Of a stretch of 64,000 nt of DNA, positions 1-64,000 are shown one piece after another. Numbering within the stretch: the first letter of the stretch is position 1; each line of letters opens with the position of its first letter. The translations under genes were made by a program, and so were the position numbers. The notes below the pieces were generated by a model. That model was given only the letters and a program-made list of their open reading frames with translations, did no database searches and had not been told where the DNA came from. Source of the stretch: a virus (taxonomy: Duplodnaviria > Heunggongvirae > Uroviricota > Caudoviricetes > Demerecviridae); the IMG/VR virus record IMGVR_UViG_2757320985_000001. One strand, written 5' to 3'.

Positions 1-79
1 GTATCCGGGTGGATCTCTTTATTCTATGTTATTTCATAGAGTTATTATAACATGCAGAAATCATAACGTCAAGTAGAGT

Positions 80-970
80 TTATTCATCGAACATGAGGTT
101 TCCTTTCATCCCCATCTCCGCATACTCCATGAGTTCTTTGATGGATTTCACAGGGTAATCTACTTTACTGAAGTTATCATAGATCTTACATGAACTCTCG
201 TACAACTCGTTAGGTATCTGCAATTTGTTATCAGTTAGCTTTTCATAACGTGGGGAAGATTTTGTACCTTCAAACAGAACTGCAATAACTGCGGCGATTT
301 GTTTGGTAAGATCATCTGCTCCTAGAATTATTCTATTAATAGCAATCGTTACTTCATGCTTAGGTTTCACAGGTGGAAGGATAGGCTTGAGATCCTTAGG
401 TAAAGGTTCTGTTCCTAGGAATCCTTCTTTTGTGCGGAACCAATAATTGTCTAGATCAGATATTGTCTTAGACTTATTCCATATAGTGAAGCAAGGTTTA
501 TTTCCCTCACGATCTCTGTATTCACGAACTGGAAGATAATGATCAGGGAATGAATTTAGTGCATCATGCATTGGTGAGCCTGTCTTTTTAAATGACAAAC
601 CGTACAACTCATTATAATTCATAACTTCATCTTCATAAACATGGAAGTCTTTATATGCTGGAAGATTAAACCATTCCTGAAGTGAATGAACTGCAAAACG
701 TTGTGCCCAAGCATGCATCACTAGAACTCTGTATTCTTTTACTTCATCTTTTGGAGAAGTACCTCTAACTGTCCTAGCTGACCGAATACAGAACATCTCA
801 ACAACACGTTTCTCGTTTAAAGAAAGCTCAGAGTAACAACGTTCATGGCAACCTTCTAGCATTTCTAGAAGTTCACGTAGTTTCTCTACATCGACCGGTG
901 GAAAAGGTCTCTCTTCCACCGCGAATTTACCAACTACACCTTTCGGCTTTCTATTACTATAAAATCCCAT
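80..970 (-). CDS. hypothetical protein, 296 aa
   Basis: Long ORF at the downstream end of a minus-strand unit. No family motif recognised. Confidence 0.5.
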   Translation of the reverse strand: MGFYSNRKPKGVVGKFAVEERPFPPVDVEKLRELLEMLEGCHERCYSELSLNEKRVVEMFCIRSARTVRGTSPKDEVKEYRVLVMHAWAQRFAVHSLQEWFNLPAYKDFHVYEDEVMNYNELYGLSFKKTGSPMHDALNSFPDHYLPVREYRDREGNKPCFTIWNKSKTISDLDNYWFRTKEGFLGTEPLPKDLKPILPPVKPKHEVTIAINRIILGADDLTKQIAAVIAVLFEGTKSSPRYEKLTDNKLQIPNELYESSCKIYDNFSKVDYPVKSIKELMEYAEMGMKGNLMFDE

Positions 971-1581
971 TAACGACCTCTAGCCTTATCTGCATCAATA
1001 GCTTCGAATACTTTCGTTAACATTTCTTCAAGCTCACCTTCTTTGCTAGGATTGCTCAAACGAATAGTATATGAGTTCCTAGAAACTCCGGAGTCTTCTT
1101 GTGCTCCGCGATCTTTTGCAAAGCCCATCATTGCAACGCCAGCTTTATTCCACTCGTCTACGCTAGATGCTTCCCCAAACTTATATGATTGCGTATTGCT
1201 TATCACGCCACCACAAGGAACATTGTGCATATCCGACATTAATCTTTTATCGGAATTATTCAGCATTGCGATTGGTCCCGACTGCCACGGATCTCGAATA
1301 GTCACTGGAGTACTCGGGCGGTTCACTTCAGTCTTCACGAGTTTGTATCCTGCATCGATCAGTGCATTAATCAGATTATCAGCCGGGATGCGAGCCGTGC
1401 CAAAGATCTTACGAGCATTCATGAGCTTAGCCTGAAACTCTTTGCAAGCCTGAAGATCAATGTGCAAAAACGACAGTTGCATAGATTTAAACTGTACTGT
1501 AGCAGTCAGATCTTTAAAGCTGTAATCCCATGTGTCGAGTTCATGATCTGCAACTACTTTAATGGTTTGTTGTGTAAACAT
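970..1581 (-). CDS. hypothetical protein, 203 aa
   Basis: ORF abuts the neighbouring genes. No motif recognised. Confidence 0.5.
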   Translation of the reverse strand: MFTQQTIKVVADHELDTWDYSFKDLTATVQFKSMQLSFLHIDLQACKEFQAKLMNARKIFGTARIPADNLINALIDAGYKLVKTEVNRPSTPVTIRDPWQSGPIAMLNNSDKRLMSDMHNVPCGGVISNTQSYKFGEASSVDEWNKAGVAMMGFAKDRGAQEDSGVSRNSYTIRLSNPSKEGELEEMLTKVFEAIDADKARGR

Positions 1582-1766
1582 TATCTATTCTCCAGTTTAT
1601 CTAACAGCTTACGAGCTGCGATATTATGTTGTTTAATTTCTCGGTTAAGAATCTGATTCTCACTATCTAATTCTAGATTCTTAACATTGAGGCGACTACA
1701 TACAATTATCAAGCCTAGAATAGTTAAGAGTGAGCCACCTAGTAGTACAAGAAGTAATGTTTCCAT
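1581..1766 (-). CDS. small membrane protein, 61 aa
   Basis: Hydrophobic N-terminal helix (LLLVLLGGSLLTILGLIIV) followed by a charged tail. Confidence 0.45.
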   Translation of the reverse strand: METLLLVLLGGSLLTILGLIIVCSRLNVKNLELDSENQILNREIKQHNIAARKLLDKLENR

Positions 1767-1999
1767 TATTTGATTCCCATGTAACGTTTAAGATATACGA
1801 TGAAGTCTTCCGGTGCATGCTCTAGGCTACCTTGAGCCACGAATAGCTTGAGAGATTCACGTTGTAGTTTAAGAGTCGCCACCTCGCCACGTAACTTTGT
1901 TAGATCCTCTGCTAATTCTCTGGCTCTACGCATAATAACGAAAGATACAAGTATTACTATGAATAACATAACTACTAAGACGCTTGCTACAATTTCCAT
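1766..1999 (-). CDS. small membrane/coiled-coil protein, 77 aa
   Basis: N-terminal TM segment (VLVVMLFIVILVSFVIM). Gene abuts its neighbour. Confidence 0.45.
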   Translation of the reverse strand: MEIVASVLVVMLFIVILVSFVIMRRARELAEDLTKLRGEVATLKLQRESLKLFVAQGSLEHAPEDFIVYLKRYMGIK

Positions 2000-2286
2000 T
2001 AGTTACTCCAAATTAACATCCAACTCTTATCAAAATTAGATGCTCTATTAATTAATTCTCCCATAGAAACGTTATTATCGTCTATGGCTTCTTGTACAAA
2101 CTCTTTACCGAAATCATCTAATAGGTATTCTGTACCATTTATAGTAATCTTGTAGAGAATTGGGACTAAAGGATGTTGATGATTAAGGGGATTCTCATTA
2201 ACAGTTATCTCATTCCTTCCCCACGTCGTCTTGAACAGTTTGTGGGATAGTAGAGCTAAGGGGTTTGACCAGACTACGTACTCCAT
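1999..2286 (-). CDS. hypothetical protein, 95 aa
   Basis: ORF sits in the operon frame pattern. Confidence 0.4.
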   Translation of the reverse strand: MEYVVWSNPLALLSHKLFKTTWGRNEITVNENPLNHQHPLVPILYKITINGTEYLLDDFGKEFVQEAIDDNNVSMGELINRASNFDKSWMLIWSN

Positions 2287-2752
2287 CTTTCTTTAACTCC
2301 TGTTTTAACTTTTGATCTTTATTATACCAAATTATGTGCTCACCGTCAACTACAAATTTGTGGAAAGGTGCTGGTACGGTATACACTCCATATTCTGTTA
2401 AGCGTGTTACAACTTTATGAGCACATAATCGGCAACCATGTCCTTCTAAGTGAGACCGTGCAGTTTGTAAGAAGTAACCATCGTGATCTGGGCAATAGAT
2501 CTCAACCTGCTGTTGCATAGTTCTATACTTAACTCTTTCATATCCAAAGAACTTACCATGTGCTTCTACAGCTCTCCTGATAAAGATTAGATTAAGTGCA
2601 TCTTGCTGGAAGTCTGGATGAAGTTGTTTGAGTTTAATTCTATTAATAGATCCATCTGATTTAGTGAATCTATTTATGGGAAACTGTAATGCTTCCTCAT
2701 AAAGTAATTCGTTTATTTTATCTCTCATAGTATACACGAAAGGCCAGAACAA
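2210..2752 (-). CDS. hypothetical protein with Cys/His cluster (CPDH...HLEGHGCRLCAH), possible Zn-binding or nuclease-like fold
   Basis: 180-aa ORF. C-x2-H ... H-x2-H-G-C-x2-C-x-H motif seen in the translation. Confidence 0.45.
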   Translation of the reverse strand: MFWPFVYTMRDKINELLYEEALQFPINRFTKSDGSINRIKLKQLHPDFQQDALNLIFIRRAVEAHGKFFGYERVKYRTMQQQVEIYCPDHDGYFLQTARSHLEGHGCRLCAHKVVTRLTEYGVYTVPAPFHKFVVDGEHIIWYNKDQKLKQELKKDGVRSLVKPLSSTIPQTVQDDVGKE

Positions 2753-2772
2753 TTAAGTCCTGGCCTCTAGGA

Positions 2773-3222
2773 TTAGTGAAGTTGCTTGCCGTTTAAGGCC
2801 ATATCAGCAGTTTCCAGAAGAGATTCAGTAATCTCACGAGAAACTAGATATTCATCAATTGAGTGGCGGCGTTTATAAGCGTAAGCATTAACAATCAGAT
2901 CTAGAGCACCGAGAACATCATGAACAGTTACTTCTTCATTATTGTCTAGCTCTTCTTGGGTAATCTCAATTAACTGGCCAACTGCCATTAAAAGCCCAAG
3001 AATATCTGCTGTTTCACCTGCCACCAGCGGATTAGCACATCCTACTGTAAGATCGAAAGCATGATTGACAATTGACTGTCCATCAACGCTTCCTTCCTCA
3101 ATCTGCTTCTCCAACTGCTTCATCTGCTCTAGCACTGGATTTTTCTTTTGTGTCATGGTAAAGATTTCCTGTATCAGTTGGAAGGAATGCCGATTGTGCC
3201 TTCGGCGGATGTTGTTTAGCAA
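2773..3222 (-). CDS. hypothetical protein (start uncertain; overlaps the 3098-3565 ORF)
   Basis: ORF track. Overlaps the upstream ORF by about 125 nt, so the true start is likely internal (MTQKKNPV... near 3156). Confidence 0.35.
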   Translation of the reverse strand: MLNNIRRRHNRHSFQLIQEIFTMTQKKNPVLEQMKQLEKQIEEGSVDGQSIVNHAFDLTVGCANPLVAGETADILGLLMAVGQLIEITQEELDNNEEVTVHDVLGALDLIVNAYAYKRRHSIDEYLVSREITESLLETADMALNGKQLH

Positions 3223-3565
3223 TCCAGTTGAGGATCAGTACACGGCTAGGGACGATATCGGTATTATACCAGAAGTCATGAACCCAATGTCGTGCATCTT
3301 CGAACTTACCGAACTTATATGCTTTCTTAAACAGTTCAAAACCAAAACAGTCAGGTGCAAAATCTACATCACGATAAGGAATTACCTTAGAACCAGTGAG
3401 ATCTTGAATCGCTGCGTTAATCTCTGTATGCGAGAACTTCGTTTCATGGAAAGTATTAAAGAAGCGGTAATTAAAACGTCCGTTCGTTTCGACAAACAAC
3501 TGGATGAATAAATCATTAAATTGGCCATCAAACCAGTAATTCTGTAATCTTTGCAGTGCTGTCAT
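3098..3565 (-). CDS. hypothetical protein, 155 aa
   Basis: ORF track. Aromatic-rich. Confidence 0.45.
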   Translation of the reverse strand: MTALQRLQNYWFDGQFNDLFIQLFVETNGRFNYRFFNTFHETKFSHTEINAAIQDLTGSKVIPYRDVDFAPDCFGFELFKKAYKFGKFEDARHWVHDFWYNTDIVPSRVLILNWIAKQHPPKAQSAFLPTDTGNLYHDTKEKSSARADEAVGEAD

Positions 3566-3762
3566 TTACGAACTCCATTTATTGCTGCGATAACGCCTTC
3601 ATACATGAAAGGAAGAACTTGTGAAATGTGGAAATCTTGGACTGTCCAACCAGCTTCTTGATACATAATGTTAATGATTGCACAACTTAACATAAAAGCT
3701 GGTAGAATTATAAAGTAATCCCACGTTGCTTTCTGCAAGTTAGGGTTATAAAAATTAATCAT
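3562..3762 (-). CDS. small membrane protein, 66 aa
   Basis: Hydrophobic core (YFIILPAFMLSCAIINIM). Confidence 0.4.
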   Translation of the reverse strand: MINFYNPNLQKATWDYFIILPAFMLSCAIINIMYQEAGWTVQDFHISQVLPFMYEGVIAAINGVRK

Positions 3763-3862
3763 CTATTTTTAAGTCTCCGTATTACTTTGGCCTGCTCAAC
3801 GATTATGAAAACGGCAACCACTAAACCGAAGACTAGGATTGCCGTAACAGTTGTTAAATCAA

Positions 3863-4195
3863 TCAAGGCAGACGCCAAACGTAATGGGCTGTCCAAAGTG
3901 TTTCTGGTTCATCGTCATGATGCATCACTAAGGACTCTGGAGAATAACTATTAGCTAGTTCTTTACGAACCATCTCACGTTCTTCACCAGTTTCAATATT
4001 TTTAACAATCACTTTCATATTAAGAGGAGTTAACTCAGAAAGCGGTCGCCATAAGTCTTCCAGATCTGTTTTAGTTTTATTCTGGATAGATTGAAGGATT
4101 TCTAGTGTCTGGGGGTCTACGTTAATAAACCCACGTTCAGTAACAAAACCTAGAAACTCGTCCAGCAGGGTTAATTCACTAAAATTAAGCTTCAT
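3863..4195 (-). CDS. hypothetical protein, 110 aa
   Basis: ORF track. Confidence 0.45.
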   Translation of the reverse strand: MKLNFSELTLLDEFLGFVTERGFINVDPQTLEILQSIQNKTKTDLEDLWRPLSELTPLNMKVIVKNIETGEEREMVRKELANSYSPESLVMHHDDEPETLWTAHYVWRLP

Positions 4196-4430
4196 CTTTC
4201 AGAATATCCTCGATCAGGTCAGAAGATTGCTGTAGTTCGTCTACAATGCGTTTTACGTCAGTTTTTGTCACTTTACCTGCCAACATCGTGAACAACATAG
4301 CAACAATGATGATAGGGACTGGCAGAACAAACAGTGCTACTTTACCAACGTTCTTTGGAGTCCAGGTGTGATACTTAGTAACCAGAATACCAACAATAAC
4401 CAGATAAAAAGCTAAGATAATTAACATCAT
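4185..4430 (-). CDS. membrane protein, 81 aa
   Basis: Two hydrophobic segments. Confidence 0.45.
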   Translation of the reverse strand: MMLIILAFYLVIVGILVTKYHTWTPKNVGKVALFVLPVPIIIVAMLFTMLAGKVTKTDVKRIVDELQQSSDLIEDILKDEA

Positions 4431-4708
4431 TTCTTAATCTCCGTGATTACCTGAGCGCGCAGGACTTTAATAGGAAGTTTAGTGTTACCAACAAGAGCTT
4501 CAATATTCTTTAGCTTTTCTTTGAGAAGATCTGAACGTCTTTGTGTGTCCTCGATATCTTTTTCAGCAGCTATATATTTTTCCCAGAGCGCATTATTGGT
4601 GGCCTTCATTGCTTCCATATTTTTATTAGCATTAAGAATGCCAATGATTCCACCAATTGCTGCTAAAGTAGTGAGAACCAGCAATCCAATTAAAATTTCT
4701 GTAATCAT
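4427..4708 (-). CDS. membrane-anchored coiled-coil protein, 93 aa
   Basis: N-terminal TM segment followed by a coiled coil. Confidence 0.45.
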   Translation of the reverse strand: MITEILIGLLVLTTLAAIGGIIGILNANKNMEAMKATNNALWEKYIAAEKDIEDTQRRSDLLKEKLKNIEALVGNTKLPIKVLRAQVITEIKK

Positions 4709-5112
4709 TTAAATACTCCATTAGCACACCACATCGAGGGTGGTACTTCTTCTACATTTCCATAAAATTTGATCTTAAATAAGACACTACCACTATTTTG
4801 GCAGAAAATCTTTCCTTCCTCTACCATAATTTTTGCTTGATTTGTGTCTCCAGATCTTAAAACATCTATTACTGTAACCCCTGTAAATCTGGAGAATTGC
4901 TCATCAGCATATTCACCTTGTTGACGGTGTCTCTGCTCCATTTCCATGGCTGCTTTCTTTGCCTCTTCCCATTTATCCTTATGTTGGGTTGGGGTTTCCT
5001 GAATTTCTACTTTATCACGCTGGTTAAGTATGAAGTCGCTAACACCGAGGGTGATAGCTAAGGAAACTAGGGCATTCAGCCCTAGTACAAGTAAGAATTT
5101 TCCGTTAGTCAT
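4705..5112 (-). CDS. signal-anchored hypothetical protein, 135 aa
   Basis: N-terminal hydrophobic segment (LLVLGLNALVSLAITLGV). Confidence 0.45.
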   Translation of the reverse strand: MTNGKFLLVLGLNALVSLAITLGVSDFILNQRDKVEIQETPTQHKDKWEEAKKAAMEMEQRHRQQGEYADEQFSRFTGVTVIDVLRSGDTNQAKIMVEEGKIFCQNSGSVLFKIKFYGNVEEVPPSMWCANGVFK

Positions 5113-5381
5113 TATTTCTTACCTTTCAGTTGCTTAACTTCACGCTCAAAAGATGCTGCACGACGTTCGGCAGTTGCCTGATGCTCTTTCGCAAAACGTG
5201 CTTCTTGTTTCGCAAGGTTGAATGCCATAGCATTCTTGTTCAGAGAATCATACATCTTTTTCATTGCCGGAATAGACATCTTCATGAGCTGACCTTCAAA
5301 ACCCTGCATATCGAGGAGAATTGCCAGAACGTTAGCCATTTCAGTTTTAGTCATGTTTTCCATTAGAATTTCCTCTCTCAT
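5112..5381 (-). CDS. hypothetical protein, 89 aa
   Basis: ORF with an upstream RBS. Confidence 0.45.
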   Translation of the reverse strand: MREEILMENMTKTEMANVLAILLDMQGFEGQLMKMSIPAMKKMYDSLNKNAMAFNLAKQEARFAKEHQATAERRAASFEREVKQLKGKK

Positions 5382-5441
5382 TAATTTATGAACTTATTAT
5401 ACAGAATTTTAAAGCTAGAAGCAACTGAATTTTTTATTTAC

Positions 5442-5873
5442 TTACCAATCGTTAACGAAACCTGAGAACTCAGAAGCAAATACTAGCTCAAATTTCTCAG
5501 CAATTTCAGGGTGATCCTTACAGATCAGTTCAATGCACTTCTCAGGTTCCATACCATCTTCTTCAGGATCACCGTAATACTTGTCCCAAAGATCATCAGG
5601 AATAACTTGCTCAGCTAGATCTTGGAAGTTCACTAACTGATAGCGTGGAGTATCCTCATTAATAAAGATCTCATGCAATTCCTCAGATACTTCTCCCTTA
5701 TAATCGGAAATTAGCAGAGCATTGCAAGCAAAACATTCCCACATCATCAAACGCTCAGAAATAGGGTTAGATTTGTCTTGAACATAGGACTGAAAGACTG
5801 CCTTAAAAGTAGCTTTAACTTGCTCAAACTTATCTGCTGTTGCGATTAAAAGTGCTTTATCAATCTTTTGCAT
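5442..5873 (-). CDS. hypothetical protein, 143 aa
   Basis: ORF directly downstream of a conserved early promoter cassette at about 5885-5945. Confidence 0.55.
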   Translation of the reverse strand: MQKIDKALLIATADKFEQVKATFKAVFQSYVQDKSNPISERLMMWECFACNALLISDYKGEVSEELHEIFINEDTPRYQLVNFQDLAEQVIPDDLWDKYYGDPEEDGMEPEKCIELICKDHPEIAEKFELVFASEFSGFVNDW

Positions 5874-5884
5874 TTTGATTCCTT

Positions 5885-5945
5885 CTCATCAATTTATAAA
5901 GTAATTATACAGAAAACTAAGCATTTTAGCAAATGAAGTTTTAAA
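5885..5945 (-). promoter_or_regulatory. early promoter cassette (-35 TTGCTT, 17 bp, TG-TATAAT, conserved leader + GAGAGG RBS)
   Basis: Member of the family repeated at least 27 times. Confidence 0.55.
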
Positions 5946-6034
5946 ATAAAAGGCCTAAGCCTAGGCCCGTAAAGAAAGAGATAAGAACTACTATACCTAT
6001 TGCTATAAATATCTCACGAGCCATGCCATCAAAA

Positions 6035-6625
6035 TCAAACATTGATATCTCCTCTCAATACCGCCGCCACATCTTCATCGATTTGGAGTATTTCACCAGT
6101 AGTGCAGTTAACCACTTTATCATAGCTTGTGAACTTGCCAGACACAATATCCTCTAGAGGAATAGGAGTCTTGCTCATCTCAAAAGAGACGTTGATATAA
6201 CGTGGGTCACGCACAGAATTGGTGTGCACATGTCCGTGAATGTTTAGCTTACCACGAAGTTCTGCTTCGTGCAATGGACAGTGTGACAGCCAAAACTTCT
6301 TGCCACCACCTGTTTGCTTACCTAGAGCCTGAATATCATCATAAACGTCTACAAGATCTTTAATACGCAGACCCTGACGTTCAGCATCGTGGTTGCCCAT
6401 GATTAATTGGTTAGGCACATTGTGGATAACCGACTTCAATTTAGCCAACCCTTCACGCCCCACGGCAATATCTCCTAGCAATACAAGTTTTGTACGCTTG
6501 CCAATGTGCTTGGACAAAGTATCTAGGATATATTCATCGTGCTCTTTCATGTTCTTAAACCACGGACGGAAGCGAAGAGTTCCAGGATGGTCTAGGTGCA
6601 AATCCGACCAGAATTTAACTTTCAT
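6035..6625 (-). CDS. calcineurin-like metallophosphoesterase
   Basis: D-x-H ... GDxxxR ... GNHD ... GHxH motifs (SDLHLDH, LGDIAVG, GNHD, HGHVH). Confidence 0.7.
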   Translation of the reverse strand: MKVKFWSDLHLDHPGTLRFRPWFKNMKEHDEYILDTLSKHIGKRTKLVLLGDIAVGREGLAKLKSVIHNVPNQLIMGNHDAERQGLRIKDLVDVYDDIQALGKQTGGGKKFWLSHCPLHEAELRGKLNIHGHVHTNSVRDPRYINVSFEMSKTPIPLEDIVSGKFTSYDKVVNCTTGEILQIDEDVAAVLRGDINV

Positions 6626-6831
6626 TACTTATTCCTTACACAAGTTGAGGTAATAGTATAACTATCGTAGAATATACCTTTTGTGAGTCCAATTTGGATG
6701 CTGGAATTATCCAGCTCACCTCCAGCTACGTCACACAAGTGTCTAGTATCTTCTGCGGTGAATCTCATACTATTATCATAAGGATCACATCCAGCTAGTA
6801 TTAGTACTGATACTAGTAGTAATCTCTTCAT
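6625..6831 (-). CDS. small lipoprotein, 68 aa
   Basis: Signal peptide with lipobox (LILAGC). Confidence 0.5.
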   Translation of the reverse strand: MKRLLLVSVLILAGCDPYDNSMRFTAEDTRHLCDVAGGELDNSSIQIGLTKGIFYDSYTITSTCVRNK

Positions 6832-7199
6832 TACAGAACTTCCTCCGCATATTTATTCCAACCCTGACAATAACTACTAATACCACGAAGTTTGAATATT
6901 TCATCATAAACCTCATGGTGCTCTTTCGCTTCTTGGTAGCCTTTGTCAACCTCTTCCTGTCGTGCTTGTTCAAATTCAACACGATTCTCTAGCATCTTCC
7001 AGACTTCTTCGTACTCTGGCCAATCATGCTCTACCACGACGGTTTTGAGATCTTCTTTACCACGTTGTGCTCGACTATACCATAGTTTGGACAAGATATG
7101 TTCCAAAGTGGTAAAGTTACTCTGAGTGATATGCCCTAATTCTAGGGCTTTCTCAATATCAGACAGCTTTATAACTACATAACGTTCTTCACGTTCCAT
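6831..7199 (-). CDS. hypothetical acidic protein, 122 aa
   Basis: ORF track. Confidence 0.45.
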   Translation of the reverse strand: MEREERYVVIKLSDIEKALELGHITQSNFTTLEHILSKLWYSRAQRGKEDLKTVVVEHDWPEYEEVWKMLENRVEFEQARQEEVDKGYQEAKEHHEVYDEIFKLRGISSYCQGWNKYAEEVL

Positions 7200-8077
7200 T
7201 ATAGAATCCTCTGTACACCACAGCTATCATCTTTGTCAGTGGTAAATGTCATAATCTTACCAGCTTCATCCTTAACTTGCGCAACCGTCAACTGCCCGTT
7301 GAAAACACCGCCAGTATCGAGATAAACACGGTTCTTGTACAGAATTGGGTAAGGAACACCAGTGTGACCATGGAATACGAAATCTACACTTTCAACTTCT
7401 GGCACTTCCACAGTCAGTTCATCTTTAAATCCTGCATAACGCTGGAAATAGGGGTGCTCTGCACCTTGCTTAGACAGATGAAAACCAATTTCCTGAATTA
7501 CATCACGATCCCATAGATATGGCTCAATGTAATAACTAGGATGATCATTAGGATCATTTTCACTTGCAGCGATATGATCAATAATATCGTCCCAATTAGG
7601 TGTATGTACATCGAATCCCGCATCTTTATATTGGAATGGTATTCCACCATGAACAACACCGTATTTCTTGCCACGATGGAGTACAGTCATGAATACTGGC
7701 ATTTTAACTGCCATATCTTCTGCGATACCTTTAATTGTATCGGTATCCAGATCATTCATTGCCCACATTCCACCATTATACATCCAGTTGGCATAGTCAC
7801 CAGCAATCATAAACTGATCATGGTTGCCACGAACGCTACGGAAGCGTGGGTTATATAAGAATTTGGCTAGAACCTGTAAGTTCTGCGGGCCACGGTCAAT
7901 TAGGTCGCCAACACAGACAACATAATCACGCTTCTCTTTATACCCTGCTAGTTTAAGAGCATCTTCCAGCATATCATTACAGCCATGAATATCTCCTACG
8001 AAGAACAGGTTAACATCATCTGGTACTACTAACATTTCATGCAGGTTAAATTCTTTTTTCATTATCGAGTCATCCAA
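7199..8077 (-). CDS. Ser/Thr protein phosphatase (PPP-family metallophosphatase)
   Basis: GDIHGC, GDLIDRG, GNHD and HGG motifs. A T5-type phage Ser/Thr phosphatase is known. Confidence 0.8.
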   Translation of the reverse strand: MDDSIMKKEFNLHEMLVVPDDVNLFFVGDIHGCNDMLEDALKLAGYKEKRDYVVCVGDLIDRGPQNLQVLAKFLYNPRFRSVRGNHDQFMIAGDYANWMYNGGMWAMNDLDTDTIKGIAEDMAVKMPVFMTVLHRGKKYGVVHGGIPFQYKDAGFDVHTPNWDDIIDHIAASENDPNDHPSYYIEPYLWDRDVIQEIGFHLSKQGAEHPYFQRYAGFKDELTVEVPEVESVDFVFHGHTGVPYPILYKNRVYLDTGGVFNGQLTVAQVKDEAGKIMTFTTDKDDSCGVQRIL

Positions 8078-8442
8078 TTAGTGTGTTTTTCAGCTTCTGT
8101 ATCGTTTGGCTCAAAGACAACGTGACAGTCTACTGCTTCCCAGAAAGATTGACGGATGATAGCATTTTGTTCTGCAATATCCAACTCTTCCCATTCTTCA
8201 AGTGTTTCTAGATCTGTATCAACTTCGGTATCACAGCCCACCAGCCCCAGAGTAACAACAATAGTAACACGGCCTTCACGTTCTTCGGGATAAGCCTCAG
8301 CATATTCCCAAGCAGCTTGCTCAACATAATATTCTTGCTCCTTTTCAGGCAGTGACCTATATTTTTCTTCTGTGATTCCCATTTCTACAGCACGAGTACC
8401 ACAGACCACGTTGTTATGTATTATAAGATATGCGTAATTCAA
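8062..8442 (-). CDS. hypothetical acidic protein, 126 aa
   Basis: ORF track. Promoter cassette lies upstream at about 8455-8510. Confidence 0.5.
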   Translation of the reverse strand: MNYAYLIIHNNVVCGTRAVEMGITEEKYRSLPEKEQEYYVEQAAWEYAEAYPEEREGRVTIVVTLGLVGCDTEVDTDLETLEEWEELDIAEQNAIIRQSFWEAVDCHVVFEPNDTEAEKHTNWMTR

Positions 8443-8504
8443 TGTGATACTCCTCTCATCAATTTATACATATATTATATCAAAATTTTTAGCAGAAAGC
8501 AAAT

Positions 8505-8535
8505 AATAAAAAAGCCTAGTCAGCTAAGACTAGGC
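8505..8535 (-). terminator. rho-independent terminator
   Basis: GCCTAGTC..GACTAGGC hairpin plus U-run on the minus strand. Confidence 0.55.
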
Positions 8536-8543
8536 TTTGGGTA

Positions 8544-8834
8544 TTAATCTTCTGGATTATCTTCCAGGAAGTTTTTGATTGCATCGTGCATAGTTTCCTT
8601 ACGAAGCTGACGACCAATCAGAATGTGGTTGGCTTCCACACGACCATTCGGGAGACGATCTGCTAGAACTACTACAGGAACCTGACGAACGCCAAATTTC
8701 TGCATAAGTTCTGTGTTATCAGTCTCTTTATGAACTTCTAGACTGTAGTCCTGTACTACTTTATCAAATACAGGCTCGAACATTTTGCACGGATTGCAGG
8801 TAGATCCCTTTAATAGATATACTAATTTACTCAT
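8544..8834 (-). CDS. thioredoxin-like protein
   Basis: C-N-P-C active-site motif in a 96-aa thioredoxin-sized protein. Lies next to nucleotide-metabolism genes. Confidence 0.65.
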   Translation of the reverse strand: MSKLVYLLKGSTCNPCKMFEPVFDKVVQDYSLEVHKETDNTELMQKFGVRQVPVVVLADRLPNGRVEANHILIGRQLRKETMHDAIKNFLEDNPED

Positions 8835-9237
8835 GTTTATTAATGGCCTCCAAAAATGCCTTCATCACTTTAACAGTTGCAGTGCTAAGATCTAAGGTAG
8901 CACCTAAGCACTCAGATACAGCAGCCTGATAAGGGGCTTTTAGCCTGCCTTCCGGTACTTGTACTTTCTTATAGGTTTTCTTTTTGACTTTATCCAGCAT
9001 CGTTTCAAGAACATTGAGAGGCAACTTCTGACCTTCAATATTCACGCCAAGCTCTTCCATTAGCATGGTATTTAAGTCAATACGAGTAAGTTTCTTGCCA
9101 TTGCTAGACATACGAATTCCCGCCTTTTTCTCAAGTTTTGCACGCTCTGGTGAATCGAGGTCACGTAATGCGATGTTCAATTCATACGGAGCCATATTGT
9201 AATGGTTAGCCATCTGAGTATAGTAACGATCTGACAT
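8827..9237 (-). CDS. hypothetical protein, 136 aa
   Basis: ORF downstream of the promoter cassette at about 9245-9300. Confidence 0.5.
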   Translation of the reverse strand: MSDRYYTQMANHYNMAPYELNIALRDLDSPERAKLEKKAGIRMSSNGKKLTRIDLNTMLMEELGVNIEGQKLPLNVLETMLDKVKKKTYKKVQVPEGRLKAPYQAAVSECLGATLDLSTATVKVMKAFLEAINKHE

Positions 9238-9312
9238 TTGTGAAACTCCTCTGATTCAATTTATACAAATATTATATAAAAATTTCAGCGGAAAGTCAAC
9301 TACTTTTTTATA

Positions 9313-9729
9313 TTAGTGTGCTTGATGTGGGAATCTCTTCCTAACTAAGTACATAGTTATTGGATATATTGAATACATAAGTATAGGGGAGAAAAGGGTG
9401 AAATAAGCCGTGACTCCCCCAGCTAACATCAGTGGTATCAATGCTAGAGTAAGGGCCATAAGAATCATACCGAATGAGACAGCCAGGGCTACTGTGATGC
9501 AGTTCTCTAACTCCATCCAAAGCCAACAATATTTCGTATTCCTCTGGCAGTTGCATTTGCAAACGCCGAATGTGCCCATAATTATATACTCTAGCCCATG
9601 AACGACTTTCTTTAATGTATCATTTTGGGTAACTAGTGCGACAACAGTGAGAATTATCATTAAGATGAAAACTACTAGGCTTATTTTCCATATTCCTAGT
9701 AATATCATGGTGAATAGTTCTGCAAACAT
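9313..9729 (-). CDS. multi-pass membrane protein (holin candidate)
   Basis: 3-4 hydrophobic helices. Lies immediately downstream of the endolysin. Confidence 0.45.
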   Translation of the reverse strand: MFAELFTMILLGIWKISLVVFILMIILTVVALVTQNDTLKKVVHGLEYIIMGTFGVCKCNCQRNTKYCWLWMELENCITVALAVSFGMILMALTLALIPLMLAGGVTAYFTLFSPILMYSIYPITMYLVRKRFPHQAH

Positions 9730-9804
9730 GGCTTTCTCCTATCATTAAGTTTTTAAAGCCCCCTTTGCTTTAAAAGGCGGGAATTACCCCGCCTTGATTT
9801 ATTA

Positions 9805-10218
9805 TCAGACTAATTCTACGTGACCACCGTCGTAAGTACCACGATCGATCTCATCATGATAATCACCAGAACTATTCCAGTCGGCACCAAAACGAAGTTT
9901 GACACCAAGTTCCTTACCAGCTTGTTCAAAAGCCTTCTTAACAGCCCAAAATGCTTCCAGATCTTTCCAATCAATCTTACCATTAATATATGGTGCAAAA
10001 TCGATAGCGTCTCCAGTTACATGCTTACTTTTGCTAGGGTCTTTCAAAAATGAAGTACCATTAGCAATGTTTTGGGCACTTTGTGCTACTGTACGAATAC
10101 CTTGTACGATTGTGAAATCATATGGGGATAGTTCTAAAGCCCTACGAGCTACCTTTTGTAGCTCGGGCTTAACAGTTGCTAATTGTTTTTCGCTATTTTT
10201 ACCAAATTTAAAACTCAT
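9805..10218 (-). CDS. lys: endolysin, L-alanyl-D-glutamate peptidase (M15 family)
   Basis: 137 aa. H-x-x-G-D-A-I-D ... D ... GGHVE motifs of VanY/M15 Zn peptidases. Same size as the T5 endolysin. Confidence 0.8.
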   Translation of the reverse strand: MSFKFGKNSEKQLATVKPELQKVARRALELSPYDFTIVQGIRTVAQSAQNIANGTSFLKDPSKSKHVTGDAIDFAPYINGKIDWKDLEAFWAVKKAFEQAGKELGVKLRFGADWNSSGDYHDEIDRGTYDGGHVELV

Positions 10219-10871
10219 ATAGATCTACCTAATGATCTTTGCTGCGGTGAGCAAAGCTTTGTTAAGTACTCCTTAAATTGTTCCGAGTCAGCTGTATCTA
10301 CGGGTTTATCCTTCCAGGCAATACCTATGTATCCAGCATAGATATTATTTAGGTTGAAATACGGACAAGTATAGACGTAATTAAAAGTAACGTTCTTAAA
10401 CGCGGGTATATTTGACCCCATATATTTATTTACTTTTACACTTAAATCCGAAGCGTAGTTAAAGCCTTCCAGGTGACGTCTATAAAGTTCAGACGTCTTG
10501 TTTACTGCTTTATCGGCCAAGTCAGCCCTATCCAATTGCGCATTGCTTTCCCATGCAATAATGTTCGAATAATCGTTTATAGCATCGGGTTTATACTTGA
10601 CTACAAAAACAGCATCCGCACCCGTCTGAGAGAAAAGAACCATGCTCTTTTCTCGTGCTACATTAGGAAAGTTATCTATCCTTTGGGTTTGAACATCCTG
10701 TAAAACCGCAGACGTGGAGAAAGTCTTTAAAAATGACATCACCTCGCTAGTGTTACTTACAAACAAGAAAATAATGACAGCAACTAAGATAGTTAGCAGA
10801 CGTTTTAGTAGCGAAGCTGGATCTTTCGCTTCTTGGAGCAGTACCGTTAATAGTTGTAGAAACTTTTCCAC
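10215..10871 (-). CDS. N-terminally membrane-anchored protein (holin candidate or lysis accessory)
   Basis: A single N-terminal TM segment (LLTILVAVIIFLFV) followed by a soluble domain. Overlaps the endolysin start. Confidence 0.4.
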   Translation of the reverse strand: MEKFLQLLTVLLQEAKDPASLLKRLLTILVAVIIFLFVSNTSEVMSFLKTFSTSAVLQDVQTQRIDNFPNVAREKSMVLFSQTGADAVFVVKYKPDAINDYSNIIAWESNAQLDRADLADKAVNKTSELYRRHLEGFNYASDLSVKVNKYMGSNIPAFKNVTFNYVYTCPYFNLNNIYAGYIGIAWKDKPVDTADSEQFKEYLTKLCSPQQRSLGRSI

Positions 10872-10989
10872 TTGTAACCTCCTCTAACCATTACCATTAT
10901 ACTAATTCTAGAGGAAAATTACAACGTGTTTTTAAAGATCACTTCTGGAGCATAATTTTTTGTCGTTGTCAAGAAGAATTTTAGGCAAA

Positions 10990-11025
10990 AGAAAAGCCAG
11001 AGTCGTTAAACTCTGGCTTAAAACT
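10990..11025 (-). terminator. rho-independent terminator
   Basis: GCCAGAGT..ACTCTGGC hairpin plus U-run. Confidence 0.55.
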
Positions 11026-11027
11026 AC

Positions 11028-11627
11028 TTACACTTCTCCATGTTCTTCTGGATGTGGAGCTTGAGCTTTACTATATTGCTCTTTGCGATAATTCGCCAAA
11101 ATTTCAATACGCTTATTGATTTCTTTGCTGTTGAGGTAGATATTCTTATTCTCTTTTACCATGTCCTCGATCTCGTCAATAGAGAAGAACGGGAAGTAAA
11201 CATCGAGCATCATATCTTCTACAAACTGGTTGTAAGATTCATAGGCTTTCTTGATTTCTTGACCTTTCTCACAGAATCCGCCAGAGAACGTATGTCCCAT
11301 AAGCGTAGCATGTGGATGTACAACCCAACCATGGCAAGACAGGAAGATTGTGCAGTAAGCAGAAGCACTAGGACCGAGCAGGTGTCCAATAACCGTTCCA
11401 CGACAGTTAGCGATTAGGTTAGATAGTTGTGCAGCAGTATCAACGTAACCACCAGGCCCATTAATCATCAGATTAATTTCATCATCTTCACCAGCCTGCA
11501 TCAGTATCATGGATAGGTCACGATACTCATCCGGTGAGCCTAATTCTTCATCAAAGAAAAAGGTATATTCGTTAGATTGGCGAACAGTGTGAAACAGGTT
11601 AGTCTTTTCTTCTTTCTTATTAGTCAT
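11028..11627 (-). CDS. ClpP-like serine peptidase (S14 family)
   Basis: INGPGG ... GPSAS(A) ... MGHTFSGG aligns to the ClpP INSPGG/GQAASM/MIHQPLGG catalytic-triad context. Confidence 0.65.
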   Translation of the reverse strand: MTNKKEEKTNLFHTVRQSNEYTFFFDEELGSPDEYRDLSMILMQAGEDDEINLMINGPGGYVDTAAQLSNLIANCRGTVIGHLLGPSASAYCTIFLSCHGWVVHPHATLMGHTFSGGFCEKGQEIKKAYESYNQFVEDMMLDVYFPFFSIDEIEDMVKENKNIYLNSKEINKRIEILANYRKEQYSKAQAPHPEEHGEV

Positions 11628-11639
11628 AGTGATCCTTAA

Positions 11640-12392
11640 TTATCCAACTAGTGGTTCTAGCTCTAAGTCACAGAAGTGGTACACATCGGTACGAAGTGCA
11701 TCAAGTCCGTTGAAGGTATTCTCAAATTTATGAGAAATGTATTTTTCAGGAATACCGCTTTCAGACGGATGATCTGTCTCGATGCGATACTTATTAGTAA
11801 TACCAGATTCAACCTTAATAAGCATGGAATCCATATCTAGAGTATTGGTTTCCATGATTAGCTCTCCCTCATTGGGGAAACGCACATCGGTAACGATTGC
11901 GACGTCTGGGTCGTCTTTATCGATGGATTGCTCCAGAATTATGAGCCAAATGCGTTCATGCACCAGCTGCCTTCCTAACTCAGTACCTACAAGCTGTAGC
12001 ATTTTTCTTGGGGAGATAAATACGCTATACAGCGCATCATCAGCTTGCCCAATTAACTGCTGAGGATCAAGGTATTTTCCTTCAAATATCGGCCAAACGT
12101 ACGAGAAGTCCTCAAACTTATCGATACCATACTTAAACCATACGTCTCTAGCTCGCTCCAATTGAGATTGTGTGACCGTAAACCATTGGTCAATCTCTTT
12201 TCCCCTGCGCTCCCCCAGAAACTCTGGAGTTACCCCGAGGATTACGGATGCAAGTTCGTAAACGGGTTTAGCAAAACTATAACGACGGGATAAACACGTT
12301 GGGAACGTGTCATTACACCAGTCAATCATTAATTCTGCAACGGTATCTTTTCCCGCACCAGCCTCACCATGTAAACCGACTAATACTGACAT
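11640..12392 (-). CDS. dnk: deoxynucleoside monophosphate kinase
   Basis: N-terminal P-loop (GLHGEAGAGKDTVAE). Size and architecture match phage dNMP kinase. Confidence 0.65.
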   Translation of the reverse strand: MSVLVGLHGEAGAGKDTVAELMIDWCNDTFPTCLSRRYSFAKPVYELASVILGVTPEFLGERRGKEIDQWFTVTQSQLERARDVWFKYGIDKFEDFSYVWPIFEGKYLDPQQLIGQADDALYSVFISPRKMLQLVGTELGRQLVHERIWLIILEQSIDKDDPDVAIVTDVRFPNEGELIMETNTLDMDSMLIKVESGITNKYRIETDHPSESGIPEKYISHKFENTFNGLDALRTDVYHFCDLELEPLVG

Positions 12393-12745
12393 TAATCTTT
12401 CCTATTTGTAATGGGTGGATAGTAAACTAAGCAACGTTTTTCTTGTAAATCTTGACGATAGAAGCAAACCATACCGGTCAGTCGTGAAATGTAAGAGTAA
12501 ACTGCTTCCTCGCATTTTGCTTTTGCATTCCAATCTTTGTAAGGTACAACAACTACTACGCCATCTTCACCATTTGTAGCTAATTTCTTTTCGAATTTGA
12601 AATCAAAGCTACACGGCTGAAGTCCTTTAGGCCAGTCAACATGAGCTTGCTTTAACTCATGAGATGGCTCTGGTTTTATTTCTTCTGCACAGCCTGTGAT
12701 TGTGATTGCGGCTGCGAGCAGTACTCCAAGTTTCCAGTTAAACAT
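12392..12745 (-). CDS. o-spanin (outer-membrane lipoprotein Rz1-like)
   Basis: Lipobox (ITITGC). Overlaps the 3' end of the upstream coiled-coil TM protein by 70 nt in a different frame. Confidence 0.6.
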   Translation of the reverse strand: MFNWKLGVLLAAAITITGCAEEIKPEPSHELKQAHVDWPKGLQPCSFDFKFEKKLATNGEDGVVVVVPYKDWNAKAKCEEAVYSYISRLTGMVCFYRQDLQEKRCLVYYPPITNRKD

Positions 12746-13125
12746 GCTAATCTTTCCTCGAACTCTTTATTCTGCTTTTTAGCAATTAATGTTACCAATC
12801 CAGGCTTTGCAGCGATAACATCTTGACGACTAAGAGCTTTATCTAACTGCTTAATCTTTTTGTCTAGATCTGCTTGCGAAATATTATTCATTGTGAAATA
12901 CTGGTTCATTCGAGTCTCACGAAGTTCACTCTCAATTTTCACTTTATTAAGAGAAGTCTCTAGAGTGGAAATCTTTTTAGTCGCAACTGCAAGATCTCCC
13001 GCTAGGGTTTCAACCTTATTTACTAAGTGATAAGCACCGAATCCGATACCTATCGCAAGACCAGCTCCCAGGATATACCACTTACCTTGCCATATTCCTG
13101 AAAGAAGTTTTTGTATCAAATCCAT
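12676..13125 (-). CDS. i-spanin (Rz-like)
   Basis: N-terminal TM segment, then periplasmic coiled-coil domains. The overlapped partner gene follows. Confidence 0.6.
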   Translation of the reverse strand: MDLIQKLLSGIWQGKWYILGAGLAIGIGFGAYHLVNKVETLAGDLAVATKKISTLETSLNKVKIESELRETRMNQYFTMNNISQADLDKKIKQLDKALSRQDVIAAKPGLVTLIAKKQNKEFEERLACLTGNLEYCSQPQSQSQAVQKK

Positions 13126-13780
13126 GCGCTGCTAACCTGTCTTTATCTGATACGGTAATCATATCAGGCTCACCAGTTCCTAGTACACCGAAGATATACT
13201 GTTCGAGAACTTGGTGTAAACGGTATAAGTTACTTTCAATTTCCTGCCACGGAATACCTGACTGATGGAAACGAATGTTTGTCTGAATTACGAAGTTACG
13301 AACATCATCGTTATCGTTCTTCTTAATACCTTTCACATATGCAATTGGTACGCGCAGTTCAGATAAGATACGTTCTGCTTTAGGTTTTGCTTCAACCAAC
13401 ATATCTCGCATGGTTTCACGAACATCACCACGATTCTTATCTAGTAAGTAAGAACGGGCATGTAATCCCATTTCTTCCATTTTATCGAACACAGCATCGA
13501 TGTTGAATGTTTTGAAACTGAATGCTGGATGCCAGCAGGACAGTTCATGTAACCAGTAAACTTCACCTGCAATAAACAGTGGATTTACTGAGTATTCGAA
13601 GTCACCACGGAAGGATAAGGAACCCTCACGAAACACCTGACGATTATGAACGATATTCTTTTCTACATCGTCAGTTACTTTTACTAGCAGCTCTTCAGTT
13701 TTACGCTCCCAGACACGATCTGGATCAAATAAACTATTCTGCAAATCGTATACATCATTGAACTTTGAAATGATTCTCAT
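13082..13780 (-). CDS. hypothetical protein, 232 aa
   Basis: ORF downstream of the promoter cassette at about 13795-13850. Confidence 0.5.
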   Translation of the reverse strand: MRIISKFNDVYDLQNSLFDPDRVWERKTEELLVKVTDDVEKNIVHNRQVFREGSLSFRGDFEYSVNPLFIAGEVYWLHELSCWHPAFSFKTFNIDAVFDKMEEMGLHARSYLLDKNRGDVRETMRDMLVEAKPKAERILSELRVPIAYVKGIKKNDNDDVRNFVIQTNIRFHQSGIPWQEIESNLYRLHQVLEQYIFGVLGTGEPDMITVSDKDRLAAHGFDTKTSFRNMAR

Positions 13781-13856
13781 AAATTATCCTTTTGCCTCAA
13801 TCTATAAACATATTATACAATACTTGTGGCATCTGAGCAACTGAAATTTTATTACA

Positions 13857-13900
13857 AAAATAGCCCAGTCGCAAAATTGCAGGCTGGGCTTTGTCATTAT
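13857..13900 (-). terminator. rho-independent terminator
   Basis: AGCCCAGCCTGC..GCGACTGGGCT hairpin plus U-run. Confidence 0.55.
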
Positions 13901-13925
13901 TATTCTTGCTAGGAGGTGATTATCA

Positions 13926-14315
13926 TCACTCTTGTTTACTTAATTCTCTAGCACGACGTAGCGATCCAGCGGTTCTCCATAGTTTAATGTCGTCAACAAC
14001 TTCTTTGTAGGGAGCAATAGTAAGACCTAGCGGCCCCGCTACCAACAGTCCAAAGAAACCAATTACACGCATGTAAAGCAAGCATTCTTTGGGAGTCATT
14101 GACTGGACAGCCTGTCTTTCCTCAGTACTGTCGAACTCGTGTTCTTGATCGTCTAAACGTAGGTACTTAATAAACCATTCAGCAGAATATTCATCCAGAT
14201 GACGAATAACTGCAATAGCATAGCCTAAACCAGTAATAAACCATGCTGCTACAATGAATAAAATAAAGCTCATGATATCTCCAGTTAAAGTTGAGGTCAG
14301 CGACCAACTCACCAC
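13926..14315 (-). CDS. membrane protein, 129 aa
   Basis: Two TM helices. Confidence 0.5.
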   Translation of the reverse strand: MVSWSLTSTLTGDIMSFILFIVAAWFITGLGYAIAVIRHLDEYSAEWFIKYLRLDDQEHEFDSTEERQAVQSMTPKECLLYMRVIGFFGLLVAGPLGLTIAPYKEVVDDIKLWRTAGSLRRARELSKQE

Positions 14316-14389
14316 TTACCGCACTAAGGGGCACGACTCCCTTATCCGTAACAGTTGCAGGTGACGCAACTCGGTCCTACGCGAGTTCT

Positions 14390-14674
14390 TTACTTACTCT
14401 GCATTTCAGCACGGAACTTTTTCATCTTACGAGTTTTACGGAAGAAGAAATAAGTAGCTACTGGCCCGAACAAGGTGTCCATAATAAGCATACCTGACAT
14501 AATGAATTTGAACATCTTTTCATCGTCAAATTCTGCTAATTCTGGTGGACGATATTTGTTTATAACATAAAGAATAACATCTTTATTTTTAGAGATATAC
14601 AGATCATCAATCAGACTGTAAATCGCGACAACTGCACCAATAACAAACCACAAAGCAAATGGAGAGATAATCAT
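14390..14674 (-). CDS. membrane protein, 94 aa
   Basis: Two TM helices. Confidence 0.45.
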   Translation of the reverse strand: MIISPFALWFVIGAVVAIYSLIDDLYISKNKDVILYVINKYRPPELAEFDDEKMFKFIMSGMLIMDTLFGPVATYFFFRKTRKMKKFRAEMQSK

Positions 14675-14967
14675 TTAAGATCCTTTTCGTCAATTAGAAT
14701 AGTAACAAACAATGGTATACAACCTGGGCACAAATCTTTACCAAACTTTTCCATTACATCCCAAAGTGGTAAGGTAATCATACCATTTTTAACTCTAGGA
14801 TCTGTATACTCAGCTATTCGTTTATCCGCGAATGTTATTGCACTAGAAGTTTCTTCGTACTGTTCTGCATAGTTAGTCCAGAACTTAATATGTTCCTGCT
14901 TGAGGAAGTCTAGTACAGCATCAGTTGCTGGAATCTGTACTAGACTGTTGAGATTTAGCTCTTTCAC
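14671..14967 (-). CDS. hypothetical protein, 98 aa
   Basis: ORF track. Confidence 0.45.
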   Translation of the reverse strand: MKELNLNSLVQIPATDAVLDFLKQEHIKFWTNYAEQYEETSSAITFADKRIAEYTDPRVKNGMITLPLWDVMEKFGKDLCPGCIPLFVTILIDEKDLK

Positions 14968-15418
14968 GTTCTGCTCTCCGACGTTTGCGTTCTTTCATCA
15001 TGTAAGCTGCTACAACTTCATGATAGTAGTCGTTAATGTTGCCTTCAGGTAAGAAATGCTTAATCGTTTCTAGCTGGCAGACAACACGGTAAAGATGTTT
15101 ATTTGGTAGGCATAGCTTCATGCCCATAACAAATCCAGAGAATCCTGGAACACTGAACATGGGTTGGGCTTCTACGTTACCCTCGGGATTGATACTAAGT
15201 TCAATCGAGATACCCATTTTCATACTATAAAGCTGGCAACCTTCACCATTACCAAATCTTGACCAAACAGTGAAATCCTCATCGATTTGATCTTGGATTT
15301 CTTCAACTGCAAGTTTAATTCTACGGTCTAAATTACTCATCTTCACCTTCAAAGCCGCAGTCATAACGGCAAGTAAAAGAATCAGAACTATTAGTACGTT
15401 GAGTAGTGATTTCACCAC
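14921..15418 (-). CDS. signal-anchored hypothetical protein, 165 aa
   Basis: N-terminal TM segment. Basic C-terminus. Confidence 0.45.
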   Translation of the reverse strand: MVKSLLNVLIVLILLLAVMTAALKVKMSNLDRRIKLAVEEIQDQIDEDFTVWSRFGNGEGCQLYSMKMGISIELSINPEGNVEAQPMFSVPGFSGFVMGMKLCLPNKHLYRVVCQLETIKHFLPEGNINDYYHEVVAAYMMKERKRRRAERERAKSQQSSTDSSN

Positions 15419-15632
15419 GTTTACTAACAGTAACAGCCGGAGTAGAGAAGTTTTTATTAGTATAGATTTCTACTTTGCCATTACGTTCTTTTACATCACG
15501 TACTTTACCATATTCGGTGATAATGCCATTCTGCTGAACTTTAACATTACCATTTTTCATAGAAACTTTGGTAGATGCCAGAGAACCGAAACTGACTGCT
15601 GAAATTACCAGAGCAATAATAAACTTATTCAT
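15333..15632 (-). CDS. secreted small protein, 99 aa
   Basis: Cleavable-type signal peptide (ALVISAVSFGSLAS). Confidence 0.45.
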   Translation of the reverse strand: MNKFIIALVISAVSFGSLASTKVSMKNGNVKVQQNGIITEYGKVRDVKERNGKVEIYTNKNFSTPAVTVSKRGEITTQRTNSSDSFTCRYDCGFEGEDE

Positions 15633-15904
15633 TATTCTTCTCCTTCACAATCGGAACAGTAGGAACCTTCTTCAGAACGGTCATGCTCTGGACACCACCA
15701 ATTACAGTTACCACACTGGAAGACTTCAGCACTACTACAAGTTTCCATTAGAAGATCTTCAATTTCAGTATCTTCCATATGTACGCCTTTCTCGGCTAAC
15801 ATTTCCTGAAATACTACAGCAGACTCGAATAAACTATTGCAACTGCCTTGCATATAGGAAACGATGAATACTCTAGCCATTTCATTAATTTCTGCTTCTT
15901 TCAT
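15632..15904 (-). CDS. Cys-rich acidic small protein, 90 aa
   Basis: CGNCNWWC ... CSDCEGEE metal-binding-like cysteines. Promoter cassette lies upstream at about 15905-15965. Confidence 0.5.
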   Translation of the reverse strand: MKEAEINEMARVFIVSYMQGSCNSLFESAVVFQEMLAEKGVHMEDTEIEDLLMETCSSAEVFQCGNCNWWCPEHDRSEEGSYCSDCEGEE

Positions 15905-15980
15905 TTCAAAGCCCTCTCATCAATTTATATAAATATTATATCAAAAGGAGAGGGTTTTAGCAAATGAATTATTTATGAAA

Positions 15981-16376
15981 TTAGTCGTAAACCCACCATA
16001 ACCCACGCTTACGCAGGTCATGATCGCGATTATAGTCGTAATTTTCTGGATCTTTCATCACACGGTGAAGTTCACGACGGTTTTCCTGACGAACCATTTT
16101 GTTAGAATGCCACTTAACACTTTTACTAATAGAATCCCACCAGTGCCCATCTTTCTTCTCGTTACGAATGATGTTTTCCTGGATCTCCTTCTCAATTTCA
16201 TCCCAAGTTTTAGCCCATGCTTCATTGGATCGAACTTGATAATATTTCCACTGCTTACCATCCCTATCCGTGTAGATATACGGAATACGGATATTAGTGC
16301 TATGAAAATTATAAGTAGAACGATGTGCATCACGCCAGTGACGATTACCAGATTGTTTACGATATGTACGGCTCAT
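15981..16376 (-). CDS. basic Trp-rich hypothetical protein, 131 aa
   Basis: ORF track. Confidence 0.45.
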   Translation of the reverse strand: MSRTYRKQSGNRHWRDAHRSTYNFHSTNIRIPYIYTDRDGKQWKYYQVRSNEAWAKTWDEIEKEIQENIIRNEKKDGHWWDSISKSVKWHSNKMVRQENRRELHRVMKDPENYDYNRDHDLRKRGLWWVYD

Positions 16377-16434
16377 ATTACCTCCATTAAGTCTCTTAAA
16401 TTAACTTAATGTGGACGAACTTCAAAATATAACA

Positions 16435-16620
16435 TTAGTAATCTCCGTTGTCGTTGTATACTACCCCACTGCTAGGGAGTTCTTCTACTGTCACATTCTC
16501 GAATTCTATAGAACTTCTATGGTTTCTAGCCAGTTCGATTGCTTCTTCCGCAGTTTCCGCAACAACAATAGCTGTACCACCTAACCACAGGCCACTATAG
16601 TTCACTTTAAAAATTTTCAT
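16435..16620 (-). CDS. hypothetical protein, 61 aa
   Basis: Short ORF followed by a terminator hairpin at about 16640-16675. Confidence 0.4.
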   Translation of the reverse strand: MKIFKVNYSGLWLGGTAIVVAETAEEAIELARNHRSSIEFENVTVEELPSSGVVYNDNGDY

Positions 16621-16639
16621 TTCGAAAATCCTATATACA

Positions 16640-16675
16640 AGAAAACCCCAGACTACTTATTCAATAGCTGGGGTT
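16640..16675 (-). terminator. rho-independent terminator
   Basis: CCCCAGCTATTGAATAAGTAGTCTGGGG hairpin. Confidence 0.5.
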
Positions 16676-16684
16676 TGTTATTAA

Positions 16685-16978
16685 TTAACCTTCACCGAAA
16701 CCTACGAAGCCATCAAATTCATCATTTGAAATACCTTCGCCATATCCGATAATCAGCTCAGTCGATTCCATCTTTTTAATCTCCGAGATTTTCATGCCTG
16801 CTTTACTATTCTTATAGTATTTGCGAGGATTCCCACACATCCAACAAGAACAGATGCAAGGAGTGGTAGTGATAATGCCTAACCGCTTAGGACTTTCTTC
16901 GTGTGGGAAGACTGTCCAATACTTCTTGCGATTGTTTCTCACACGTTGCCGGTGATGGCGTCTTAATGCTCGATCCAC
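16685..16978 (-). CDS. hypothetical basic/Cys protein, 97 aa
   Basis: ORF track. Confidence 0.45.
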   Translation of the reverse strand: MDRALRRHHRQRVRNNRKKYWTVFPHEESPKRLGIITTTPCICSCWMCGNPRKYYKNSKAGMKISEIKKMESTELIIGYGEGISNDEFDGFVGFGEG

Positions 16979-17059
16979 ACATTTCTCCTAAAACTTGGGA
17001 GATAAATGGAGTTTGCTCGACTACCTTGCGTAGCTGGGAGAAATCGTATCCAAACCCCA

Positions 17060-17428
17060 TTATATCGCCTGAGTAAATGTACGACTAATAACGTCGTTCT
17101 GTTGTTCACGCGTCAATGCGTTAAATCGAACAGCATAGCCAGAGACACGGATGGTCAACTGAGGATATTTTTCAGGATGTTTCTGCGCATCCAAAAGCTG
17201 ATCACGGCTTAACACATTGACATTTAGGTGCTGACCACCCTCGACTTGGGGAACCACTTCCACATCTACAATGCGAAAGGCCTCAGGGTCAAAGTGAGGT
17301 GTGATACCTTCTAGATCTTCAACTAGAACTTTCTGTTTAAGTTCACCATCTTTAGAGTATAGTTGAATGATCTGATTGTTATGAACAATGTTAATTACGC
17401 CAGACTTAAGACTTTGATATGCTTTCAT
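17060..17428 (-). CDS. hypothetical protein, 122 aa
   Basis: ORF track. Confidence 0.5.
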
Positions 17429-17797
17429 TAGATCTCCCTGATGTTAGAATTTGGCTCAGCTTTTTGTTAACCCAGAAGCAAGATAAAAACTGGAAGGCAG
17501 GCTTGCTTATTATCTAATCACTAGCTACTGTTGGGGTGCTAGCATTCCGGTGAGATTGATGGTCTCGATTAGATAAATAAGCACTGGAACTTTGATTTTA
17601 ACGTTGCGATCTTCCAGGTCTGTTGCAACTACGTGATTGCTCACGCTAAGACAATGGCTATCTAAAGTCTTAGCTTCTACATTTATACTCCTGGATAGCA
17701 TGGAGTTGCAGTCTACTTCCTGCTGTCACGCCCGGCCATTTATAGAATGTGGACTCTCTTCTCAGCAGGATCTGGTACAATGACCTGATCCTCTGTT

Positions 17798-17873
17798 TGG
17801 TAGTTAGTAGTGGATTTGAACCACTGTAGTCGCTCCGTATGAAGGAGGTGCATAACCACTCTGCCAACTAACT
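17798..17873 (-). tRNA. tRNA anticodon CAU (Met or Ile2/lysidine type)
   Basis: Manual fold. Acceptor AGTTAGT/ACTAACT, T-arm AGTGG-TTCAAAT-CCACT, encoded CCA, anticodon loop containing CAT. Confidence 0.6.
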
Positions 17874-17879
17874 ATAATT

Positions 17880-17955
17880 TGGTACTCCGACTTGGGATCG
17901 AACCAAGATTTGACGATTATCGGTCGCCTGTTCTAACCTGTTGAACTATCAGAGC
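17880..17955 (-). tRNA. tRNA-Ile (GAU)
   Basis: Acceptor GCTCTGA/TCGGAGT, T-arm CTTGG-TTCGATC-CCAAG, anticodon loop CCGATAA, CCA encoded. Confidence 0.6.
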
Positions 17956-17956
17956 A

Positions 17957-18250
17957 TTACATCATTTCATCCAAGTAAGAAGTATACTGATATTTAGCTT
18001 CCCCAGTTTTATCTACTTCGACTTCTGTTCTAGGTACTTTTCGTACCAGACCGTGAATCATCTTGTACTGAATAGACTTAGATGGTTCGTGATCTTTTGG
18101 AAATACTTGTTTAACCGTTACTACTTTGAAGCCTTCACGAGGTGTTAGCACAACAACTTGATCACCCTCTTTGATTTTCCAAGACTCAGGAAATTCGTAA
18201 GTGTAGCGTTGACCACCCGTTTGGAATACGACAGAAAGATAACGTTTCAT
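17957..18250 (-). CDS. hypothetical protein, 97 aa
   Basis: ORF with the promoter cassette at about 18255-18310 immediately upstream. Confidence 0.5.
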   Translation of the reverse strand: MKRYLSVVFQTGGQRYTYEFPESWKIKEGDQVVVLTPREGFKVVTVKQVFPKDHEPSKSIQYKMIHGLVRKVPRTEVEVDKTGEAKYQYTSYLDEMM

Positions 18251-18254
18251 TTGG

Positions 18255-18310
18255 TTTCCCTCTCATTAATTTATATAAATATTATAACAAGAAATAAGAG
18301 AGAAGGCAAA
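18255..18310 (-). promoter_or_regulatory. early promoter cassette
   Basis: Family member immediately upstream of 17957-18250. Confidence 0.55.
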
Positions 18311-18324
18311 TGAATTTTTAAATT

Positions 18325-18399
18325 TGGTGCTCCCACCAGGAATCGAACCCGGTTCAGATGCTTACAAGGCAACTGCATCGCCAGCAATGCTTTAGGAGC
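18325..18399 (-). tRNA. tRNA-Thr (UGU)
   Basis: Acceptor GCTCCTA/TGGGAGC (one GU pair), T-arm CCGGG-TTCGATT-CCTGG, loop CTTGTAA. Confidence 0.55.
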
Positions 18400-18566
18400 A
18401 ATAAACCCGTTATTTCAACGGGATTTCTTTTTCAAATATAGGGGACTTATCAGACATTACTGTCATAGCCAACTGCTGTAGAAATTCGAATGAGAGTTTT
18501 AAACGTTCTTCTCCTAACTCAACCTCAACGCACTTCATTCGTTTATCTACTTTTAGCTTTAGATTA

Positions 18567-18788
18567 TCAGCCATCTTCGGATTCTCTTTGCTCAGCTATT
18601 GCTAGCCAGTCTGGTAAAAGAAACTTCGTACGAAATTCTTCATATGTTTCTTCTGGATGAAAGCTATAGCCTTGCTTTTCATCATTTAATAAAACCGAAC
18701 CGTCTTCCTGTTCATAAGCTCGGTATGTTTCACCAATAATTAAAACTCGTCTATTAGGATTTTTATTACGAAACTCAAAAACGTCCAT
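18567..18788 (-). CDS. hypothetical protein, 73 aa
   Basis: ORF track. Lies between tRNA genes. Confidence 0.45.
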   Translation of the reverse strand: MDVFEFRNKNPNRRVLIIGETYRAYEQEDGSVLLNDEKQGYSFHPEETYEEFRTKFLLPDWLAIAEQRESEDG

Positions 18789-18803
18789 AACGTTTCCTTA
18801 AAT

Positions 18804-18878
18804 TGGTGCGGGATACGAGAGTCGAACTCGTGTCTACTGGTTGGAAGCCAGTTATTCTAGCCACTGAACTAATCACGC
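18804..18878 (-). tRNA. tRNA-Gly (UCC)
   Basis: T-arm ACGAG-TTCGACT-CTCGT. Anticodon stem ACTGG/CCAGT with loop CTTCCAA. Confidence 0.55.
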
Positions 18879-18885
18879 ATTCGTT

Positions 18886-18961
18886 TGGCTGGAGAAGGAG
18901 GAATCGAACCTACCATTAACGGAGTCAAAGGCCGTTGTGCTAACCGTTACACTACTCTCCA
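18886..18961 (-). tRNA. tRNA-Gln (UUG)
   Basis: Acceptor TGGAGAG/TTCTCCA, discriminator G, loop CTTTGAC. Confidence 0.55.
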
Positions 18962-18967
18962 ATTGTT

Positions 18968-19043
18968 TGGCTGGGATGCCACGGATCGAACGTGGAACCT
19001 TCGGAGTCAGAGGCCGACGATCTGCCAATTGATCTACATCCCA
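18968..19043 (-). tRNA. tRNA-Gln (CUG)
   Basis: Acceptor TGGGATG/CATCCCA, discriminator G, T-arm CCACG-TTCGATC-CGTGG, loop CTCTGAC. Confidence 0.55.
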
Positions 19044-19050
19044 ATAATTT

Positions 19051-19251
19051 TTATTCTACAGGAACCGTGGCAATTGGATCTGGTTCTTCTAGACGTTTAC
19101 CATTATGATCAACACGAATAATACCACAACCTTCACAGATTACAACAGCACCATAGCCTTCTTTAACTTCGGCTTCTGTAATCAGACCAGAAAGATCACC
19201 AGTATCTTTGCCCCACATATCGATAGAGCATTCTTTGCAGAAATCAGCCAT
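19051..19251 (-). CDS. Zn-ribbon small protein, 66 aa
   Basis: CKEC ... CEGC paired cysteines. Confidence 0.45.
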   Translation of the reverse strand: MADFCKECSIDMWGKDTGDLSGLITEAEVKEGYGAVVICEGCGIIRVDHNGKRLEEPDPIATVPVE

Positions 19252-19275
19252 ATTTTAGTTCCTGTATAAGTTAAT

Positions 19276-19350
19276 TGGTGCATCCTCAGGGAATCGAACC
19301 CCGATCGTAAAGTTCGTAGCTTTACATTCTTTCCGTTGAAATAAGGACGC
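19276..19350 (-). tRNA. tRNA-Arg (ACG)
   Basis: Acceptor GCGTCCT/AGGATGC, T-arm CGGGG-TTCGATT-CCCTG, anticodon stem TAAAG/CTTTA with loop CTACGAA. Confidence 0.5.
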
Positions 19351-19356
19351 AATATT

Positions 19357-19433
19357 TGGGGTGGCTAGTGGAATTCGAATCCACATAGGCCTGATTCACA
19401 ATCAGGATCATTAACCAATTATGATATAGCCAC
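19357..19433 (-). tRNA. tRNA-His (GUG)
   Basis: Perfect acceptor GTGGCTA/TAGCCAC with discriminator C. T-arm GTGGA-TTCGAAT-TCCAC, loop TTGTGAA. Confidence 0.6.
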
Positions 19434-19744
19434 AATTGAAAACTCGCAGGGTTAGCGAAACCATCCTCAAATAGCATTTTCTAGAATACTAATCAAGTTA
19501 TCTCCTATTGCACGAAGCTCAAGACGAGTACGAATTTTCAATTGTGGTGGCTCTCCGAAACTCTTCCCACTTACAACTAGTTGATTACTCCTAGATTGTC
19601 GCCCAGGAAATTCTCTAGAAAGGAGCACCGTTACTCTTTGAGCCATTGATGATGGGATGGTCTCTCATCCCCACTAACTACTTAATCCTTACGATTCGTC
19701 GGTTAGCACGAGCAGCGACCCTTCATATATAATTTATAGTGCTC

Positions 19745-19900
19745 AGAAGGTCATTAGAAGCACTTATCAAGAAGCAGAAGGACTCGAACCTTCAAGAGAT
19801 AGACCATTTATCTCAGCCTCGTTTTCGGGTATCTTATGAGGAGTGGATGTTCCCCTTACGCCCTTTAGGAAGCCCCGTCTACCGATTCCGGCATACTTCA
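19745..19900 (-). pseudogene. tRNA-like remnant (intact T-arm GAAGG-TTCGAGT-CCTTC, identical to the tRNA-Pro T-arm; no pairing acceptor 5' strand)
   Basis: T-arm seen at 19780-19796. Upstream RNA contains a CTCATAA-like loop but no acceptor partner for TGCTTCT. Confidence 0.3.
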
Positions 19901-19904
19901 AGAA

Positions 19905-20111
19905 TTATTTAAAACTTGTAACCTTCGGGAACCTTATCCTTAACACCAATATACTCAGCTTGGATGTAGTATGTTGCACATGATCTTTAGGTAGATCTTT
20001 ATTTACATCATTAACTTCCATCAAGGCTTCGGCCTCGGTGTCAAATGGACGATACCAGCTTTCACCACCCCAGCCACGTTCGCTTTCGGTATACTTAACA
20101 ATGTGTTTCAT
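19905..20111 (-). CDS. hypothetical protein (internal start MKHIVKY chosen)
   Basis: The ORF-track ORF 19905-20162 would overlap the tRNA at 20130-20219. The ATG at 20111 has an AAGGA RBS. Confidence 0.45.
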   Translation of the reverse strand: MKHIVKYTESERGWGGESWYRPFDTEAEALMEVNDVNKDLPKDHVQHTTSKLSILVLRIRFPKVTSFK

Positions 20112-20129
20112 AAGGTTTTCCTTATTAGT

Positions 20130-20219
20130 TGGAGGAAGGTAATGGAGTCGAACCATCACCATATCGCTACAGCGGGCAGGTTTTCAAGACCTGTTACATA
20201 CCACTATGTCCTACCTTCC
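20130..20219 (-). tRNA. tRNA-Ser (UGA), class II
   Basis: 90 nt. Acceptor GGAAGGT/ACCTTCC. Anticodon stem CAGGT/ACCTG with loop CTTGAAA. Long variable arm. Confidence 0.6.
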
Positions 20220-20226
20220 AGTTGTT

Positions 20227-20318
20227 TGGCGGAAGAAGAGAGATTCGAACTCTCAAGCCTGCTTTAACAAGTCAGCCACTTTCCAAGCGGTTTTCGTCAC
20301 CTATCGATTTGCTCTTCC
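20227..20318 (-). tRNA. tRNA-Ser (GGA), class II
   Basis: 92 nt. Acceptor GGAAGAG/TTCTTCC, T-arm GAGAG-TTCGAAT-CTCTC, loop TTGGAAA. Long variable arm. Confidence 0.5.
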
Positions 20319-20492
20319 GTAGATCTCAGGATTAAATCATAAATTTCATTAGCGGATACTGGAAGTATGAGATTATACATCTTTTGGTCATACCTCTGAC
20401 CATACTCTATAAACACATACTCTTTAGTTAATGTATTAACAGCTAACCAGATATCAGTTATAGGAGTTTTCATCATGAGTTAATTCAATGTT

Positions 20493-20573
20493 TGGTAGGG
20501 ATGGAGGGACTCGAACCCACACCCGAAGACTAGAACCTAAATCTAGCGCGTCTGCCAATTTCGCCACATCCCC
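20493..20573 (-). tRNA. tRNA with anticodon UAG (Leu-type anticodon), 81 nt with a 9-nt variable region
   Basis: Acceptor GGGGATG/CATCCCT. Anticodon stem CTAGA/TCTAG with loop TTTAGGT. Confidence 0.5.
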
Positions 20574-20580
20574 ATTTTAT

Positions 20581-20799
20581 TTAGTTAGAAATAAATAGTA
20601 ACCCTGCAACAACGGAACCTATACCACTGAATACCATTATCAGCATAGCTTCTAAGCTGATAAAGCGGACGGTATATGGCGCGCCCCAAGAATAATCAGT
20701 AAAGAAAGTTTTCTTTTCTTTAGCTAAATCTTTAATAGTTCTAAAGTAGATAGCTAGTGCTAAAGCTGCAAGAACTACAGAGGCTGCTAAGAATACCAT
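20581..20799 (-). CDS. small membrane protein, 72 aa
   Basis: Two hydrophobic helices. Confidence 0.5.
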   Translation of the reverse strand: MVFLAASVVLAALALAIYFRTIKDLAKEKKTFFTDYSWGAPYTVRFISLEAMLIMVFSGIGSVVAGLLFISN

Positions 20800-20818
20800 A
20801 TTATTTCCTTAATTTGTT

Positions 20819-20894
20819 TGGTGGAGTCACTCAGAATTGAACTGAGTTCCACTGCTTGCAAGGCAGTAAGTTTAACCAAATAACCTATGACCCC
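20819..20894 (-). tRNA. tRNA-Ala (UGC)
   Basis: Acceptor GGGGTCA/TGACTCC carries the G3:U70 Ala identity pair. Anticodon stem ACTGC/GCAGT with loop CTTGCAA. Confidence 0.6.
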
Positions 20895-20899
20895 GAATT

Positions 20900-20978
20900 T
20901 GGTGGAGAATAAGAGATTCGAACTCTTCTGATATCCTCGGTGCAAGCGAGGTGTCCACTCCAAGCAGACCCATTCCCC
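20900..20978 (-). tRNA. tRNA, 79 nt, anticodon loop CTTGCAC (UGC), also with G3:U70
   Basis: Acceptor GGGGAAT/ATTCTCC, T-arm AAGAG-TTCGAAT-CTCTT, anticodon stem CCTCG/CGAGG. Looks like a second Ala-type tRNA. D-arm unclear. Confidence 0.4.
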
Positions 20979-21184
20979 AAAATCTTTAAGTTTACTAAGG
21001 CTATTAGCTCGGTGTGCGTATTACCCTCAGACATTAGCCAGTAGAGGATAACCGCTCTTCACAAACCCGATACACTATTCAGTTGCCGCTGAATCTAGTG
21101 GACTAGTCTAGAACTTCTCCCGAGTCGTAGGGATCGTGCTTTTTGGCAGCCAGTCCTGGGTCGAGCTAATACCTTAGTGAACTT

Positions 21185-21245
21185 TGATGAGGATTTCTCC
21201 TCATCAATTTATATAAATATTATAACAAGAAATTAAGCATCAAGC
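21185..21245 (-). promoter_or_regulatory. early promoter cassette driving a non-coding leader and a tRNA sub-operon
   Basis: Family member. No ORF downstream, only non-coding RNA and the tRNAs at 20819-20978. Confidence 0.5.
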
Positions 21246-21599
21246 AAGTACATTTTTAGCGATTTCTTGTATTTCCTTAACGTCACTAACGAAAAGGTAA
21301 TCAGAGCTTCCAGAGTGCATACTCTGCATAACCACACCATCCTCTGGTGCATCTTCTTTCAGTGTGATACCTAACCAGAACTCGGCAAAACTAGGTGTTA
21401 CCTCACCTTGACTTGCCTTGAATACATCGGCTTCTGTAATCTCTTGACCAGTGGAGAGTCCCATGTATGGTACGTTCAGATCAATATCTTTGTAGAATTC
21501 AGCTAGATCTTGTTCGAAGTCCCAACCTTTAGAGATAGCGAACTCCATTGTTACATGACCGAAATAGCCTTGAACCTTGCTTGATAATTGCATTTGCAA
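21240..21599 (-). CDS. hypothetical protein, 119 aa
   Basis: ORF track. Confidence 0.5.
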   Translation of the reverse strand: MQMQLSSKVQGYFGHVTMEFAISKGWDFEQDLAEFYKDIDLNVPYMGLSTGQEITEADVFKASQGEVTPSFAEFWLGITLKEDAPEDGVVMQSMHSGSSDYLFVSDVKEIQEIAKNVLA

Positions 21600-21618
21600 T
21601 TCCTTATTTTGAGTTAAT

Positions 21619-21692
21619 TGGTACTCGGTGATAGAATCGAACTATCGCAACCGCCGTGTAAAGACGGGGTTCTCCCATTAAACTAACCGAGC
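21619..21692 (-). tRNA. tRNA-Val (UAC)
   Basis: Acceptor GCTCGGT/ACCGAGT, T-arm GATAG-TTCGATT-CTATC, loop TTTACAC. Confidence 0.55.
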
Positions 21693-21825
21693 AAAAGACG
21701 TCCTATAATATAGGCTTCAACTACAAATTCACAGAAACCTGCTAAAAACATACCTATTGTAAAATCGGCAGAGAATACATAGGAATCTTTTATTTTCTGC
21801 TTCATTAAGTAAAACCAGATAGTCA

Positions 21826-22143
21826 TTAAAATCTCTCCATTCTAAAGCCAATGAAGTAAGGTGCATTACATGGAACATGCTTAAGATCTTTAAGAGTAAT
21901 TTTACGTCCTAAGCGTCGTTCCATACAAGTGAAACATAGAACAATATCTTTGGGCTGCTCTTTTCTTATCTGATCCCAGACCCAATCTTCAACCATACAC
22001 ATTTCATGGTATTGTTCACAGTCTCGACAATAATGACACTGATGTTCTGGTACTTTTTGATTTTTAATACACAGTTCAGTAAAGCGTTTTCCGGCTCTGC
22101 CAGACATTTCTGATATTGTTTCTAGAACTTTGTTAATATTCAT
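21826..22143 (-). CDS. Cys-rich hypothetical protein, 105 aa
   Basis: HQCHYCRDCEQYHEMC ... CFTC motifs (Zn-binding-like). Confidence 0.5.
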   Translation of the reverse strand: MNINKVLETISEMSGRAGKRFTELCIKNQKVPEHQCHYCRDCEQYHEMCMVEDWVWDQIRKEQPKDIVLCFTCMERRLGRKITLKDLKHVPCNAPYFIGFRMERF

Positions 22144-22160
22144 AACAAATTCCTTTAAAT

Positions 22161-22239
22161 TGGTAGACCGCCTGGGACTCGAACCCAGAACCTTCCGGTT
22201 AAAAGCCGGGTGCTGCTAAACCAATTGAGCTAGCGATCT
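22161..22239 (-). tRNA. tRNA-Lys (UUU)
   Basis: T-arm CTGGG-TTCGAGT-CCCAG. Anticodon loop CTTTTAA, identical to enterobacterial tRNA-Lys. Confidence 0.55.
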
Positions 22240-22427
22240 ATTTAATACATGTATACTTCTTTAATAGAGTAAACTTTTAAGTAAGGATGATTAATACCAA
22301 ATTCCGCCATCACTTCGTTTTCATCTTTACCGTAATGGGCTAGTGGATACTTCTTACGATCTTTGCTAGATCGCAGGTCACTTACTTTTAAACGAAATAA
22401 TTTCATTTCGAAATCCTTCTATTAAAT

Positions 22428-22504
22428 TGGAAGCGGGTGCAGGAATCGAACCTACCTCTTTCTAGCTTATGAGACTAGCGATCTCTGCCAGAGATCTAAC
22501 CCGC
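22428..22504 (-). tRNA. tRNA anticodon CAU (Met; 1:72 mismatch, possibly initiator-like)
   Basis: T-arm GTAGG-TTCGATT-CCTGC. Anticodon stem CTAGT/GCTAG with loop CTCATAA. Acceptor GCGGGT/ACCCGC. Confidence 0.45.
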
Positions 22505-22511
22505 AATTGTT

Positions 22512-22588
22512 TGGTCTCCAATGAAGGACTCGAACCTTCAACCCCACCGCCCCAAACGGTGTACTCTAGCCAATTGAGCTAATCGGAG
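22512..22588 (-). tRNA. tRNA-Pro (UGG)
   Basis: Acceptor CTCCGAT/ATTGGAG, T-arm GAAGG-TTCGAGT-CCTTC, anticodon stem CACCG/CGGTG with loop TTTGGGG. Confidence 0.55.
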
Positions 22589-23119
22589 AATATTATCTTT
22601 TTAACCATAGTAAGGATAGACCTAACATGGTGAACCCAGTACCCAGCCCAATACTTTTCTCTATGAAATTGAAGGTATCAGTATTGACTGCTGTAATTAG
22701 TATAGGTATAGACCATACTACCATAAATACTTGAGCTATCTTATATTTCATTTTGCTTTCCTTCTCAACACTTTATAAGATATATTATACAGAGAATTAA
22801 GCGAAATAGCAAATGAGTTTTTAATAAATTTACTTATTGCGTAGGCCACCTCACGCTTCAAACGCTCTGCTGACAAAGAAGTTTGCGAGACTTCTCTTAA
22901 ATGCCAGAATAGACCCGCCGATCTATCGGAACCTACTCAATAAGTAAACTTTCGTTTACTTACACTCCTGCGTTTCCATTGGGCCTCCAAAGAGGTATCC
23001 ACGACCTGTTATTCAGAAGATTTTACCACGTTGAACGGCCGGAACTCCGTGGCTTGTTTACTATCACCTTACGGACGCATAAGTTATTACACGAATGCGC
23101 AGGCTTGGTTTGATAGATT

Positions 23120-23195
23120 TGGTGCGGTCGGAGGGACTCGAACCCTCAACTTCTGGTTGGCAACCAAAAATTATACCTTTTAACTACGAACGCAT
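23120..23195 (-). tRNA. tRNA-Gly (GCC)
   Basis: T-arm GAGGG-TTCGAGT-CCCTC. Acceptor GCGTTCG/CGACCGC (one mismatch). Loop TTGCCAA. Confidence 0.45.
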
Positions 23196-23199
23196 AATA

Positions 23200-23331
23200 A
23201 GTCAATCTAGGCAGGACTTGAACCTGCTATCACTTGTGCGGATTTACGAGAACCATTCTTTCACTCGAATCGAACGAGCTTCTACCCTCGGCAAGCTGGT
23301 GTCCCCTCTCCACCACGCTAGAATGTTTAAT
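23200..23331 (-). pseudogene. tRNA-like remnant(s) with two T-arm-like hairpins (CTCG-TTCGATT-CGAG and GCAGG-TTCAAGT-CCTGC) and no complete cloverleaf
   Basis: Manual fold failed to find acceptor partners. Confidence 0.3.
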
Positions 23332-23409
23332 TGGTACACCTGCTGAGATTCAAACTCAGGATCTTCCGATTAAGAGTCGGTTGCTTTAAATCAACTAAGC
23401 TACAGATGC
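23332..23409 (-). tRNA. tRNA-Lys (CUU)
   Basis: Acceptor GCATCTG/CAGGTGT, T-arm CTGAG-TTTGAAT-CTCAG, loop CTCTTAA. Confidence 0.5.
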
Positions 23410-23949
23410 ATTTATATCTTTATAGGACTTACCAGTCAGTCTTGTATAGCGTTTTCGCAGACCATTATCTGACATGCCCAATTCTCTAGAAGCTCTAGAC
23501 CATGAGTAATTTTTAACCCAGTACTCTATTTGTTCTACAGTAATTTCTTGTGGATTTTGACAGTGCTGTTTGCAGTAACTAGCTCTTTTAGCTATTTCTT
23601 TGTTGCAAATAGGACAGAAATTTTTATCTGAACTTAATCCACGTTCTTCTATAGTTTTGAGAATATGATCAGCTTTACTTCGTACAATCAGATTTTCAAG
23701 AGAGAAATTTAGTTTGTTTGTATCATCATGATCTACTTCTAAGTCAGAACTCAAAGATGGTAGATCTTTGTATACTCTCGCTAATACTCTGTGTAATAGA
23801 AGATGTTTTGATTTTCCATTATGTTGAACAGTAAAGAAAGGATACCCAGAAGTATTAATCTGTATTGAAAGTATACGATTAACTTTAGTACTAAATACTT
23901 CCCCAGTCTCACTTATTAAGTATTCTGGATATTCGGGTATTTCTTTCAT
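23395..23949 (-). CDS. HNH-family homing endonuclease (HNH_3 core with C-terminal HTH)
   Basis: GYPFFTVQHNGKSKHLLLHRVLARVY core. C-terminal WVKNYSWSRASRELGMSDNGLRKRY helix-turn-helix. Embedded in the tRNA array. Confidence 0.7.
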   Translation of the reverse strand: MKEIPEYPEYLISETGEVFSTKVNRILSIQINTSGYPFFTVQHNGKSKHLLLHRVLARVYKDLPSLSSDLEVDHDDTNKLNFSLENLIVRSKADHILKTIEERGLSSDKNFCPICNKEIAKRASYCKQHCQNPQEITVEQIEYWVKNYSWSRASRELGMSDNGLRKRYTRLTGKSYKDINASVA

Positions 23950-23966
23950 TACTGTTCCTTATAATT

Positions 23967-24043
23967 TGGCGCGACCGATGGGATTCGAACCCACATTCTC
24001 TCCCGTGACAGGGGAGTACCATTACCAAGCCAGCCCCGATCGC
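23967..24043 (-). tRNA. tRNA-Asp (GUC)
   Basis: Acceptor GCGATCG/CGGTCGC, T-arm GTGGG-TTCGAAT-CCCAT, anticodon stem CTCCC/GGGAG with loop CTGTCAC. Confidence 0.6.
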
Positions 24044-24052
24044 ATAATTTAT

Positions 24053-24238
24053 TTACTCAGCTTTGAGTTTTTCGATAGCTTCCTCAACCTCTTTTAGAGC
24101 TTCACGATAACGATTCAAGTTATGTAGTTCTTCCAGAAGATCAGCCTTCTGAGTTTCTACCCAACGTTCACGAACCTTAATGTTGTTTTTAATATTATCA
24201 CGATCAGCTTCTAGTCGAGCAATTGCATGAGTTGTCAC
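24053..24238 (-). CDS. coiled-coil small protein, 61 aa
   Basis: ORF track. Confidence 0.4.
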   Translation of the reverse strand: MTTHAIARLEADRDNIKNNIKVRERWVETQKADLLEELHNLNRYREALKEVEEAIEKLKAE

Positions 24239-24265
24239 ATCTATTTCCTCAGTTATTAATGAAAT

Positions 24266-24348
24266 TGGCGGGCCGTGTAGGATTCGAACCTACGTTGTCT
24301 TTCAACATGGATTAACAGTCCACCGCCAAACCGCTTGGCTAACGACCC
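24266..24348 (-). tRNA. tRNA, 83 nt, anticodon loop CTGTTAA (GUU, Asn-type) but with a 13-14-nt extra arm
   Basis: Acceptor GGGTCGT/ACGGCCC, T-arm GTAGG-TTCGAAT-CCTAC, anticodon stem GTGGA/TCCAT. Variable hairpin GTTG-AAAGA-CAAC. Confidence 0.5.
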
Positions 24349-24355
24349 TAAAATT

Positions 24356-24431
24356 TGGACGACCGCATGAGATTCGAACTCACATAAGGAGGTTTTGCAG
24401 GCCTCCGCCTAAGCCATTCAGCCAACGGTCG
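24356..24431 (-). tRNA. tRNA-Cys (GCA)
   Basis: Acceptor CGACCGT/GCGGTCG, discriminator U. Loop CTGCAAA. Confidence 0.55.
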
Positions 24432-24609
24432 ATTTATCTTGTTTTTCGAGATCAACGAACTCTAAATCGTTGAAGTCTCCTAGAGTACGGGAGTAATAAC
24501 CGTCTCCAGCATCATAGCCTGATTTACCACACTTACACATCTTAAACTCACGTAGACGTGTAAAGATATGTTCAGAACCACAACACTTAAATTTAACTAA
24601 CTTTTTCAT
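24418..24609 (-). CDS. Zn-ribbon small protein, 63 aa
   Basis: KCCGSEH ... CKCGK cysteines. 3' end overlaps the tRNA-Cys 5' region by a few nt. Confidence 0.4.
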   Translation of the reverse strand: MKKLVKFKCCGSEHIFTRLREFKMCKCGKSGYDAGDGYYSRTLGDFNDLEFVDLEKQDKSTVG

Positions 24610-24848
24610 TTAACACGCTCCGGTAAATCTTCTAGTTTATATTGAGTAGCCACATTAGCAGCATCTAATAATAAACCCATGTGTTTAAGAATCCTAGTGA
24701 TAGCCTCGCCTTCTGCTTCTTCTACAAAGCAACGTAGATTAACGAAGTCAATACCACCATCCATACCAGAGAAAATGTTTAGTAAGCGAAGCATTACCAG
24801 CTTACGTTCTTTCAATTCTTGTTCTGTCATGTTGCTTCTCCAGTTCAA
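24606..24848 (-). CDS. hypothetical protein, 80 aa
   Basis: ORF downstream of the promoter cassette at about 24845-24900. Confidence 0.5.
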   Translation of the reverse strand: MNWRSNMTEQELKERKLVMLRLLNIFSGMDGGIDFVNLRCFVEEAEGEAITRILKHMGLLLDAANVATQYKLEDLPERVK

Positions 24849-24880
24849 TTTATGTAATAATTATACAGAACTTTAAGCGG

Positions 24881-25168
24881 TTAAGCAACTACATTTTTCA
24901 GAAATATGATGCCTTTCTTTTTCTTCTTATATTTCCACGTTAACGGGTTCTGTCGATTATGAACGCTTGAGATCTTTGTCTCGTCAAAGTTCTTCAATAC
25001 CATGTAATCACAGGCCAACTGTTCTAGTGGGATGTGATCTCCGTCAAAAGCATAAACATAAGGCTGTTGACTAGCACGATAATGATAGACTTTGTTAATT
25101 CTGCGTTTCAGTGACTTATCCGCACAGTAAATAAAGAAGTTTTCAGGATGCATCAGCATCTCCTTCAA
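24881..25168 (-). CDS. hypothetical protein, 95 aa
   Basis: ORF track. Confidence 0.45.
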   Translation of the reverse strand: MKEMLMHPENFFIYCADKSLKRRINKVYHYRASQQPYVYAFDGDHIPLEQLACDYMVLKNFDETKISSVHNRQNPLTWKYKKKKKGIIFLKNVVA

Positions 25169-25170
25169 AT

Positions 25171-25245
25171 TGGTGCACCCCGTTGGTAACGATCCAACCT
25201 CTCAAGCTCTTCAGGCAAGCGCTAATCCATCTCAGCTAAAGGTGC
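25171..25245 (-). tRNA. tRNA-like gene with a non-canonical T-loop (ATCGTTA) and an irregular anticodon arm
   Basis: Acceptor GCACCTT/GGGGTGC, discriminator A, CCA encoded, D-stem GCTG/TAGC. The anticodon stem only forms 4 bp, with loop GCCTGAA. Confidence 0.35.
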
Positions 25246-25251
25246 AAATAT

Positions 25252-25327
25252 TGGCAAACCTACTAGGACTCGAACCTAGACCGTACGGTTTTGGAGACCG
25301 ACATGCTGTCCAGTAACACTCTAGGAA
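25252..25327 (-). tRNA. tRNA-Trp (CCA), acceptor stem imperfect
   Basis: T-arm CTAGG-TTCGAGT-CCTAG. Anticodon loop CTCCAAA, identical to E. coli tRNA-Trp. Discriminator G. The acceptor 5' strand could not be paired cleanly. Confidence 0.4.
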
Positions 25328-25336
25328 TGCAGAAAT

Positions 25337-25413
25337 TGGCGTCCTGTGCGGGGATCGAACCCGCAAATCCTACCTTGAAAGGGTAGTGACTTTACCAGTT
25401 TGTCTAACAGGAC
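25337..25413 (-). tRNA. tRNA-Glu (UUC)
   Basis: Perfect acceptor GTCCTGT/ACAGGAC, T-arm GCGGG-TTCGATC-CCCGC, anticodon stem CTACC/GGTAG with loop CTTTCAA. Confidence 0.65.
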
Positions 25414-25423
25414 TTAAATTTGA

Positions 25424-25511
25424 TGTTGGATGATGGAGTCGAACCACCCGAGACCCTTCCGAGTCGGCAGATTTACAGTCTGCTTCGCTACCTCTACGAT
25501 ACTAATCCAAC
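25424..25511 (-). tRNA. tRNA-Tyr (GUA), class II
   Basis: 88 nt. Perfect acceptor GTTGGAT/ATCCAAC. Anticodon stem GCAGA/TCTGC with loop CTGTAAA. Long variable arm. CCA not encoded. Confidence 0.6.
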
Positions 25512-25637
25512 ATATTTGAATGAAAAGTAAGTCGGTTAAACTCAAGGTGGAATATTTCAGGAAATCCTGACTTTACCCCTAAAAGCAACTCGCTTAGTTA
25601 CTTCTCATTCAGATATGTTTTCCAAATTAGATAACTA

Positions 25638-25675
25638 TTATATCAAGTTTTGCAGGACTGAGCAAGTCAAATTTT
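25638..25675 (-). promoter_or_regulatory. candidate tRNA-operon promoter (TTGCTC-17-TATAAT)
   Basis: Minus-strand reading: GACTTGCTCagtcctgcaaaacttgaTATAAT, upstream of tRNA-Tyr/Glu/Trp. Confidence 0.4.
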
Positions 25676-25701
25676 AAAGAACTTGCTCAGTGCTATATCA
25701 G

Positions 25702-25977
25702 TTACTCGAAGCTAGGAGTGACACTCAGTTTGAATGGAAGCTCGAACACTTCTTCATAATCATCATTGAGCGTAATTACACGACCTTCTAGCTTAGTCAT
25801 GGTGATTTCGATATCAGCCTTTGCATCAGGAGCCATACCAGCTTCCACACATTTAGCTTTAACTTCCGGCAGAAGTTCTACATCGTAGAAATAAAGCCAT
25901 TCAATCTCACCTTCCCAGCCACCCCAGGATTTACAAACAGCACTTTCAACACCAGTTGCAGTAACACGTTTTGACAT
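25702..25977 (-). CDS. hypothetical protein, 91 aa
   Basis: ORF downstream of the promoter cassette at about 25980-26040. Confidence 0.5.
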   Translation of the reverse strand: MSKRVTATGVESAVCKSWGGWEGEIEWLYFYDVELLPEVKAKCVEAGMAPDAKADIEITMTKLEGRVITLNDDYEEVFELPFKLSVTPSFE

Positions 25978-26067
25978 TCGTTAACTCCTTCATCAATTTA
26001 TATAACTATTATAGCAGAAATCTTAAGTAAAAAGCAAGTACATTTTTAAAATTTCTGCTTGGAGGAG

Positions 26068-26274
26068 TTAAACTCCTGATTCTTCTGCCAGATCAAGCCC
26101 AACCAATGTGATTGCCATAATAGCCGCGCCATGTTCTTTCTCTCCTAGCTCTTTGGCTTGAGTGAGAATATTTAGGAACTGCTTTTGAAAATCTGCAACT
26201 TCTTCTGTCATGCCTGCTTCAGCAATAATTCCTTTCAGCATAAAGCGTTGTGCCGTAATTTCAGGATTAGCCAT
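26068..26274 (-). CDS. hypothetical protein, 68 aa
   Basis: ORF track. Confidence 0.45.
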   Translation of the reverse strand: MANPEITAQRFMLKGIIAEAGMTEEVADFQKQFLNILTQAKELGEKEHGAAIMAITLVGLDLAEESGV

Positions 26275-26425
26275 TTATTATCTCCAGTTATTTAGAATGT
26301 AAGCCAAACTTAGGATCATAGCGATCGTAAGTCGTACCATTAGTTGAAGCCTTGATGTTATGAAAACGACAGTACATAAATTTACGTAGTGCTTTCTTAA
26401 TAGCTTTCATTTTATTTCCTTAATT

Positions 26426-26502
26426 TGGTAGGGGTGGTGGGATTCGAACCCACAAAACCTGAATTTTAAGTCCAGTACCTATGCCAATTCGATTACACCC
26501 CC
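26426..26502 (-). tRNA. tRNA, 77 nt, anticodon UAA (Leu-type) but class-I architecture
   Basis: Acceptor GGGGGTG/CACCCCT, discriminator A, T-arm GTGGG-TTCGAAT-CCCAC. Anticodon stem CTGGA/TTCAG with loop CTTAAAA. 5-nt variable loop. Confidence 0.5.
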
Positions 26503-26594
26503 ATGTAATCAGTTTATCAGTTGATATAAGTTGTAGCCCAGCGAAAATCCTACTACTAGCCCTACAAACCAACCAATATAATAATCTTTTAGTT

Positions 26595-26942
26595 TCATAG
26601 TTCATAACCCTGAATGTATCGAGCAAAACCAGTAATTTCAAACTGAATTGCCCAAACTACTTCCATATGTTCAATCTTCTCAAACCGAGCATCAGATTGC
26701 TCTAGGAAATAACGAGAGATTGTAGGAAATTCAATGTCGAAATCTTCCTTATCCATGCCATAGTAGAACTTTTCAGGAATATTACGAACTTCACGGAAGA
26801 AATCCTCGATCTGAAAATCCATTAGAGGATGTGTAACTTCCTCTTTGCTATCATCCGTCTGGAAGAAGCGGAAATGCACAAGGCAAGAGCCAATCAGGTT
26901 TATTGCTGGTGTAGTATAGATATCCATCTTAGCCTCGCTCAA
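26595..26942 (-). CDS. hypothetical protein, 115 aa
   Basis: ORF track. Confidence 0.5.
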   Translation of the reverse strand: MSEAKMDIYTTPAINLIGSCLVHFRFFQTDDSKEEVTHPLMDFQIEDFFREVRNIPEKFYYGMDKEDFDIEFPTISRYFLEQSDARFEKIEHMEVVWAIQFEITGFARYIQGYEL

Positions 26943-27114
26943 TATCTAGAGAAATACCACATTTAGGATTAATACCAGAACCATTACAATGTGTACAAAC
27001 GTATGTATTATACCATGTATCCCCGGGTTCAGCATCGTTCCATTCACCTGCTCCAAAGCATTTTGGACAGGCACACTCTTCTAGTTCCTGCTTCATTTCA
27101 TAGAATCTAGACAT
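26929..27114 (-). CDS. Zn-ribbon small protein, 61 aa
   Basis: CPKC ... CTHC motifs. Confidence 0.45.
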   Translation of the reverse strand: MSRFYEMKQELEECACPKCFGAGEWNDAEPGDTWYNTYVCTHCNGSGINPKCGISLDIERG

Positions 27115-27131
27115 ATAGTATCCTAGTTAAT

Positions 27132-27209
27132 TGGTGGCTCCCGGAGGATTCGAACCTACCTACCTTTCGCTTATGAGGCGACGGCTCATACCAAATGAGC
27201 TTGAGAACC
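27132..27209 (-). tRNA. tRNA anticodon CAU (third CAU tRNA; Met or Ile2)
   Basis: Acceptor GGTTCTC/GGGAGCC, T-arm GTAGG-TTCGAAT-CCTCC, loop CTCATAA. Confidence 0.5.
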
Positions 27210-27214
27210 AAATT

Positions 27215-27308
27215 TGGAGGAAGATGCCAGATTCGAACTGGCACACCGTGTCTCCACAGCTACTGGCTGTTTAGCAAACAGCTCCCTTACCTTTAGGGTT
27301 AATCTTCC
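27215..27308 (-). tRNA. tRNA-Ser (GCU), class II
   Basis: 94 nt. Perfect acceptor GGAAGAT/ATCTTCC, T-arm GCCAG-TTCGAAT-CTGGC, anticodon stem GCTGT/ACAGC with loop TTGCTAA. Long variable arm. Confidence 0.65.
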
Positions 27309-27359
27309 GAATTTATGAATATATTATACAGAAAATTTCGGCATTAAGCAAGTGAAATT

Positions 27360-27674
27360 TTACTGAACATTGCACTGATATACTTGTTTGATACGTGTCA
27401 CTGACTTCTTAGTTGGGTTGATAGAAGAACCCTGCCACCAACGTGATTCTGAGCTGAGAACAGCCCCAGGAACAGCTTGTTCTTTTGGCAGAACAATATC
27501 AAAACACTGTTCACCCATATTATCTTTAATGTGCGACCAAATGTCTAGAGTAAATCGTTCTAGCTTATTACAAACTTGAACTTGACAAAGTTCCTGTTGT
27601 GGAGCAGCAAATACAGAAGTAGATACTAGAGTCAATGCAAGTACAATGCGTTTCATGTTTGATTCCTCTCTCAA
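27360..27674 (-). CDS. secreted hypothetical protein, 104 aa
   Basis: Signal peptide (LALTLVSTSVFAAP) and 4 Cys. Promoter cassette lies upstream at about 27660-27725. Confidence 0.5.
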   Translation of the reverse strand: MREESNMKRIVLALTLVSTSVFAAPQQELCQVQVCNKLERFTLDIWSHIKDNMGEQCFDIVLPKEQAVPGAVLSSESRWWQGSSINPTKKSVTRIKQVYQCNVQ

Positions 27675-27725
27675 ATTTATAAATATATTATACAGAAATT
27701 TTCTATATAAAGCAAGTGAAAATTT
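27666..27725 (-). promoter_or_regulatory. early promoter cassette
   Basis: TTGCTT at 27710-27715 (RC), TGTATAAT at 27687-27694 (RC), GAGAGG leader. Confidence 0.6.
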
Positions 27726-27762
27726 CTGTATAATAGCCCTCGCTTAGAGGGCTATAACTACT

Positions 27763-28455
27763 TTATTTGTTAACTCTTACAAAGTAGCCTTTATAGGCTC
27801 CCATAATAGAGTTACCTAAGAACACCAGCCACATTGCTAGGATTGCATAGGAAGCACCCGTAGATTGGGCAGTTACAAGCCAAATGTACACAGTGCCAAT
27901 GTTAATAGCAATCCAGATCAGCCACTGTTCAGCGTACTGCTTAACCATAAGCCACATAGCAATCACACTACCGACCGCAGTAAATGCATCCAACATTGGG
28001 AATGGATCAGCTGTGGTAGCAAGGAAGCTGCCGTAACCTAAAGTAGCTACTGCTAGAACCCCTAGAGTCAGCAAAGCTTGAGCTTTGGTCAGAATCTTAG
28101 TTGGAACATCTGGCAGATTACTTGGCTTATTTTTATGCCATAAGTACATTCCATAAAACTGCATAGGAACGTAGTATAGTAGGTTTAGTGCAGCGTTACC
28201 ATAAAGATCTGCGTTTAAAGCTGTAATACCATATGTAAGAACACCCACTAAGCCCCAAATATAGTTGGAAACACGTCCTTTTGCAACCAGAATAACACAA
28301 ACCACATTGGTTATTGCAGTAGCCCAATCTAGAGCTGTACCATTATAGTTTGCTAAACTAATAAAGGCGACTGCTATAAACAGCCACAGATATTCCAAAG
28401 GTTTCCAGTTTTTAAAGTCATTTACAAGATAGTTAGTCATATTAAAACTCTCCAA
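27763..28455 (-). CDS. pnuC: nicotinamide riboside transporter PnuC
   Basis: 230-aa polytopic membrane protein with PnuC-like helices. Lies immediately downstream of the NadR-like gene and overlaps its end. Confidence 0.65.
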   Translation of the reverse strand: MESFNMTNYLVNDFKNWKPLEYLWLFIAVAFISLANYNGTALDWATAITNVVCVILVAKGRVSNYIWGLVGVLTYGITALNADLYGNAALNLLYYVPMQFYGMYLWHKNKPSNLPDVPTKILTKAQALLTLGVLAVATLGYGSFLATTADPFPMLDAFTAVGSVIAMWLMVKQYAEQWLIWIAINIGTVYIWLVTAQSTGASYAILAMWLVFLGNSIMGAYKGYFVRVNK

Positions 28456-29548
28456 CGTTAAAGTGATGAATCAGCCAGTCTACTGCGTTTACTGCTTCGT
28501 CCATACGAACTTTGTAGTCCGGGGAGTCGATGTAAACAGTACGCCCTTCAGGGAACTGATTTGGAAATTCTTTCTTCATCTGCTCGAACAGTTCAGAAGT
28601 AATTGAACGATCGGAGTTAATACGTAAACCATCATCTACCCACTTAACAGTAGGCGCTAGAACAATTACTAAATCGTAATGTTCTTCTTTTGCAATTGCT
28701 GTAACCACAGGATTCTTACGATGTTCATAAAGTCTGTGGTAGAACTCAGTAATAAAAGCATTTGTATCCACAAACATGATCTTATTTGCAGTACGTTCTG
28801 CTTCAAACTCTAGCTCTTTGTGTCTGAACGCAATTTTACTATAATCTTCACTGGTAAGCAGATTTTCGTTACCAACTAGATCAACTTCACAATACGTTCG
28901 GCCATATTCTTCTACCCACGAAGTGTTGTATAGCTTCGCAAGGTATTTTGTTAAAGTAGTCTTTCCCGAGCTTTCAGTCCCAATGATTACAACCTTACGC
29001 ACGTAATCTTTACGAACTACGCTAGGAAGAAACTCCCAATACTTCATAAGATCATTACGAATCATTGTAGCTGAGATTGGAACACGAGTACGATCAGAAT
29101 CTACAATATAATGACCAAACTTCGGCAGATATTTCTTATATTCTGCATCATAGTCTAGTTCGCTAGAGAAAATGGTGATCTCAGGCAAATGTCCGTAATT
29201 TTCATTAAGGATTCTAGCATATTCCGGCCAACCATTCGGATATTCAGGAATATCATCTTCAATAATGTACTCTACCGAAACGTGCTCAATATCCGCGTAA
29301 GTTTGTTCTAACCAACGAAGTCGATTCTTTAACTGTAATACTTCCTGATCACGTGTGTTCTGCTTATCCAGCCAACGATTATCATGACTAACTACAACAA
29401 TAACTCGTTCACACATAGTTGCTGCTGTGTTTATTAGGTTAATATGACCACGCGTTAATGGTGCGAACTTACCAATTACTAGACCAGTCTTAATCATATT
29501 TGATTCCTCTCTCAAATTTATAAATATATTATACAGAGAATTTAGCAT
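28442..29548 (-). CDS. nadR: bifunctional NMN adenylyltransferase / ribosylnicotinamide kinase (NadR-like, no HTH)
   Basis: N-terminal nucleotidyltransferase with GKFAPLTRGH (HxGH-type motif). C-terminal P-loop kinase (GTESSGKTTL). Confidence 0.7.
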   Translation of the reverse strand: MLNSLYNIFINLREESNMIKTGLVIGKFAPLTRGHINLINTAATMCERVIVVVSHDNRWLDKQNTRDQEVLQLKNRLRWLEQTYADIEHVSVEYIIEDDIPEYPNGWPEYARILNENYGHLPEITIFSSELDYDAEYKKYLPKFGHYIVDSDRTRVPISATMIRNDLMKYWEFLPSVVRKDYVRKVVIIGTESSGKTTLTKYLAKLYNTSWVEEYGRTYCEVDLVGNENLLTSEDYSKIAFRHKELEFEAERTANKIMFVDTNAFITEFYHRLYEHRKNPVVTAIAKEEHYDLVIVLAPTVKWVDDGLRINSDRSITSELFEQMKKEFPNQFPEGRTVYIDSPDYKVRMDEAVNAVDWLIHHFNVGEF

Positions 29549-29570
29549 TCAAGCAATCGAATTTTTAAAC

Positions 29571-29647
29571 TTTTTAGTGGAAAATCGCAGGGCACTTAAG
29601 GGTAGCAGGTGAGTGGTGAGGTCCAGAAATTGTTACCCCACTAAAAA
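29571..29647. repeat. Perfect 10-bp inverted repeat (TTTTTAGTGG / CCACTAAAAA) enclosing 57 nt
   Basis: Seen directly. Lies between the nadR start and the TTGACA promoter of the plus-strand island. Confidence 0.5.
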
Positions 29648-29672
29648 TCCGGGGGCAATTTTTAAAGACCCC

Positions 29673-29701
29673 TTGACATTTTCGCTGGGGTAGTGTAAAG
29701 T
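29673..29701 (+). promoter_or_regulatory. sigma70-consensus promoter: TTGACA, 17-bp spacer, TAAAGT
   Basis: TTGACAttttcgctggggtagtgTAAAGT. The -35 context TTGACATTTTCGC is shared with the promoter at 59241. Confidence 0.55.
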
Positions 29702-29762
29702 ATATGTTATGGATGAGTGATCAAAGAGACACACATTTTCTATATACTAGGAGGTGTCAAAA

Positions 29763-30749
29763 ATGACAGATGAAGTAACTAAGAAACCTGAGACCGTAAG
29801 TGAAGTCGCAGCAGAACTGAGACGTCATGAGGAATCAGACAAACATAAGTGGGAGAAGGTCAAAGCCTACGAAAAAGAACATCGTGAACACGATGAAGAT
29901 GATGAAGAAGATGACGATGATGAACATTGTCATAAACATGGAAAACATAAAATGCAAGAACCAGTAAACGTATTCACTAGTGGCTTCCCTGGCCTAATGG
30001 GTGGTTACCCAGCAGTTGCTAACGGTGCTTTCGGTGGTGAAGGTATGGGTCTATTCGGAGCTATCTTAATCGGTGCTCTATTAACAGGCGGATTCGGTGG
30101 TTTCGGTGGTTTTGGCCGCGGTGCTGGTGTTGCCGCTGAGGGAACTGCTGTGGACGCGATCCTTTCTAACCAGGATACTGCAAGTATTCTAGCTGCAATT
30201 AACACTGCTCGTACTGAAGCGAATCAAGGTACTGGTGCTGTTCTGAGCGCTGTTAATGGTGTAGGTGCTGCTCAAGCTTCTAGTACTCAACAGATTCTGA
30301 CTACTGTGTATGGTACTGGTGCTAACCTGTCCAACCAGATCTGTCAGGAGACTCGTAACGTTATTCAGGGTCAGTTTGATCTTTCTCGCCAGATGGATCA
30401 AGCTTTCGCTGCTAACCAGATCGCTCGTGCACAAGACAAGTTTGACTCTGCTCAGATTGCTTTCCAGCAGTCTCTTCAGACCAATAACCAGTTTGCCGCT
30501 GTTCAGGCTCAGATGTGCGCTAACCAGAACGCTATCGAACGTCAGCTTGCTGAGTGCTGCTGTGAACTTCAGACTGCGATCGCTGGTGTAACTACTGCGC
30601 GTATCCAGGACGAACTGAACGAATGCCGTCTGCGTGAAGCAATCGCTGCAGGTAGCGGTGCAAATGGTCAGGTAATCAACCAAATCGCTGTAAGCCTGGG
30701 TGCAATTACTCAGACTCTAGCAGCTCTACAGGCTAAAGTACCAGCCTAA
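29763..30749 (+). CDS. Gly/Ala/Gln-rich protein with an acidic/His N-terminus and a GFGG hydrophobic segment
   Basis: ATG at 29763 with an AGGAGG RBS (the ORF-track start at 29754 is GTG). Host-like codon usage. Function unknown. Confidence 0.6.
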   Translation: MTDEVTKKPETVSEVAAELRRHEESDKHKWEKVKAYEKEHREHDEDDEEDDDDEHCHKHGKHKMQEPVNVFTSGFPGLMGGYPAVANGAFGGEGMGLFGAILIGALLTGGFGGFGGFGRGAGVAAEGTAVDAILSNQDTASILAAINTARTEANQGTGAVLSAVNGVGAAQASSTQQILTTVYGTGANLSNQICQETRNVIQGQFDLSRQMDQAFAANQIARAQDKFDSAQIAFQQSLQTNNQFAAVQAQMCANQNAIERQLAECCCELQTAIAGVTTARIQDELNECRLREAIAAGSGANGQVINQIAVSLGAITQTLAALQAKVPA

Positions 30750-30771
30750 TCTTTAAGGGGAGGAGCCCATT

Positions 30772-31200
30772 ATGAGTAAATATGGTTTTGTGAACAACGG
30801 ATTTAATCAACCAATGGGCTCCCAGCAGCCCATTCCGGGTCTGGATAACCCCTACTTACAACAGTTGCAACAGCGTTTAGCAGAAGCGCAACAGATGCAG
30901 CAGCAACTTCAGCAAAACCCTGGAAGTGTGAGCCCTATGCAAATGATGCAGCAAATGAGTGGGCAGTCGCAAATGCCTCAACAAATGCCTCAACAAATGC
31001 AGCAACAGGTGCCACAGCAGCAAGTTCAGCAACAAACCCAACAACCGCAGGTATCTGCGGAAGGACAGGCAGTACTAGCCCTTTTCGAAGACTTCGCAAA
31101 GACAGAGGACGGGAAACAGCTTGTATCACTTATGGGTAAGTTTAATAGCTTCTGCCAAAGCCAAGTTGCAAAAGCTCAAAATGGTGGTAATAACTCCTAA
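30772..31200 (+). CDS. Q-rich (prion-like) low-complexity protein, 142 aa
   Basis: QQMPQQMPQQMQQQVPQQQVQQQTQQPQ tract. GGAGG RBS. Confidence 0.55.
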   Translation: MSKYGFVNNGFNQPMGSQQPIPGLDNPYLQQLQQRLAEAQQMQQQLQQNPGSVSPMQMMQQMSGQSQMPQQMPQQMQQQVPQQQVQQQTQQPQVSAEGQAVLALFEDFAKTEDGKQLVSLMGKFNSFCQSQVAKAQNGGNNS

Positions 31201-31209
31201 GGAGGAATT

Positions 31210-31404
31210 ATGTGTTGCAGAAAATCTGTTTCGTGCTGCCCAATGCCTGTAGCACGTTGTTGCTCTCCAGCAATGTTTACGCAAATACCGGTGTTCAATC
31301 CGTTTGCCTTTAAGCCTACTCTTATCCTGCCCCCTAGAGTAGATTTTCAGTCAAGATTGGTCTCCCGTATGGGTGGTTGCTGTACACCGAGAGTATGGTT
31401 CTAA
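31210..31404 (+). CDS. Cys-doublet small peptide, 64 aa
   Basis: Four CC doublets (MCC, SCC, RCC, GCC). AGGAGG RBS. Followed by a terminator. Confidence 0.5.
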   Translation: MCCRKSVSCCPMPVARCCSPAMFTQIPVFNPFAFKPTLILPPRVDFQSRLVSRMGGCCTPRVWF

Positions 31405-31407
31405 ACC

Positions 31408-31445
31408 AAAAACAAAAGCCCCTGCCGAAAGGTAAGGGGCTTTTT
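31408..31445 (+). terminator. rho-independent terminator (GCCCCTGCC-GAAAG-GTAAGGGGC then TTTTTC)
   Basis: Hairpin plus U-run seen directly after the 31404 stop. Confidence 0.65.
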
Positions 31446-31457
31446 CTTTTGCCTTAA

Positions 31458-31497
31458 ATACAGAAAAGCCCGCGCTCTCGGAGGAAACGCGGGCTTG
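31458..31497 (-). terminator. hairpin terminator (GCCCGCG ... CGCGGGC) after the minus-strand SPFH gene
   Basis: Inverted repeat seen directly. Convergent with the preceding terminator. Confidence 0.5.
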
Positions 31498-31519
31498 GTT
31501 CGAAGATTACGTGTAACTA

Positions 31520-32464
31520 TTACTTGTTACGCATATCCATGATCATTTGACCATCGTAGCCAGTACCGACAACAGTCTGCGGCACACCACCTTGGTATTT
31601 TTCAGCACGAAGCATTTCAACTTCCAGCTGCTTCCAACGAATCATTTCAGGAGTAATAGTACGTTGCAGAGCGGCGTTAGCTTCAGCTTCTTTCTTAGCT
31701 GCGTACAGTTTAGCATCTGCGTCACGTTCGTTAGCTACTGCCATGTTTTCACGAGCGGAACGATCTGCCTCAGCTTGCTTAACTTTCTGCTGTGCTTCTT
31801 GTTCAACACGAGCCAGTTCAGCTTTTGCAGCGTTAACTTGTTCTTCACGAACTTTGGTGTTCTGTACCTGTTCCATGATTACCGGTGGCAGAGTAATATC
31901 CTGAAGGAATACTTGCTTAACGGTGTAACCATAAGGACGCGCATACTCCTCTACTTCTTGCTGAATAGCAGTTTGCAGTTGAGCCTGAATCTTAGCGTCG
32001 AACAGATCTTGTGCTTTTGGTACAGACTTACCAAACTCACGAATCGTAGATAGCATCTTCTCTTCAACGTACTTGTTCAGAGCTTGATCCTGAGTACCTG
32101 CGTTAACACGGTTCATAGGAGCTTTAGCACCATCAAACTGCAACATAACGGTAATGTCAACTGTAGACTTAAACTTATCCTGGCTAGGAACCTGAAGTTT
32201 ATCCAGTTTCATAGAAATATCTTTCGTACTAAAAGTATCAAAAGAGGCGAATGGGTTGACAATATGGAACCCCGGCAATACAGGATTAGGACTAACTTTA
32301 CCCAGGAAAGTCTGAGTTTTAACCGTACCGTCCTGAACAACTGTATAGGAATTGAGAGCCAGAATAAGAGCGCCAAGACCAACTACAGCACCAACACCCC
32401 AACGTTTAATAGTACGAATTACTTTTTGATCGGAAGTCAGTTCTTTAGTGTTTTTAGTAAACAT
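31520..32464 (-). CDS. SPFH/band-7 (HflK/C-prohibitin-like) membrane protein
   Basis: N-terminal TM segment, SPFH core, and a long Ala/Glu/Gln-rich coiled-coil C-terminus. Confidence 0.6.
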   Translation of the reverse strand: MFTKNTKELTSDQKVIRTIKRWGVGAVVGLGALILALNSYTVVQDGTVKTQTFLGKVSPNPVLPGFHIVNPFASFDTFSTKDISMKLDKLQVPSQDKFKSTVDITVMLQFDGAKAPMNRVNAGTQDQALNKYVEEKMLSTIREFGKSVPKAQDLFDAKIQAQLQTAIQQEVEEYARPYGYTVKQVFLQDITLPPVIMEQVQNTKVREEQVNAAKAELARVEQEAQQKVKQAEADRSARENMAVANERDADAKLYAAKKEAEANAALQRTITPEMIRWKQLEVEMLRAEKYQGGVPQTVVGTGYDGQMIMDMRNK

Positions 32465-32475
32465 ATATTTCCTTA

Positions 32476-32676
32476 TTATTTAGAAGAGTTAGCTACTACA
32501 GTTACTTTAGTTGCAGAAATAAACAGGCTAGCATCCACAGCAAATTCAGGAGCTTTGATATCTCCGTTATGAAATATGACTATACCGGAGACTACTTCAA
32601 ATGCTAGCGCTGTAACATCGGTGGTATTTACTTGTGAATGTTCACCTACTACTTTTACTATATATCGTGTTTTCAC
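32476..32676 (-). CDS. NfeD-like small OB-fold protein (partner of the SPFH protein)
   Basis: 66-aa beta-rich protein encoded immediately upstream of the SPFH gene, as in bacterial nfeD-SPFH operons. Confidence 0.35.
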   Translation of the reverse strand: MKTRYIVKVVGEHSQVNTTDVTALAFEVVSGIVIFHNGDIKAPEFAVDASLFISATKVTVVANSSK

Positions 32677-32702
32677 TTTATTTTCCTAGCAGTTAATAAA
32701 AT

Positions 32703-32777
32703 TGGCCGAGGTGACAGGATTCGAACCTGCATAAAGGAATTTAGAAGACTCCTGCCTATCCCTTAGACTACACCCCG
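32703..32777 (-). tRNA. tRNA-Arg (UCU)
   Basis: Acceptor CGGGGTG/CACCTCG, T-arm GCAGG-TTCGAAT-CCTGT, anticodon stem GGAGT/ATTCC with loop CTTCTAA. Confidence 0.55.
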
Positions 32778-33299
32778 TTTAGGTATTTTTAAGAACTCTT
32801 ATAAAAGCTCTTAAAGATACCCGACGGTAGGTAGGATCAGCCCCCTCAGATTAAGCTCTGCAGCCCTTCCGTCAGACAATATCTTCCAGTTTAAGTCAGG
32901 GTGACTTTGTGGTTATGTTCTCCGTATGTGAAGAACTCGGTTAGGCTTAGGTCATGACTCCCAGCCTACTGCTGCCGCTCAACAGGAATTATCGCGAATT
33001 ACCTGTACTATTGGGCACCATTAGTGACATCTCTCATGTCAGCGTTTCCCACTCTCATATTCACGCGGTCTGTTAGAATCGCACCTCCGATTTTCGATGC
33101 GAAGCTGTATGCCTAGTCTCAGGTTAAACGGGGCACACACTAGGCAGTGATCCCGAGTTCCGAGTTTGGTTGAGGCCGTCAGGTTTCCTCGTGGTTTAGC
33201 TGTTTCGATTCTAACCTAATACTGATCAGGTGGCGTACCTCCTGAACCGTCATAGTATGTACTCCAGCAGCGAATGCTTATCCGGTATAAGCCCGAGTT

Positions 33300-33395
33300 A
33301 TCTGATTCTTTCCGACCGCAGGATTCGAACCTGCATCTTCCACCAGTTACGGTTTGATATTACCGTTTATACTAGGACGGCAGTGTTATCACATA
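33300..33395 (-). pseudogene. tRNA-like remnant (T-arm GCAGG-TTCGAAT-CCTGC, 8-nt anticodon-like loop)
   Basis: Lies in an 840-nt non-coding stretch. Acceptor stem does not pair. Confidence 0.3.
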
Positions 33396-33675
33396 AGTCA
33401 GTTCGACACCCCACTAACATAAACTAGAGAAGAGTTTACGAGATTTCGGGACAGCTCCCGAGTTTTCCGCAGATTTTCAGTTCCCTATCAATAGCAATAA
33501 GCGTTAGCTCGTAGCCTCTCTCTCAGAGTACTTACTAGTCTCCAACTCACCGACTCTATTCAGTGGAATAGCTATCCTAGTAGGAATCACTAAACTCACT
33601 CAGCGTAATCGGCTCGCTGTTCTCTAATTTATGAATCTATTATACAGAATTTTGAGGCGTTTAGCAAATCAATTT

Positions 33676-34119
33676 TTAATTAAATTCTCCAGCAACCTGA
33701 GCAGCAATGCCACCGTCGTAACGACCAGGAAACTCTTCCTTAATCGCTTTCATCAGCATACCTTTTGTAATCCCAGGGTTCAACTTAACTAATTCTGCAA
33801 AGTATTTGCGAATCTCAGAATCAGATAACTGAGGCGGCAGATACTGTTGTAGCCATTTGTTCAGTATATACTCATACTGAGCAGACTGCAAGCTATAATT
33901 ATCAAGGTCTTGACCGTGAAGTTTAGCTTTCGTCTGATTAATGCTTTTCAGTTGAGCTTTTAGATAAGATACAAACTGTTCAGAAGTAATGAAATCTTTA
34001 TCAACACGCTGAAGATCTCCGATTATGGTCTGGTAGCTTTTAGCTACTTCTTTATCAGAACCATTAAACTTAGACTCCTGCAAAGCCCTACGCAAAACAT
34101 CTAGAATATTCTCTTCCAT
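33676..34119 (-). CDS. GatB/YqeY-domain protein
   Basis: 147 aa with the YqeY-family architecture. Promoter cassette lies upstream at about 34290-34350. Confidence 0.55.
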   Translation of the reverse strand: MEENILDVLRRALQESKFNGSDKEVAKSYQTIIGDLQRVDKDFITSEQFVSYLKAQLKSINQTKAKLHGQDLDNYSLQSAQYEYILNKWLQQYLPPQLSDSEIRKYFAELVKLNPGITKGMLMKAIKEEFPGRYDGGIAAQVAGEFN

Positions 34120-34357
34120 TATTTAATTCCCAGTGCTTGGTTAAAAGATTGTTCTGTCATAACTGCCGAGACTTTAGCGAAATCAAACTTCTTAGGGTTT
34201 GTAGTAATTTCAGCAACGTTAGTAGTTTTAACTGTTTTCGTAGTACGGATACCACGAGTATTAACACCAATAATTACAACTGATTTCATATTTCGCTTCC
34301 TCTCATTAATTTATGAAAGTATTATACAGAAATTTAAGGCTTTAAGCAATCGAATTT

Positions 34358-34825
34358 TTAAGTTTTCTTAACCACAGGCTTGTAGAACGTATGGCCTTGA
34401 ATCTTCGTTGTTTTCTTAAACTTCTTTGTCCAGTACGGTTTATCTTTACCACTATGGAAGTATAACGCTCCATGTGTTGGATCTTGTGGTAAATCAACGT
34501 AGTATATCACTCTAGCTAAATTCTTAGCAATTTGCCAAGCCTCATCGGTTTTATCAACTTTTGGTCTCTTGGCCACCCAAGAGAACTGGTTAGACTGATA
34601 TACTACTTTACAGTAAGAATCAGGAAAAGTACCAGAGTTAACACGGTTTTTAGTAACCTGTGCAACTGCGATCATTCCTTTAGTGCCCTCACCTCGTGCT
34701 TCGAAGTAGATATTTTTTGCAATGCAATCAATCTGCTTTGAGTCGTAGGTCGCATGACTATTGAAGCTATAGGTTAGGGCAGCTATTAAAAGCAAAGCTG
34801 CCTTCATTTTATTTACTCCGGCCAA
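34358..34825 (-). CDS. secreted SleB/CwlJ-family cell-wall hydrolase
   Basis: Signal peptide, then the hydrolase_2 motif NIYFEARGE ... AVAQVTKNR. Confidence 0.65.
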   Translation of the reverse strand: MAGVNKMKAALLLIAALTYSFNSHATYDSKQIDCIAKNIYFEARGEGTKGMIAVAQVTKNRVNSGTFPDSYCKVVYQSNQFSWVAKRPKVDKTDEAWQIAKNLARVIYYVDLPQDPTHGALYFHSGKDKPYWTKKFKKTTKIQGHTFYKPVVKKT

Positions 34826-35130
34826 TCGTACTCAATACGATTAGGGCTTTCTTGATACCCTTCGTCTAGGAGATCATTACGCATGGTCTCTTTAGCTACT
34901 GGGTTCGAGGTTACTAGTACCACTTTCTTGGGTCTCTGACCAAATTCTAGGAGTAATCGAAGAATTTGATAACCTTCCATACCATCTACAGCCAGATCGT
35001 TATCCATATAAACGAAATGTCCGGTGGTATCGGTTGTATTCAGAAACTCAATAGCGGCTTCGGGGGTTCGAATGATAATATCCATCCCATGCAGGTCACG
35101 AACATCATCAATCAGAATATGAAAAATCAT
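34813..35130 (-). CDS. orphan receiver (REC/CheY-like) domain protein
   Basis: LIDD acidic pair, YMDNDL Asp pocket, VVLVTS Thr/Ser and a conserved Lys, in a 105-aa protein. Confidence 0.45.
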   Translation of the reverse strand: MIFHILIDDVRDLHGMDIIIRTPEAAIEFLNTTDTTGHFVYMDNDLAVDGMEGYQILRLLLEFGQRPKKVVLVTSNPVAKETMRNDLLDEGYQESPNRIEYDWPE

Positions 35131-35569
35131 AATAGCCTCGTCTCATCAATTTAAAAATATATTATATAGAAAACTAAACTAATTAGCAAATACATTTTTA
35201 AATTGAGAGACTAGTAAACCGATAAACAGCCTAGAGGCGCCACAGGCCATATCTTATGAGCCATGTACCTTTGATCTAGGGTTTGAATCATCAACGAATA
35301 CTTTGCATCTTTTAGCTTTAGAAGGTTAGAAGTTTGAGTGCTTTTAACTTTTCAGCTTTCATACTTGAGCGTTGATCTTTGAAGTTGTGTTGGTACTACC
35401 AACGACCGTTTTTACAGTTCAGCTTAAGAGGCTGGTGTAATAAACATAATCTCCAATAGATTATACTTTATAGTATGGTCAGCGGTCTTATTTAACCTCG
35501 TATTTCAACCGCTGCTGCGAGGTAAGATGCTTGGGCTTTCGTCTACCGATTTACTAGTCTTTTAAATTA

Positions 35570-36208
35570 TTACTCTACTTCGATAAAAGTAGAGGCGTTG
35601 GACTCAGACAGAACAAAGTCAACGTTGGTTGCAAAGTCCTGGTATTCTTCGTCGTGTTGCTTGATCAGCTTTTCCAGCTCCAGCGGATCGATCAGGAACG
35701 GAGTGTTCTTGAGTTCCAGCAGGTTAAGCTGCATCTTAACTTCATCCTCGGAAGTCTTCTTGTCGCGGGTAGCCATGGTATCCTGCAAACGCTCATACTT
35801 GGCATCAAACTGAGCCTTCTGAGTGTTAAACTTAACAGTAGCAGCATGGAACTGCTTACGCATGTTAGCCAGCAACTGAGCCTTGAGTTCCATAGAACGC
35901 TTAGCTTCGATTGCTTCCGCAACAGTCATAGAGCGAGAGCCGATCTCTACAACAGTTTCAGCATTGCTCTTGATCAGCGCAGCTTTCAGACGATCACGCT
36001 GGGACATCATATCCAGCAGAGACTGGAAATCAGTCTTAATACGAGTAGACAGAGCATCTACTTCGATTGCAGCGCCAACTACAACTTGGTTCTTGTCCTT
36101 ACCTTCACCAACAGCAATCAAAAGCTGTTGTTCAGTAGCTTTACGGATTTTAGCTTCCAGAGACTTGATAGTTGCCAGAGCACGAGTTTTAGAGATACGA
36201 GTAGTCAT
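35570..36208 (-). CDS. abundant-type acidic coiled-coil protein, 212 aa (host-like codon usage)
   Basis: GC-rich codon choice distinct from the neighbours. Function unknown. Confidence 0.55.
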   Translation of the reverse strand: MTTRISKTRALATIKSLEAKIRKATEQQLLIAVGEGKDKNQVVVGAAIEVDALSTRIKTDFQSLLDMMSQRDRLKAALIKSNAETVVEIGSRSMTVAEAIEAKRSMELKAQLLANMRKQFHAATVKFNTQKAQFDAKYERLQDTMATRDKKTSEDEVKMQLNLLELKNTPFLIDPLELEKLIKQHDEEYQDFATNVDFVLSESNASTFIEVE

Positions 36209-36261
36209 TATTTGCTTCCTTATATGAAGTTTGAGATTTGAATTTGTTTTAAAATGGTCTA

Positions 36262-36444
36262 TTACAGACCGATTGCCAGCAGAGTGCGCAGAACAGTATC
36301 AGAACTGTTATCAATATTCGGATTAGCGCGATTCAGCACGTTAAAGATTTTCTGGATGCCGGACTGACGCTCAGCCATACGACGCAGACCCAGGTTACGT
36401 TTTGCTACTTTACCATTTTTACGGACGTTTTTAGATACTGGCAT
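36262..36444 (-). CDS. small basic protein, 60 aa
   Basis: ORF downstream of the promoter cassette at about 36460-36515. Confidence 0.45.
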   Translation of the reverse strand: MPVSKNVRKNGKVAKRNLGLRRMAERQSGIQKIFNVLNRANPNIDNSSDTVLRTLLAIGL

Positions 36445-36514
36445 AATTATTTTCCTTTTGTTGTTCTCTCAAATTTATGAATATATTATACAGAATTTTG
36501 GAGCTGAAAGCAAA

Positions 36515-37216
36515 TCAAATTTTGATTTTTTCGATCATGACGGCTACACAATAACTTTCAACTAAAGCATCGAATGCGGGATCATGTTTCACTGGATAGA
36601 TTCCATAACGAATGGTGTCCATCTTTTCCATTTTAGCTTTTGCCCAGCTAGCACCTTCGGCTTCTAGATCTTTATAGCTATAACCAGCTTGCATCCACTG
36701 ATTACGGAAAGATCGAACGTTACCTAAGTTCCAGAATTTCCACGGAACTATTTCTTCATGGGTTCCTGCATGGAACGTATTTGCAGAGTAGATTGTCATA
36801 TCAAACTCTGGGCCATTGCCGTAATACAGAGCATTATCTCCTAGAGACAATTCCATAATGTTCTGAGCCATAGAGAAGGCAGCATAATTAGAGCCTACGT
36901 CATTAGTGCAGTGATGCTTACCATCACGGAAGGCAATCAGTTTAGGATTACGACCATTTAGAGCCTCCATAATATGGAGCGCAGATGGACTGTTTTTAGC
37001 TTGATCCATCCAGAAAGCTAGGGTAGACGCTGTAACTTTAGCACCTGCATTAAGCTGGTCTTGAACGTCTAGAGTAACGAATACCAGATCAGGATCTTTA
37101 TCAATTCCGTGCATCGCTACAAAAGCGAAAGAAGGCATTGCAATATGAGTAGTACCGCAATTTCCTGGAGTACCTAGAGATTCAATGTCCAGCATACCAA
37201 AGGGCTTGAATTTCAT
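36515..37216 (-). CDS. DEDDh 3'-5' exonuclease (DnaQ-like)
   Basis: Exo I DIESLG ... Exo III H-x4-D (HDPAFDAL). Confidence 0.6.
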   Translation of the reverse strand: MKFKPFGMLDIESLGTPGNCGTTHIAMPSFAFVAMHGIDKDPDLVFVTLDVQDQLNAGAKVTASTLAFWMDQAKNSPSALHIMEALNGRNPKLIAFRDGKHHCTNDVGSNYAAFSMAQNIMELSLGDNALYYGNGPEFDMTIYSANTFHAGTHEEIVPWKFWNLGNVRSFRNQWMQAGYSYKDLEAEGASWAKAKMEKMDTIRYGIYPVKHDPAFDALVESYCVAVMIEKIKI

Positions 37217-37246
37217 AATTATGTCCTTTATTGTTGTAGAAAACTA

Positions 37247-37459
37247 TTAAAGAGCTGTCTCTTTAATAGACTCCCACTGTTTGGGGTCTTTCAGAGGAAG
37301 TTCCTCTTCTTCAAACAGGTCTGTTCCATTTTCACTAACATCCCAGTTTTCTTCCATGATTTCTTCTAGAAGCTCATGTTTAGAAAGACGAGTGTAGTCT
37401 CTAGCAGACTTGTGAGTGCTAGCACGGTTAAAATCATTCTTTGCAACGAAGTTACGCAT
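37247..37459 (-). CDS. hypothetical acidic protein, 70 aa
   Basis: ORF track. Confidence 0.4.
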   Translation of the reverse strand: MRNFVAKNDFNRASTHKSARDYTRLSKHELLEEIMEENWDVSENGTDLFEEEELPLKDPKQWESIKETAL

Positions 37460-37500
37460 AGTTTCTCCAAATAAGAGGGGCTTTCGCCCCCTGATTTAAA

Positions 37501-37716
37501 TTACTTGCCCAGCAGTTTAAGGATATTTTCCTTAATAGTTTGAGCAGATTTTTCACTCTTATTGGTTTCAGCCAGTTTCAGAGCGAGTTCTTCCTGCTGT
37601 TTCTGAATATCAGCAGCAGTTTTCTGGTCAGCTTCAATACGAGCTTGAAGTTCATCAGTAATAGTGGTAAAGGAAGCAACGATTTCAGTAACGGAACGTG
37701 GTTTCTTAGAGAACAT
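37501..37716 (-). CDS. coiled-coil small protein, 71 aa
   Basis: ORF track. Confidence 0.4.
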   Translation of the reverse strand: MFSKKPRSVTEIVASFTTITDELQARIEADQKTAADIQKQQEELALKLAETNKSEKSAQTIKENILKLLGK

Positions 37717-37777
37717 AAAAATATCCTTAATTAGTCAGAGAAAGAGTTAGTATATGGGGCTTTCGCCCCATCAATCA

Positions 37778-38293
37778 TTACTTCGCTTTACGCTTACGAG
37801 TAGGTTTAGCGGATTTACGATCAGAAGCACCAGTAAACTTAATACCGATACCGTAGCACAGAGCGCGAACGTTGTCACGGCTATACTCTACACCGAAAAT
37901 ATTCGGTTTAACGGAGCCAAACTGTCCACGGGATTCACGCATTACGTCAGCCATTGGCTTACGCTTCTGATTGACTGCTTTTTCGTAGTCTTTCAGAGCC
38001 ATACCGTTGCGGGCGAACATCTCAGCACCGCCGTTAAAGCTCAGAGTTACCGGTACAGACTTATGACCTTCACCCTTGATGAACACAACCTGCTTAGCAG
38101 TTGCGCGAGTAGAGTTCTTGGCCTTCGGCTTCTGGCGAACCGGAGCCGCAGACTTCAGGGCAGTCTGAGCCTGAGCATCAGTAGGATGCTTACGCAGATG
38201 ACGTTCCAGACGAGCCTTACGATTGGCTTCGGTCTGAGCGAAAGTTTTAACTGCCGGAGCTGCCTGAGTTTTTGCGTTTTTCTGCTTAGCCAT
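37778..38293 (-). CDS. highly basic (Lys/Ala-rich) probable nucleic-acid-binding protein, 171 aa
   Basis: K/R/A-rich termini. Host-like codon usage. Promoter cassette lies upstream at about 38305-38370. Confidence 0.55.
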   Translation of the reverse strand: MAKQKNAKTQAAPAVKTFAQTEANRKARLERHLRKHPTDAQAQTALKSAAPVRQKPKAKNSTRATAKQVVFIKGEGHKSVPVTLSFNGGAEMFARNGMALKDYEKAVNQKRKPMADVMRESRGQFGSVKPNIFGVEYSRDNVRALCYGIGIKFTGASDRKSAKPTRKRKAK

Positions 38294-38376
38294 TATTTGT
38301 TTTCCTTTTTGTTGATCAATTTATGAGATATATTATACGAAATTTTGAAGCGTTTAGCAAATGAATTTTTTAAAAA

Positions 38377-38655
38377 TTATCTGCCGATCATCTTAGCTTG
38401 TTCCTCACTGGAAACGTACTGATAACCACCCTTGTTATATGCAGGAGCAGTACACAGTTTCTTGCGCTCAATTTCTTCTTGAGCTTTGCGTTCCCTTTCG
38501 GCTAATTCTTCATCTAGATAAACTAGACGCTGCTCCGGAGGTGGTGGAAGCCTAGTTTCTGGCTCACCAATATTTGCCTTTCTGATCTGACGCGGAGATT
38601 GTGCGCGTTTTCTCAAAGGTTTAAATCCTAATGAATTTGAGTTGTAAATTCGCAT
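38377..38655 (-). CDS. hypothetical protein, 92 aa
   Basis: ORF downstream of the promoter cassette at about 38655-38725. Confidence 0.45.
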   Translation of the reverse strand: MRIYNSNSLGFKPLRKRAQSPRQIRKANIGEPETRLPPPPEQRLVYLDEELAERERKAQEEIERKKLCTAPAYNKGGYQYVSSEEQAKMIGR

Positions 38656-38731
38656 AAAGCCCTCCTCACTTTCAATACGAATATTATACTAAATTCGAGG
38701 GCTTTAAGCAAGTGAATTTTTAAATTATTTA

Positions 38732-39220
38732 TTACATCTCAGCAAGTTCTTGCTCAGTAATTACAGTATTGCATAGAGCATCAACTTCTTCATTACCACG
38801 AATACCTGAGTGACCTTTAACCTTAACAAAGGTTGGATTGGTATCATGGAAGTTAATATACTGTTGAGTTAGTTTAAATGCTTCTTGCCAGAGTTCTAGA
38901 TTAAGAGGAGTTTCACCATCTCCCTTCTTCCAGCCTTTCTTCTGCCAAGACCACATCCAGCTTTCCATACCATTTTTGCAGTAAGCAGAATCAGTGTAGA
39001 TAATTACTGGACGATTATCTTTCTTAGTAGACCAACGAAGAACTTCTACAATTGCAGTAAGTTCCATTTCGTTATTAGTAGTTTTAGGGCTGAAGCCAGA
39101 TTTAGAGCCAATACGATCATCATTATCATTATAGACAACGAATCCCCACGCACCTAAACCAGGATTGCCTTTACATGCACCATCTGTATATATGTGGAAA
39201 ACCGACATTATTTGCTCCAA
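38732..39220 (-). CDS. rnhA: ribonuclease HI
   Basis: HIYTDGACKGNPG ... ELTAI ... IYTDS ... motifs of RNase H1. Confidence 0.85.
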   Translation of the reverse strand: MEQIMSVFHIYTDGACKGNPGLGAWGFVVYNDNDDRIGSKSGFSPKTTNNEMELTAIVEVLRWSTKKDNRPVIIYTDSAYCKNGMESWMWSWQKKGWKKGDGETPLNLELWQEAFKLTQQYINFHDTNPTFVKVKGHSGIRGNEEVDALCNTVITEQELAEM

Positions 39221-39477
39221 TCAATTTCAAGCCAAAAACCTTCACGCTGTTCATACTTAGCTTCTACAACATAACCTAGTTTGCTAAGTTTTTGCATGAC
39301 GCTATTTCTAGCGTTTTCTGAGTATTCAGTTAATCCCTGGATGTGACAGTTAAATTCTTTATCTTTAATAGCTTTGTCAATCTCTACGGCAATAAGTGAT
39401 TCTAGGTCAATTACTTCCTTTTTAATGCTAGCAATAGTATTTTGTTTTGCTTCTAAAGCAGATAAAAGAATAGACAT
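39208..39477 (-). CDS. hypothetical protein, 89 aa
   Basis: ORF track. Confidence 0.45.
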   Translation of the reverse strand: MSILLSALEAKQNTIASIKKEVIDLESLIAVEIDKAIKDKEFNCHIQGLTEYSENARNSVMQKLSKLGYVVEAKYEQREGFWLEIDWSK

Positions 39478-39479
39478 AT

Positions 39480-40058
39480 TTATTCTCCAATTACTAAAAC
39501 ATCATGTTGAGAAGATACACCACACATATAATCTGCACAATGCGTAAAAGCCAGATCAATGATTTCAAATATATCATCTACATCTAAATCTGTGGCTCGA
39601 CAATCCGCAATAGCTAAACCTGTACGAATACTGGAAAGTACATCTTCTCCTCCACAGCCTACACCGGCATATTCAACTTCTAGAATAGAAGCATTAGATT
39701 GGAAAATAAAGATTCTTCCTTTGTAGAGCATAATAAATTGTCCCAGATTAGGTTCAGCATATTTTTCATTTTTCTTTTCGCCAAAATCTTTCTGGTTAAA
39801 CATATCACGTAATTTAGGTACTATTTCCGTATATAAATATTTATCATCAGAAATATCTGCTAAACGTGGTGGTACAGTAAAGCTATGCTCTAGTAATTGT
39901 CCCATGTAGAAGGAACTAGTGTATCCGAAGTACAAATCATCAGAGATTTTGAATACTTTCGGATTTTTAACCAGCAGTTTCGTATAGCCATTAGAACCCA
40001 TACGATCACCAGCTAAGTATACTTTATCTTTATATTTAAATGCTACTATGGCTGTCAT
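39480..40058 (-). CDS. HslV-like Ntn-hydrolase peptidase (proteasome beta-subunit homologue)
   Basis: N-terminus MTAIVAFKYKDKVYLAGDRMGSNGYT parallels HslV [25 protein letters not shown], with Thr as the first residue after Met. GVGCGG Gly-rich loop. Promoter cassette lies upstream at about 40065-40130. Confidence 0.55.
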   Translation of the reverse strand: MTAIVAFKYKDKVYLAGDRMGSNGYTKLLVKNPKVFKISDDLYFGYTSSFYMGQLLEHSFTVPPRLADISDDKYLYTEIVPKLRDMFNQKDFGEKKNEKYAEPNLGQFIMLYKGRIFIFQSNASILEVEYAGVGCGGEDVLSSIRTGLAIADCRATDLDVDDIFEIIDLAFTHCADYMCGVSSQHDVLVIGE

Positions 40059-40156
40059 TATTAAATCCTTCTGTCAAATTAGAAGTATATTATATTTGAA
40101 TTTCACTCAGTAAGCAAATGAAATTTAAATATAATAGCCCCGAAGGGCTATTTGAA

Positions 40157-40510
40157 TTAGATTATAATCAAGATTATTAGGGCGTATGTCAGATAATGCA
40201 GTAACTGATCAAATCCTAAAGCTATCCAAAACTTAGCATCGCTTATAGCGTATTTACAGCGTTGTGCTTTCCAATAATCTATAATAAAGTGTAGAATTAA
40301 TTCCATAATAGCTAAAGCTATAGACATTCCTGGTGATGTGAATAGGATTAGAATTGCAAATGTTAATCCAGCATGTACTAGCGAATGGGTTAATAATGGA
40401 AGTTTCCACCCTATTTTATGCGTCTTTCTTAGCATATATGGTGTTTGGAGTGGATAATCGGCCATAAAATGTTTTAGAAAGAATATGACAAATAATAGTA
40501 TAATTAACAT
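40157..40510 (-). CDS. membrane protein, 117 aa
   Basis: Multiple hydrophobic helices. Confidence 0.5.
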   Translation of the reverse strand: MLIILLFVIFFLKHFMADYPLQTPYMLRKTHKIGWKLPLLTHSLVHAGLTFAILILFTSPGMSIALAIMELILHFIIDYWKAQRCKYAISDAKFWIALGFDQLLHYLTYALIILIII

Positions 40511-40513
40511 ATG

Positions 40514-41368
40514 TTACACCGTAAATGGATATGCAATAGCAGGATGGTGTTCATAGCCACGAACAGTAAAATCATCCTTACTTACCCACGTTAATACATC
40601 ATCCAAAGTTCTAATATTTGGATTGATTTCTAAAGTAGGAGGTGCAAAAGGTTCACGATCGAATTGCTTGTGCTCCATCAGAACATTATACTGATCTTCA
40701 TAGATATGAAGATTAATAATCTTTTGACGAGCAATACCTGGCTTAAGACCTGTAATCTGTGCCATAATAGCTAGAAGTGCATAGCATTGCACCATATTAA
40801 ATACTTGGCCCAGCAAGAAATCATTAGACCTCTGGAAAGAGTTTAGGTATAGTGTATCACCTAAAATAGAGAATTGATGGGTATGCATACACGGACGTAG
40901 GCATCCTTTACGAAATTCCCCAGGGTTCCAAAAAGTTAAAATTTCTCCACGATCGTCAATCCCTCTTTTCAAATTATGATAGACTTTGGCTAACTGATCA
41001 AATACCATACCATCAGAATTAGTCCAATGACGTCCTTGAACACCATAGACTCGTCCCATATCATCCTCGCCTTTACGGAATGGATTACCTAGCCAGGCAA
41101 TATTTTCATTTGCATTAGCATTCCATGTATTAACACCAATAGCGCGGAATTGTGCTGCTGAGTCGTACCCACGGAGATATCCGATCATTTCCATTATTGC
41201 TTGTTTAGCAAATGCTTTACGAGTAGTTACTAGCGGCAGTTCTCCTGCTCCTACGTTAAAGGTAAAGTCTGCATCAATAATGGTTAGGCAACGAACCCCT
41301 GTTCTAGGATTCGTTACCCATACACCCTCTTCAAGAATACGTTTTCCAGTTTCAATATATTGCTTCAT
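40514..41368 (-). CDS. thyA: thymidylate synthase (ThyA)
   Basis: [10 protein letters not shown] (catalytic Cys context), [13 protein letters not shown]-terminus matches ThyA. Confidence 0.85.
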
Positions 41369-41895
41369 TTAAATATCACCAATTCTTGTAAGAATGAAAG
41401 CGTTTTATCTGCATTCTGTCCTGCCACATAGTCCATTCTAGTTGCCATTGAATTAGTTAAAGTAATATGATGATGCAGATGTACATCAGCAGATAATGGT
41501 GTGGCTGAAGTAATAGTAGAGATATACGCCATATCTAGATGATTTTTGACATACATTTCAAGAAGCAGAGTTGCTCCCCCTAATACTACAGTTACCTCTT
41601 CCTTGAGAAAATCAGGCAGACGGTATCCAATGTTGCTTATGCGTGTAGCTGATCTTATAGAGTTCAGTAGTGGTCTATTTGCATAAATAAATAGGTCAGA
41701 ATCTCCTAGTATTCTTTTTTGCAGAGTCTCAGGGAATGCTAACCAAGTTCCTGCTCCTACAATAATATTGTCAGGTGCCAGAGAATCCAATGTAGCATAG
41801 AAGATATCTAGTTCTTCTTTGAAAGAACCCCAGGGGAGCTTACCATTGAGGCCGAACTCCCCATTCGGCCCAGTTGCATAGATTGCTGCTATCAT
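41365..41895 (-). CDS. frd: dihydrofolate reductase
   Basis: IAAI...G..G..LPW, VGAGTW and VLGGATLL motifs. Confidence 0.8.
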
Positions 41896-43040
41896 TAGAA
41901 CATGCCCTCAAATTCGTTACCCAGATCTTTCAGGGTATCAGCAGAAGTTTCAGTTACCTGACCCACACGATATGCTGCACCAATCTGGATTTCTTGTGGG
42001 GCAGGCTGTAAGGAAGTAGTATCCAGCCAGTTCATAATCCACGGAATAGGGTTCTTAGTAATTACAGGTAAGTGGCTTGGCCATTCTACACCAATGTGCA
42101 TAAATGCGTTACGTCCTACAAAGTAAAGGTATTCTTCAAGCAATTCTGCGTTCAAACCAATCAGACTGCGGCCTTTAAAGATAAAGTGGCCCCATTCAAT
42201 CTCAGTTTTCAGAGTTTTTAGGAGTTGTGCTGGTGCTTTAGCTAATGCTTCGTCTACCAGATCTTTATCAAACTGCTGGAACATAATCTGGATGATAGCT
42301 TTAGACATTTGAGTATGTAGAGCTTCATCTTTAGCGATTAATTGCAGGTTCTTAGCAATACCTTGCAGAATATCGTTCTCTGCTAGAGCAAAGGTACATG
42401 CAAAGGATGCGTAGAACTGCATTGCTTCCAGACCGTAGATTGCAAAGTAAGCATCTAACAGCTTAGCCTGAGTTTCACGTTTAACTTCAGGGAACTCAGT
42501 TTCTGGATAAGTATTATCACCACGATGATTACGTACTGCAAGGAAATACTGACCTAACAGATACAATTCATCAAACAGTTCAACAGAATCTGCGATACGT
42601 GCAAATGCTTCTTGGTTTTTAGTTACAGAATCAATAAATTCTGCTGGATCAGTCAGAACGTTACGAATAATATTACTATACGCACGGCTGTGCAGATCTT
42701 CGAAGTAGCTCCACTGCTTGAGCATACCCTCCAATTCAGGACGGCTTACAAGCGGCATAATAGCTGCTTCAGGAGCACGGCTAATGAAAGAATCTGTTTG
42801 GGTCTGCCATGCTAAGTTCAGGAGAGTAATTTCCTGAATATCACGCGGAAGGTTTGGCCATTGTTTCTTATCGGCTTCCAGACTGATTTCAGTTTCAGTC
42901 CAAAATTGAGAACGTTGCAGAAGTGCTAGACGCTCAAGTTCAGGATGTGCTACACGAACGTAATCTGCGATACCAAGAGAATCGCCCAGGAAAAGGTCAG
43001 CGTTAGTATGATCCCAATTCAGGTTTAGTAAAGTAGTCAT
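41895..43040 (-). CDS. nrdB: ribonucleotide reductase class Ia beta subunit
   Basis: 381 aa with the R2 di-iron ligand pattern. Lies adjacent to nrdA. Confidence 0.85.
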   Translation of the reverse strand: MTTLLNLNWDHTNADLFLGDSLGIADYVRVAHPELERLALLQRSQFWTETEISLEADKKQWPNLPRDIQEITLLNLAWQTQTDSFISRAPEAAIMPLVSRPELEGMLKQWSYFEDLHSRAYSNIIRNVLTDPAEFIDSVTKNQEAFARIADSVELFDELYLLGQYFLAVRNHRGDNTYPETEFPEVKRETQAKLLDAYFAIYGLEAMQFYASFACTFALAENDILQGIAKNLQLIAKDEALHTQMSKAIIQIMFQQFDKDLVDEALAKAPAQLLKTLKTEIEWGHFIFKGRSLIGLNAELLEEYLYFVGRNAFMHIGVEWPSHLPVITKNPIPWIMNWLDTTSLQPAPQEIQIGAAYRVGQVTETSADTLKDLGNEFEGMF

Positions 43041-43147
43041 TGATTTTCCTCTTTCTCACTATTTCAGGAATATTATAGCAAATCTGGTAGCGATTAGCAA
43101 GTAAAATTTCAAAGAAAAAAGGAGACCCGAAGATCTCCTTGTTTTTA

Positions 43148-45538
43148 TTATAGGTTACAACCACCTGATGCACAACCTGCTGCTTCTTCACCAGCTCCAC
43201 CACCATTTTCAGTGTTGAAGTTAGCGTAGTACCAAGTTTTCCAACCGTACTTAACAGCAGTCATAAAGTCACGAACTACTACTGGGCCTGGAATGATTTC
43301 ATTCTCGAACTTGGTGTAGTCATAGTACATATTCGTACTGATAGACTGGCTGAAGAATTTCTGCATGGTTGCTACCCATTTGATCCACTCGATACGATCT
43401 ACATCATAAGCCAGTTTATAGCTCATTAATGTATCCCAATCAGTTGCACCTGGAGCAATTGCAATTACTTTATTCACTGCACTACCCTTGATAGATACGA
43501 TCTTACGGGGCGGTTCGATAGAGTTAGTAACACCTAGCAGTACAGAGGAACTTTCACCTGGCATCTGAGCAGTCAGAACAGAGTTGCGCATACCATATTT
43601 CAGAATATCTGCACGCAGAGATTCCCAATCCATTTCTAGACCTACAGTTACCAGTTCATCAACAGTTTTCTTGTACGTGTCGATTACCAGAGTTCCTTGC
43701 GAAGGCTTAGTACGATTAAACCAGTCACATGCACCTTGTTCTTTAGCCAGACGTACAGAGGCTTTATGTAGGAAGTAGGACAGCTTTTCAGCTTCACGGT
43801 GAATCCAGTTACGGGCTTCAACACCTTCGTAAGCCAAACCTTCTGCTGCCATTGCACCTGCTGCGTTCATCAGACCAATACCAACGTTACGACGTTTCTT
43901 AGCCGTGTACTCCATAGTTGGGAATGGGTAATCCTGAATCTCGATGATTGTATCAACGAATTTCAGAAGAATGTAGCAAGTTTTCCCCCATTCAGCCAGA
44001 GATTCCATACGACCTAGTACAACACCACCTAAGTTACACAGAGATACTTCACCAATATCTTCTGGACGCATATCGTCTAACTGATCTTGGGTCTTATACA
44101 GCTCCGTAATGTGATGGAATGGACGGGTTGGCTGAGTAATTTCAACACAAAGGTTGGTCATACGAATCGGGTCAAGGAAGTTACCATGACGGTTAGATTC
44201 ACCAATGTGATGAGCATACATACGCCCTGTTTCCATACGGATACGTAACCAAGTATCTAGGATTTCTTTTGCAGAGATTCTAGGAGCTGCTGGAATTGTT
44301 TTTCCTTCGTGGTCGATCTTTGTAAGAGAAGCCACACGTTTCTCCGCTGCCACGTAGATTTCTTCAAACTTAGCCTCATCTTCGCCATAAAACGCTTCAT
44401 GAACTTCTGGTGCGTAGAAGTAGGACATTAGCGTAATATCTTCGTTTTTCAGGTAACGTTTTAATAGAAGGTTGTTAAAGCTCAGAGAGTAATCCATCTT
44501 ATCGATTTTATTCTCGTCTGTAGCACGTTGCTGCTTAACCTGCATCAACTGAATGATTTCAGGATCGAAGTATGGATAAGACACAGTAGCAGAACCGCCA
44601 CGGGTTTGCTGAGTGTTAGCTTTTACTGATCGGTCAATGTGTCGATAATATGGCAGTTTTCCGGAATGCGGGAATGCCCCATTTCGCACCGGATCAGCAA
44701 TTGATCGGCTTTCAAGATGATACCCGATTCCCGCTCTGGCTGCGACCATTTTGAAGACGATGTGCTCGGCTGTGTCGATTGAATCCAGCGTGTCAGTGGA
44801 ATCCACGAGACAACAACTAGCAAATCCACGGTCACTAGAGCGCAGGCCAACCAGTGGCGGCGTAGGAACGTTGATTTTGTGGAGCGACATTGCATTGTAG
44901 AGGTCGATTGCATCTAGAATTGTCCAGTTAGGTTGAGATAACATCGCCATTGCCATACCCATGTAAGCAAACTGCGGGGTTTCATAAATTTCACCAGTTG
45001 CAATATTACGACGGGAATACTTGTCGAAGAACTGTTTCAGCCCACCACTGGTGAATAAACGATCGCGATCATGATCAATAACTTGATTCAGAGCATCAAA
45101 CTGATCATCGCTAATCCATGCACTCATGTCTTCCCAGGCGCCAACACGAACCATATGATCGTGGAAGAAACGCAGAGAAGGAGGTTCAAAGGAATCATAT
45201 AGGCGTTTACGCATCTGCGCAAGACGTAATTCCTTTGCTACAGTATCATATGCTGGGTTGTCTTTGATAAGACCTTCAGCGGCTTTAATTAACACATCTT
45301 GGAGTGTATCGGAGTCTACAACACCTTTGGGTAGATTTTTCAGGGCAGCCATAACTACGGCAGACCAACTTACGTCAGTATCTTTACATGCCCATGCAGC
45401 CCAATCATTGAGTTTTTCAGGAGCAAAGTCCTGAACAGTACCGTCACGTTTAATTACTTTTTCTATACGATGGCTCATTTGGCTTTCCTTTTTGTAGTTA
45501 TCAGGATTTAGGAGATATTCTACTTTGTTTTGAGTCAT
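43148..45538 (-). CDS. nrdA: ribonucleotide reductase class Ia alpha subunit
   Basis: 796 aa. N-terminal ATP cone, catalytic core with the CNLG motif, and a C-terminal Cys pair. Confidence 0.9.
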   Translation of the reverse strand: MTQNKVEYLLNPDNYKKESQMSHRIEKVIKRDGTVQDFAPEKLNDWAAWACKDTDVSWSAVVMAALKNLPKGVVDSDTLQDVLIKAAEGLIKDNPAYDTVAKELRLAQMRKRLYDSFEPPSLRFFHDHMVRVGAWEDMSAWISDDQFDALNQVIDHDRDRLFTSGGLKQFFDKYSRRNIATGEIYETPQFAYMGMAMAMLSQPNWTILDAIDLYNAMSLHKINVPTPPLVGLRSSDRGFASCCLVDSTDTLDSIDTAEHIVFKMVAARAGIGYHLESRSIADPVRNGAFPHSGKLPYYRHIDRSVKANTQQTRGGSATVSYPYFDPEIIQLMQVKQQRATDENKIDKMDYSLSFNNLLLKRYLKNEDITLMSYFYAPEVHEAFYGEDEAKFEEIYVAAEKRVASLTKIDHEGKTIPAAPRISAKEILDTWLRIRMETGRMYAHHIGESNRHGNFLDPIRMTNLCVEITQPTRPFHHITELYKTQDQLDDMRPEDIGEVSLCNLGGVVLGRMESLAEWGKTCYILLKFVDTIIEIQDYPFPTMEYTAKKRRNVGIGLMNAAGAMAAEGLAYEGVEARNWIHREAEKLSYFLHKASVRLAKEQGACDWFNRTKPSQGTLVIDTYKKTVDELVTVGLEMDWESLRADILKYGMRNSVLTAQMPGESSSVLLGVTNSIEPPRKIVSIKGSAVNKVIAIAPGATDWDTLMSYKLAYDVDRIEWIKWVATMQKFFSQSISTNMYYDYTKFENEIIPGPVVVRDFMTAVKYGWKTWYYANFNTENGGGAGEEAAGCASGGCNL

Positions 45539-45601
45539 TTTGCAAGTACAATTTTACAGATAAAAAGAGCCCGGATATTTTCATACCCAGGCTCGTCTGT
45601 C

Positions 45602-45844
45602 TTACCATTTAAGTTTATCGGTCATATCAGTTAGTTTCTGTCGTATTTCCTTAGCCATAAGAATGTCTATAGAAGTACTCAGTTCATTATAGTTGAAAGG
45701 CCGATTTGGATTAGAGGCTACAATTTTCCACGCTAGGGTAGTCTTAGGACTTTCTTCCCCTTCCTTACGTGTAATCATATTAGCAGCACTCAATGAAGTA
45801 CGGTGGATCTTAGTTTTGCGGTGCAGATGTACGACGTTTCCCAT
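45602..45844 (-). CDS. hypothetical protein, 80 aa
   Basis: ORF track. Confidence 0.45.
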   Translation of the reverse strand: MGNVVHLHRKTKIHRTSLSAANMITRKEGEESPKTTLAWKIVASNPNRPFNYNELSTSIDILMAKEIRQKLTDMTDKLKW

Positions 45845-45845
45845 A

Positions 45846-46607
45846 TTACACCTTCCCCATATCCTTAAAGATATCGTAGAATGCTTTAGACTCTGGTGAG
45901 CGAACGTTGTCGATCAGTTCGATCATAGAGAAAGGAGAGTTTTCGTACTTCTCATAGACTTCCATAAGAAGTGCTAGACCTGAATCACCCTTGATGTCTT
46001 TCTGAGCTATATCTCCACAGATAATTAAACGACAATCTTGTCCTACACGAGTCAAAAGACAGATCATTGCTTCAACGGAGATATTCTGAGCTTCATCGAC
46101 AATTACATAGGAGTTGTTGAAAGTTCGGCCACGGGCATGTTCGATAGCCAGGAATTTAATTTTCTGACGTTCGACATATCCTTTGTAGGCGTGATCACCG
46201 ATTGCCCATTTCATGCCATCGGCTATTGGTTCCAACCAAGGCTCTAGCTTTTCTGCCAGATCACCTGGGAGCATACCAAGAGATTTACCTAGAGGTTCGT
46301 TCGGACGCACGAGGATCACTTGCTCAATATCTGAGTGAATGTCTACGAGTTCCTGAGCTGCAAGAACGGACGGAATAAAGGTTTTACCAGTACCTGGTTC
46401 ACCAATACCCACAGTCACTGTGTTGTTCTTGATCATATTGATATATGATTTTTGCTCACGGTTTTTACCAACTAGGGATTTAGCAACTGGATTGGCGTAA
46501 TCACCAGAGAAATCTGCTTGAATTACGTTACTCTCATACTTGTTGCCACGCTTTCTTGAACCATTGCGGTTCTCTCTTTTTTGACGTGCTTTTCCCATAA
46601 ATAACAC
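45846..46607 (-). CDS. phoH: PhoH-like ATPase
   Basis: Walker A GEPGTGKT. PhoH family length and architecture. Confidence 0.85.
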   Translation of the reverse strand: MLFMGKARQKRENRNGSRKRGNKYESNVIQADFSGDYANPVAKSLVGKNREQKSYINMIKNNTVTVGIGEPGTGKTFIPSVLAAQELVDIHSDIEQVILVRPNEPLGKSLGMLPGDLAEKLEPWLEPIADGMKWAIGDHAYKGYVERQKIKFLAIEHARGRTFNNSYVIVDEAQNISVEAMICLLTRVGQDCRLIICGDIAQKDIKGDSGLALLMEVYEKYENSPFSMIELIDNVRSPESKAFYDIFKDMGKV

Positions 46608-46654
46608 TCCTATAGTGTACTTCGCTAACAGAGGATCAACAAAAAGATCTTGTT

Positions 46655-46715
46655 TATCAACTTACAAATATATTATACCAATATATACGGGAGAAAGCAA
46701 CTACAATTTTAAATA
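46655..46715 (-). promoter_or_regulatory. early promoter cassette (TTGCTT-17-GGTATAAT) for phoH
   Basis: Member of the repeated promoter family. Confidence 0.6.
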
Positions 46716-46892
46716 AGCCTATGATATTGCATTTAAATAAAAAATTTGCTTGCTTTTATTGGGAGATGTATGGTACTAGATAATCATTTTATATCGCGTA
46801 CACGGGTGCGTGATTATACTATTTTTAGTAGAGGTTGGCAAATAAAATTTTTTGACTCAGATCATGTTACAGAACTTTATAGTAAAATATTG

Positions 46893-46921
46893 TTGACATC
46901 CGCCTTCGAATGAGTTATAAT
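46893..46921 (+). promoter_or_regulatory. sigma70-consensus promoter TTGACA-17-TATAAT upstream of nrdD
   Basis: TTGACAtccgccttcgaatgagtTATAAT seen directly. Confidence 0.65.
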
Positions 46922-46950
46922 AGTAGTCTTAGTTAGAGAAGGAGGGTATA

Positions 46951-48825
46951 ATGAATCGCAATGAAGAACTAAAGTATAAAGGAATGCAGTCCTTGATTCG
47001 AAACTGCAAAGAAATTATCGAAGGTTCAGCAGATGAAGAGCTGCTGTTTAATAATGCCAATAAGCCCTCAGAACGTTTCCCTACACAAAGGGATATGCTT
47101 GCAGGGGAATTGAGTAAATATCTGATTCTGGAAGAAATGCCAATCCAGATTCGAAATGCTCACATGATTGGTGATATTCACTTCCATGATGCTGATTACG
47201 CTGCGTTAGGTATGACTAACTGTTGCCTGGTTGCTTTGGAAGATATGTTGAAGAATGGTATGAAGGTTGGTAATGCTGAAATCAGTACACCAAACTCTAT
47301 TACTACTGCGGCTGCTATCACAGCTCAGATTATCACTCAGGTTAGTTCACATCAATATGGGGGTACTTCTGTAGACCGATTAGATGAAGTATTGGCTCCT
47401 TATGTTCGTAAGTCTTATGATAAGAATCATGCGTTTGCAAAGCGTTGGACTAAGGATGAAGCTAAAGCATCTGTAATGGCTACGGAAATGACTGAGAAAG
47501 AAGTTTACGATGCCTGTCAGGGCCTGGAGTATGAAATCAATACGATGTTCAACTCTAATGGTCAAAGTCCGTTTATTACCTTTGGTTTTGGTCTAGGAAC
47601 TTCTTGGGAAGCACGTCTTGTACAGAAAGCAATACTAGAAGTACGTATGGATGGTTTGGGTATCAATAAACGTACAGCTATCTTCCCTAAACTGGTATTT
47701 GTTTTGCGTGAGGGCGTAAACATGAAACCTGGTGATGTTAACTATGATATCAAGAAGTTAGCTATGAAATGTACTGCTGAACGTATGTATCCTGACTACA
47801 TCAGTTATGATAAGGTTGTAGAAGTTACGGGGGACTACAAAGTCTCTATGGGCTGTCGTTCATTCCTGGCTGCTGCGGAAGATGGTGAAACTTCTGGTCG
47901 TAACAACTTAGGCGTTGTTTCCGTAAACCTTCCTCGAATCGCTATCGAAGCGGAAGGAAATATTGATCTATTCTTCGATCTGCTTGAGCTGCGTGTGGAT
48001 ACCGCGTTAAAAGCATTGGAGTGGAGGGTTGATCGCTTAAAATACATTCAAGCTAAAGCTGCGCCCATCCTCTATATGTCAGGAGCCTTTGGATTACGTC
48101 TGGGGCCAGATGAATATGTATTTGATCATTTCTACAAGCGTGCTTCTGTATCTCTAGGATATATTGGTTGCCACGAAATGTTGCAGCTCATGTTTGGTAA
48201 AGATGTAGATACAATGTCTGAGTCTTGTATCAAGTTCGTTCAACGTGTGCTACAATACATGCGTGATCGTGCTGATCAGAAGAAGGAAGAGACTCAATTA
48301 GGGTATAGTCTGTATGCTACACCATCTGAATCTCTATGTGATCGCTTCTGTCGCCTAGACCGTGAGTATTTCCCAGAGCATGAAGATATTCTGGCTAAAG
48401 GATATTACACTAATTCCCATCACCTTGATGTAGAACGTAAGGTTGCTCCAAATGTGAAGTTTGATTATGAGTCTAACTTTACTCCTATTGCTTCTGGTGG
48501 GTGCATTTCCTATGTGGAATTACCGGATATGAAACGATTCCCTGATGCACTGGAATGGGTTATTAACTATGCTGCAAGTAAAGTTCATTACTTCGGTATT
48601 AATACTCCAGTAGACTCTTGTGGGGAATGTGGGTTCTTGGGTGAAACTATAGCTTCTGAGGATGGTTTCAAATGCCCAATTTGTGGCAATCATGATCCTG
48701 AGACTCTTGAGGTAACTCGTCGAGTTTGTGGATATCTTGGAAATCCAGGTGCTCGTCCGTTTAACCCAGGTAAACAACATGAGGTTATGGGTCGAGTGAA
48801 ACATCAAGACATTCGCGCTAAATAA
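46951..48825 (+). CDS. nrdD: anaerobic ribonucleoside-triphosphate reductase
   Basis: 624 aa. C-terminal glycyl-radical motif RVCGYLGNP. CxxC Zn ribbon upstream of it. Confidence 0.9.
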   Translation: MNRNEELKYKGMQSLIRNCKEIIEGSADEELLFNNANKPSERFPTQRDMLAGELSKYLILEEMPIQIRNAHMIGDIHFHDADYAALGMTNCCLVALEDMLKNGMKVGNAEISTPNSITTAAAITAQIITQVSSHQYGGTSVDRLDEVLAPYVRKSYDKNHAFAKRWTKDEAKASVMATEMTEKEVYDACQGLEYEINTMFNSNGQSPFITFGFGLGTSWEARLVQKAILEVRMDGLGINKRTAIFPKLVFVLREGVNMKPGDVNYDIKKLAMKCTAERMYPDYISYDKVVEVTGDYKVSMGCRSFLAAAEDGETSGRNNLGVVSVNLPRIAIEAEGNIDLFFDLLELRVDTALKALEWRVDRLKYIQAKAAPILYMSGAFGLRLGPDEYVFDHFYKRASVSLGYIGCHEMLQLMFGKDVDTMSESCIKFVQRVLQYMRDRADQKKEETQLGYSLYATPSESLCDRFCRLDREYFPEHEDILAKGYYTNSHHLDVERKVAPNVKFDYESNFTPIASGGCISYVELPDMKRFPDALEWVINYAASKVHYFGINTPVDSCGECGFLGETIASEDGFKCPICGNHDPETLEVTRRVCGYLGNPGARPFNPGKQHEVMGRVKHQDIRAK

Positions 48826-48830
48826 TGAAT

Positions 48831-48868
48831 CAGCCAGGTTGCTAGTCGACCTGGCTTTTATTTTATTT
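48831..48868 (+). terminator. rho-independent terminator after nrdD
   Basis: AGCCAGGTTGCTAGTCGACCTGGCT followed by a T-run. Confidence 0.6.
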
Positions 48869-48923
48869 GCTTTCGAGCTAAAACTTATGTATAATTGATT
48901 TATAAATTTGAGAGGAGAAAGCT

Positions 48924-49205
48924 ATGAGCGAATTGCTTCCGAAAGTAGATGTTTCCCATCTTGGAGAGCCTAGTGAAGAACGTAAGGCTCTAGATTGGTT
49001 GGGCGGATTTGATTATCGTCGTGTTGTTGCAACATGGAATGATAAGAAAGTTAAGAAGTTTCGGGTACATTATGTAGGTAAAGACAAGTGGCTCTGGATT
49101 GATTATGAAGAATCGAAGGGGTCTACTAAGGCTGTGAAAATTTATCGTATGTATGGGTATTATTATGCTCACTGTGATAAGAATGAATTTACAGTACAGA
49201 ACTAA
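48924..49205 (+). CDS. hypothetical protein, 93 aa
   Basis: Promoter cassette at about 48865-48923 with a GAGAGGAG RBS. Confidence 0.55.
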   Translation: MSELLPKVDVSHLGEPSEERKALDWLGGFDYRRVVATWNDKKVKKFRVHYVGKDKWLWIDYEESKGSTKAVKIYRMYGYYYAHCDKNEFTVQN

Positions 49206-49214
49206 GGAACAAGA

Positions 49215-49418
49215 ATGAAAAACGTAAAACATCTTAAATATCGCTTAATTTACAACGGACGTATGGAAACAGAAGATCTAGCTCAGCTAGCGATCAATTC
49301 AGATGAAGTTACAGTTCGTGCTTTGTCCATCGAGAAGCTGCGTGCTTCTTACGAAAATCGTATTATGGAATTGGAGGAAAAACTTTATGGACTTCTTGAA
49401 TCAGAATCTAAAAAGTAA
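49215..49418 (+). CDS. hypothetical protein, 67 aa
   Basis: ORF track. Confidence 0.45.
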   Translation: MKNVKHLKYRLIYNGRMETEDLAQLAINSDEVTVRALSIEKLRASYENRIMELEEKLYGLLESESKK

Positions 49419-49581
49419 TTTAGAAAATATGCTTATGGAGCAGTGGAATGCTGGGTATAATGCTGGAGTAGCTACCTGTATTGCTGGTTTGGATATGCTT
49501 ATTAAGCAAGAGAAGGTTCGCCCAGAAGAAGCAATTCTGCTCCAAAATATCATCGAAGGATTCAAGCAAGGAATCGTATAA
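49386..49581 (+). CDS. hypothetical protein, 65 aa (ATG with GGAGGA RBS; trimmed from ORF 49303-49581)
   Basis: RBS-supported internal start. Confidence 0.4.
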
Positions 49582-50432
49582 TGCGTAGACTAATCGTTGT
49601 TAGTGGTGCAGGTTTGAGTGTAGATAGTGGTGTTCGTGCTTTCCGTACTGATACTGCTAGTGGGAAATCCTTGTGGGATGAGTACGATCTAGAGGAAGTA
49701 TGTAGCTTGCCTAACTTTGAAGCTGGCTTCCGTCGCTTCTGTGGTGAAGATGATCCTAACTACTTCAGTGCTCGTTTCCCTGGCATTGATAAAGATGGTA
49801 ACGATCTGTATCTCAAGACTCATGAGTTCTACAACATGCGTCGTCAGGAATTACAGACTGTTGAGCCTAACATTGCCCATCTGCGAATTGCAGAATGGTT
49901 CCAGCGTTATGGTGCGGATAGCGTGAAGAACTTCACTACTAACGTTGATGACCTTCTGGAACGTGCTGGTATCCCTCGTGATGAAATCATTCACGCTCAC
50001 GGGTACTTGAAAGAGGTGATCTATCGTCGGGGTCGCAATCAAATCATCGAAGATGTTGGATACACTGCAATTGTTCCTGAAGATTACGAATGGATAAAAC
50101 CAAACGTGGTGTTCTTTGGTGAGACAGCTCCGTGGTACATGGGTCAAATCAACCTGTTTGATACTCTTAATAGCAATGACATGGTTATTGTGGTGGGTTG
50201 TAGCAACCAAGTTATCAACTTCAACTGGGAATTATTTCCTGCTGTATGTCGTGGAACTAAGATGATGGTTGTTAATCCTCAAGTTCGTTATGATGAACAG
50301 CTTGAGTATGAGAAACGTGGTGTTACTGTATGGAGGGTTGGAGCTGCCGAAGTTTTTGGTAATAAGCATTTCATTGGTCAAGTTGAAGCTTTTATGGAAG
50401 GAGCTATTTATGTCCCCGAAAAGACATCCTGA
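49581..50432 (+). CDS. Sir2-family (sirtuin-like) NAD-binding protein
   Basis: GAGLSVDSGVRAFR Rossmann start. PNxxH present. No obvious CxxC Zn module. Confidence 0.6.
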   Translation: MRRLIVVSGAGLSVDSGVRAFRTDTASGKSLWDEYDLEEVCSLPNFEAGFRRFCGEDDPNYFSARFPGIDKDGNDLYLKTHEFYNMRRQELQTVEPNIAHLRIAEWFQRYGADSVKNFTTNVDDLLERAGIPRDEIIHAHGYLKEVIYRRGRNQIIEDVGYTAIVPEDYEWIKPNVVFFGETAPWYMGQINLFDTLNSNDMVIVVGCSNQVINFNWELFPAVCRGTKMMVVNPQVRYDEQLEYEKRGVTVWRVGAAEVFGNKHFIGQVEAFMEGAIYVPEKTS

Positions 50433-50568
50433 TGATATAATTGTATGGCCAGATAAAACATGGTGCTATCGTGAAGAGTTGTGGGAAATGGATTATATGT
50501 CAGATGATTTCTGTGTAATCTATATAGACACACCGGAACATAAAGCGTTCCTAGAGGAGAACGAATGA
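50411..50568 (+). CDS. hypothetical small protein (RBS-supported start inside ORF 50269-50568)
   Basis: GAAGGAG RBS before the ATG at 50411. Confidence 0.35.
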
Positions 50569-50750
50569 TAAAGAAGATTTTTAAGGGTATCTGGAAAGGT
50601 CTAGTATGGTTTGTCAACCTAATCGGTATGATTACCATTTATTCTCTGTTCCTATCTGTTATGTGGGGTAAAGGTGAGCTGAAGGTTCCAATTCCTTTTA
50701 CTGATGAAGTTAAAGTCTGGACGTGGGATGCTACTGGTGGAAATAAGTAA
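50565..50750 (+). CDS. small membrane protein, 61 aa
   Basis: Hydrophobic helix (VWFVNLIGMITIYSLFLSVMW). Confidence 0.45.
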   Translation: MIKKIFKGIWKGLVWFVNLIGMITIYSLFLSVMWGKGELKVPIPFTDEVKVWTWDATGGNK

Positions 50751-51243
50751 TACTCCTATAATTTTCCTGGATATTGATGGGGTGCTCAATTCGAGCATCT
50801 CTCACCATCATGCTCCAGATAGTGAAAAGCTATTCTTTGGTGGTGATTGGGTTTACAAGCCATTACTCCAGGCTTTTCAGAACTTTCTTAAGCCATCCCC
50901 AATAATGATTGTTGGGGTATCTTCATGGTTTTCTGTACGAAATGAAATGGAGAACGTTCAGATTATGACCGGACTCGGTTTGATCGATCGTTTTCTTGGT
51001 ACAACAGATTTTACTGGAGGTGGTTTATCTCGGGGTAATTCTGTTTTACGTTTTGTCGAAAAATATAAGCTCAAGCATTGGTGTGTCCTAGATGATGCTG
51101 GTGCTATGATGTATCAATTTCCTACTGTTATTGTAAACGGCAGGACTGGAATAAACCTTCAAGATTTAAACGCTATCAGCTATATGCTGGAGTTTAGTCC
51201 AGATCTTGAAATGTGTAAGGCTCTTCAGAAACTTAAGGTATAA
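50704..51243 (+). CDS. HAD-superfamily phosphatase-like protein
   Basis: FLDIDGVLN motif I (DxDG). Start may be at the ATG near 50728. Confidence 0.5.
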   Translation: MKLKSGRGMLLVEISNTPIIFLDIDGVLNSSISHHHAPDSEKLFFGGDWVYKPLLQAFQNFLKPSPIMIVGVSSWFSVRNEMENVQIMTGLGLIDRFLGTTDFTGGGLSRGNSVLRFVEKYKLKHWCVLDDAGAMMYQFPTVIVNGRTGINLQDLNAISYMLEFSPDLEMCKALQKLKV

Positions 51244-51245
51244 GC

Positions 51246-51674
51246 ATGTTCAATAATATTTTCATGAAAGAGGTAAATCCTATGCTTCTCAACTTCTGGC
51301 GCTCTCTCCCTAATGGTATGTATAATGAAACCATCAATCTGCTCAAGATTTGGTGTGAGAATAACGATATCTTCTTATCCTTTAAAGGCCCGCTAGAGGA
51401 AGCTCCGTGTATTGGAGTTAGCGTGGATTTAGGGGAGGGAGTAGAAGAGATTGTAGACTGGAAAGAACTCGATGAAATGGGTCTGGTTTTTGCCTTGAAT
51501 CATAAGCTGTTTATGCCTGCAAATCACCGTCTTATTGTAAATTATCGCACTGGTGAAGCTCCTGCTTTCCAGGTAAATGAACGTGAGGGCTGGTCATATT
51601 CGCCCGAGGAAGTAAATGAGGGGATTCAGAAACTTCGTCGTTTCGGGTATATGATCCCAGGTTTAACTGCTTAA
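51246..51674 (+). CDS. hypothetical protein, 142 aa (paralog A)
   Basis: C-terminal half is similar to the next ORF. Confidence 0.55.
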   Translation: MFNNIFMKEVNPMLLNFWRSLPNGMYNETINLLKIWCENNDIFLSFKGPLEEAPCIGVSVDLGEGVEEIVDWKELDEMGLVFALNHKLFMPANHRLIVNYRTGEAPAFQVNEREGWSYSPEEVNEGIQKLRRFGYMIPGLTA

Positions 51675-51683
51675 GGAGGCAGA

Positions 51684-52079
51684 ATGGAACAAGTATTTTG
51701 GCGTCAGATAGATCCTAGTTTGGTAGAGCGTGCTGAGGGGCTCCTTGCACGTTGGTTGGGGGTTGACAAGGTTAGTGTAACATTTCCGTTTACTTCTGTA
51801 ACAGACCCTAGTGTAGGTGTCTTTGTGGACGAAAATGAAGATGATGGTTGGGAAGCTGACTGGAATGAATTGTCCAGCATGGGCTTGATTGTTGCCCTCA
51901 ACTTCTCTATATTCCATCCACGTGGCTTAGCCATTACACGTGACCCCGAAACTGGTGAATCCCCTTATCTTTTGCAAGTAGAAGATGATATTTGGGAGTA
52001 CACCGAAGATATTCTCGAAGAAGCTAAAGGTCAATTAAATCGCATTGGAATCTATGTCCCAGGCCTAAATGATGATTGA
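51684..52079 (+). CDS. hypothetical protein, 131 aa (paralog B)
   Basis: Shares W(K/N)EL..MGL..ALN ... TGE.P ... G(Y/I)..PGL with 51246-51674. Confidence 0.55.
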   Translation: MEQVFWRQIDPSLVERAEGLLARWLGVDKVSVTFPFTSVTDPSVGVFVDENEDDGWEADWNELSSMGLIVALNFSIFHPRGLAITRDPETGESPYLLQVEDDIWEYTEDILEEAKGQLNRIGIYVPGLNDD

Positions 52080-52085
52080 TTTTCA

Positions 52086-52130
52086 TTAGCTCAATCCTGA
52101 TTACCGAGTCATTTTGGCTCGGTTTTCTCT
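52086..52130 (+). terminator. rho-independent terminator (ACCGAGTCATTTTGGCTCGGTTTT)
   Basis: Hairpin plus T-run. Confidence 0.6.
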
Positions 52131-52149
52131 GTGCTCAAAGACACTGATA

Positions 52150-52215
52150 GCACCTTCGGAAAAATTTTACTTGCAGGATGCTCAAAATCTTGATATAATA
52201 TTTATATTGAATTGA
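52150..52215 (+). promoter_or_regulatory. early promoter cassette variant (TTGCAG-17-TATAAT plus conserved leader) with no ORF nearby
   Basis: Seen directly. The next start codon is at about 52767. Confidence 0.5.
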
Positions 52216-52766
52216 GAGACATTAGTAAAAATTGATTTTGCTAATTTTTCTTGTTTACAATCCGCAATACGGAACAGTTAGGCTGCCCCATTAAGGGTTG
52301 TTTTAACTATTACTAGTGTTTATACTGCATTAGTTAATTATCAATTAAGTGATCTGCGTACCCTGAATTCGGAAAGGTAAATCCAAACCGTGCATATTTA
52401 GCTCGTTATATAGGCAGAGCTTTATATGGGGGTGCGAACGAAAAGAGCAGCGAATGGTGACACGTCCAGTAGCCACCTACCAATAGGATAGTGAGGGCAA
52501 TCAGAATCGGCTTAGCGGCCAATGACCTAGGTTCTGATCTGGATAAGAGTTAAGAGAGCGCAGCACTGAGGTATGATAACTTATTCATACTGCTTGATGA
52601 TGATTAATGTTTGTGTAAATGGTAGTAATAGTTGTTCTATTCTTTTGAATAGTCCTAAAGAAAGATATCCGAATAACCAACATAGGAGTATTGTTGTGTT
52701 CTCAATCCTACAAGGTCACGCAGGATTTCCAGAGATAAAGCCACTGGCATCTGGAAAGAGATCAAA

Positions 52767-55484
52767 GTGGAAGACTACACCTTTGCAAAGCGATTCTCTA
52801 AAGAGCATCCAGAAGGTAAACCAGCTTCCATGCCCTTCAAATTTGATGTACTTGAAGAACTTGACCCGCAAAACCTTGCTGAAATGTTACCTATCATGCG
52901 TCGTCTTACCAAAGACCCGCATATTGTAGCTATTCGTGGTAAATGTTTAGCTCCAAAAGATAATGTGCGTCGTACCAGAGGAAACTTTAATGTATCCAAT
53001 CCTAGTCATATTATTGCTATGGACGTGGATGGTATTGTAGATACTGGTGGCTATGACAAGTTTAATCTTGTTGGCATGGCACGTCATATTATCAAGATGT
53101 TAAATAGTATTAGTGAGGATATGTTTCCTCTTGATGCAGGGTTTATTGCTCATGCATCATCTTCGGCTGGCTTAAAACCAGGTATCCGAATGCACTTAAT
53201 GCTAGAATCTAATGTCAAGGTAACGCAGGGACAGTTAAAGTTCTTATTTACATCTATCAATGACAGTAGTAAGCAAAAGTATGGTTTTGATATTGCTGAC
53301 TTAGCTTATTATTCTTCTGTTCAGCTTCACTATTTCGCAGATCCCTTATTTGATGATGGTATAGTCGATCCGTTTAAAGCGGAGAATAAACCACGTCTTG
53401 TGTATGTTAAGGGTTCGAAAGTGAATCTACCCAATAACCTAGTTGACTTTGAAACAACTAGAGGTGAGTTTAAAGAAGAATTCTACTCCTTACTTGACCA
53501 AATTAAAGGCAAGAAGGCTGCATCTGATAAAGTGGAAGAAACCATCAGCGAACTAGAAGAAGCTGAGGATGGAGTGTACCTGCGTATTATTCCAAAACTT
53601 TATCACAGAGCGTTAGAAGATGGTGTTGACTTTACGTGGTTAGAACGTGAGATTAAACCAGCTTTATCTGAGTATATTGCGACTAAAGATAATAGTCGCA
53701 ATATTCAAGATTACTTTAATAACGGTCGTAAGCAGGCTCTCAAAGCCTTTGTAAATAACTCCAAACGTGAGATTCCACCAAACTTAAAAGGTGTACCATT
53801 AAAACGTCTAGACACAGATTCTCCACCAGAAGTTCCATACCTGAAAATTAACATTGTACCACCAAAAGGACATTTAACATTTGTTAAGGCAAGTCTTGGT
53901 ACAGGTAAAACCACAGCAGTAACTAAGTGGCTAGATGCAGGTGTTCTTCCAGGAAACTTTATTGCAATCACGAATACTAGGGCACTTGTATCTTCAAACG
54001 CGAAGAAATTCGGTGCTGGTCAGTATGATAAGTCAGTTGATATGCTGAACTTCAAACGTGGTGCCATTGATCGTATGTCTTCAACTATTCACTCTATCCA
54101 TAAGTTCAAGAGCTTTGTGGGTCAGATTGATACGATCTTTATTGATGAATGTGACGCAGTAATGAATGATCTGTTATTCGCTCCGGTTGTTAAAAACCGT
54201 CGTGAATGTATACAGGTCCTTCGCGATATTCTTATTACTGCTAAAACGGTGATCTTATCTGATGGTGATATCAGTGCAGAAACGATTGAAGCCTATGGTT
54301 CTTTGATTGATTTTGATAAACCAGTTGCATTCTATAATCATCACCGTAAAATGCTGGCGAAAGCTCACGCTTATGAATTCCCTGACGAATCCAGTATTTG
54401 GGTTGCACTTCAAACATCTCTAGAGATGGGTGAGAAGTCAATCCTAGTATCTGACTGTGGACCGGATGAACTGAATGAAAAAGGAATGGCATTACGTCGT
54501 AATACTGGTGCGTTAGTTAAAGAAATTCACTCAAACTCTACGTCTGATGTAGATATCCGACGTATTCTGGATTATACAACTAATGAGCTAATTGATCAAC
54601 AGATTGATTGTTTGTTATGTAGTCCATCTGTAACGAGTGGTGTTGACTTTAACTATTTTGATAACGTATTCGTAATCACTAGAACCTCAAACCAAGCGCC
54701 AAACATGCGTTTCCAAGCAATCAGGCGCGACCGTGGTGCTCGGAACATTTATTATTTTATTGATAAATCTACGAGTGGATTTTCTGCGGGTTCCGAGCAA
54801 TATAATATTGATGAGGGTTGGGTTGAGTTAGCTCAGCAGCTGTATGCACGTCGTCGTGAACTGGAGTCCAGAAACTATACTAGTACTTTGCGTTATTATC
54901 TGCTTGATCAGGGTGCAACTATTGATATTTTCAGTGAAAGCTGGGGAACTATCGAAGGTGCAGGCAAAGAGTATACAGAAGAGCGAATCAAAGCTATTTT
55001 GCACTCAACTCCTGAATATTGCGCACCACGTCATGCAGATGCCTATGAAGCTAAATTGCTTCTGGTTCGCTATTATCACCTGGATTCTATTAAAGATGTA
55101 ACAGTGGAACACGTTGAACAATATATCAAAGATAAACCGAACGATAGAGCTGCATTTTTCCACAAGATGCACGATATGTTCTGGGAAGATATTAAGAAGT
55201 GTTCAAATGTAACAATCAAACCGTTTATCGAAGCTCTTAAGAATAAGAAGAAGGATTTCTTCCTTAAAACAGGTCAGAGTGCTAACCCAAAATATGCTCG
55301 TATGTACCTCGGCATGATGGGTATTGGTAAAGATCTGGATACGGAAAAGATTGTGGACTGGTACAGAACTTACTGTAAGATCGAATGTATGCCGATTCCA
55401 GTTAAGTTTATGACAGATGAAGAACGTCAGATGCATGAGGAAGCTCTTGCTGAATTGGGGGCTAGAAATGACAGCGAAGAATAA
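52767..55484 (+). CDS. putative replication protein: N-terminal primase-polymerase-like domain fused to a P-loop NTPase/helicase
   Basis: hIIAMDVDG (DxD-type), then Walker A SLGTGKTTAV and Walker B IFIDECDA. GTG start at 52767; an ATG near 52830 is possible. Confidence 0.5.
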   Translation: MEDYTFAKRFSKEHPEGKPASMPFKFDVLEELDPQNLAEMLPIMRRLTKDPHIVAIRGKCLAPKDNVRRTRGNFNVSNPSHIIAMDVDGIVDTGGYDKFNLVGMARHIIKMLNSISEDMFPLDAGFIAHASSSAGLKPGIRMHLMLESNVKVTQGQLKFLFTSINDSSKQKYGFDIADLAYYSSVQLHYFADPLFDDGIVDPFKAENKPRLVYVKGSKVNLPNNLVDFETTRGEFKEEFYSLLDQIKGKKAASDKVEETISELEEAEDGVYLRIIPKLYHRALEDGVDFTWLEREIKPALSEYIATKDNSRNIQDYFNNGRKQALKAFVNNSKREIPPNLKGVPLKRLDTDSPPEVPYLKINIVPPKGHLTFVKASLGTGKTTAVTKWLDAGVLPGNFIAITNTRALVSSNAKKFGAGQYDKSVDMLNFKRGAIDRMSSTIHSIHKFKSFVGQIDTIFIDECDAVMNDLLFAPVVKNRRECIQVLRDILITAKTVILSDGDISAETIEAYGSLIDFDKPVAFYNHHRKMLAKAHAYEFPDESSIWVALQTSLEMGEKSILVSDCGPDELNEKGMALRRNTGALVKEIHSNSTSDVDIRRILDYTTNELIDQQIDCLLCSPSVTSGVDFNYFDNVFVITRTSNQAPNMRFQAIRRDRGARNIYYFIDKSTSGFSAGSEQYNIDEGWVELAQQLYARRRELESRNYTSTLRYYLLDQGATIDIFSESWGTIEGAGKEYTEERIKAILHSTPEYCAPRHADAYEAKLLLVRYYHLDSIKDVTVEHVEQYIKDKPNDRAAFFHKMHDMFWEDIKKCSNVTIKPFIEALKNKKKDFFLKTGQSANPKYARMYLGMMGIGKDLDTEKIVDWYRTYCKIECMPIPVKFMTDEERQMHEEALAELGARNDSEE

Positions 55485-55701
55485 AAAGTGGGAAACAAGG
55501 AAGTTTCCCGTAAAAGAACGCAAAACTTATGTTTACGATACCGCGGAGAAACTATGTAGGGTTGTACCACCTCGTCTCGCTGGCATCCCTAACGTCTCCA
55601 TATGGTTACTTAAACAACGGAAGACTCGTGTGTCTCTTCGCATTGGCTTTGAGTTAGATAAAGTCTATGCTGAACTTGCTTCTTTGCTCAAAGAATCATA
55701 A
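55470..55701 (+). CDS. hypothetical basic protein, 77 aa
   Basis: GGGGG RBS before the ATG at 55470 inside ORF 55417-55701. Confidence 0.4.
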
Positions 55702-55769
55702 AAATTTATTTGCTTTCAGGAAAAATTTTCTGTATAATAGATTCATAAATTTGAGAGAGGAGTTTAAAT
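55696..55769 (+). promoter_or_regulatory. T5 PN25-type early promoter (TTGCTT-17-TGTATAAT, leader ATAAATTTGAGAGAGGAG)
   Basis: AAAAATTTATTTGCTTTCAGGAAAAATTTTCTGTATAATAGATTCATAAATTTGAGAGAGGAGTT matches the published T5 PN25 sequence as I recall it. Confidence 0.8.
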
Positions 55770-56474
55770 ATGGCTGGTTCTCGTAGAAAGAAACTTATCC
55801 ATGAAATCCCTGATGAAACCTTTAAAAAGGTTATTGAACATCTGGAGAATGGTGGTACTAAGAAAGCAGCATGTGAAATGCTCGGTGTTTCTTCTAACCC
55901 AACTATGGAACGAATGATCGAAGAATGGAGAGATCGTCAGGTTCAGGTTGCGGAAATGAAAAAGAAGAAGCGCGGAACACTGATTGAAGGTGTTGAGCTT
56001 GCAAACGTAATTGAACAGTATCTTTCTGGTGATTCTTTTGAAGAAATTGCTGATCGTAACTATCGTTCTGTAGCGATGATTAAATCTGTTCTGGAACGTT
56101 ATGGTGCTCTGCTTCGTTTAAACGATATTGTTGATCCATTGAATCCTCCGTTGATTCCTGATGATGCAATGGCAGAAGAATTTGAAGTTGGTGAACTTGT
56201 TTGGGTTCCTGGCTATCAGTGTATTGGTGAAATCAAGAAAGCAATGACTAACCCAGTTGGCTGCTACCGTGTTTGGTTGTTATCAGAAGGTAAACAACAG
56301 AACGTTCACTATATGCACTACGAATTAGCTTCTGTTAAACATCTGGAAAAGCTGGGAGTTGATGTTAAGGCTCTGGGCTTTAAATGGAGTCGTGAAGAAG
56401 TTATCACGTTGGTTAATGAAGCTGTTAAAGCTGCCTTGAAACTCGATAAAGAGAAAGGAAAACGCCGTGAGTAA
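55770..56474 (+). CDS. early protein with HTH motif (product of the PN25-driven gene)
   Basis: 234 aa. TKKAACEMLGVS helix-turn-helix-like segment. Confidence 0.6.
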   Translation: MAGSRRKKLIHEIPDETFKKVIEHLENGGTKKAACEMLGVSSNPTMERMIEEWRDRQVQVAEMKKKKRGTLIEGVELANVIEQYLSGDSFEEIADRNYRSVAMIKSVLERYGALLRLNDIVDPLNPPLIPDDAMAEEFEVGELVWVPGYQCIGEIKKAMTNPVGCYRVWLLSEGKQQNVHYMHYELASVKHLEKLGVDVKALGFKWSREEVITLVNEAVKAALKLDKEKGKRRE

Positions 56475-56730
56475 ACTAACTGATCTGTTAAAAGCTGGAG
56501 ACGTAAAATATCTCCAGCGAGATAGTTGGGTTAACTGGGATGTTCGTAGCTGCTACTCTACCATTATAAAGGTAGATGTTGATAATAATGATATTATCGA
56601 ATTTACTTGGTGGCCTGATGTAGATGGGTATACTAATCTCTCTTTTGAGAAAGCATCGTGGAAAACCACTGAGCTGACTCTAGAAGAAGCTCTGGCCGAC
56701 GATTGGGAGATCGTTGAACTAGATGTGTAG
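56467..56730 (+). CDS. hypothetical protein, 87 aa
   Basis: Start overlaps the upstream stop. Confidence 0.5.
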   Translation: MSKLTDLLKAGDVKYLQRDSWVNWDVRSCYSTIIKVDVDNNDIIEFTWWPDVDGYTNLSFEKASWKTTELTLEEALADDWEIVELDV

Positions 56731-56837
56731 CAGTTACTGAAAAATTTCAGTTGCTTAATCCTGTAATTCTTGATATAATATTCTCATAGTTTGAAAGAAC
56801 TATTCTGTTTAATTCTTAATTAAGGAAATCGAAAAAT

Positions 56838-57248
56838 ATGACTACTCCAACTCAGTGGACTGATGAACTGTTCGAAAAAATGTCTTCCGACTACGTTGCT
56901 CGTATGGAGCAATTCCCAGAAGATGAGCGTCCGGGCGTTAGCATGGAAATTGTTAGCGAAATTGCTCAGGAAAATGGTGTAACTCCGAACGGTTTTCGTA
57001 TGAAGCTGACCAAAGCAGGTCTGTATATCAAGAAAGCTGCTGGCTCTACTTCTAAATCAAGCGCATCTACTGGAGAAAAAGCTTCTGGTGGTTCTCGTAC
57101 TTCCAAAGCTCAGGCTCACTCCGATCTTCGCTCTGCATTCTCTGATGCTGGCTTAGCACCGGACTTCCTGGACGACGCAATCATCGACAAGCTGACCGGT
57201 AAAGCAGCTGCTCATCTAGCAGAAGCTGTCCGAGCTATCACTAAGTAA
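56838..57248 (+). CDS. hypothetical Ser/Ala-rich protein, 136 aa (host-like codons)
   Basis: Strong RBS. Low-complexity middle. Confidence 0.55.
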   Translation: MTTPTQWTDELFEKMSSDYVARMEQFPEDERPGVSMEIVSEIAQENGVTPNGFRMKLTKAGLYIKKAAGSTSKSSASTGEKASGGSRTSKAQAHSDLRSAFSDAGLAPDFLDDAIIDKLTGKAAAHLAEAVRAITK

Positions 57249-57284
57249 TTCTTAGATAAATCCACCAACACAAGGAATACAGTT

Positions 57285-57581
57285 ATGAATAAAGCTGAAA
57301 TTATTGCTCAATGCGAAAAATTTGGTGAGTTTTATCTTCATTACGAAAAACTTCGTCAGAAAGGAACCACGTACCTTCAGGGTACGATGGAATTTGATCC
57401 AGCTCAGGATAAATACCTGGCTGAGCGTATTAAACGTGAGCGCATCCGTAAGCCGAAAGAAGATGAAATCCTCGTTTTCTCTCGTACTAACGATAGCTTC
57501 CGTTTCATTCCTGTTGCGAAAGTTCGCCGTGTGACGAGCCTCCAGTCAGAGTTAGATCGTGCTTCTCCAGTAGGCCGATAA
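57285..57581 (+). CDS. hypothetical protein, 98 aa
   Basis: Followed by a terminator at about 57585-57612. Confidence 0.5.
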   Translation: MNKAEIIAQCEKFGEFYLHYEKLRQKGTTYLQGTMEFDPAQDKYLAERIKRERIRKPKEDEILVFSRTNDSFRFIPVAKVRRVTSLQSELDRASPVGR

Positions 57582-57631
57582 GAAACCAATTAGCCCCTAT
57601 ATGGGGCTTTTTGTGTATTTGGGATATGTAA

Positions 57632-57940
57632 ATGAGCGATCAGGTAAATCAAAACTATGAAGGACACGTTGACGACCAGTCCATCATGCTTTGGGAGAAG
57701 GAGGGAGAACAAGTAAGACTAACCGTATCTGAATTTCGTGGGAATCTATACATGGGAATTCGTTACTGGCTCCAAGATATTACTGGAGAGTGGTTTCCAA
57801 CGAAATCCGGCTTCTCTTTTCCTTATACCCTAGAAACTACATCACAGCTATTTTACGCTTTTACGCAAATCCTCAGTGAATCCGAGGTCTTGCATGAAGT
57901 ACAGAAACGAGCTGAAGAACTCAAAGCCAAGAATGCCTAG
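57632..57940 (+). CDS. hypothetical protein, 102 aa
   Basis: Followed by a terminator at about 57918-57952. Confidence 0.5.
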   Translation: MSDQVNQNYEGHVDDQSIMLWEKEGEQVRLTVSEFRGNLYMGIRYWLQDITGEWFPTKSGFSFPYTLETTSQLFYAFTQILSESEVLHEVQKRAEELKAKNA

Positions 57941-58007
57941 TTCTTGGCTTTTTCTTTATAAATGTACTTGCTTTCGACTCAGTTTTCATATATAATATTT
58001 ATATAAA

Positions 58008-58226
58008 TTGATGAGAGGATCAATTATGGCAATGACAATAACACTTCCAAAGATTCAAGCAAAACTTAATTTACTCTCCGTAGCAAGAATCAATTACCAA
58101 GATAGTATCGGCACTCCAAACCAGAAAGCGTACAAAGATGCGTGGTTGAAAGAAGCTGCTGATTTAGCTGGTATGGCTGCTCAGTATAACAAAGAACTCA
58201 AAATGGAAATCGCAGACGATGAATAA
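58008..58226 (+). CDS. hypothetical protein, 72 aa
   Basis: Promoter cassette at about 57960-58010. Overlaps the ligA start. Confidence 0.45.
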   Translation: MMRGSIMAMTITLPKIQAKLNLLSVARINYQDSIGTPNQKAYKDAWLKEAADLAGMAAQYNKELKMEIADDE

Positions 58227-59190
58227 TGTAAAAGACTTTATCAAACGTTGTCAAGAAGCGTACTACCAGGGAATGAGTCTTATTTCCGATGAAGAATATG
58301 ATCGTCTGATTAAAAGATTCCCGCTAGAGGAAGAAATCGGACCGAAAGGTGATATCCCTCATTTGTATCGTATGTATTCTTTGCAGAAAGTCTATTACGG
58401 TCGTGGTGATAAAGCTCCGTTCAATCCACTTGGTCAGGTTGAAACTGATAAGTTAGATGGTTGTGCGATTTCCCTATTATATATTAATGGTGAGTTTGTT
58501 CAAGCATTAACTCGTGGTAACGGTATTCTAGGGAATGATGTAACGCATAATGTTAAAATGCTGAACATCCCTAAAACTATTTCCCAAAAAGTTCCAACTC
58601 AAATCACTGGTGAAGTTCTCATTACTAAAGAAGTAGAGAACAAACGTAACTACGCTTCGGGTGCTATTAACCTGAAAGACAGCGATGATTTCATGCAACG
58701 TATTGGTGAAGGTGGTTTAATCTTCGTTGCATATGGTATCCAGTGTTCAGCGGAAACAGTCGGTATTACAGAAGCCTATTTAAAAGATATGCTTTGGCTA
58801 GAGAATGAGAACTTCTTGACAGTTGTTAATGTTCGTTCCTTCTTTAAGTGGATTCCGACGGATGGTAAAGTTGTTCGTATTAATGATAACAACAAATTCT
58901 TCCGTGAAGGTTGGACTAATAAATTTCCTCGTGGTGCATTTGCTATTAAAGAGGATGAAGAAGGCGAAATTACCACACTTGTTAAAGTTGAATGGCAAGT
59001 AGGGGCTTCTGGTAAAGTAACTCCAGTTGGTTATTTCGAACCGGTGATTATTGATGATGCCACAATCGTTAAAGCAACTCTTAATAACGTTGATTATATT
59101 AACGCTCTCGATTTAGAGATCGGTTGCCAGATTCGAGTGATTCGTGCTGGTGGTGTAATCCCTTGTATAGTAGAGCGAGTATACGACTAA
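58219..59190 (+). CDS. ligA: NAD-dependent DNA ligase, subunit A (adenylation + OB domains)
   Basis: LigA Ia/adenylation domain with the K-x-D-G lysine motif (KLDGCA) and OB fold. Stops before the Zn finger. Confidence 0.8.
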   Translation: MNNVKDFIKRCQEAYYQGMSLISDEEYDRLIKRFPLEEEIGPKGDIPHLYRMYSLQKVYYGRGDKAPFNPLGQVETDKLDGCAISLLYINGEFVQALTRGNGILGNDVTHNVKMLNIPKTISQKVPTQITGEVLITKEVENKRNYASGAINLKDSDDFMQRIGEGGLIFVAYGIQCSAETVGITEAYLKDMLWLENENFLTVVNVRSFFKWIPTDGKVVRINDNNKFFREGWTNKFPRGAFAIKEDEEGEITTLVKVEWQVGASGKVTPVGYFEPVIIDDATIVKATLNNVDYINALDLEIGCQIRVIRAGGVIPCIVERVYD

Positions 59191-59240
59191 TTCGTAACCC
59201 TTTGCTACCCGTTTACCATGTCGGAATTATAAAGTGGTTA

Positions 59241-59269
59241 TTGACATTTTCGCCGCTTAGGTATATACT
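59241..59269 (+). promoter_or_regulatory. sigma70-consensus promoter TTGACA-17-TATACT inside the ligase split
   Basis: TTGACAttttcgccgcttaggtaTATACT. The -35 context is shared with the 29673 promoter. Confidence 0.5.
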
Positions 59270-59389
59270 ATTATCATTCAGTTGAGGGATAGAAAGTTAT
59301 GGCGAGGGTAAGCAAAGTTAGTTAAAATTGTAGTTGCTAAATGCTTAAATACTTGCTATAATATTTATATAAATTGATAAGGAAGAAAT

Positions 59390-60172
59390 TTGATGAAAAT
59401 CGAAATTCCAACACAATGCCCCTCTTGTGGTTCTAAGCTAGATCTTGTCAACGGGCAATTATTCTGTAGGAATAAGTCCAACTGTCCAGCGCAATCAAGT
59501 AAGTTAATCGAGAACTTCTGCACAAAAATGAAGTTAAAGGGCTTTGGCCCGAAAACTATTGAGAAGCTGGAGCTGACTAAGATCTCAGAACTGTTTTACC
59601 TGACCGAAGAAGATTTGGTCGGAGCTGTGGGTAGCAAGGTTGCCGCTAAATTGATTAGCGAGTTAAATACTAAGGTTCGCGGAGACACTGACTTTGGTTC
59701 AGTTCTCGGTTCTTTAGGAATTACTCTTATTGGAGAGGTTGCAGCAAAGAAACTGTCCCAAAATTGCACTAGCTTCCACGATGTGAAGGCTGACGGCAAG
59801 GCTGGAGAAAATTACAAAACCTGGCTAAATTCCCCACAAGGCAAGGATGTTATTGAATTACCATGGAAATTCTCAACAGGTATTCGAGGTGCTAAAGCAG
59901 ATATAATCATTACAGATGATTTAGTTGCCCAGCCAAATGGAATCACGGTCTGTATTACCGGATCTTTGCAAGATTTTGCAAATAGAACGGATGCAACAAA
60001 CTATTTAGAAAGTCTAGGATATACGGTTAAGAAGTCCGTTACCAAAGACGTCAAATACCTAATCTGTGAGGATGAATCAAAACGTTCTTCCTCATCTTAT
60101 AAGAAAGCCGAAACGAATGGGATAGAAATCCTGTCGATTAAAGAACTATTGGAGAAAAATAATAATGTCTAA
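59390..60172 (+). CDS. ligB: NAD-dependent DNA ligase, subunit B (Zn finger, HhH, BRCT)
   Basis: CPSCGS...C Zn finger, helix-hairpin-helix region and C-terminal BRCT-like domain. Continues the LigA architecture. Confidence 0.75.
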   Translation: MMKIEIPTQCPSCGSKLDLVNGQLFCRNKSNCPAQSSKLIENFCTKMKLKGFGPKTIEKLELTKISELFYLTEEDLVGAVGSKVAAKLISELNTKVRGDTDFGSVLGSLGITLIGEVAAKKLSQNCTSFHDVKADGKAGENYKTWLNSPQGKDVIELPWKFSTGIRGAKADIIITDDLVAQPNGITVCITGSLQDFANRTDATNYLESLGYTVKKSVTKDVKYLICEDESKRSSSSYKKAETNGIEILSIKELLEKNNNV

Positions 60173-60932
60173 ACTGAACTGGAACGTAGAAGGTGTAACC
60201 GAGTCTCTGAAAGCAAAAGCCACTGCTCTGGGTGTTGCTGTAATCTCTCAAGAACAAGTAGCTGCTATCGCTGCTGAATTGGCTGCCGAGACTGGCAAAG
60301 ACGTTACCGCTCGCTCTGTTGGCTCTAAGCTGCGTAAAGAAGGTTTCGAAGTACAGAAAGCAAACGAAGTACAGAAATCCCCGTGGACTCCTGAGCAGGA
60401 AGCTGAACTGGTTGATTTCCTGAACGCTCATGCTGGTCAGTATACTTACGCTGAAATCGCTGCTGCTGTAGCTGGTGGTCAGTTCGGTGCTAAGCAGGTA
60501 CAGGGTAAGATCCTGAGTCTGGAAATGACTGCTTCTGTTAAGCCAACCGAAAAAGCTGCTGCTGTTCGTTCCTTCACTCCTGACGAAGAAACTGATTTCG
60601 TTAATCAGGTTGTTGCTGGTGCTACTATTGAAGCTATCGCTGCTCACTTCGGTCGCAATATTAAGCAGATCCGTGGTAAAGCTCTGAGTCTGCTTCGTGA
60701 AGGTCGTATCGCTGCTATGCCGGTACAGGAAACTTCAAGTGCTAAAACTCGTGAAGATCTGTTAGAAGGTCTGGATCTGGCTAACATGACTGTTGCTGAG
60801 ATCGCCGAGAAAACTGGTAAGTCTGAGCGCGGTGTTAAATCTATGCTGTCTCGTCGTGGTCTGGTTGCTAAGGACTATGATGGTGCCGCTAAGCGTGCTA
60901 AACTGGATGCAAAAGCTGCGGCTGCTGAATAA
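60165..60932 (+). CDS. Ala/Glu-rich abundant-type protein, 255 aa (possible DNA-binding early protein)
   Basis: Host-like codon usage. Internal repeat (EAIAAHFG... / AEIAAAVAGG...). Confidence 0.5.
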   Translation: MSKLNWNVEGVTESLKAKATALGVAVISQEQVAAIAAELAAETGKDVTARSVGSKLRKEGFEVQKANEVQKSPWTPEQEAELVDFLNAHAGQYTYAEIAAAVAGGQFGAKQVQGKILSLEMTASVKPTEKAAAVRSFTPDEETDFVNQVVAGATIEAIAAHFGRNIKQIRGKALSLLREGRIAAMPVQETSSAKTREDLLEGLDLANMTVAEIAEKTGKSERGVKSMLSRRGLVAKDYDGAAKRAKLDAKAAAAE

Positions 60933-60937
60933 TCTGG

Positions 60938-60985
60938 TAAATTAAACCTAAGGGGAGGGGGCTATGCTCCTTCCCCTTTTTGCAT
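60938..60985 (+). terminator. rho-independent terminator (AAGGGGAGGGGGCTATGCTCCTTCCCCTT then TTTT)
   Basis: Seen directly. Confidence 0.6.
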
Positions 60986-61014
60986 TTAGAAGGCACGAAA
61001 GCGTGCAAAGGAGA

Positions 61015-62487
61015 ATGACCTTGTTTAACGTGCAAGCTGTAGTGTTGAAGATGCTTCTCGCTTCTGAACAGAAGCAAATAGCATTGGAAACATTCTCAAA
61101 ACTGCATAAAGATCATTTTAATGACGCTTTCTCCTCAATTTACCAAGCCGTCCAGAATTATTATAAGAAATATAACGCAATGCCGTCCATTGACGCACTG
61201 ATGCTTGAGGCCAATAGGAACGCCCGCCTTTCTCAAGCTCTTGTCGTCTTAGCTAACACTCAAATTCCAGAAGTGAGCATGGAACAGGCACTTGAAGTCC
61301 TAGAAGCCGAATATACACAGGATCTATTCCTGAAACTTCTAGAAACAGACGTGCTTCAAGATTTAACAATGCTGGATCAGGGAGAAATTCTCAACCGAGT
61401 TGCCTCCCTTCACTTAAAATTAGAAGAGAAAGTAACGAATACTGGAAAGGTATTCAACGCAGACACAATGCGTATTTTCCAGAGAGAAGAAGATACCAAA
61501 CTGAACTTGATCGCTCTTGGTATTTGTAATGAGTTCGACGCTCAAATTGGTTTAGCTCGCACAGAAACGTTACTGCTTGGTGGTTGGCGTGGTACTGGTA
61601 AATCCATTATCTGTTCAAACATACAGGTTCAGCAATATTTGAATGGAGACATTGCTCCATACTTCTCAATTGAGATGAAAGAGCACGAAGTGTTTAGACG
61701 TAATCTGGCTATGTTAGCTGGAGTATCTGCATTAGCAATGCGTAATAACACTCTTGAAGGTGCTGCTCTGTTGAGATTAGCCAGAACTAGGGCTAGGATG
61801 TTTAATGGGGGTGAAGAGCTTTTCGATAACTTCGTTAAGCAATACACTATGGCTAAAATGAGTGACTTCTATGATATGGAAAGTAAACTCCTTGAAGGCT
61901 ATGAGCTTCACACTCCTATGATCATCGTTTACGATCCTGAACTGTCTATTACGACGGTTGACGTAGAATTAAATAAACTAGTTGCTAAATATGGTGATAA
62001 GGTTACTGTAGCTCTTCTAGACTATATTAACCAAACAAGACTTCCAGATTCAAAGACCATTGATATGTATGACTGGAAAGAACAGATGGTTGTTAGTTCA
62101 TCTTTCAAATCTATCTGCCAGAAACATAACGTGGCTGGTGTTGCCCCTTACCAGATTGACCAAGATGGTAGAACGCGTATGTCTAAAGGGATTCTTGATT
62201 CCGCAGATATGGCTGCTAATCTTAATGCTGCAAAAGCTGATAACGGTCAAGGTGCTATTATGTTTGACTTCGTTAAGACTCGTTCCTCTGATAGTGTGAA
62301 GTTTATGCCTAAGATGAACTGGGAAACTCTGCGAATGGATAACACTACCAACCTAGCAATGGAAGATATTGCGCAAATGGAAGCTGAGTTCGTTATTCCT
62401 ATTGAAAAGGATAAACCAGCTCAACCTAAACGTGCTAAGAAAGACAAAGCTGAAAATTCAACAGGTGAACAGGCCAGCGATATATGA
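61015..62487 (+). CDS. DnaB-like replicative helicase
   Basis: P-loop GGWRGTGKS. RecA-like core. The start chosen is the ATG with an AAAGGAGA RBS, inside ORF 60964-62487. Confidence 0.55.
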   Translation: MTLFNVQAVVLKMLLASEQKQIALETFSKLHKDHFNDAFSSIYQAVQNYYKKYNAMPSIDALMLEANRNARLSQALVVLANTQIPEVSMEQALEVLEAEYTQDLFLKLLETDVLQDLTMLDQGEILNRVASLHLKLEEKVTNTGKVFNADTMRIFQREEDTKLNLIALGICNEFDAQIGLARTETLLLGGWRGTGKSIICSNIQVQQYLNGDIAPYFSIEMKEHEVFRRNLAMLAGVSALAMRNNTLEGAALLRLARTRARMFNGGEELFDNFVKQYTMAKMSDFYDMESKLLEGYELHTPMIIVYDPELSITTVDVELNKLVAKYGDKVTVALLDYINQTRLPDSKTIDMYDWKEQMVVSSSFKSICQKHNVAGVAPYQIDQDGRTRMSKGILDSADMAANLNAAKADNGQGAIMFDFVKTRSSDSVKFMPKMNWETLRMDNTTNLAMEDIAQMEAEFVIPIEKDKPAQPKRAKKDKAENSTGEQASDI

Positions 62488-63374
62488 GTAGAATAACAGA
62501 ACTACTTGATCTGAAAGGCATTGAATACAAAGACACAGGTGGGGACATCCTCATCTGTTGTCTCAATCCAGATCATGATGATAAACACCCAAGTTTGCGT
62601 ATTGATCCTGAATCAGGTATTATGCACTGCTTGAGTTGTGGCTTCGGTAGAGGAATACCGAGCATTTACCATTATTTTAATGAGACTCAGTACAGACAGT
62701 CACCAAGATTGTCACAAGTACGTAAAAAGATTTCAGAGATTAGGAATGGATCTACGAATCTTGCAATTCCTGAATCTGCTTACCTTTTCGAAGGTGATTT
62801 CCGAGGTATCAGTTCTAAGACCTTGAAGAAATATTTTGCTTTCCAACATCAAGCAGACTGGGAAGGCAGAATTGTATTCCCAATAACAGATGCTGTTGGA
62901 CGCAATATCCTATTTCTGGGACGTTCTATAAACAGTTCTGCCCCTCCTAAATACTTAGTAAAACCAAAACAAGTTTCACCACCGATTTTCCCTGTACGAT
63001 ATAATACACCAGTTCTTGTTCTAGTTGAAGGTATCTTTGATATGTTAAATCTAGAAGATAACGGTGTGGATTATGCTTCTTGCTGCTTTGGTACACATCA
63101 GTTTACATCTGATAACATTGCTGATAAGTTCAGTCCTTACATTATTGCTGGAGTAAGAGTAGTAGTTATCCTATTAGATAATGATGCCTCTGGTAATAAA
63201 GCTGCTCAAGCACTAGCGAAGCTAATTCGTACAAAAACACGTTTAACACCTGTAGTTGGTAACTTCCTTCTTCCAGAAGGCAAAGACCCAGGTGATTTAA
63301 ATAAAGAAGAGATCGATATGTTGGCTCAACGTATTGAAATTTTAGTTGCCGAATCGCTCAAAGATTTGGTATAA
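62484..63374 (+). CDS. DnaG-like DNA primase (Zn ribbon + Toprim)
   Basis: CCLNPDHDDKHPS...HCLSCG Zn ribbon. Toprim LVLVEGIFDMLNL and DNDASG. Confidence 0.7.
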   Translation: MSRITELLDLKGIEYKDTGGDILICCLNPDHDDKHPSLRIDPESGIMHCLSCGFGRGIPSIYHYFNETQYRQSPRLSQVRKKISEIRNGSTNLAIPESAYLFEGDFRGISSKTLKKYFAFQHQADWEGRIVFPITDAVGRNILFLGRSINSSAPPKYLVKPKQVSPPIFPVRYNTPVLVLVEGIFDMLNLEDNGVDYASCCFGTHQFTSDNIADKFSPYIIAGVRVVVILLDNDASGNKAAQALAKLIRTKTRLTPVVGNFLLPEGKDPGDLNKEEIDMLAQRIEILVAESLKDLV

Positions 63375-63436
63375 TATATTGGTAAGTTAGAGAAGAAACA
63401 CTGAAGTTATACTTACTTACCAAAAGGAGACTAAAT

Positions 63437-64000
63437 TTGAAAATTGCAGTAGTTGATAAAGCTCTAAATAACACTCGTTATGATAAACACTTCCAGCTTT
63501 ACGGTGAGGAAGTTGATGTATTCCATATGTGTAACGAGAAGTTATCTGGCCGTTTGCTGAAAAAGCATATTACAATCGGAACTCCAGATAACCCGTTCGA
63601 TCCGAACGATTACGATTTTGTTATACTGGTTGGTGCTGAACCTTTCCTGTATTTCGCAGGTAAGAAAGGTATCGGTGATTATACTGGTAAACGTGTAGAG
63701 CATGGCGGCTATGCCAATTGGATTGCAAGCATTAGTCCAGCTCAGTTACACTTTAAACCTGAAATGAAACCAGTTTTCGATGCAACTGTAGAAAGTATTC
63801 ACGATATTATTAATGGTCGTGAGAAGATCGCAAAAGCTGGTGATTATCGTCCTATTACTGATCCAGATGAAGCTGAAGAATACATCAAGATGGTGTATAA
63901 CATGGTTATCGGACCTATCGCATTCGACTCCGAAACCTCAGCTTTGTACGCTCGTGATGGTTATCTGCTTGGTGTTTCTATGTCTCACCAAGAGTATCAG
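63437..64000 (+). CDS. DNA polymerase (family A, T5-type), N-terminal part; TTG start; runs off the window
   Basis: AAAGGAG RBS then TTG. N-terminus KIAVVDKALNNTRYDKHF matches my recollection of the T5 polymerase start. FDSETSAL exonuclease Exo I-like motif. Confidence 0.65.
   Translation, partial: MKIAVVDKALNNTRYDKHFQLYGEEVDVFHMCNEKLSGRLLKKHITIGTPDNPFDPNDYDFVILVGAEPFLYFAGKKGIGDYTGKRVEHGGYANWIASISPAQLHFKPEMKPVFDATVESIHDIINGREKIAKAGDYRPITDPDEAEEYIKMVYNMVIGPIAFDSETSALYARDGYLLGVSMSHQEYQ

What the first reader, a model, noticed from the sequence alone, without database searches (positions are those of the whole stretch)
27763..29548. PnuC-NadR nicotinamide-riboside salvage pair, plus Sir2-family protein and NAD-dependent ligase elsewhere: a phage NAD+ economy module
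The NadR-like enzyme has NMNAT (HxGH-type) and P-loop riboside-kinase domains but no HTH. PnuC is translationally coupled immediately downstream. Importing NR and converting it to NAD+ would supply the split NAD-dependent ligase (58219-60172). It could also replenish NAD+ depleted by abortive-infection systems such as Thoeris, DSR or SIR2/TIR-type defences.

The Sir2-family ORF at 49581-50432 could be a deacylase, an ADP-ribosyltransferase, or an NAD-consuming effector or decoy.
Basis: partly seen in the sequence, partly recalled or inferred. Interest (0 to 1): 0.7.

Follow-up and report, generated by a model that had tools for sequence, protein, structure and literature searches.

The report
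Known phage NAD+ rebuilding operon (NARP3)
This is a two-gene phage operon that imports nicotinamide riboside and turns it into NAD+. It is 99% identical to the published NARP3 counter-defence system, so it is real but already known.

Summary
The window is 100% identical to the T5-like Salmonella phages 100268_sal2 and 118970_sal2 (Epseptimavirus). On the minus strand it carries a NadR-like enzyme (28442-29497, 351 aa) with NMN adenylyltransferase and ribosylnicotinamide kinase domains and no HTH. One base after its stop codon a PnuC transporter begins (27763-28440, 225 aa).

The ATG at 29548 lies inside the promoter.

The two proteins are 349/351 and 222/225 identical to Bas30_86 and Bas30_87 of phage TrudiRoth. 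That pair was published in August 2026 as NARP3. It was shown to import NR, convert NR to NMN to NAD+, and restore NAD+ and phage plating against Sir2-HerA and DSR1. Every residue mutated in that work is conserved here.

The Sir2-family protein and the split NAD-type ligase are real. Both also occur in T5, where the 20-70 kb stretch examined lacks the cassette. They are core genes, not part of one module.

One possibly new side lead came up. A small secreted four-cysteine protein (27360-27656) lies beside NadR-PnuC in three unrelated phage lineages.

The parts
29505..29556 (-). Early-type sigma-70 promoter and leader of the operon. It comprises the -35 box TTGCTT (29556-29551), a 17-nt spacer, the extended -10 box TGTATAAT (29535-29528) and the Shine-Dalgarno sequence GAGAGAGGA (29513-29505).
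   Evidence: Sequence read. The 31-nt -10/leader/SD cassette occurs four times in the window, where none is expected by chance. From my own memory, it resembles T5 promoter PN25. The copy at 55731-55761 sits upstream of the gene corresponding to T5 D2, where the T5 record annotates 'promoter P-N 25'.
28442..29497 (-). NadR-like bifunctional enzyme, 351 aa. The NMN adenylyltransferase domain carries TRGH at 15-18 and ISATMIR at 141-147. The ribosylnicotinamide kinase domain carries the Walker A motif GTESSGKT at 173-180. There is no HTH domain. It is the orthologue of Bas30_86.
   Evidence: Family matches. PDB 9X6F/9X6H: E = 5.5e-241. 349/351 identical to Bas30_0086, differing only by V73I and R260S. 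All 17 residues named in the NARP3 paper are conserved.
27763..28440 (-). PnuC-type nicotinamide riboside transporter, 225 aa. It is the orthologue of Bas30_87. Its start codon lies one base after the NadR stop codon (TAA-T-ATG), with GGAG 9 nt upstream.
   Evidence: Family matches. Neisseria mucosa PnuC (4QTN): E = 4e-32. 222/225 identical to Bas30_0087. The NR-binding residues N45, Q94 and N180 are conserved at the same numbering.
27733..27755 (-). Nine-base-pair GC-rich hairpin (AUAGCCCUC-UAAGC-GAGGGCUAU) starting 8 nt after the PnuC stop codon. It is the probable terminator of the two-gene transcript.
   Evidence: Fold (z = -3.0 for the 76-nt stretch). The records of the related phages Sw2 and Stitch list a 'terminator' feature within the matched 2.5-kb stretch.
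27360..27715 (-). Downstream gene ORF84 with its own promoter. The promoter has the -35 box TTGCTT (27715-27710) and an exact copy of the NadR -10/leader/SD cassette (27664-27694). The CDS is 27360-27656 and encodes 98 aa: a signal peptide followed by a small domain with four invariant cysteines (C24, C29, C51, C95). It is a possible accessory partner of the operon, not a proven part.
   Evidence: promoter copy. PHROG 6894 with no known function. Alignments. Neighbourhood tests.
49581..50432 (+). Sir2-family protein, 283 aa, elsewhere in the genome. It is not part of the operon. GAGLS (9-13), N121/D123 and H140 are kept. The sirtuin zinc-ribbon cysteines are absent.
   Evidence: PF02146, 79 bits. 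Aligns to E. coli CobB (1S5P), E = 1e-16. Cysteines occur only at 41, 54, 207 and 223. The homologue T5.102 is present in T5.
58219..60172 (+). Split LigA-type (NAD+) DNA ligase, not part of the operon. Piece A (58219-59190) has the adenylation domain, with KxDG at K78, and the OB fold. Piece B (59393-60172) has a BRCT domain and a weak HhH match below Pfam's cut-off.
   Evidence: Pfam. PDB 9HU3 'DNA ligase (NAD(+))': E = 2e-106. 96% identical to T5 ligA/ligB.

Best explanation
This is a NARP3 operon, the third described phage NAD+ reconstitution pathway.

Proposed mechanism:
1. A strong early-type promoter drives one bicistronic transcript.
2. The second gene product, a PnuC-type inner-membrane transporter, lets nicotinamide riboside into the infected cell.
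3. The first gene product, a NadR-like enzyme without the repressor HTH domain, phosphorylates NR to NMN in its kinase domain.
4. The same enzyme then adenylates NMN to NAD+ in its NMNAT domain, using ATP at each step.
5. This keeps the NAD+/NADH pool up when host NADase defences (Sir2-HerA, DSR1 and probably others) try to starve the phage.

What is shown, by published experiments on proteins 99% identical to these: NR binding by the transporter, both enzymatic steps, two crystal structures, restoration of NAD+ and a 10^3-10^4-fold plating rescue.

What is inferred here: that this phage's copies behave the same, that they are expressed early from the promoter I describe, that the two genes are translationally coupled, and that the pathway matters during native infection.
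For: - Identity of the window with a T5-like Salmonella phage whose record already annotates both genes.
- Profile matches above curated cut-offs.
- 349/351 and 222/225 identity to Bas30_86 and Bas30_87.
- E = 5.5e-241 to PDB 9X6F/9X6H.
- All functionally tested residues conserved: NadR K10, F11, S37, E80, P84, G89, F110, S112, D115, V139, I141, K163, D164, R167, K168, E230 and D275; PnuC N45, Q94 and N180.
- Published biochemistry and defence rescue (PMC13464706).
- Earlier prediction of the same operon in BASEL phages (bioRxiv 10.1101/2024.02.11.579819).
- Self-contained operon anatomy: promoter, two SD sequences, a TAA-T-ATG junction and a terminator hairpin.
- NadR and PnuC lie within 6 kb on the same strand in 46 of 49 NadR-like loci from viral contigs.
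Against: - Nothing in the sequence argues against it.
- No one has tested the system in its native phage.
- The published rescue assays included NR-dependent rescue (a Methods heading), so the benefit in natural NR-poor settings is unknown.
- TIGR01526 scores below its equivalog cut-off (272 against 341 bits). The enzyme is a diverged NadR, not a textbook one.
Confidence: 0.9

Rival explanations
1. The operon is mainly a housekeeping metabolic booster, not a counter-defence device. It would top up NAD+ for the phage's own NAD+-consuming or NAD(P)-dependent enzymes during a large burst. These include the split LigA-type ligase, the Sir2-family protein, and the NAD(P)H-dependent nucleotide-synthesis enzymes such as dihydrofolate reductase. 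Defence evasion would be a side benefit.
For: The window encodes a LigA-type ligase, a Sir2-family protein, ribonucleotide reductases and dihydrofolate reductase. The operon uses the same early promoter cassette as other early genes.
Against: T5 has the same ligase (96% identical), a Sir2 homologue and the nucleotide-metabolism genes, yet no NadR or PnuC in the 20-70 kb stretch examined. Those enzymes therefore do not appear to need the operon. The measured phenotype of the orthologous cassette is rescue from NADase defences.
Confidence: 0.2
2. The module has a third, periplasmic member. The neighbouring small secreted four-cysteine protein (27360-27656) would help obtain or deliver NR, or would block a periplasmic host activity that competes for it. 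The published two-gene description would then be incomplete.
For: - Its promoter carries an exact copy of the NadR -10/leader/SD cassette.
- Homologues sit beside NadR-PnuC in three unrelated phage lineages, with differing gene order.
- Within T5-like phages it appears to be gained and lost together with the operon. T5 (20-70 kb) has none of the three genes. About 196 records hold ORF84 at 80% identity or more, against about 207 for NadR.
- It is 55-67% identical across lineages in which NadR is only about 36% identical.
Against: - The two genes alone suffice in E. coli.
- Only 9 of 49 viral NadR-like loci have it nearby.
- About half of the sampled family members are not next to NadR-PnuC.
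- It has no Pfam match and no fold match.
Confidence: 0.2
3. The transporter carries another substrate, as some PnuC relatives carry other vitamins, and the kinase domain acts on something other than NR.
For: From general knowledge, the Pnu family includes transporters for other vitamins.
Against: The near-identical Bas30_87 binds NR with a Kd of about 0.66 uM. Mutating N45, Q94 or N180 abolishes binding and function. The near-identical Bas30_86 converts NR to NMN to NAD+ in vitro.
Confidence: 0.02

Closest known systems
NARP3 of Escherichia phage TrudiRoth (Bas30_86/Bas30_87; Yan et al., Sci Adv 2026, PMC13464706; PDB 9X6F, 9X6H)
   Same: Same genus (Epseptimavirus), same two-gene order and junction, and the same flanking genes (a Band_7 protein upstream, ORF84 and tRNA-Ser downstream). 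Identity is 349/351 and 222/225. All mutated functional residues are conserved.
   Different: Five conservative substitutions: NadR V73I and R260S; PnuC A25V, I116V and V128I. The window also carries two plus-strand genes (homologues of T5.077 and T5.078, 29754-31200) between the operon and the Band_7 gene. TrudiRoth lacks them.
Bacterial NadR plus PnuC (Haemophilus influenzae NadR, PDB 1LW7; Neisseria mucosa PnuC, PDB 4QTN; E. coli/Salmonella NadR)
   Same: The same NMNAT plus ribosylnicotinamide kinase architecture and the same transporter fold family. E = 5e-55 to 1LW7 and 4e-32 to 4QTN.
   Different: There is no HTH repressor domain, so there is no transcriptional role. In the phage the genes are fused into one operon, whereas in E. 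coli they lie at separate loci. The first histidine of HxGH is a threonine (TRGH).
NARP1 (Adps + Namat) and NARP2 (Nampt + Nmnat) phage NAD+ reconstitution pathways (Osterman et al., bioRxiv 10.1101/2024.02.11.579819)
   Same: The same purpose: rebuilding NAD+ so that NADase defences fail.
   Different: The substrates and enzymes differ. NARP1 uses ADP-ribose plus nicotinamide. NARP2 uses nicotinamide plus PRPP. NARP3 imports NR from outside the cell, so it needs a transporter and an external supply.

Membership tests
NARP3 (phage NadR-like + PnuC-like NAD+ reconstitution operon) | Two adjacent same-strand genes, with the NadR-like enzyme immediately upstream of the PnuC-like transporter | tested here: met
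   28442-29497 and 27763-28440, both on the minus strand, with a TAA-T-ATG junction.
NARP3 (phage NadR-like + PnuC-like NAD+ reconstitution operon) | Enzyme has NMNAT and ribosylnicotinamide kinase domains and lacks the HTH domain | tested here: met
   The NF005988 match starts at profile position 54 of 411. Pfam gives CTP_transf_like plus AAA_28.
NARP3 (phage NadR-like + PnuC-like NAD+ reconstitution operon) | Residues shown by mutagenesis to be needed (enzyme sites 1 and 2; transporter N45, Q94, N180) | tested here: met
   All 20 residues are conserved at the same numbering.
NARP3 (phage NadR-like + PnuC-like NAD+ reconstitution operon) | NR import, NR to NMN to NAD+ activity, and rescue from NADase defences | not testable with these tools
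   Shown for the 99%-identical TrudiRoth proteins. Not tested for this phage, and not tested in any native phage.
PnuC transporter family (PF04973 / TIGR01528) | Profile score above the curated cut-off | tested here: met
   PF04973: 147.6 bits against 27.3. TIGR01528: 120.8 bits against 42.45.
Trifunctional NadR (regulator + NMNAT + RNK; NF005988, TIGR01526) | N-terminal HTH DNA-binding domain | tested here: not met
   The first ~53 profile positions are unmatched, and the protein starts directly with the NMNAT domain. It works like the enzymatic part of NadR but is not a regulator.
Trifunctional NadR (regulator + NMNAT + RNK; NF005988, TIGR01526) | Score above the equivalog cut-offs | tested here: inconclusive
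   NF005988: 260 bits, above its cut-off of 201. TIGR01526: 272 bits, below its cut-off of 341.
Sirtuin / Sir2 family (PF02146), for ORF 49581-50432 | Rossmann NAD-binding motif GAGxS, the N-x-D motif and the catalytic His | tested here: met
   GAGLS at 9-13, N121/D123 and H140 align with those of CobB.
Sirtuin / Sir2 family (PF02146), for ORF 49581-50432 | Four-cysteine zinc ribbon of canonical deacylases | tested here: not met
   There are no cysteines between residues 54 and 207. The CobB zinc-ribbon stretch aligns to a region without cysteines.
LigA-type NAD+-dependent DNA ligase (split), for 58219-60172 | Adenylation domain with KxDG, OB fold, HhH and BRCT | tested here: met
   Adenylation domain, OB fold and BRCT score above Pfam's cut-offs. 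HhH is only a weak match (17.9 bits against a cut-off of 27). The domains are divided over two ORFs. KLDG is at K78. E = 2e-106 to PDB 9HU3 'DNA ligase (NAD(+))'.
LigA-type NAD+-dependent DNA ligase (split), for 58219-60172 | Domain Ia residues that bind the NMN moiety, which determine use of NAD+ rather than ATP | tested here: inconclusive
   By eye, residues 15-30 (YYQGMSLISDEEYDRL) resemble the E. coli LigA Y22/H23/D32/Y35/D36 motif, with H replaced by Q. That comparison rests on my memory of the E. coli sequence. No profile hit for domain Ia was returned.

The most novel reading that the evidence does not exclude
The phage NR-salvage system may have an optional third component that the NARP3 paper did not consider. 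This is a small secreted protein of about 80 mature residues with two predicted disulfides (27360-27656). It is kept next to NadR-PnuC in T5-like phages, in 355-371 kb jumbo phages and in ~146 kb phages. It is much better conserved than the enzyme itself. It could work in the periplasm to capture or generate nicotinamide riboside, or to block a host activity that competes for it.
Probability: 0.2. Interest if true: 0.5.

Novelty: already known. Interest (0 to 1): 0.15.

Why it matters
NAD+ depletion is one of the commonest ways bacteria abort phage infection, and NAD+ rebuilding is the matching phage answer. This locus is one more copy of the third such pathway, so it adds no new biology.

Two points remain useful:
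- About 200 sequenced T5-like phages carry it, many of them Salmonella biocontrol candidates. It has never been tested in its native phage.
- The conserved secreted neighbour might explain how these phages obtain NR in nature.

Tried and rejected
- **Ligase structure 9HU3/9I5I.** A literature search for these entries found nothing. A search on a two-subunit T5 ligase returned no relevant paper.
- **Phage Sir2 function.** A literature search for the function of the T5-like phage Sir2 returned no functional study among the 12 listed papers, judged by title and abstract.
- **Second 'Sir2' gene.** The RefSeq record labels a second gene (50728-51243) as Sir2, which would have strengthened the 'NAD economy' idea. 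I rejected this label. The protein is a HAD_SAK_2 phosphatase-type domain, and the name comes from a mislabelled PHROG.
- **Sir2, ligase and the operon as one co-inherited module.** Rejected, because T5 has the first two without the operon in the stretch examined.
- **First local tblastn.** It returned nothing because several loci are stored inside one file. I repeated it correctly.
- **T5 coverage.** Only T5 positions 20000-69999 were fetched. Absence of NadR, PnuC and ORF84 is shown for that stretch, which includes the syntenic site, not for the whole T5 genome.

Full report
**What is there**

The window is 100% identical over the tested 2.5 kb to Salmonella phages 100268_sal2 and 118970_sal2. 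These are Demerecviridae of the genus Epseptimavirus, that is, T5-like phages. The finding lies at the edge of the large tRNA gene array: 29 tRNA genes were found, 28 of them between 17.8 and 27.3 kb.

Two minus-strand ORFs occupy the stated coordinates.

The upstream ORF matches:
- NadR (NF005988): 260 bits against a cut-off of 201, covering profile positions 54-407 of 411.
- TIGR01526: E = 7e-81.
- Pfam CTP_transf_like and AAA_28.
- PHROG 3462, 'nicotinamide-nucleotide adenylyltransferase': E = 1e-153.

The downstream ORF matches:
- PnuC (PF04973): E = 5e-43.
- TIGR01528: 121 bits against a cut-off of 42.
- PHROG 1880: E = 2e-74.

**Gene boundaries and operon anatomy**

On the minus strand, upstream of NadR, the sequence reads TTGCTT, a 17-nt spacer, TGTATAAT, then ...GAGAGAGGAATCAAAT-ATG.

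- The real start is the ATG at 29497. This is the start used in the RefSeq record and in phage TrudiRoth.
- The 31-nt -10/leader/SD cassette occurs four times in the window, where none is expected by chance. Two copies are exact: one before NadR and one before the next gene downstream.
- From memory, the cassette resembles T5 early promoter PN25. The copy at 55731-55761 lies where the T5 record annotates 'promoter P-N 25'.
- PnuC most likely starts at the ATG at 28440, one base after the NadR stop codon (TAA-T-ATG), with GGAG 9 nt upstream. With this start, the residue numbering of the published mutants fits exactly.
- Eight nucleotides after the PnuC stop codon there is a 9-bp GC-rich hairpin at 27733-27755. 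Related records list a terminator feature within the matched stretch.

The pair is thus a self-contained bicistronic early operon.

**What it is**

The enzyme is 349/351 identical to Bas30_0086, and the transporter is 222/225 identical to Bas30_0087, both of Escherichia phage TrudiRoth. The enzyme matches PDB 9X6F/9X6H with E = 5.5e-241.

Yan et al. published these two proteins in August 2026 as NARP3, 'NAD+ reconstitution pathway 3' (PMC13464706). They reported the following:
- The transporter is a trimer that binds NR with a Kd of about 0.66 uM. N45A, Q94A and N180A abolish binding and function.
- The enzyme binds NR and NAD+ tightly. In vitro it converts NR to NMN, with ADP formed, and NMN plus ATP to NAD+.
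- Mutations in the kinase site (E230A, D275A) or in the NMNAT site (K10, F11, S37, E80, P84, G89, F110, S112, D115, V139, I141) reduce NAD+ regeneration.
- Co-expression of both genes, but neither alone, restores NAD+ and NADH in E. coli carrying Sir2-HerA. It raises plating of T7 and lambda by 10^3-10^4-fold. It also counteracts DSR1.

Every one of these residues is conserved in the window at the same position. The five differences from TrudiRoth are conservative and lie outside the reported sites: NadR V73I and R260S; PnuC A25V, I116V and V128I.

Osterman et al. had already pointed to the same operon in BASEL phages in 2024 as a likely further pathway. Iyer et al. catalogued NadR among phage NAD+ synthesis domains in 2022.

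**Distribution**

- About 200 phage records carry the complete pair at DNA level: 203 records cover at least 80% of the query.
- 792 phage records encode a NadR-like protein, and 207 of them are at 80% identity or more.
- Among 49 NadR-like loci from viral contigs, 46 have a PnuC homologue within 6 kb on the same strand. Two of the three exceptions are cut by a contig end.

**The other claims**

*Sir2.* The ORF at 49581-50432 is a Sir2-family protein (PF02146, 79 bits).
- It keeps GAGLS, N121/D123 and the catalytic H140 when aligned to CobB.
- It has no cysteines where sirtuins carry their zinc ribbon.
- Its activity cannot be decided from sequence.

*A second 'Sir2'.* The gene labelled Sir2 in RefSeq at 50728-51243 is not a Sir2. 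It is a HAD_SAK_2 domain.

*Split ligase.* It is confirmed. Piece A has the adenylation domain (KLDG at K78) and the OB fold. Piece B has a BRCT domain and a weak HhH match below Pfam's cut-off. Piece A matches a solved 'DNA ligase (NAD(+))' with E = 2e-106.

*T5 comparison.* In the 20-70 kb stretch examined, T5 has:
- ligA and ligB, 96% identical to the window's pieces;
- the HAD gene, 91% identical;
- a Sir2 homologue, only 51.5% identical;
- no NadR, PnuC or ORF84.

At the syntenic site T5 carries T5.076 instead. The ligase and Sir2 are therefore core T5-group genes, and the NR-salvage operon is an accessory cassette. They may share a cofactor, but they are not one inherited module.

**Side lead**

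The gene just downstream of the operon (27360-27656; bas30_0088 in TrudiRoth) encodes 98 aa. It has a signal peptide (MKRIVLALTLVSTSVFA) and four invariant cysteines. Its promoter carries an exact copy of the NadR -10/leader/SD cassette.

The family has no Pfam domain. It has 75 clusters in the large protein collection, nearly all unnamed, from metagenomes or phages. Its members are 55-67% identical across phage groups in which NadR is only about 36% identical.

Homologues lie next to NadR-PnuC in two further lineages:
- Jumbo phages of 355-371 kb, namely Erwinia pEa_SNUABM_44, Serratia BF-type phages and Xanthomonas XbC2, in the order ORF84-(0-1 gene)-NadR-PnuC.
- Phages of about 146 kb.

I rate a functional link to NR salvage at about 0.2.

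**Verdict**

- The locus is an already published system in an already annotated phage, so interest is low.
- What remains open is the behaviour of the operon in its native phage, the role of the Sir2-family protein, and whether the secreted neighbour takes part.

Noticed in passing
window 27360-27656 (-), with its promoter up to 27715: A small secreted protein with four invariant cysteines (PHROG 6894, function unknown). Its promoter carries an exact copy of the NadR -10/leader/SD cassette. Homologues sit beside NadR-PnuC in three unrelated phage lineages. They are far better conserved (55-67% identity) than NadR (~36%). No Pfam or fold match was found.
   Followed up: yes
window 50728-51243 (+): RefSeq names this gene 'Sir2 (NAD-dependent deacetylase)', as it does T5.105. 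It is in fact a HAD_SAK_2 phosphatase-type domain (PF18143, E = 8e-18). The name appears to come from a mislabelled PHROG (18062). It lies 300 bp downstream of the true Sir2 gene, with two small ORFs between them.
   Followed up: partly
window 49581-50432 (+) compared with L005 36448-37266: The Sir2-family protein is only 51.5% identical to its T5 counterpart (T5.102). The neighbouring HAD gene is 91% identical and the ligase pieces are 96% identical. The gene is either evolving fast or has been replaced. It also lacks the sirtuin zinc-ribbon cysteines.
   Followed up: partly
window 29754-31200 (+): Two divergently transcribed genes lie in a patch of 48% GC, against about 39-40% in the neighbouring stretches. 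One encodes 331 aa with an acidic, His-rich N-terminus, a Gly-rich hydrophobic stretch and a Gln/Ala-rich tail. The other encodes 142 aa and is Gln-rich. They are homologues of T5.077 and T5.078 (77% and 87% identical). TrudiRoth lacks them, with only 263 bp separating the Band_7 gene from NadR. Function is unknown (PHROGs 8119 and 7894).
   Followed up: partly
window 27664-27694, 29505-29535, 36462-36492 (-) and 55731-55761 (+): A 31-nt extended -10/leader/Shine-Dalgarno cassette (TGTATAATATATTTATAAATTTGAGAGAGGA) is repeated four times: twice exactly, and once each with 2 and 3 mismatches. None is expected by chance. It looks like the T5 PN25-type early promoter and leader.
   Followed up: partly
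window 17798-27308 and 32703-32777 (-): There are 29 tRNA genes, all on the minus strand, interspersed with many very short ORFs. This is typical of the T5-group tRNA region. The NadR-PnuC operon sits at its boundary, next to tRNA-Ser(GCT) and tRNA-Met.
   Followed up: no
database records MG065642.1 and others: Records named 'Campylobacter phage A148' and two 'Listeria' phage records match this T5-like Salmonella/Escherichia phage segment. A148 is 98% identical. The host labels are probably wrong, or the samples were mixed.
   Followed up: no
L023 784-1710 (Xanthomonas phage XbC2): In this jumbo phage an ADP-ribosylglycohydrolase gene (PF03747) lies about 4 kb upstream of the ORF84-NadR-PnuC block. 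This is another NAD/ADP-ribose-related gene in the same neighbourhood.
   Followed up: no

What the first reader, a model, noticed from the sequence alone, without database searches (positions are those of the whole stretch)
29763..31445. Plus-strand three-gene island with host-type promoter: Gly/Ala/Gln-rich protein, prion-like Q-rich protein and a Cys-doublet peptide
The island sits between nadR and the SPFH gene, inside the otherwise minus-strand region. Upstream are a 10-bp inverted repeat and a TTGACA promoter.

The three products are:
- A 328-aa protein with an acidic/His-rich N-terminus (DEDDEEDDDDEHCHKHGKHK), a GFGGFGGFG hydrophobic Gly segment and a long Ala/Gln repeat region.
- A 142-aa protein dominated by QQMPQQMQQQ tracts (prion-like).
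- A 64-aa peptide with four CC doublets.

All three have strong RBSs and E. coli-like codon choice (CTG/GCT/CGT), unlike the AT-rich neighbours. A strong intrinsic terminator closes the unit. The composition suggests condensate-forming or envelope-associated proteins, or a metal-binding or modified peptide system. I know of no characterised function for this combination.
Basis: seen in the sequence. Interest (0 to 1): 0.75.

Follow-up and report, generated by a model that had tools for sequence, protein, structure and literature searches.

The report
Conserved accessory three-gene operon in T5-like phages
The flagged island is a real, probably early, dispensable three-gene operon of T5-like phages (T5.077–T5.079) that encodes a membrane-anchored long helical protein with an invariant triple cysteine, a glutamine/proline-linked adaptor and a usually unannotated cysteine-doublet micropeptide; the same trio recurs in unrelated phage groups and no function is known.

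Summary
The window is a T5-like Epseptimavirus. The island is the homologue of T5.077/078/079, with promoter P12 upstream and a strong terminator downstream.

All three ORFs are real. About 222 T5-like records conserve them. The same trio, in the same order, also occurs in Pseudomonas phage KPP23, an N4-like contig, a lambdoid-like contig and two distant T5-like contigs. The third ORF is usually not annotated.

- **ORF1:** acidic/His-rich head, glycine-zipper membrane segment, about 195 residues of continuous helix, and an invariant C-x12-CCC motif.
- **The CCC motif:** it defines a previously unnamed, apparently virus-only domain superfamily. Members also sit in contigs with eukaryotic-virus-type genes.
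- **ORF2:** two conserved helical modules joined by a variable Q/P linker. It is not a conserved prion domain.
- **ORF3:** a fast-evolving peptide with an N-terminal Cys cluster and an invariant CC doublet.

The operon has been lost at least twice among close relatives, and its products were not detected in BF23 virions. T5-like phages already have spanins, so it is not the spanin.

The codon claim is only partly right. GC3 equals that of the neighbours, and only ORF1 shows high-expression bias.

My best guess (low confidence) is a Cys-linked, membrane-anchored coiled-coil complex built early in infection with a conditional role in host or phage conflict.

The parts
29656..29667 (+). A/T-rich element (CAATTTTTAAAG) just upstream of the -35 hexamer; possibly UP-like.
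   Evidence: The TTTTAAAG block is invariant across window, T5, ESCO40, TrudiGerster, STG2, L022 and L023.
29673..29701 (+). Sigma-70 promoter: TTGACA, 17-nt spacer, TAAAGT. The discriminator ATATG follows at 29702-29706.
   Evidence: T5 records annotate it as promoter P12 / putative early promoter T5P21. Known T5 early promoters carry ATATT in the discriminator (PMC7472727), a 4/5 match here.
29634..29692 (.). Imperfect inverted repeat (TACCCCACTAAAAAT / ATTTTCGCTGGGGTA) bracketing the -35 hexamer. It is clade-specific and of doubtful function.
   Evidence: It is present in the T5/Epseptimavirus clade but absent in L022 and L023.
29702..29762 (+). 5' UTR, including the Shine-Dalgarno sequence AGGAGGT at 29749-29755.
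   Evidence: It is identical, wherever the aligned segment extends, in the window and four T5-like phages. TrudiGerster's supplied segment stops 13 nt before the ATG. Sequence.
29763..30749 (+). ORF1 (328 aa; T5.077 homologue; PHROG 8119). It has an acidic/His-rich N-terminal region with a conserved helix, then a glycine-zipper hydrophobic segment, then about 195 residues of continuous helix.
30042..30116 (+). ORF1 residues 94-118 (GMGLFGAILIGALLTGGFGGFGGFG). This is a TM-like glycine zipper with the patterns G96xxxA100xxxG104 and A105xxxG109xxxG113.
   Evidence: Kyte-Doolittle score is 1.72 over 19 residues and 2.07 over 15. Eighty-nine homologues have an equivalent segment, followed by R (53) or N (27).
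30516..30563 (+). The invariant Cys motif C252-x12-C265C266C267 of ORF1. It is the signature of the CCC-domain superfamily.
   Evidence: These columns are invariant. The CCC is the only invariant feature across 30 distant members. Of 119 weaker profile hits, 82 carry it. In heptad register C265 falls in a core position.
30772..31200 (+). ORF2 (142 aa; T5.078 homologue; PHROG 7894). It has a conserved N-terminal helix, a variable Q/P-rich linker, and a conserved C-terminal domain (LFEEF..TEDGKQL...KFN.FCQ) with an invariant Cys.
31210..31404 (+). ORF3 (64 aa; T5.079 homologue). It is a Cys-doublet micropeptide with an MCC start, the core SCCPMPVARCC, an FNPF motif and GGCC near the C-terminus. 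Its Shine-Dalgarno sequence AAGGAGG (31199-31205) overlaps the ORF2 stop codon.
   Evidence: It is intact in about 222 records, mostly unannotated. All 8 Cys are invariant in 7 T5-like phages, with dN/dS mostly 0.2-0.4. Equivalent ORFs exist in KPP23, L009, L022, L023 and L024.
31415..31451 (+). Intrinsic terminator closing the operon: a GC-rich bulged hairpin followed by TTTTTCTTTT.
   Evidence: T5 annotates an efficient bidirectional terminator here. A degraded remnant survives in phages that lack the module.
31466..31496 (-). Terminator hairpin of the convergent SPFH gene. It marks the boundary and is not part of the operon.

Best explanation
The island is an accessory operon, T5.077-T5.079, read from a strong sigma-70 promoter of the early class. 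It is not needed for replication, virion structure or lysis.

**Proposed mechanism (inferred).**
- ORF1 inserts into the inner membrane through its glycine-zipper segment.
- ORF1 oligomerises through a helical rod of roughly 190 residues. The core of that rod contains a layer of invariant cysteines (C-x12-CCC).
- ORF2 acts as an adaptor built from two helical modules joined by a flexible Q/P linker. It carries one invariant Cys.
- ORF3, the Cys-doublet peptide, joins the other two through thiol chemistry, either disulfides or a shared metal-thiolate site.
- The resulting membrane-bound complex changes the infected cell envelope in a way that helps only under some conditions, for example exclusion of competing phages or evasion of a host defence.

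**Shown:** the operon anatomy, conservation of all three proteins as a set, the helical and TM-like character of ORF1, the invariant cysteines, dispensability, and absence from virions.

**Inferred:** early and high expression, oligomerisation, thiol-mediated assembly, membrane topology, and the conflict-related role.
For: - **Operon anatomy:**
- **The trio travels as a set.** It is found in six lineages from at least four phage types: T5-like, KPP23, N4-like L009, lambdoid-like L024, and the distant T5-like contigs L022 and L023.
- **TM-like segment:** conserved across 89 homologues.
- **Helical rod:** AlphaFold2 predicts a single uninterrupted helix for residues 210-328 (pLDDT 82, pTM 0.34) and continuous helix from 175 to 324 in the full-length model. 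A heptad register puts F244, M251, I258 and C265 in line.
- **Conserved cysteines in all three proteins:**
- **Accessory status:** two different deletion junctions occur in close relatives that grow on laboratory hosts.
- **Not a virion component:** the products are not among 18 BF23 virion proteins found by MS/MS (PMC10644984).
- **Likely high expression of ORF1:** its codon bias is of the high-expression type.
- **Early class:** the promoter annotation and discriminator fit the T5 early class.
- **Virus-only:** there are no cellular homologues.
Against: - There is no experimental datum on expression, localisation, interaction or phenotype.
- Topology is unresolved. Charge bias mildly favours a cytoplasmic C-terminal rod (K+R 1.10 on the C-flank against 0.38 on the N-flank). 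The long charged N-terminal head argues for the opposite orientation.
- ORF2 and ORF3 have no signal peptides. If the rod is periplasmic, they cannot reach it.
- About half of the CCC-domain relatives have no membrane segment, so the domain's core activity need not be membrane-related.
- No hit to any known defence or counter-defence model.
[quoted passage not shown] That set includes both carriers and a non-carrier of the module.
Confidence: 0.33

Rival explanations
1. Metal-handling system. The His/Asp/Glu-rich head of ORF1, its glycine-zipper (channel-type) membrane segment, the Cys layer in the rod and the metallothionein-like Cys clusters of ORF3 would together bind, sequester or move a metal ion (Zn, Cu, Ni or an Fe-S cluster) in the infected cell.
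For: - His-rich runs occur in several lineages, for example HHYHHHHHEH in P0012 and HKHKHKH in P0034.
- ORF3 homologues begin with N-terminal Cys clusters: MCC, MCGCGC and MSCNCGCGG.
- C265 sits at a coiled-coil core position. From memory, designed three-stranded coils bind metals at such positions.
- The sequence fits a glycine-zipper pattern.
Against: - ORF3 is rich in Phe, Pro and Trp and is only 12.5% Cys, unlike metallothioneins.
- The L009 peptide has only two CC doublets.
- The His-rich head is not conserved in KPP23.
- No known metal-binding family matches.
- Loss of the module is tolerated in standard media.
Confidence: 0.2
2. Envelope-spanning, spanin-like or lysis-modulating device. 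ORF1 would sit N-in/C-out, so that its rod of roughly 28 nm crosses the periplasm. The Cys residues would be oxidised to intermolecular disulfides, as in Rz/Rz1. The device would tune lysis timing or envelope integrity.
For: - The architecture (membrane anchor plus long coiled coil plus small Pro/Cys-rich partner) resembles two-component spanins.
- The module lies next to lysis genes in L024 (holin, lysozyme, Rz-type Phage_lysis).
- Distant CCC members lie near endolysin-type genes in L006 and L007.
- The window's own endolysin is about 3 kb away.
Against: [quoted passage not shown]
- ORF3 has no signal peptide or lipobox, and ORF2 has no signal peptide.
- The promoter is annotated as early class, not late.
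- The module is dispensable.
- Relatives occur in contigs with Gram-positive-type genes (Amidase_3, XkdW) and in eukaryotic-virus-type contigs, where spanins make no sense.
Confidence: 0.12
3. Condensate or prion-like scaffold. The FG/GG-rich segment of ORF1 and the Q-rich ORF2 would drive phase separation and organise a compartment in the infected cell.
For: - The composition fits: GLFG/GGFGG repeats and QQMPQQMQQQ tracts.
- Distant relatives have GYG/GFG-rich stretches.
Against: - The Q-rich tract is the least conserved part of ORF2. It is replaced by Pro-rich or short linkers in homologues.
- In distant homologues the Gly-rich segment has an unmistakably hydrophobic TM-type core, for example GSFWIIILFLFAMFG, with conserved flanks.
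- The conserved features are helices and cysteines.
Confidence: 0.08

Closest known systems
PHROG 8119 and PHROG 7894 (phage protein families of unknown function); T5.077, T5.078 and T5.079 of phage T5
   Same: These are direct homologues. ORF1 matches PHROG 8119 at E=1e-200 and ORF2 matches PHROG 7894 at E=8e-80. The genes are syntenic with T5.077-079.
   Different: These families carry no functional information. ORF3 matches no PHROG and is missing from most annotations.
Two-component spanins (lambda Rz/Rz1)
   Same: Both combine a membrane-anchored coiled-coil protein with conserved Cys and a small Pro-rich, Cys-containing partner encoded next to it. The predicted rod is long enough to cross the periplasm.
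   Different: - The membrane segment starts at residue 94, not at the N-terminus.
- The small partner has no lipoprotein signal.
- There is a third, Q/P-linked protein.
- The promoter is early class.
- The module is dispensable.
- T5-like phages have separate spanins.
Early, dispensable membrane-acting exclusion proteins of virulent phages (T5 Llp; T4 Imm and Sp). This comparison is from my own knowledge, apart from the cited title.
   Same: These are early-expressed accessory proteins that act at the envelope. [quoted passage not shown] 1994, seen in the reference lists.
   Different: There is no sequence similarity. Those are single small proteins without a coiled-coil rod or Cys clusters. 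No exclusion phenotype has been tested here.
Glycine-zipper transmembrane proteins ((G/A/S)xxxGxxxG motif)
   Same: ORF1 residues 96-113 fit the pattern twice, and the feature is conserved across homologues.
   Different: This is a motif class, not a homologous family. Whether it forms a channel or only an anchor is unknown.
Cys-rich small proteins (metallothioneins; high-sulfur keratin-associated proteins with CCxP repeats). This comparison is from my own knowledge.
   Same: ORF3 has CC doublets next to Pro (CCPMP, CCSPA, CCTPR) and N-terminal Cys clusters.
   Different: - ORF3 has a lower Cys fraction and many aromatic residues.
- It occurs in a bacterial-virus context.
- There is no homology, so any similarity is at most convergent.

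Membership tests
T5.077-079 / PHROG 8119 + PHROG 7894 module | Significant full-length match of ORF1 and ORF2 to the family profiles, with synteny to T5. | tested here: met
   E=1.2e-200 and 7.9e-80 with full-length coverage. The order, promoter and terminator match T5.
   ORF1 has RQLAECCCELQ...ARIQDELNECRL. Of 119 profile hits, 82 share the motif. The hits also match PHROG 8119, 9288 and 16490, and P0038 finds T5-like ORF1 in a reciprocal tblastn.
Two-component spanin | o-spanin: a small outer-membrane lipoprotein with a signal peptide and lipobox Cys. | tested here: not met
   ORF3 starts MCCRKSVSCC, with no hydrophobic signal sequence or lipobox. The same holds in its homologues.
Two-component spanin | i-spanin: an N-terminal TMD (type II) with a periplasmic coiled coil. 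| tested here: inconclusive
   The coiled-coil-like helix is present. The hydrophobic segment begins at residue 94, after a charged head. Topology is unresolved.
Two-component spanin | Being the phage's required outer-membrane disruption function, expressed late with the lysis genes. | tested here: not met
   T5-like phages have other spanins. The module is absent from viable relatives. The promoter is annotated as early.
Prion-like / Q-rich domain protein | A Q/N-rich low-complexity domain that is the conserved, functional core. | tested here: not met
   The Q-rich stretch is present in the window but is replaced by Pro-rich or short linkers in homologues. Conservation lies in the flanking helices.
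RiPP (ribosomally synthesised, post-translationally modified peptide) system | A precursor peptide encoded next to one or more modifying enzymes. | tested here: not met
   The operon has only three ORFs and none has an enzyme domain. No enzyme gene recurs next to the trio in six lineages.
cAMP-dependent protein kinase catalytic subunit (database label on ORF2 homologues) | A protein kinase catalytic domain. | tested here: not met
   Pfam finds no kinase domain, only weak low-complexity hits below threshold.
Virion structural protein | Detected in purified virions. | tested here: not met
   BF23 encodes the trio, but none of the three is among its 18 virion proteins found by MS/MS (PMC10644984).
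Known anti-phage defence or candidate defence proteins (PADLOC) | A match to a defence-system model. | tested here: not met
   No hits for ORF1, ORF2 or ORF3.
Glycine-zipper membrane segment | A (G/A/S)xxxGxxxG pattern inside a hydrophobic stretch long enough to span a bilayer. | tested here: met
   G96xxxA100xxxG104 and A105xxxG109xxxG113. Kyte-Doolittle score is 1.72 over 19 residues. Actual membrane insertion cannot be tested with these tools.

The most novel reading that the evidence does not exclude
The CCC-helix proteins may form a new, virus-only class of thiol-rich coiled-coil machines shared by tailed phages and eukaryotic large DNA viruses. In the phage trio, the rod, the Q/P-linked adaptor and the Cys-doublet micropeptide would assemble through metal-thiolate or disulfide chemistry. 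The result would be a membrane-bound device with a mechanism not yet described for any virus, for example envelope remodelling or exclusion of competitors.
Probability: 0.25. Interest if true: 0.85.

Novelty: categorically new. Interest (0 to 1): 0.62.

Why it matters
T5 is a classical model phage, yet this probably strongly expressed operon has stayed 'hypothetical' for twenty years, and its third gene is missing from most annotations.

This analysis adds four things:
- The three genes travel together across unrelated phage types.
- They are accessory and have been lost at least twice.
- ORF1 carries the signature of a large, unnamed, apparently virus-restricted domain family that reaches into eukaryotic-virus-type contigs.
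- Natural pairs with and without the module already exist, for example BASEL phages TrudiGerster and TrudiRoth, or JLBYU40 and JLBYU43.

A function for this module would annotate hundreds of phage genomes. It could also reveal a new way in which viruses act on the cell envelope or on thiol and metal chemistry.

Tried and rejected
**Hypotheses rejected.**
- **Spanin.** T5-like phages have holin, endolysin and Rz-like spanins elsewhere, and ORF3 lacks a lipobox.
- **Virion protein.** The products are not in the BF23 virion proteome.
- **Kinase ('kapc').** No kinase domain is present.
- **RiPP system.** No modifying enzymes are present.
- **Prophage moron or cellular origin.** Two scans of 185,579 species-representative genomes found no relative. 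IMG/VR returned only T5-like isolates.
- **Conserved operator.** The inverted repeat around the -35 hexamer is absent in distant relatives.

**Searches that returned nothing useful.**
- Sequence libraries (Pfam, NCBIfam, PADLOC, PDB sequences) gave no significant match.
- Rfam gave only sub-threshold hits on the terminator hairpins.
- A search with the ORF2 C-terminal domain found nothing through the word index.
- A search with the CCC-domain alignment found only unnamed metagenomic proteins.
- Literature searches for T5.077-079, for literal motifs, for T5 RNA-seq supplements and in the accessory-gene screen found nothing on this locus.
- In the BASEL paper's text, all T5-like phages are sensitive to Fun/Z. 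That set includes both carriers and a non-carrier of the module. I did not inspect the per-phage data in Fig 6E and S1 Data.

**Structure.**
- The full-length AlphaFold2 model was of low confidence (pLDDT 46).
- The C-terminal domain gave one confident long helix with no tertiary fold, so I did not run fold searches because they would be meaningless.
Full report
**Identity of the window and check of the observation.**
The 2-kb region is 100% identical to Salmonella phages 118970_sal2 and 100268_sal2, which are T5-like phages; near-identical relatives such as Stitch are classified in Demerecviridae, Epseptimavirus. It matches more than 400 T5-like records. The three + strand ORFs are exactly as described: 29763-30749 (328 aa), 30772-31200 (142 aa) and 31210-31404 (64 aa). 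They lie between a minus-strand nadR-like gene and a minus-strand SPFH/band-7 gene. In the T5 reference genome they are T5.077, T5.078 and T5.079. Promoter P12 precedes them. An 'efficient bidirectional rho-independent terminator' and a major genome nick follow them.

The promoter TTGACA-17-TAAAGT is at 29673-29701. Each ORF has a strong Shine-Dalgarno sequence, and a GC-rich hairpin plus T-run closes the unit.

Two sub-claims need correction.
- The inverted repeat is a 15-nt, 80% match bracketing the -35 hexamer. It is confined to the T5/Epseptimavirus clade.
- The high GC of the island comes from amino-acid composition. ORF1 GC3 is 0.35, within the range of most window ORFs (about 0.25-0.43). 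ORF1 does show a GCT/CGT/GGT preference typical of highly expressed genes, but the SPFH gene and a few others share it. ORF2 does not show it.

**All three ORFs are genuine genes and travel together.**
tblastn finds ORF1, ORF2 and ORF3 in about 222 phage records each. ORF3 is not annotated in most of them.

Outside the T5 group, Pseudomonas phage KPP23 has the same order. ORF074 (320 aa) and ORF073 (143 aa) are clear homologues. The annotated ORF072 is in the wrong frame. The neighbouring frame encodes MCCNQPVPQCCGPF...RCCKKFDCC.

The trio also occurs in four metagenomic contigs:
- an N4-like contig next to the virion RNA polymerase gene (L009);
- two distant T5-sized contigs (L022, L023);
- a contig with a lambdoid-type lysis cassette and antiterminator Q (L024), where the peptide reads ...RCCPMPVPRCC...GGCCGLI. 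That is nearly the window's SCCPMPVARCC...GGCCTPRVWF.

Alignments define each partner family.
- **ORF2** is a conserved N-terminal helix (LQQLQQ.LAEAQ.LQ.Q), a variable Q/P-rich linker and a conserved C-terminal domain (LFEEF..TEDGKQL...KFN.FCQ) with an invariant Cys.
- **ORF3** is an N-terminal Cys cluster, an invariant CC doublet and an FNPF-like motif.

Within seven T5-like phages all eight Cys of ORF3 are invariant. dN/dS is mostly 0.2-0.4 where there is enough divergence to measure it.

**Anatomy of ORF1.**
Alignment of 25 homologues shows four regions:
- a variable acidic/His-rich head containing one conserved helix;
- a Gly-rich hydrophobic segment (residues 94-118);
- a long Ala/Gln/Asn-rich region;
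- a highly conserved C-terminal third with invariant C252 and C265-C266-C267.

The hydrophobic segment scores 1.72 (19-residue Kyte-Doolittle window) and fits the glycine-zipper pattern twice. In 89 homologues an equivalent segment is followed by Arg (53 cases) or Asn (27 cases). In distant members its core is unmistakably TM-like, for example GSFWIIILFLFAMFG.

AlphaFold2 on the full protein is of low confidence (pLDDT 46). It predicts continuous helix from about residue 129 to 324. The C-terminal 119 residues, run with a broader alignment, give one uninterrupted helix (pLDDT 82, pTM 0.34). That is the behaviour expected of a coiled-coil subunit modelled alone. In heptad register F244, M251, I258 and C265 line up. 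The N-terminal half of the rod has about 3.67-residue periodicity instead.

Charge bias is K+R 0.38 on the N-flank and 1.10 on the C-flank. This mildly favours a cytoplasmic C-terminal rod. The long charged head argues the other way, so topology is unresolved.

**A wider, unnamed, virus-restricted domain family.**
A profile search of 1.84 billion representative proteins found only five strong clusters. It also found about 118 weaker hits. Of the 119 hits examined, 82 carry CCC in the context ...QLEAcKNk..L..QlAECCCElKe...R(l/v)RDaL. About half of them have no membrane segment.

They link PHROGs 8119, 9288 and 16490, all of unknown function. No member carries a name in any source. A reciprocal search with a distant member finds T5-like and KPP23 ORF1 in return.

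The contexts are varied:
- phage contigs with Amidase_3, Peptidase_M15, sigma-70-region-4 or XkdW-type genes (L006-L008);
- a 168-kb phage contig (L012);
- a 38-kb contig with a Pox_A32-type packaging ATPase above Pfam's threshold and a kinase-cyclin gene (L010);
- a 119-kb contig where the gene sits near a eukaryotic-type Rpb1 (L014).

Two scans of one genome from each of 185,579 bacterial and archaeal species found no relative.

**The module is accessory.**
Many Epseptimaviruses have flanks 96-99% identical to the window but have nadR directly abutting the SPFH gene. Examples are TrudiRoth, rokbiter, S132, SH9 and atrejo. At the junction, roughly 29612-31370 is missing. A decayed remnant of the last ORF3 codons and of the terminator remains. 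This points to an old deletion of the whole unit from promoter to ORF3.

In the Tequintavirus JLBYU43 the primase-like gene lies 95 bp from the SPFH gene, while its relative JLBYU40 carries the module. That is a second loss with a different junction. These phages grow on E. coli K-12 or Salmonella, so the operon is dispensable in the laboratory.

**What it is not.**
[quoted passage not shown] ORF3 also has no lipoprotein signal.
- **Not a virion component.** BF23 encodes the trio, but none of the three is among the 18 proteins detected in its virions (PMC10644984).
- **Not a kinase.** The 'kapc' label found in several records is a poly-Q artefact.
- **Not a recognisable RiPP, defence or RNA element**.
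- **Not described in the literature held here**.

**Expression class.**
Both T5 annotations place an early or host-type promoter here. The neighbouring divergent promoter P15A was validated as early by primer extension. Known T5 early promoters carry ATATT in the discriminator (PMC7472727). The window has ATATG after TAAAGT, a 4/5 match. Early, strong expression is therefore likely but remains an inference.

**Best explanation and rivals.**
I propose a membrane-anchored, oligomeric coiled-coil protein (ORF1). Its core Cys layer, together with the single invariant Cys of ORF2 and the Cys doublets of ORF3, would hold a three-protein complex together by disulfide or metal-thiolate bonds. The complex would be built early and would provide a conditional advantage at the envelope, such as exclusion of competitors or evasion of a host defence. 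Confidence in this is about one third.

The rivals are:
- a metal-handling role, suggested by the His-rich head, the glycine zipper and the metallothionein-like N-termini of ORF3 homologues;
- an envelope-spanning, lysis-modulating rod;

**Novelty and interest.**
By sequence and predicted structure the module resembles no characterised system. Its proteins are known only as hypothetical ORFs and 'unknown' PHROGs.

What this analysis adds:
- the definition of the trio as a unit that moves between unrelated phage types;
- the recovery of the conserved micropeptide;
- the CCC-domain superfamily and its reach into eukaryotic-virus-type contigs;
- the natural presence/absence pairs that make a functional test easy.

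Interest is moderate to high. Many phage accessory genes are unknown. Few of them sit in a model phage, behave as conserved multi-gene sets, and carry such a distinctive invariant motif.

Noticed in passing
L003:7969-8151 (Pseudomonas phage KPP23, AB910392): The annotated ORF072 (L003:7971-8165) is in the wrong frame. The conserved gene is a 60-aa MCC...CC...CC..CC peptide in the neighbouring frame.
   Followed up: yes
window 30772-31200 and homologues in AY587007, Seabear, Sepoy, ESCO40 and JLBYU40: Several GenBank records label ORF2 homologues 'cAMP-dependent protein kinase catalytic subunit (kapc)'. No kinase domain is present, so the name is a poly-Q artefact.
   Followed up: yes
L002:2675-3465 (T5 AY587007) versus L004:1565-2530 (T5 NC_005859): One T5 record splits ORF1 into ORF072 and ORF073, while the reference record has an intact T5.077. 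This is probably a sequencing or annotation difference.
   Followed up: partly
window 29702-29762: The 5' UTR of the operon is identical wherever aligned in the window and four T5-like phages (TrudiGerster's segment stops 13 nt before the ATG). The ORF1 N-terminus diverges, so the leader may be under extra constraint.
   Followed up: partly
window 31520-32464 (-): The convergent SPFH/band-7 gene has the strongest high-expression codon signature in the neighbourhood (CTG 0.57, CGT/CGC 1.0, GGT/GGC 0.94). It is retained in phages that lost the module. RefSeq calls it 'lipoprotein'.
   Followed up: partly
just 3' of the operon terminator (T5 NC_005859 39746-39747; about window 31460-31500): T5 records place a major single-strand nick (32.6% site) right after the operon's terminator.
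   Followed up: no
L006:6934-8599, L007:4365-5191, L008:3235-4395: Distant CCC-protein loci share a conserved downstream set. It comprises a beta-type protein of about 100 aa (SPVT..P....R..L.FQN.G) and a protein of about 175-211 aa with a G(Y/L)KRM(H/F)RY motif. The CCC gene directly follows a small sigma-70-region-4 protein in L008 (Pfam), and a 103-aa ORF that looks similar by eye in L006. In L007 the upstream ORF is unassigned.
   Followed up: partly
L010 (38-kb contig) and L014 (119-kb contig): CCC-domain proteins occur next to a Pox_A32-type ATPase and a kinase-cyclin gene (L010), and near a eukaryotic-type RNA polymerase Rpb1 (L014). Some of these members end in RS-rich or Arg-rich tails.
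   Followed up: partly
window 35570-36208 (-), 56838-57248 (+), 60165-60932 (+): These three other genes share the strong CTG/CGT/GCT/GGT codon bias seen in ORF1, so they are probably highly expressed.
   Followed up: no
window 30772-31404: ORF2 and ORF3 are in the same reading frame, separated only by TAA and three codons. In KPP23 the frames differ, so readthrough fusion is unlikely to be the conserved mode.
   Followed up: partly

Follow-up and report, generated by a model that had tools for sequence, protein, structure and literature searches.

A proteasome-family peptidase homologue in an accessory insert of a T5-like Epseptimavirus phage, probably stand-alone and not orthologous to HslV

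The 64,000-nt stretch of DNA analysed here (the window) comes from a phage of the T5-like genus Epseptimavirus: over the region its sequence is 100% identical to those of Salmonella phages 118970_sal2 and 100268_sal2, and it corresponds to about 10,933-74,935 of NC_031933.1. Its early nucleotide-metabolism block is encoded entirely on the minus strand and reads RNase H, an 89-aa ORF, a proteasome-like gene, DUF3307, ThyA, DHFR, NrdB/NrdA and PhoH (Table 1). The boundaries of the proteasome-like ORF agree exactly with those given in a preliminary description of the locus, as does the N-terminus of its product, MTAIVAFKYKDKVYLAGDRMGSNGYTKL; to these we add the strand.

Table 1. Coordinates of the proteasome-like gene, its neighbours in the insert, local sequence signals and the ClpP-like gene
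Feature	Coordinates	Strand	Remarks
ClpP-fold serine protease homologue	11028..11627	minus	early region; Pfam CLP_protease, PHROG 1827
89-aa ORF, function not assigned	39208..39477	minus	2-nt gap downstream of the proteasome-like gene; PHROG 13270; GC 33%
Proteasome-like CDS	39480..40058	minus	192 aa; proteasome-beta/HslV-superfamily (MEROPS T1-type) Ntn hydrolase, probably stand-alone
Shine-Dalgarno AAGGA	40066..40070	minus	7 nt 5' of the ATG at 40058; read from the sequence
Candidate promoter of the proteasome-like gene	40089..40117	minus	TTGCTT, 17-nt spacer, TATAAT; read by eye
Hairpin AGCCC-TTCG-GGGCT plus T-rich tract	40136..40149	minus	8 nt 3' of the DUF3307 stop; by eye
DUF3307 membrane protein	40157..40510	minus	upstream of the proteasome-like gene; Pfam DUF3307, PHROG 2470 (moron/membrane protein); GC 32%

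Upstream of the proteasome-like ORF, the TTGCTT/TATAAT element is a candidate for the gene's own promoter, a role that we infer from its sequence and position, and the hairpin may serve as a terminator between the DUF3307 gene and the proteasome-like gene. A consensus scan for promoters and terminators called neither of the two, and its yield was no richer than that from shuffled sequence. The candidate promoter is missing from the scan list because its -35 element agrees with the consensus at just three of six positions. In T5, a promoter is annotated at the equivalent rnh-thy junction. Viewed as a whole, the stretch 40089-40149 (minus) resembles a terminator-promoter pair, as would suit a separate transcript for the proteasome-like gene.

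The segment comprising the proteasome-like gene and its two immediate neighbours (39208-40510) has a GC content of 32-34%, compared with 38-39% in the flanking core genes, and the GC of the proteasome-like gene itself lies at the 2nd percentile of the window. In phage T5, rnh adjoins thy and a proteasome homologue is absent; the three intervening genes of the present phage therefore constitute an accessory insert. The 89-aa ORF has no match in a 95%-identical locus (L003), while in another close relative (L002) thyA stands directly beside the proteasome homologue and DUF3307 is missing. Since the flanking genes of the insert are thus not conserved among close relatives, we do not regard the 89-aa ORF and DUF3307 as partners of the proteasome-like protein. 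Differing subsets of the three insert genes are found among close Epseptimavirus relatives.

That the protein is a proteasome-family Ntn hydrolase with an intact active site is, in our assessment, close to certain. Working from the letters alone, the preliminary description had called it an HslV-like beta-type peptidase, mainly on the strength of its N-terminal residues, and had named HMM similarity and a predicted Ntn fold as tests of the idea. Both are present. Pfam PF00227 (Proteasome) matches with 38.5 bits (cut-off 22.4; E=1.2e-9), aligning residues 2-189 with profile positions 5-188 of 189, and PHROG 1040 ('peptidase HslV family') matches with E=1.9e-21. The AlphaFold2 monomer model, built with 18 homologues (pLDDT 89.7, pTM 0.87), has the Ntn alpha-beta-beta-alpha sandwich with proteasome-beta topology: N-terminal strands, H1 (50-59), H2 (71-89) and further strands, followed by H3 (137-153), H4 (160-177) and a terminal strand (185-190), without an H5. 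When the model was compared with the PDB using Foldseek, 1,164 matches were obtained at E<=1e-3; the best 50 of these 1,164 were all proteasome-family chains, headed by HslV and BPH with TM scores of 0.63-0.70. Judged by fold, the phage protein is as near to BPH and 20S beta as it is to HslV.

Pairwise sequence comparison is far less telling. BLASTP against E. coli HslV returns E=11 for the N-terminal segment, which is not significant, at an identity of about 20%, and a single-sequence phmmer search of the PDB yields marginal matches only (20S beta-7, E about 0.01). Because the pairwise alignment with HslV is insignificant by itself, the assignment requires profiles and fold. A profile of the family matches E. 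coli HslV in hhalign with 97.3% probability and E=2.7e-11; against solved structures the same profile finds HslV best (3.6e-11), followed by BPH over its full length (2.8e-7) and bacterial 20S beta (7e-7). The position-by-position N-terminal alignment with HslV that had first drawn attention to the gene therefore deserves a divided judgement: its ungapped register is correct, with Thr1, Gly16, Asp17 and Lys33 coinciding, but as a lone pairwise comparison it lies within chance.

Numbered by the ORF, the catalytic set consists of Thr2, Asp18 and Lys34; Gly45 corresponds to the oxyanion-hole glycine (Gly47 in 20S numbering), and Gly134-Cys135-Gly136 to the G-S-G element (Gly128-Ser129-Gly130). 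The GVGCGG segment does fall where HslV has GSGG, as had been proposed, in both the profile and the hhalign alignments. Among 1.84 billion representatives, a profile search identified 6,704 relatives at E<=1e-3, 836 of them at E<=1e-30, and conservation was assessed in alignments of 168 and 139 relatives, the former at about 25-40% identity. Thr2, Asp18, Lys34, Gly45, Gly106 and Gly134 are invariant in the 168 relatives, and Gly136 is kept in all but two of them (166/168). At the position equivalent to Ser129, 104 of the 168 have Cys, as does the phage protein (Cys135), and 53 have Ser. Nearly all relatives (160/167) begin with Met-Thr, and hence there is no propeptide. A motif that is absent from HslV, GYTSSF[RY]MGQLL, is family-specific and invariant. 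Measured against two close relatives, dN/dS is 0.03-0.05, showing that the proteasome-like gene is under strong purifying selection. Note that a Cys also stands beside the nucleophile (Thr-Cys start) in 132 of the 168 relatives; in the T5-like branch position 3 is Ala, with Cys135 retained. These Cys residues might serve in redox chemistry or in catalysis. Some family members (P0031, P0036, P0041, P0047, P0061, P0074 and P0096) carry C-terminal extensions of 120-200 residues. A Pfam scan of the extensions of the 250-390-aa members found no domain; they might be targeting or interaction domains.

With HslV the phage protein shares the Met-Thr start without a propeptide, the identical Thr1/Asp17/Lys33 register and a segment that aligns with G-S-G-G. 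It differs from HslV in having Cys in place of Ser in G-S-G, a long loop after H2 and no hslU partner. HMMER matches HslV in two segments, residues 1-48 and 104-176, with H1/H2 and the subsequent loop left out, and an NCBIfam scan at E<=1 returned no HslV-named model, its matches being 20S_bact_beta (14.7 bits), archaeal proteasome beta (12.6) and D-alanine--D-serine ligase (12.3). Of the original label, then, the superfamily membership with a complete catalytic set holds and the assignment to HslV proper does not: 'HslV' is here a superfamily label that implies no orthology.

BPH, the beta-proteobacterial proteasome homologue (PDB 5ovs/5ovu), resembles the phage protein in that the family profile aligns with it over its full length, in its extended loop after H2 and in having no unfoldase, although the sequence match is weaker than that of HslV (2.8e-7 vs 3.6e-11). 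In the phage protein this loop reads KDFGEKKNEKYAEPNLGQ and mixes Lys with Glu; it comprises 21 residues in the T5-like branch, the mode over the region compared being 18. The corresponding loop of BPH is, by contrast, highly acidic (PMC8665760). BPH and HslV are also the two proteins around which the 'group I' clusters are arranged in the survey of Fuchs, Alva & Lupas (Bioinformatics 2021), where 22 new proteasome-like subfamilies were described (PMC8665760). Three group I subfamilies, PPH, AAH and CPH, were found in phages, none of them with a co-occurring AAA+ partner or informative context (PMC8665760). AAH, the alpha-proteobacterial and actinobacterial proteasome homologue, is about 180 aa long, has H1-H4 and lacks S12/H5; it occurs in Actinobacteria, alpha-proteobacteria and many phages, and sporadically in Firmicutes via phages (PMC8665760).

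The protein studied here fits that description well. It is a compact H1-H4 subunit without S12/H5 and without a propeptide, nearest to HslV and BPH; it follows the group I pattern of being more similar to beta subunits than to alpha subunits and of having neither an AAA+ partner nor a conserved context; and its relatives have the same host range (Actinobacteria, alpha-proteobacteria, phages and a few Firmicutes). AAH membership is therefore most likely, as judged by size, topology and taxonomy against the published description rather than against the AAH reference sequence (WP_035979212). Within the family the T5-like branch is set apart by Tyr in place of Arg in the GYTSSF[RY]MGQ motif. PPH, which occurs in phages and their hosts, is about 140 aa long and lacks helix H2 (PMC8665760). 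The phage protein is similarly phage- or prophage-borne, of group I and without a partner ATPase, but its 192 aa and its H2 (71-89) rule out a PPH identity, and all 158 related ORFs measure 169-325 aa.

Relatives are present on 367 viral contigs and in bacteria that include Streptomyces, Azospirillum, Mesorhizobium, Devosia, Myxococcota and a few Firmicutes (Brevibacillus, Paenibacillus, Oceanobacillus). We examined the +/-6 kb flanks of 158 loci, which gave 7,836 ORFs that were clustered, and counted neighbours over 70 non-redundant groups. No conserved partner gene emerged, in that no neighbour family occurs in more than 13 of the 70 groups. TerL (large terminase), portal, S78 prohead protease and PhoH are the commonest neighbours, none of them in more than 13 groups; as the recurring neighbours are mostly phage head genes, many of the bacterial copies are evidently prophage-borne. 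The Streptomyces copies have neither phage neighbours nor conserved neighbours.

Considering these data together, we favour, with a probability of roughly 0.6, the reading that the gene product is a stand-alone peptidase subunit of Ntn type within the proteasome-beta/HslV superfamily, belonging to the phage- and prophage-spread group I and most likely to AAH, and that it is not an HslV orthologue. That it works as a self-assembling, ATPase-independent peptidase is a separate proposal, to which we give about even odds. Methionine aminopeptidase tolerates Thr as the penultimate residue, and E. coli HslV is likewise encoded as M/V-TTIV... By analogy with E. coli HslV, the host methionine aminopeptidase would strip Met1 from the phage protein, so that the amine and hydroxyl of the exposed Thr1 would form the nucleophile. 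The subunits would then assemble by themselves into a ring or double ring, in the manner of HslV (6-mer rings) and BPH (7-mer rings), and the K/E-rich loop of 18 residues after H2 might line the entrance of the chamber, an arrangement that would be BPH-like and not HslV-like. During early infection such a particle could cleave peptides, or unfolded or loosely structured proteins, without a need for ATP. Isolated HslV-type rings are often almost inactive without an activator, and for this reason the phage protein may require an activator supplied by the host.

The preliminary description had gone further and suggested that the phage subunits dock on a host unfoldase. As regards the phage's own genes, its remark that there is no obvious cognate ATPase holds for the entire phage genome: neither the genome, inside or outside the window, nor the +/-6 kb flanks of the 158 loci gave a homologue when searched by phmmer with the HslU and ClpX proteins of E. 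coli. A weak P-loop match in the ORF at 28442-29548 was considered as an unfoldase and rejected, as the ORF actually encodes a NadR-like nucleotidyltransferase/kinase. HslU matches labelled Salmonella are host-type sequences (95-97% identity), and no HslU-like gene was found among T5-like phages. A hybrid protease, in which rings of the phage subunit dock on host HslU or another AAA+ unfoldase and redirect ATP-dependent proteolysis to phage-chosen substrates, would accord with this lack of an unfoldase gene, with HslV being the solved structure that the family profile matches best by sequence and with the presence of HslU in the hosts Salmonella and E. coli. Moreover, HslV by itself is poorly active and requires the C-tails of HslU, which bind a pocket that includes Phe54, Phe57, Lys80 and Gln114 (PMC6429459). 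It is at this pocket that the idea runs into difficulty. The part of the phage protein omitted from the HMMER match to HslV (about 48-104) is the H1/H2 region that holds Phe54, Phe57 and Lys80 in HslV; with three pocket residues falling in an unaligned region, docking on host HslU is unsupported. In hhalign, HslV Phe57 is read as opposite an invariant Gly and Phe54 as opposite a conserved aromatic residue, the alignment being weak in both places. Lys28 of HslV presumably contacts the C-terminal carboxylate of HslU; the position that we take to correspond to it is mostly hydrophobic among the 168 relatives and is Lys in nine. Further points against a hybrid protease are that HslV-named NCBIfam models do not score, that BPH, which has no unfoldase, is as near in fold as HslV, that the loop following H2 is long and BPH-like, and that most relatives occur in hosts or contexts without a link to hslU. 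The family is, in addition, common in Streptomyces, and HslV is unmarked under Actinobacteria in Table 1 of Fuchs et al. (PMC8665760). We consequently regard a hybrid with a host ATPase as improbable. A similarly long shot is that the protein is a weapon of host takeover or counter-defence which, either as a self-assembling ATP-independent chamber or as a hijacker of a host AAA+ unfoldase such as HslU, brings about the early and selective destruction of a host regulator or an anti-phage defence protein. If so, it would be the first viral proteasome-type protease with a defined function; the PADLOC defence models gave no match to the proteasome-like protein.

Alternatively, the protein could be a sequence-specific enzyme with a single phage or host protein or metabolite as its target for processing; it would then be a monomeric or small-oligomer Ntn hydrolase or transpeptidase of connectase-like type, or else an amidase. 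The invariant GYTSSF[RY]MGQLL, missing in HslV, could form a specific binding site, and many prophage copies directly adjoin terminase, portal and prohead-protease genes, which would suit the processing of virion proteins. Yet the gene's place in T5-like phages is the early nucleotide-metabolism block, far from a head module that has its own maturation protease, the secondary structure of the model lacks the connectase-type S3/S4 helical insertion, and the fold scores put the protein far nearer to BPH, HslV and 20S beta, which form rings, than to connectase. On balance, we consider an enzyme of this kind unlikely. Very remote is the idea that catalysis is irrelevant and that the protein, for example, titrates a host factor, as a decoy or scaffold would, or comes from a decaying acquired gene. 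T5 does without the gene, so that it is dispensable for the T5 lifestyle, and its low GC suggests recent acquisition; both decay and a non-catalytic role are, however, contradicted by the dN/dS value, by the invariance of the full catalytic set over 168 relatives of such low identity and by the occurrence of an identical protein in over a hundred phage genomes.

The same preliminary description had linked the proteasome-like gene with a ClpP-like gene in the early region of the window, proposing that the phage carries two self-compartmentalising protease subunits. The ClpP-like protein itself is genuine. Its match to CLP_protease scores 30.8 bits (cut-off 20.2) and covers residues 41-137 only; it has an INGPGG motif, and its Ser and His align with Ser111 and His136 of E. 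coli ClpP (precursor numbering), the Asp not being placed. ClpP equivalog models score far under their cut-offs. The pairing of the two proteases, on the other hand, proves to be coincidental: 1,305 phage records contain the ClpP-like gene, among them T5 (89% identity), and since T5 has this gene without a proteasome homologue, co-inheritance does not mark the two as a functional pair. The early ClpP-like protein is also separate from the head maturation protease of the late capsid module (L166 32260-32892).

The gene itself is not new. GenBank has listed the identical protein, which occurs in over 100 phage genomes, from phage EPS7 (ACB97546.1) onwards; the labels that it bears in RefSeq, UniRef and individual records are 'peptidase HslV family', 'ATP-dependent protease', 'proteasome subunit-like protein' or 'protease'. 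The family-level picture was likewise published in 2021; the refinement made here is that HslV orthology does not apply and that docking on an ATPase is unsupported. With the gene annotated and the family bioinformatically described before, the discovery value is small. A literature search for experimental or biochemical work on phage HslV-like or proteasome-like proteins returned genome-annotation mentions and the 2021 bioinformatic survey only. The more than 100 T5-like phages with the identical protein include BASEL-collection phages of E. coli K-12, e.g. IrmaTschudi, which is all but identical in the region of the gene, and a three-gene accessory insert that is absent from T5 offers a convenient genetic entry point to stand-alone proteasome homologues.

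Outside the T5-like phages, HslU-like genes with 33-44% identity to E. coli HslU are found in some jumbo Erwinia phages (e.g. Ea35-70, vB_EamM_Special G and Caitlin; records H112-H122), and Special G also encodes a protein with a weak proteasome-like fold match (BFVD A0A191ZBV1). Unlike the T5-like case, these jumbo phages may therefore possess true phage-encoded HslVU-type pairs. Elsewhere in the window, an NAD-salvage pair at 27763-29548 (minus) consists of a PnuC-like NMN transporter (PF04973) and a NadR-like nucleotidyltransferase plus AAA_28 kinase, and 29 tRNA genes, all on the minus strand between 17798 and 32777, provide anticodons for all 20 amino acids.
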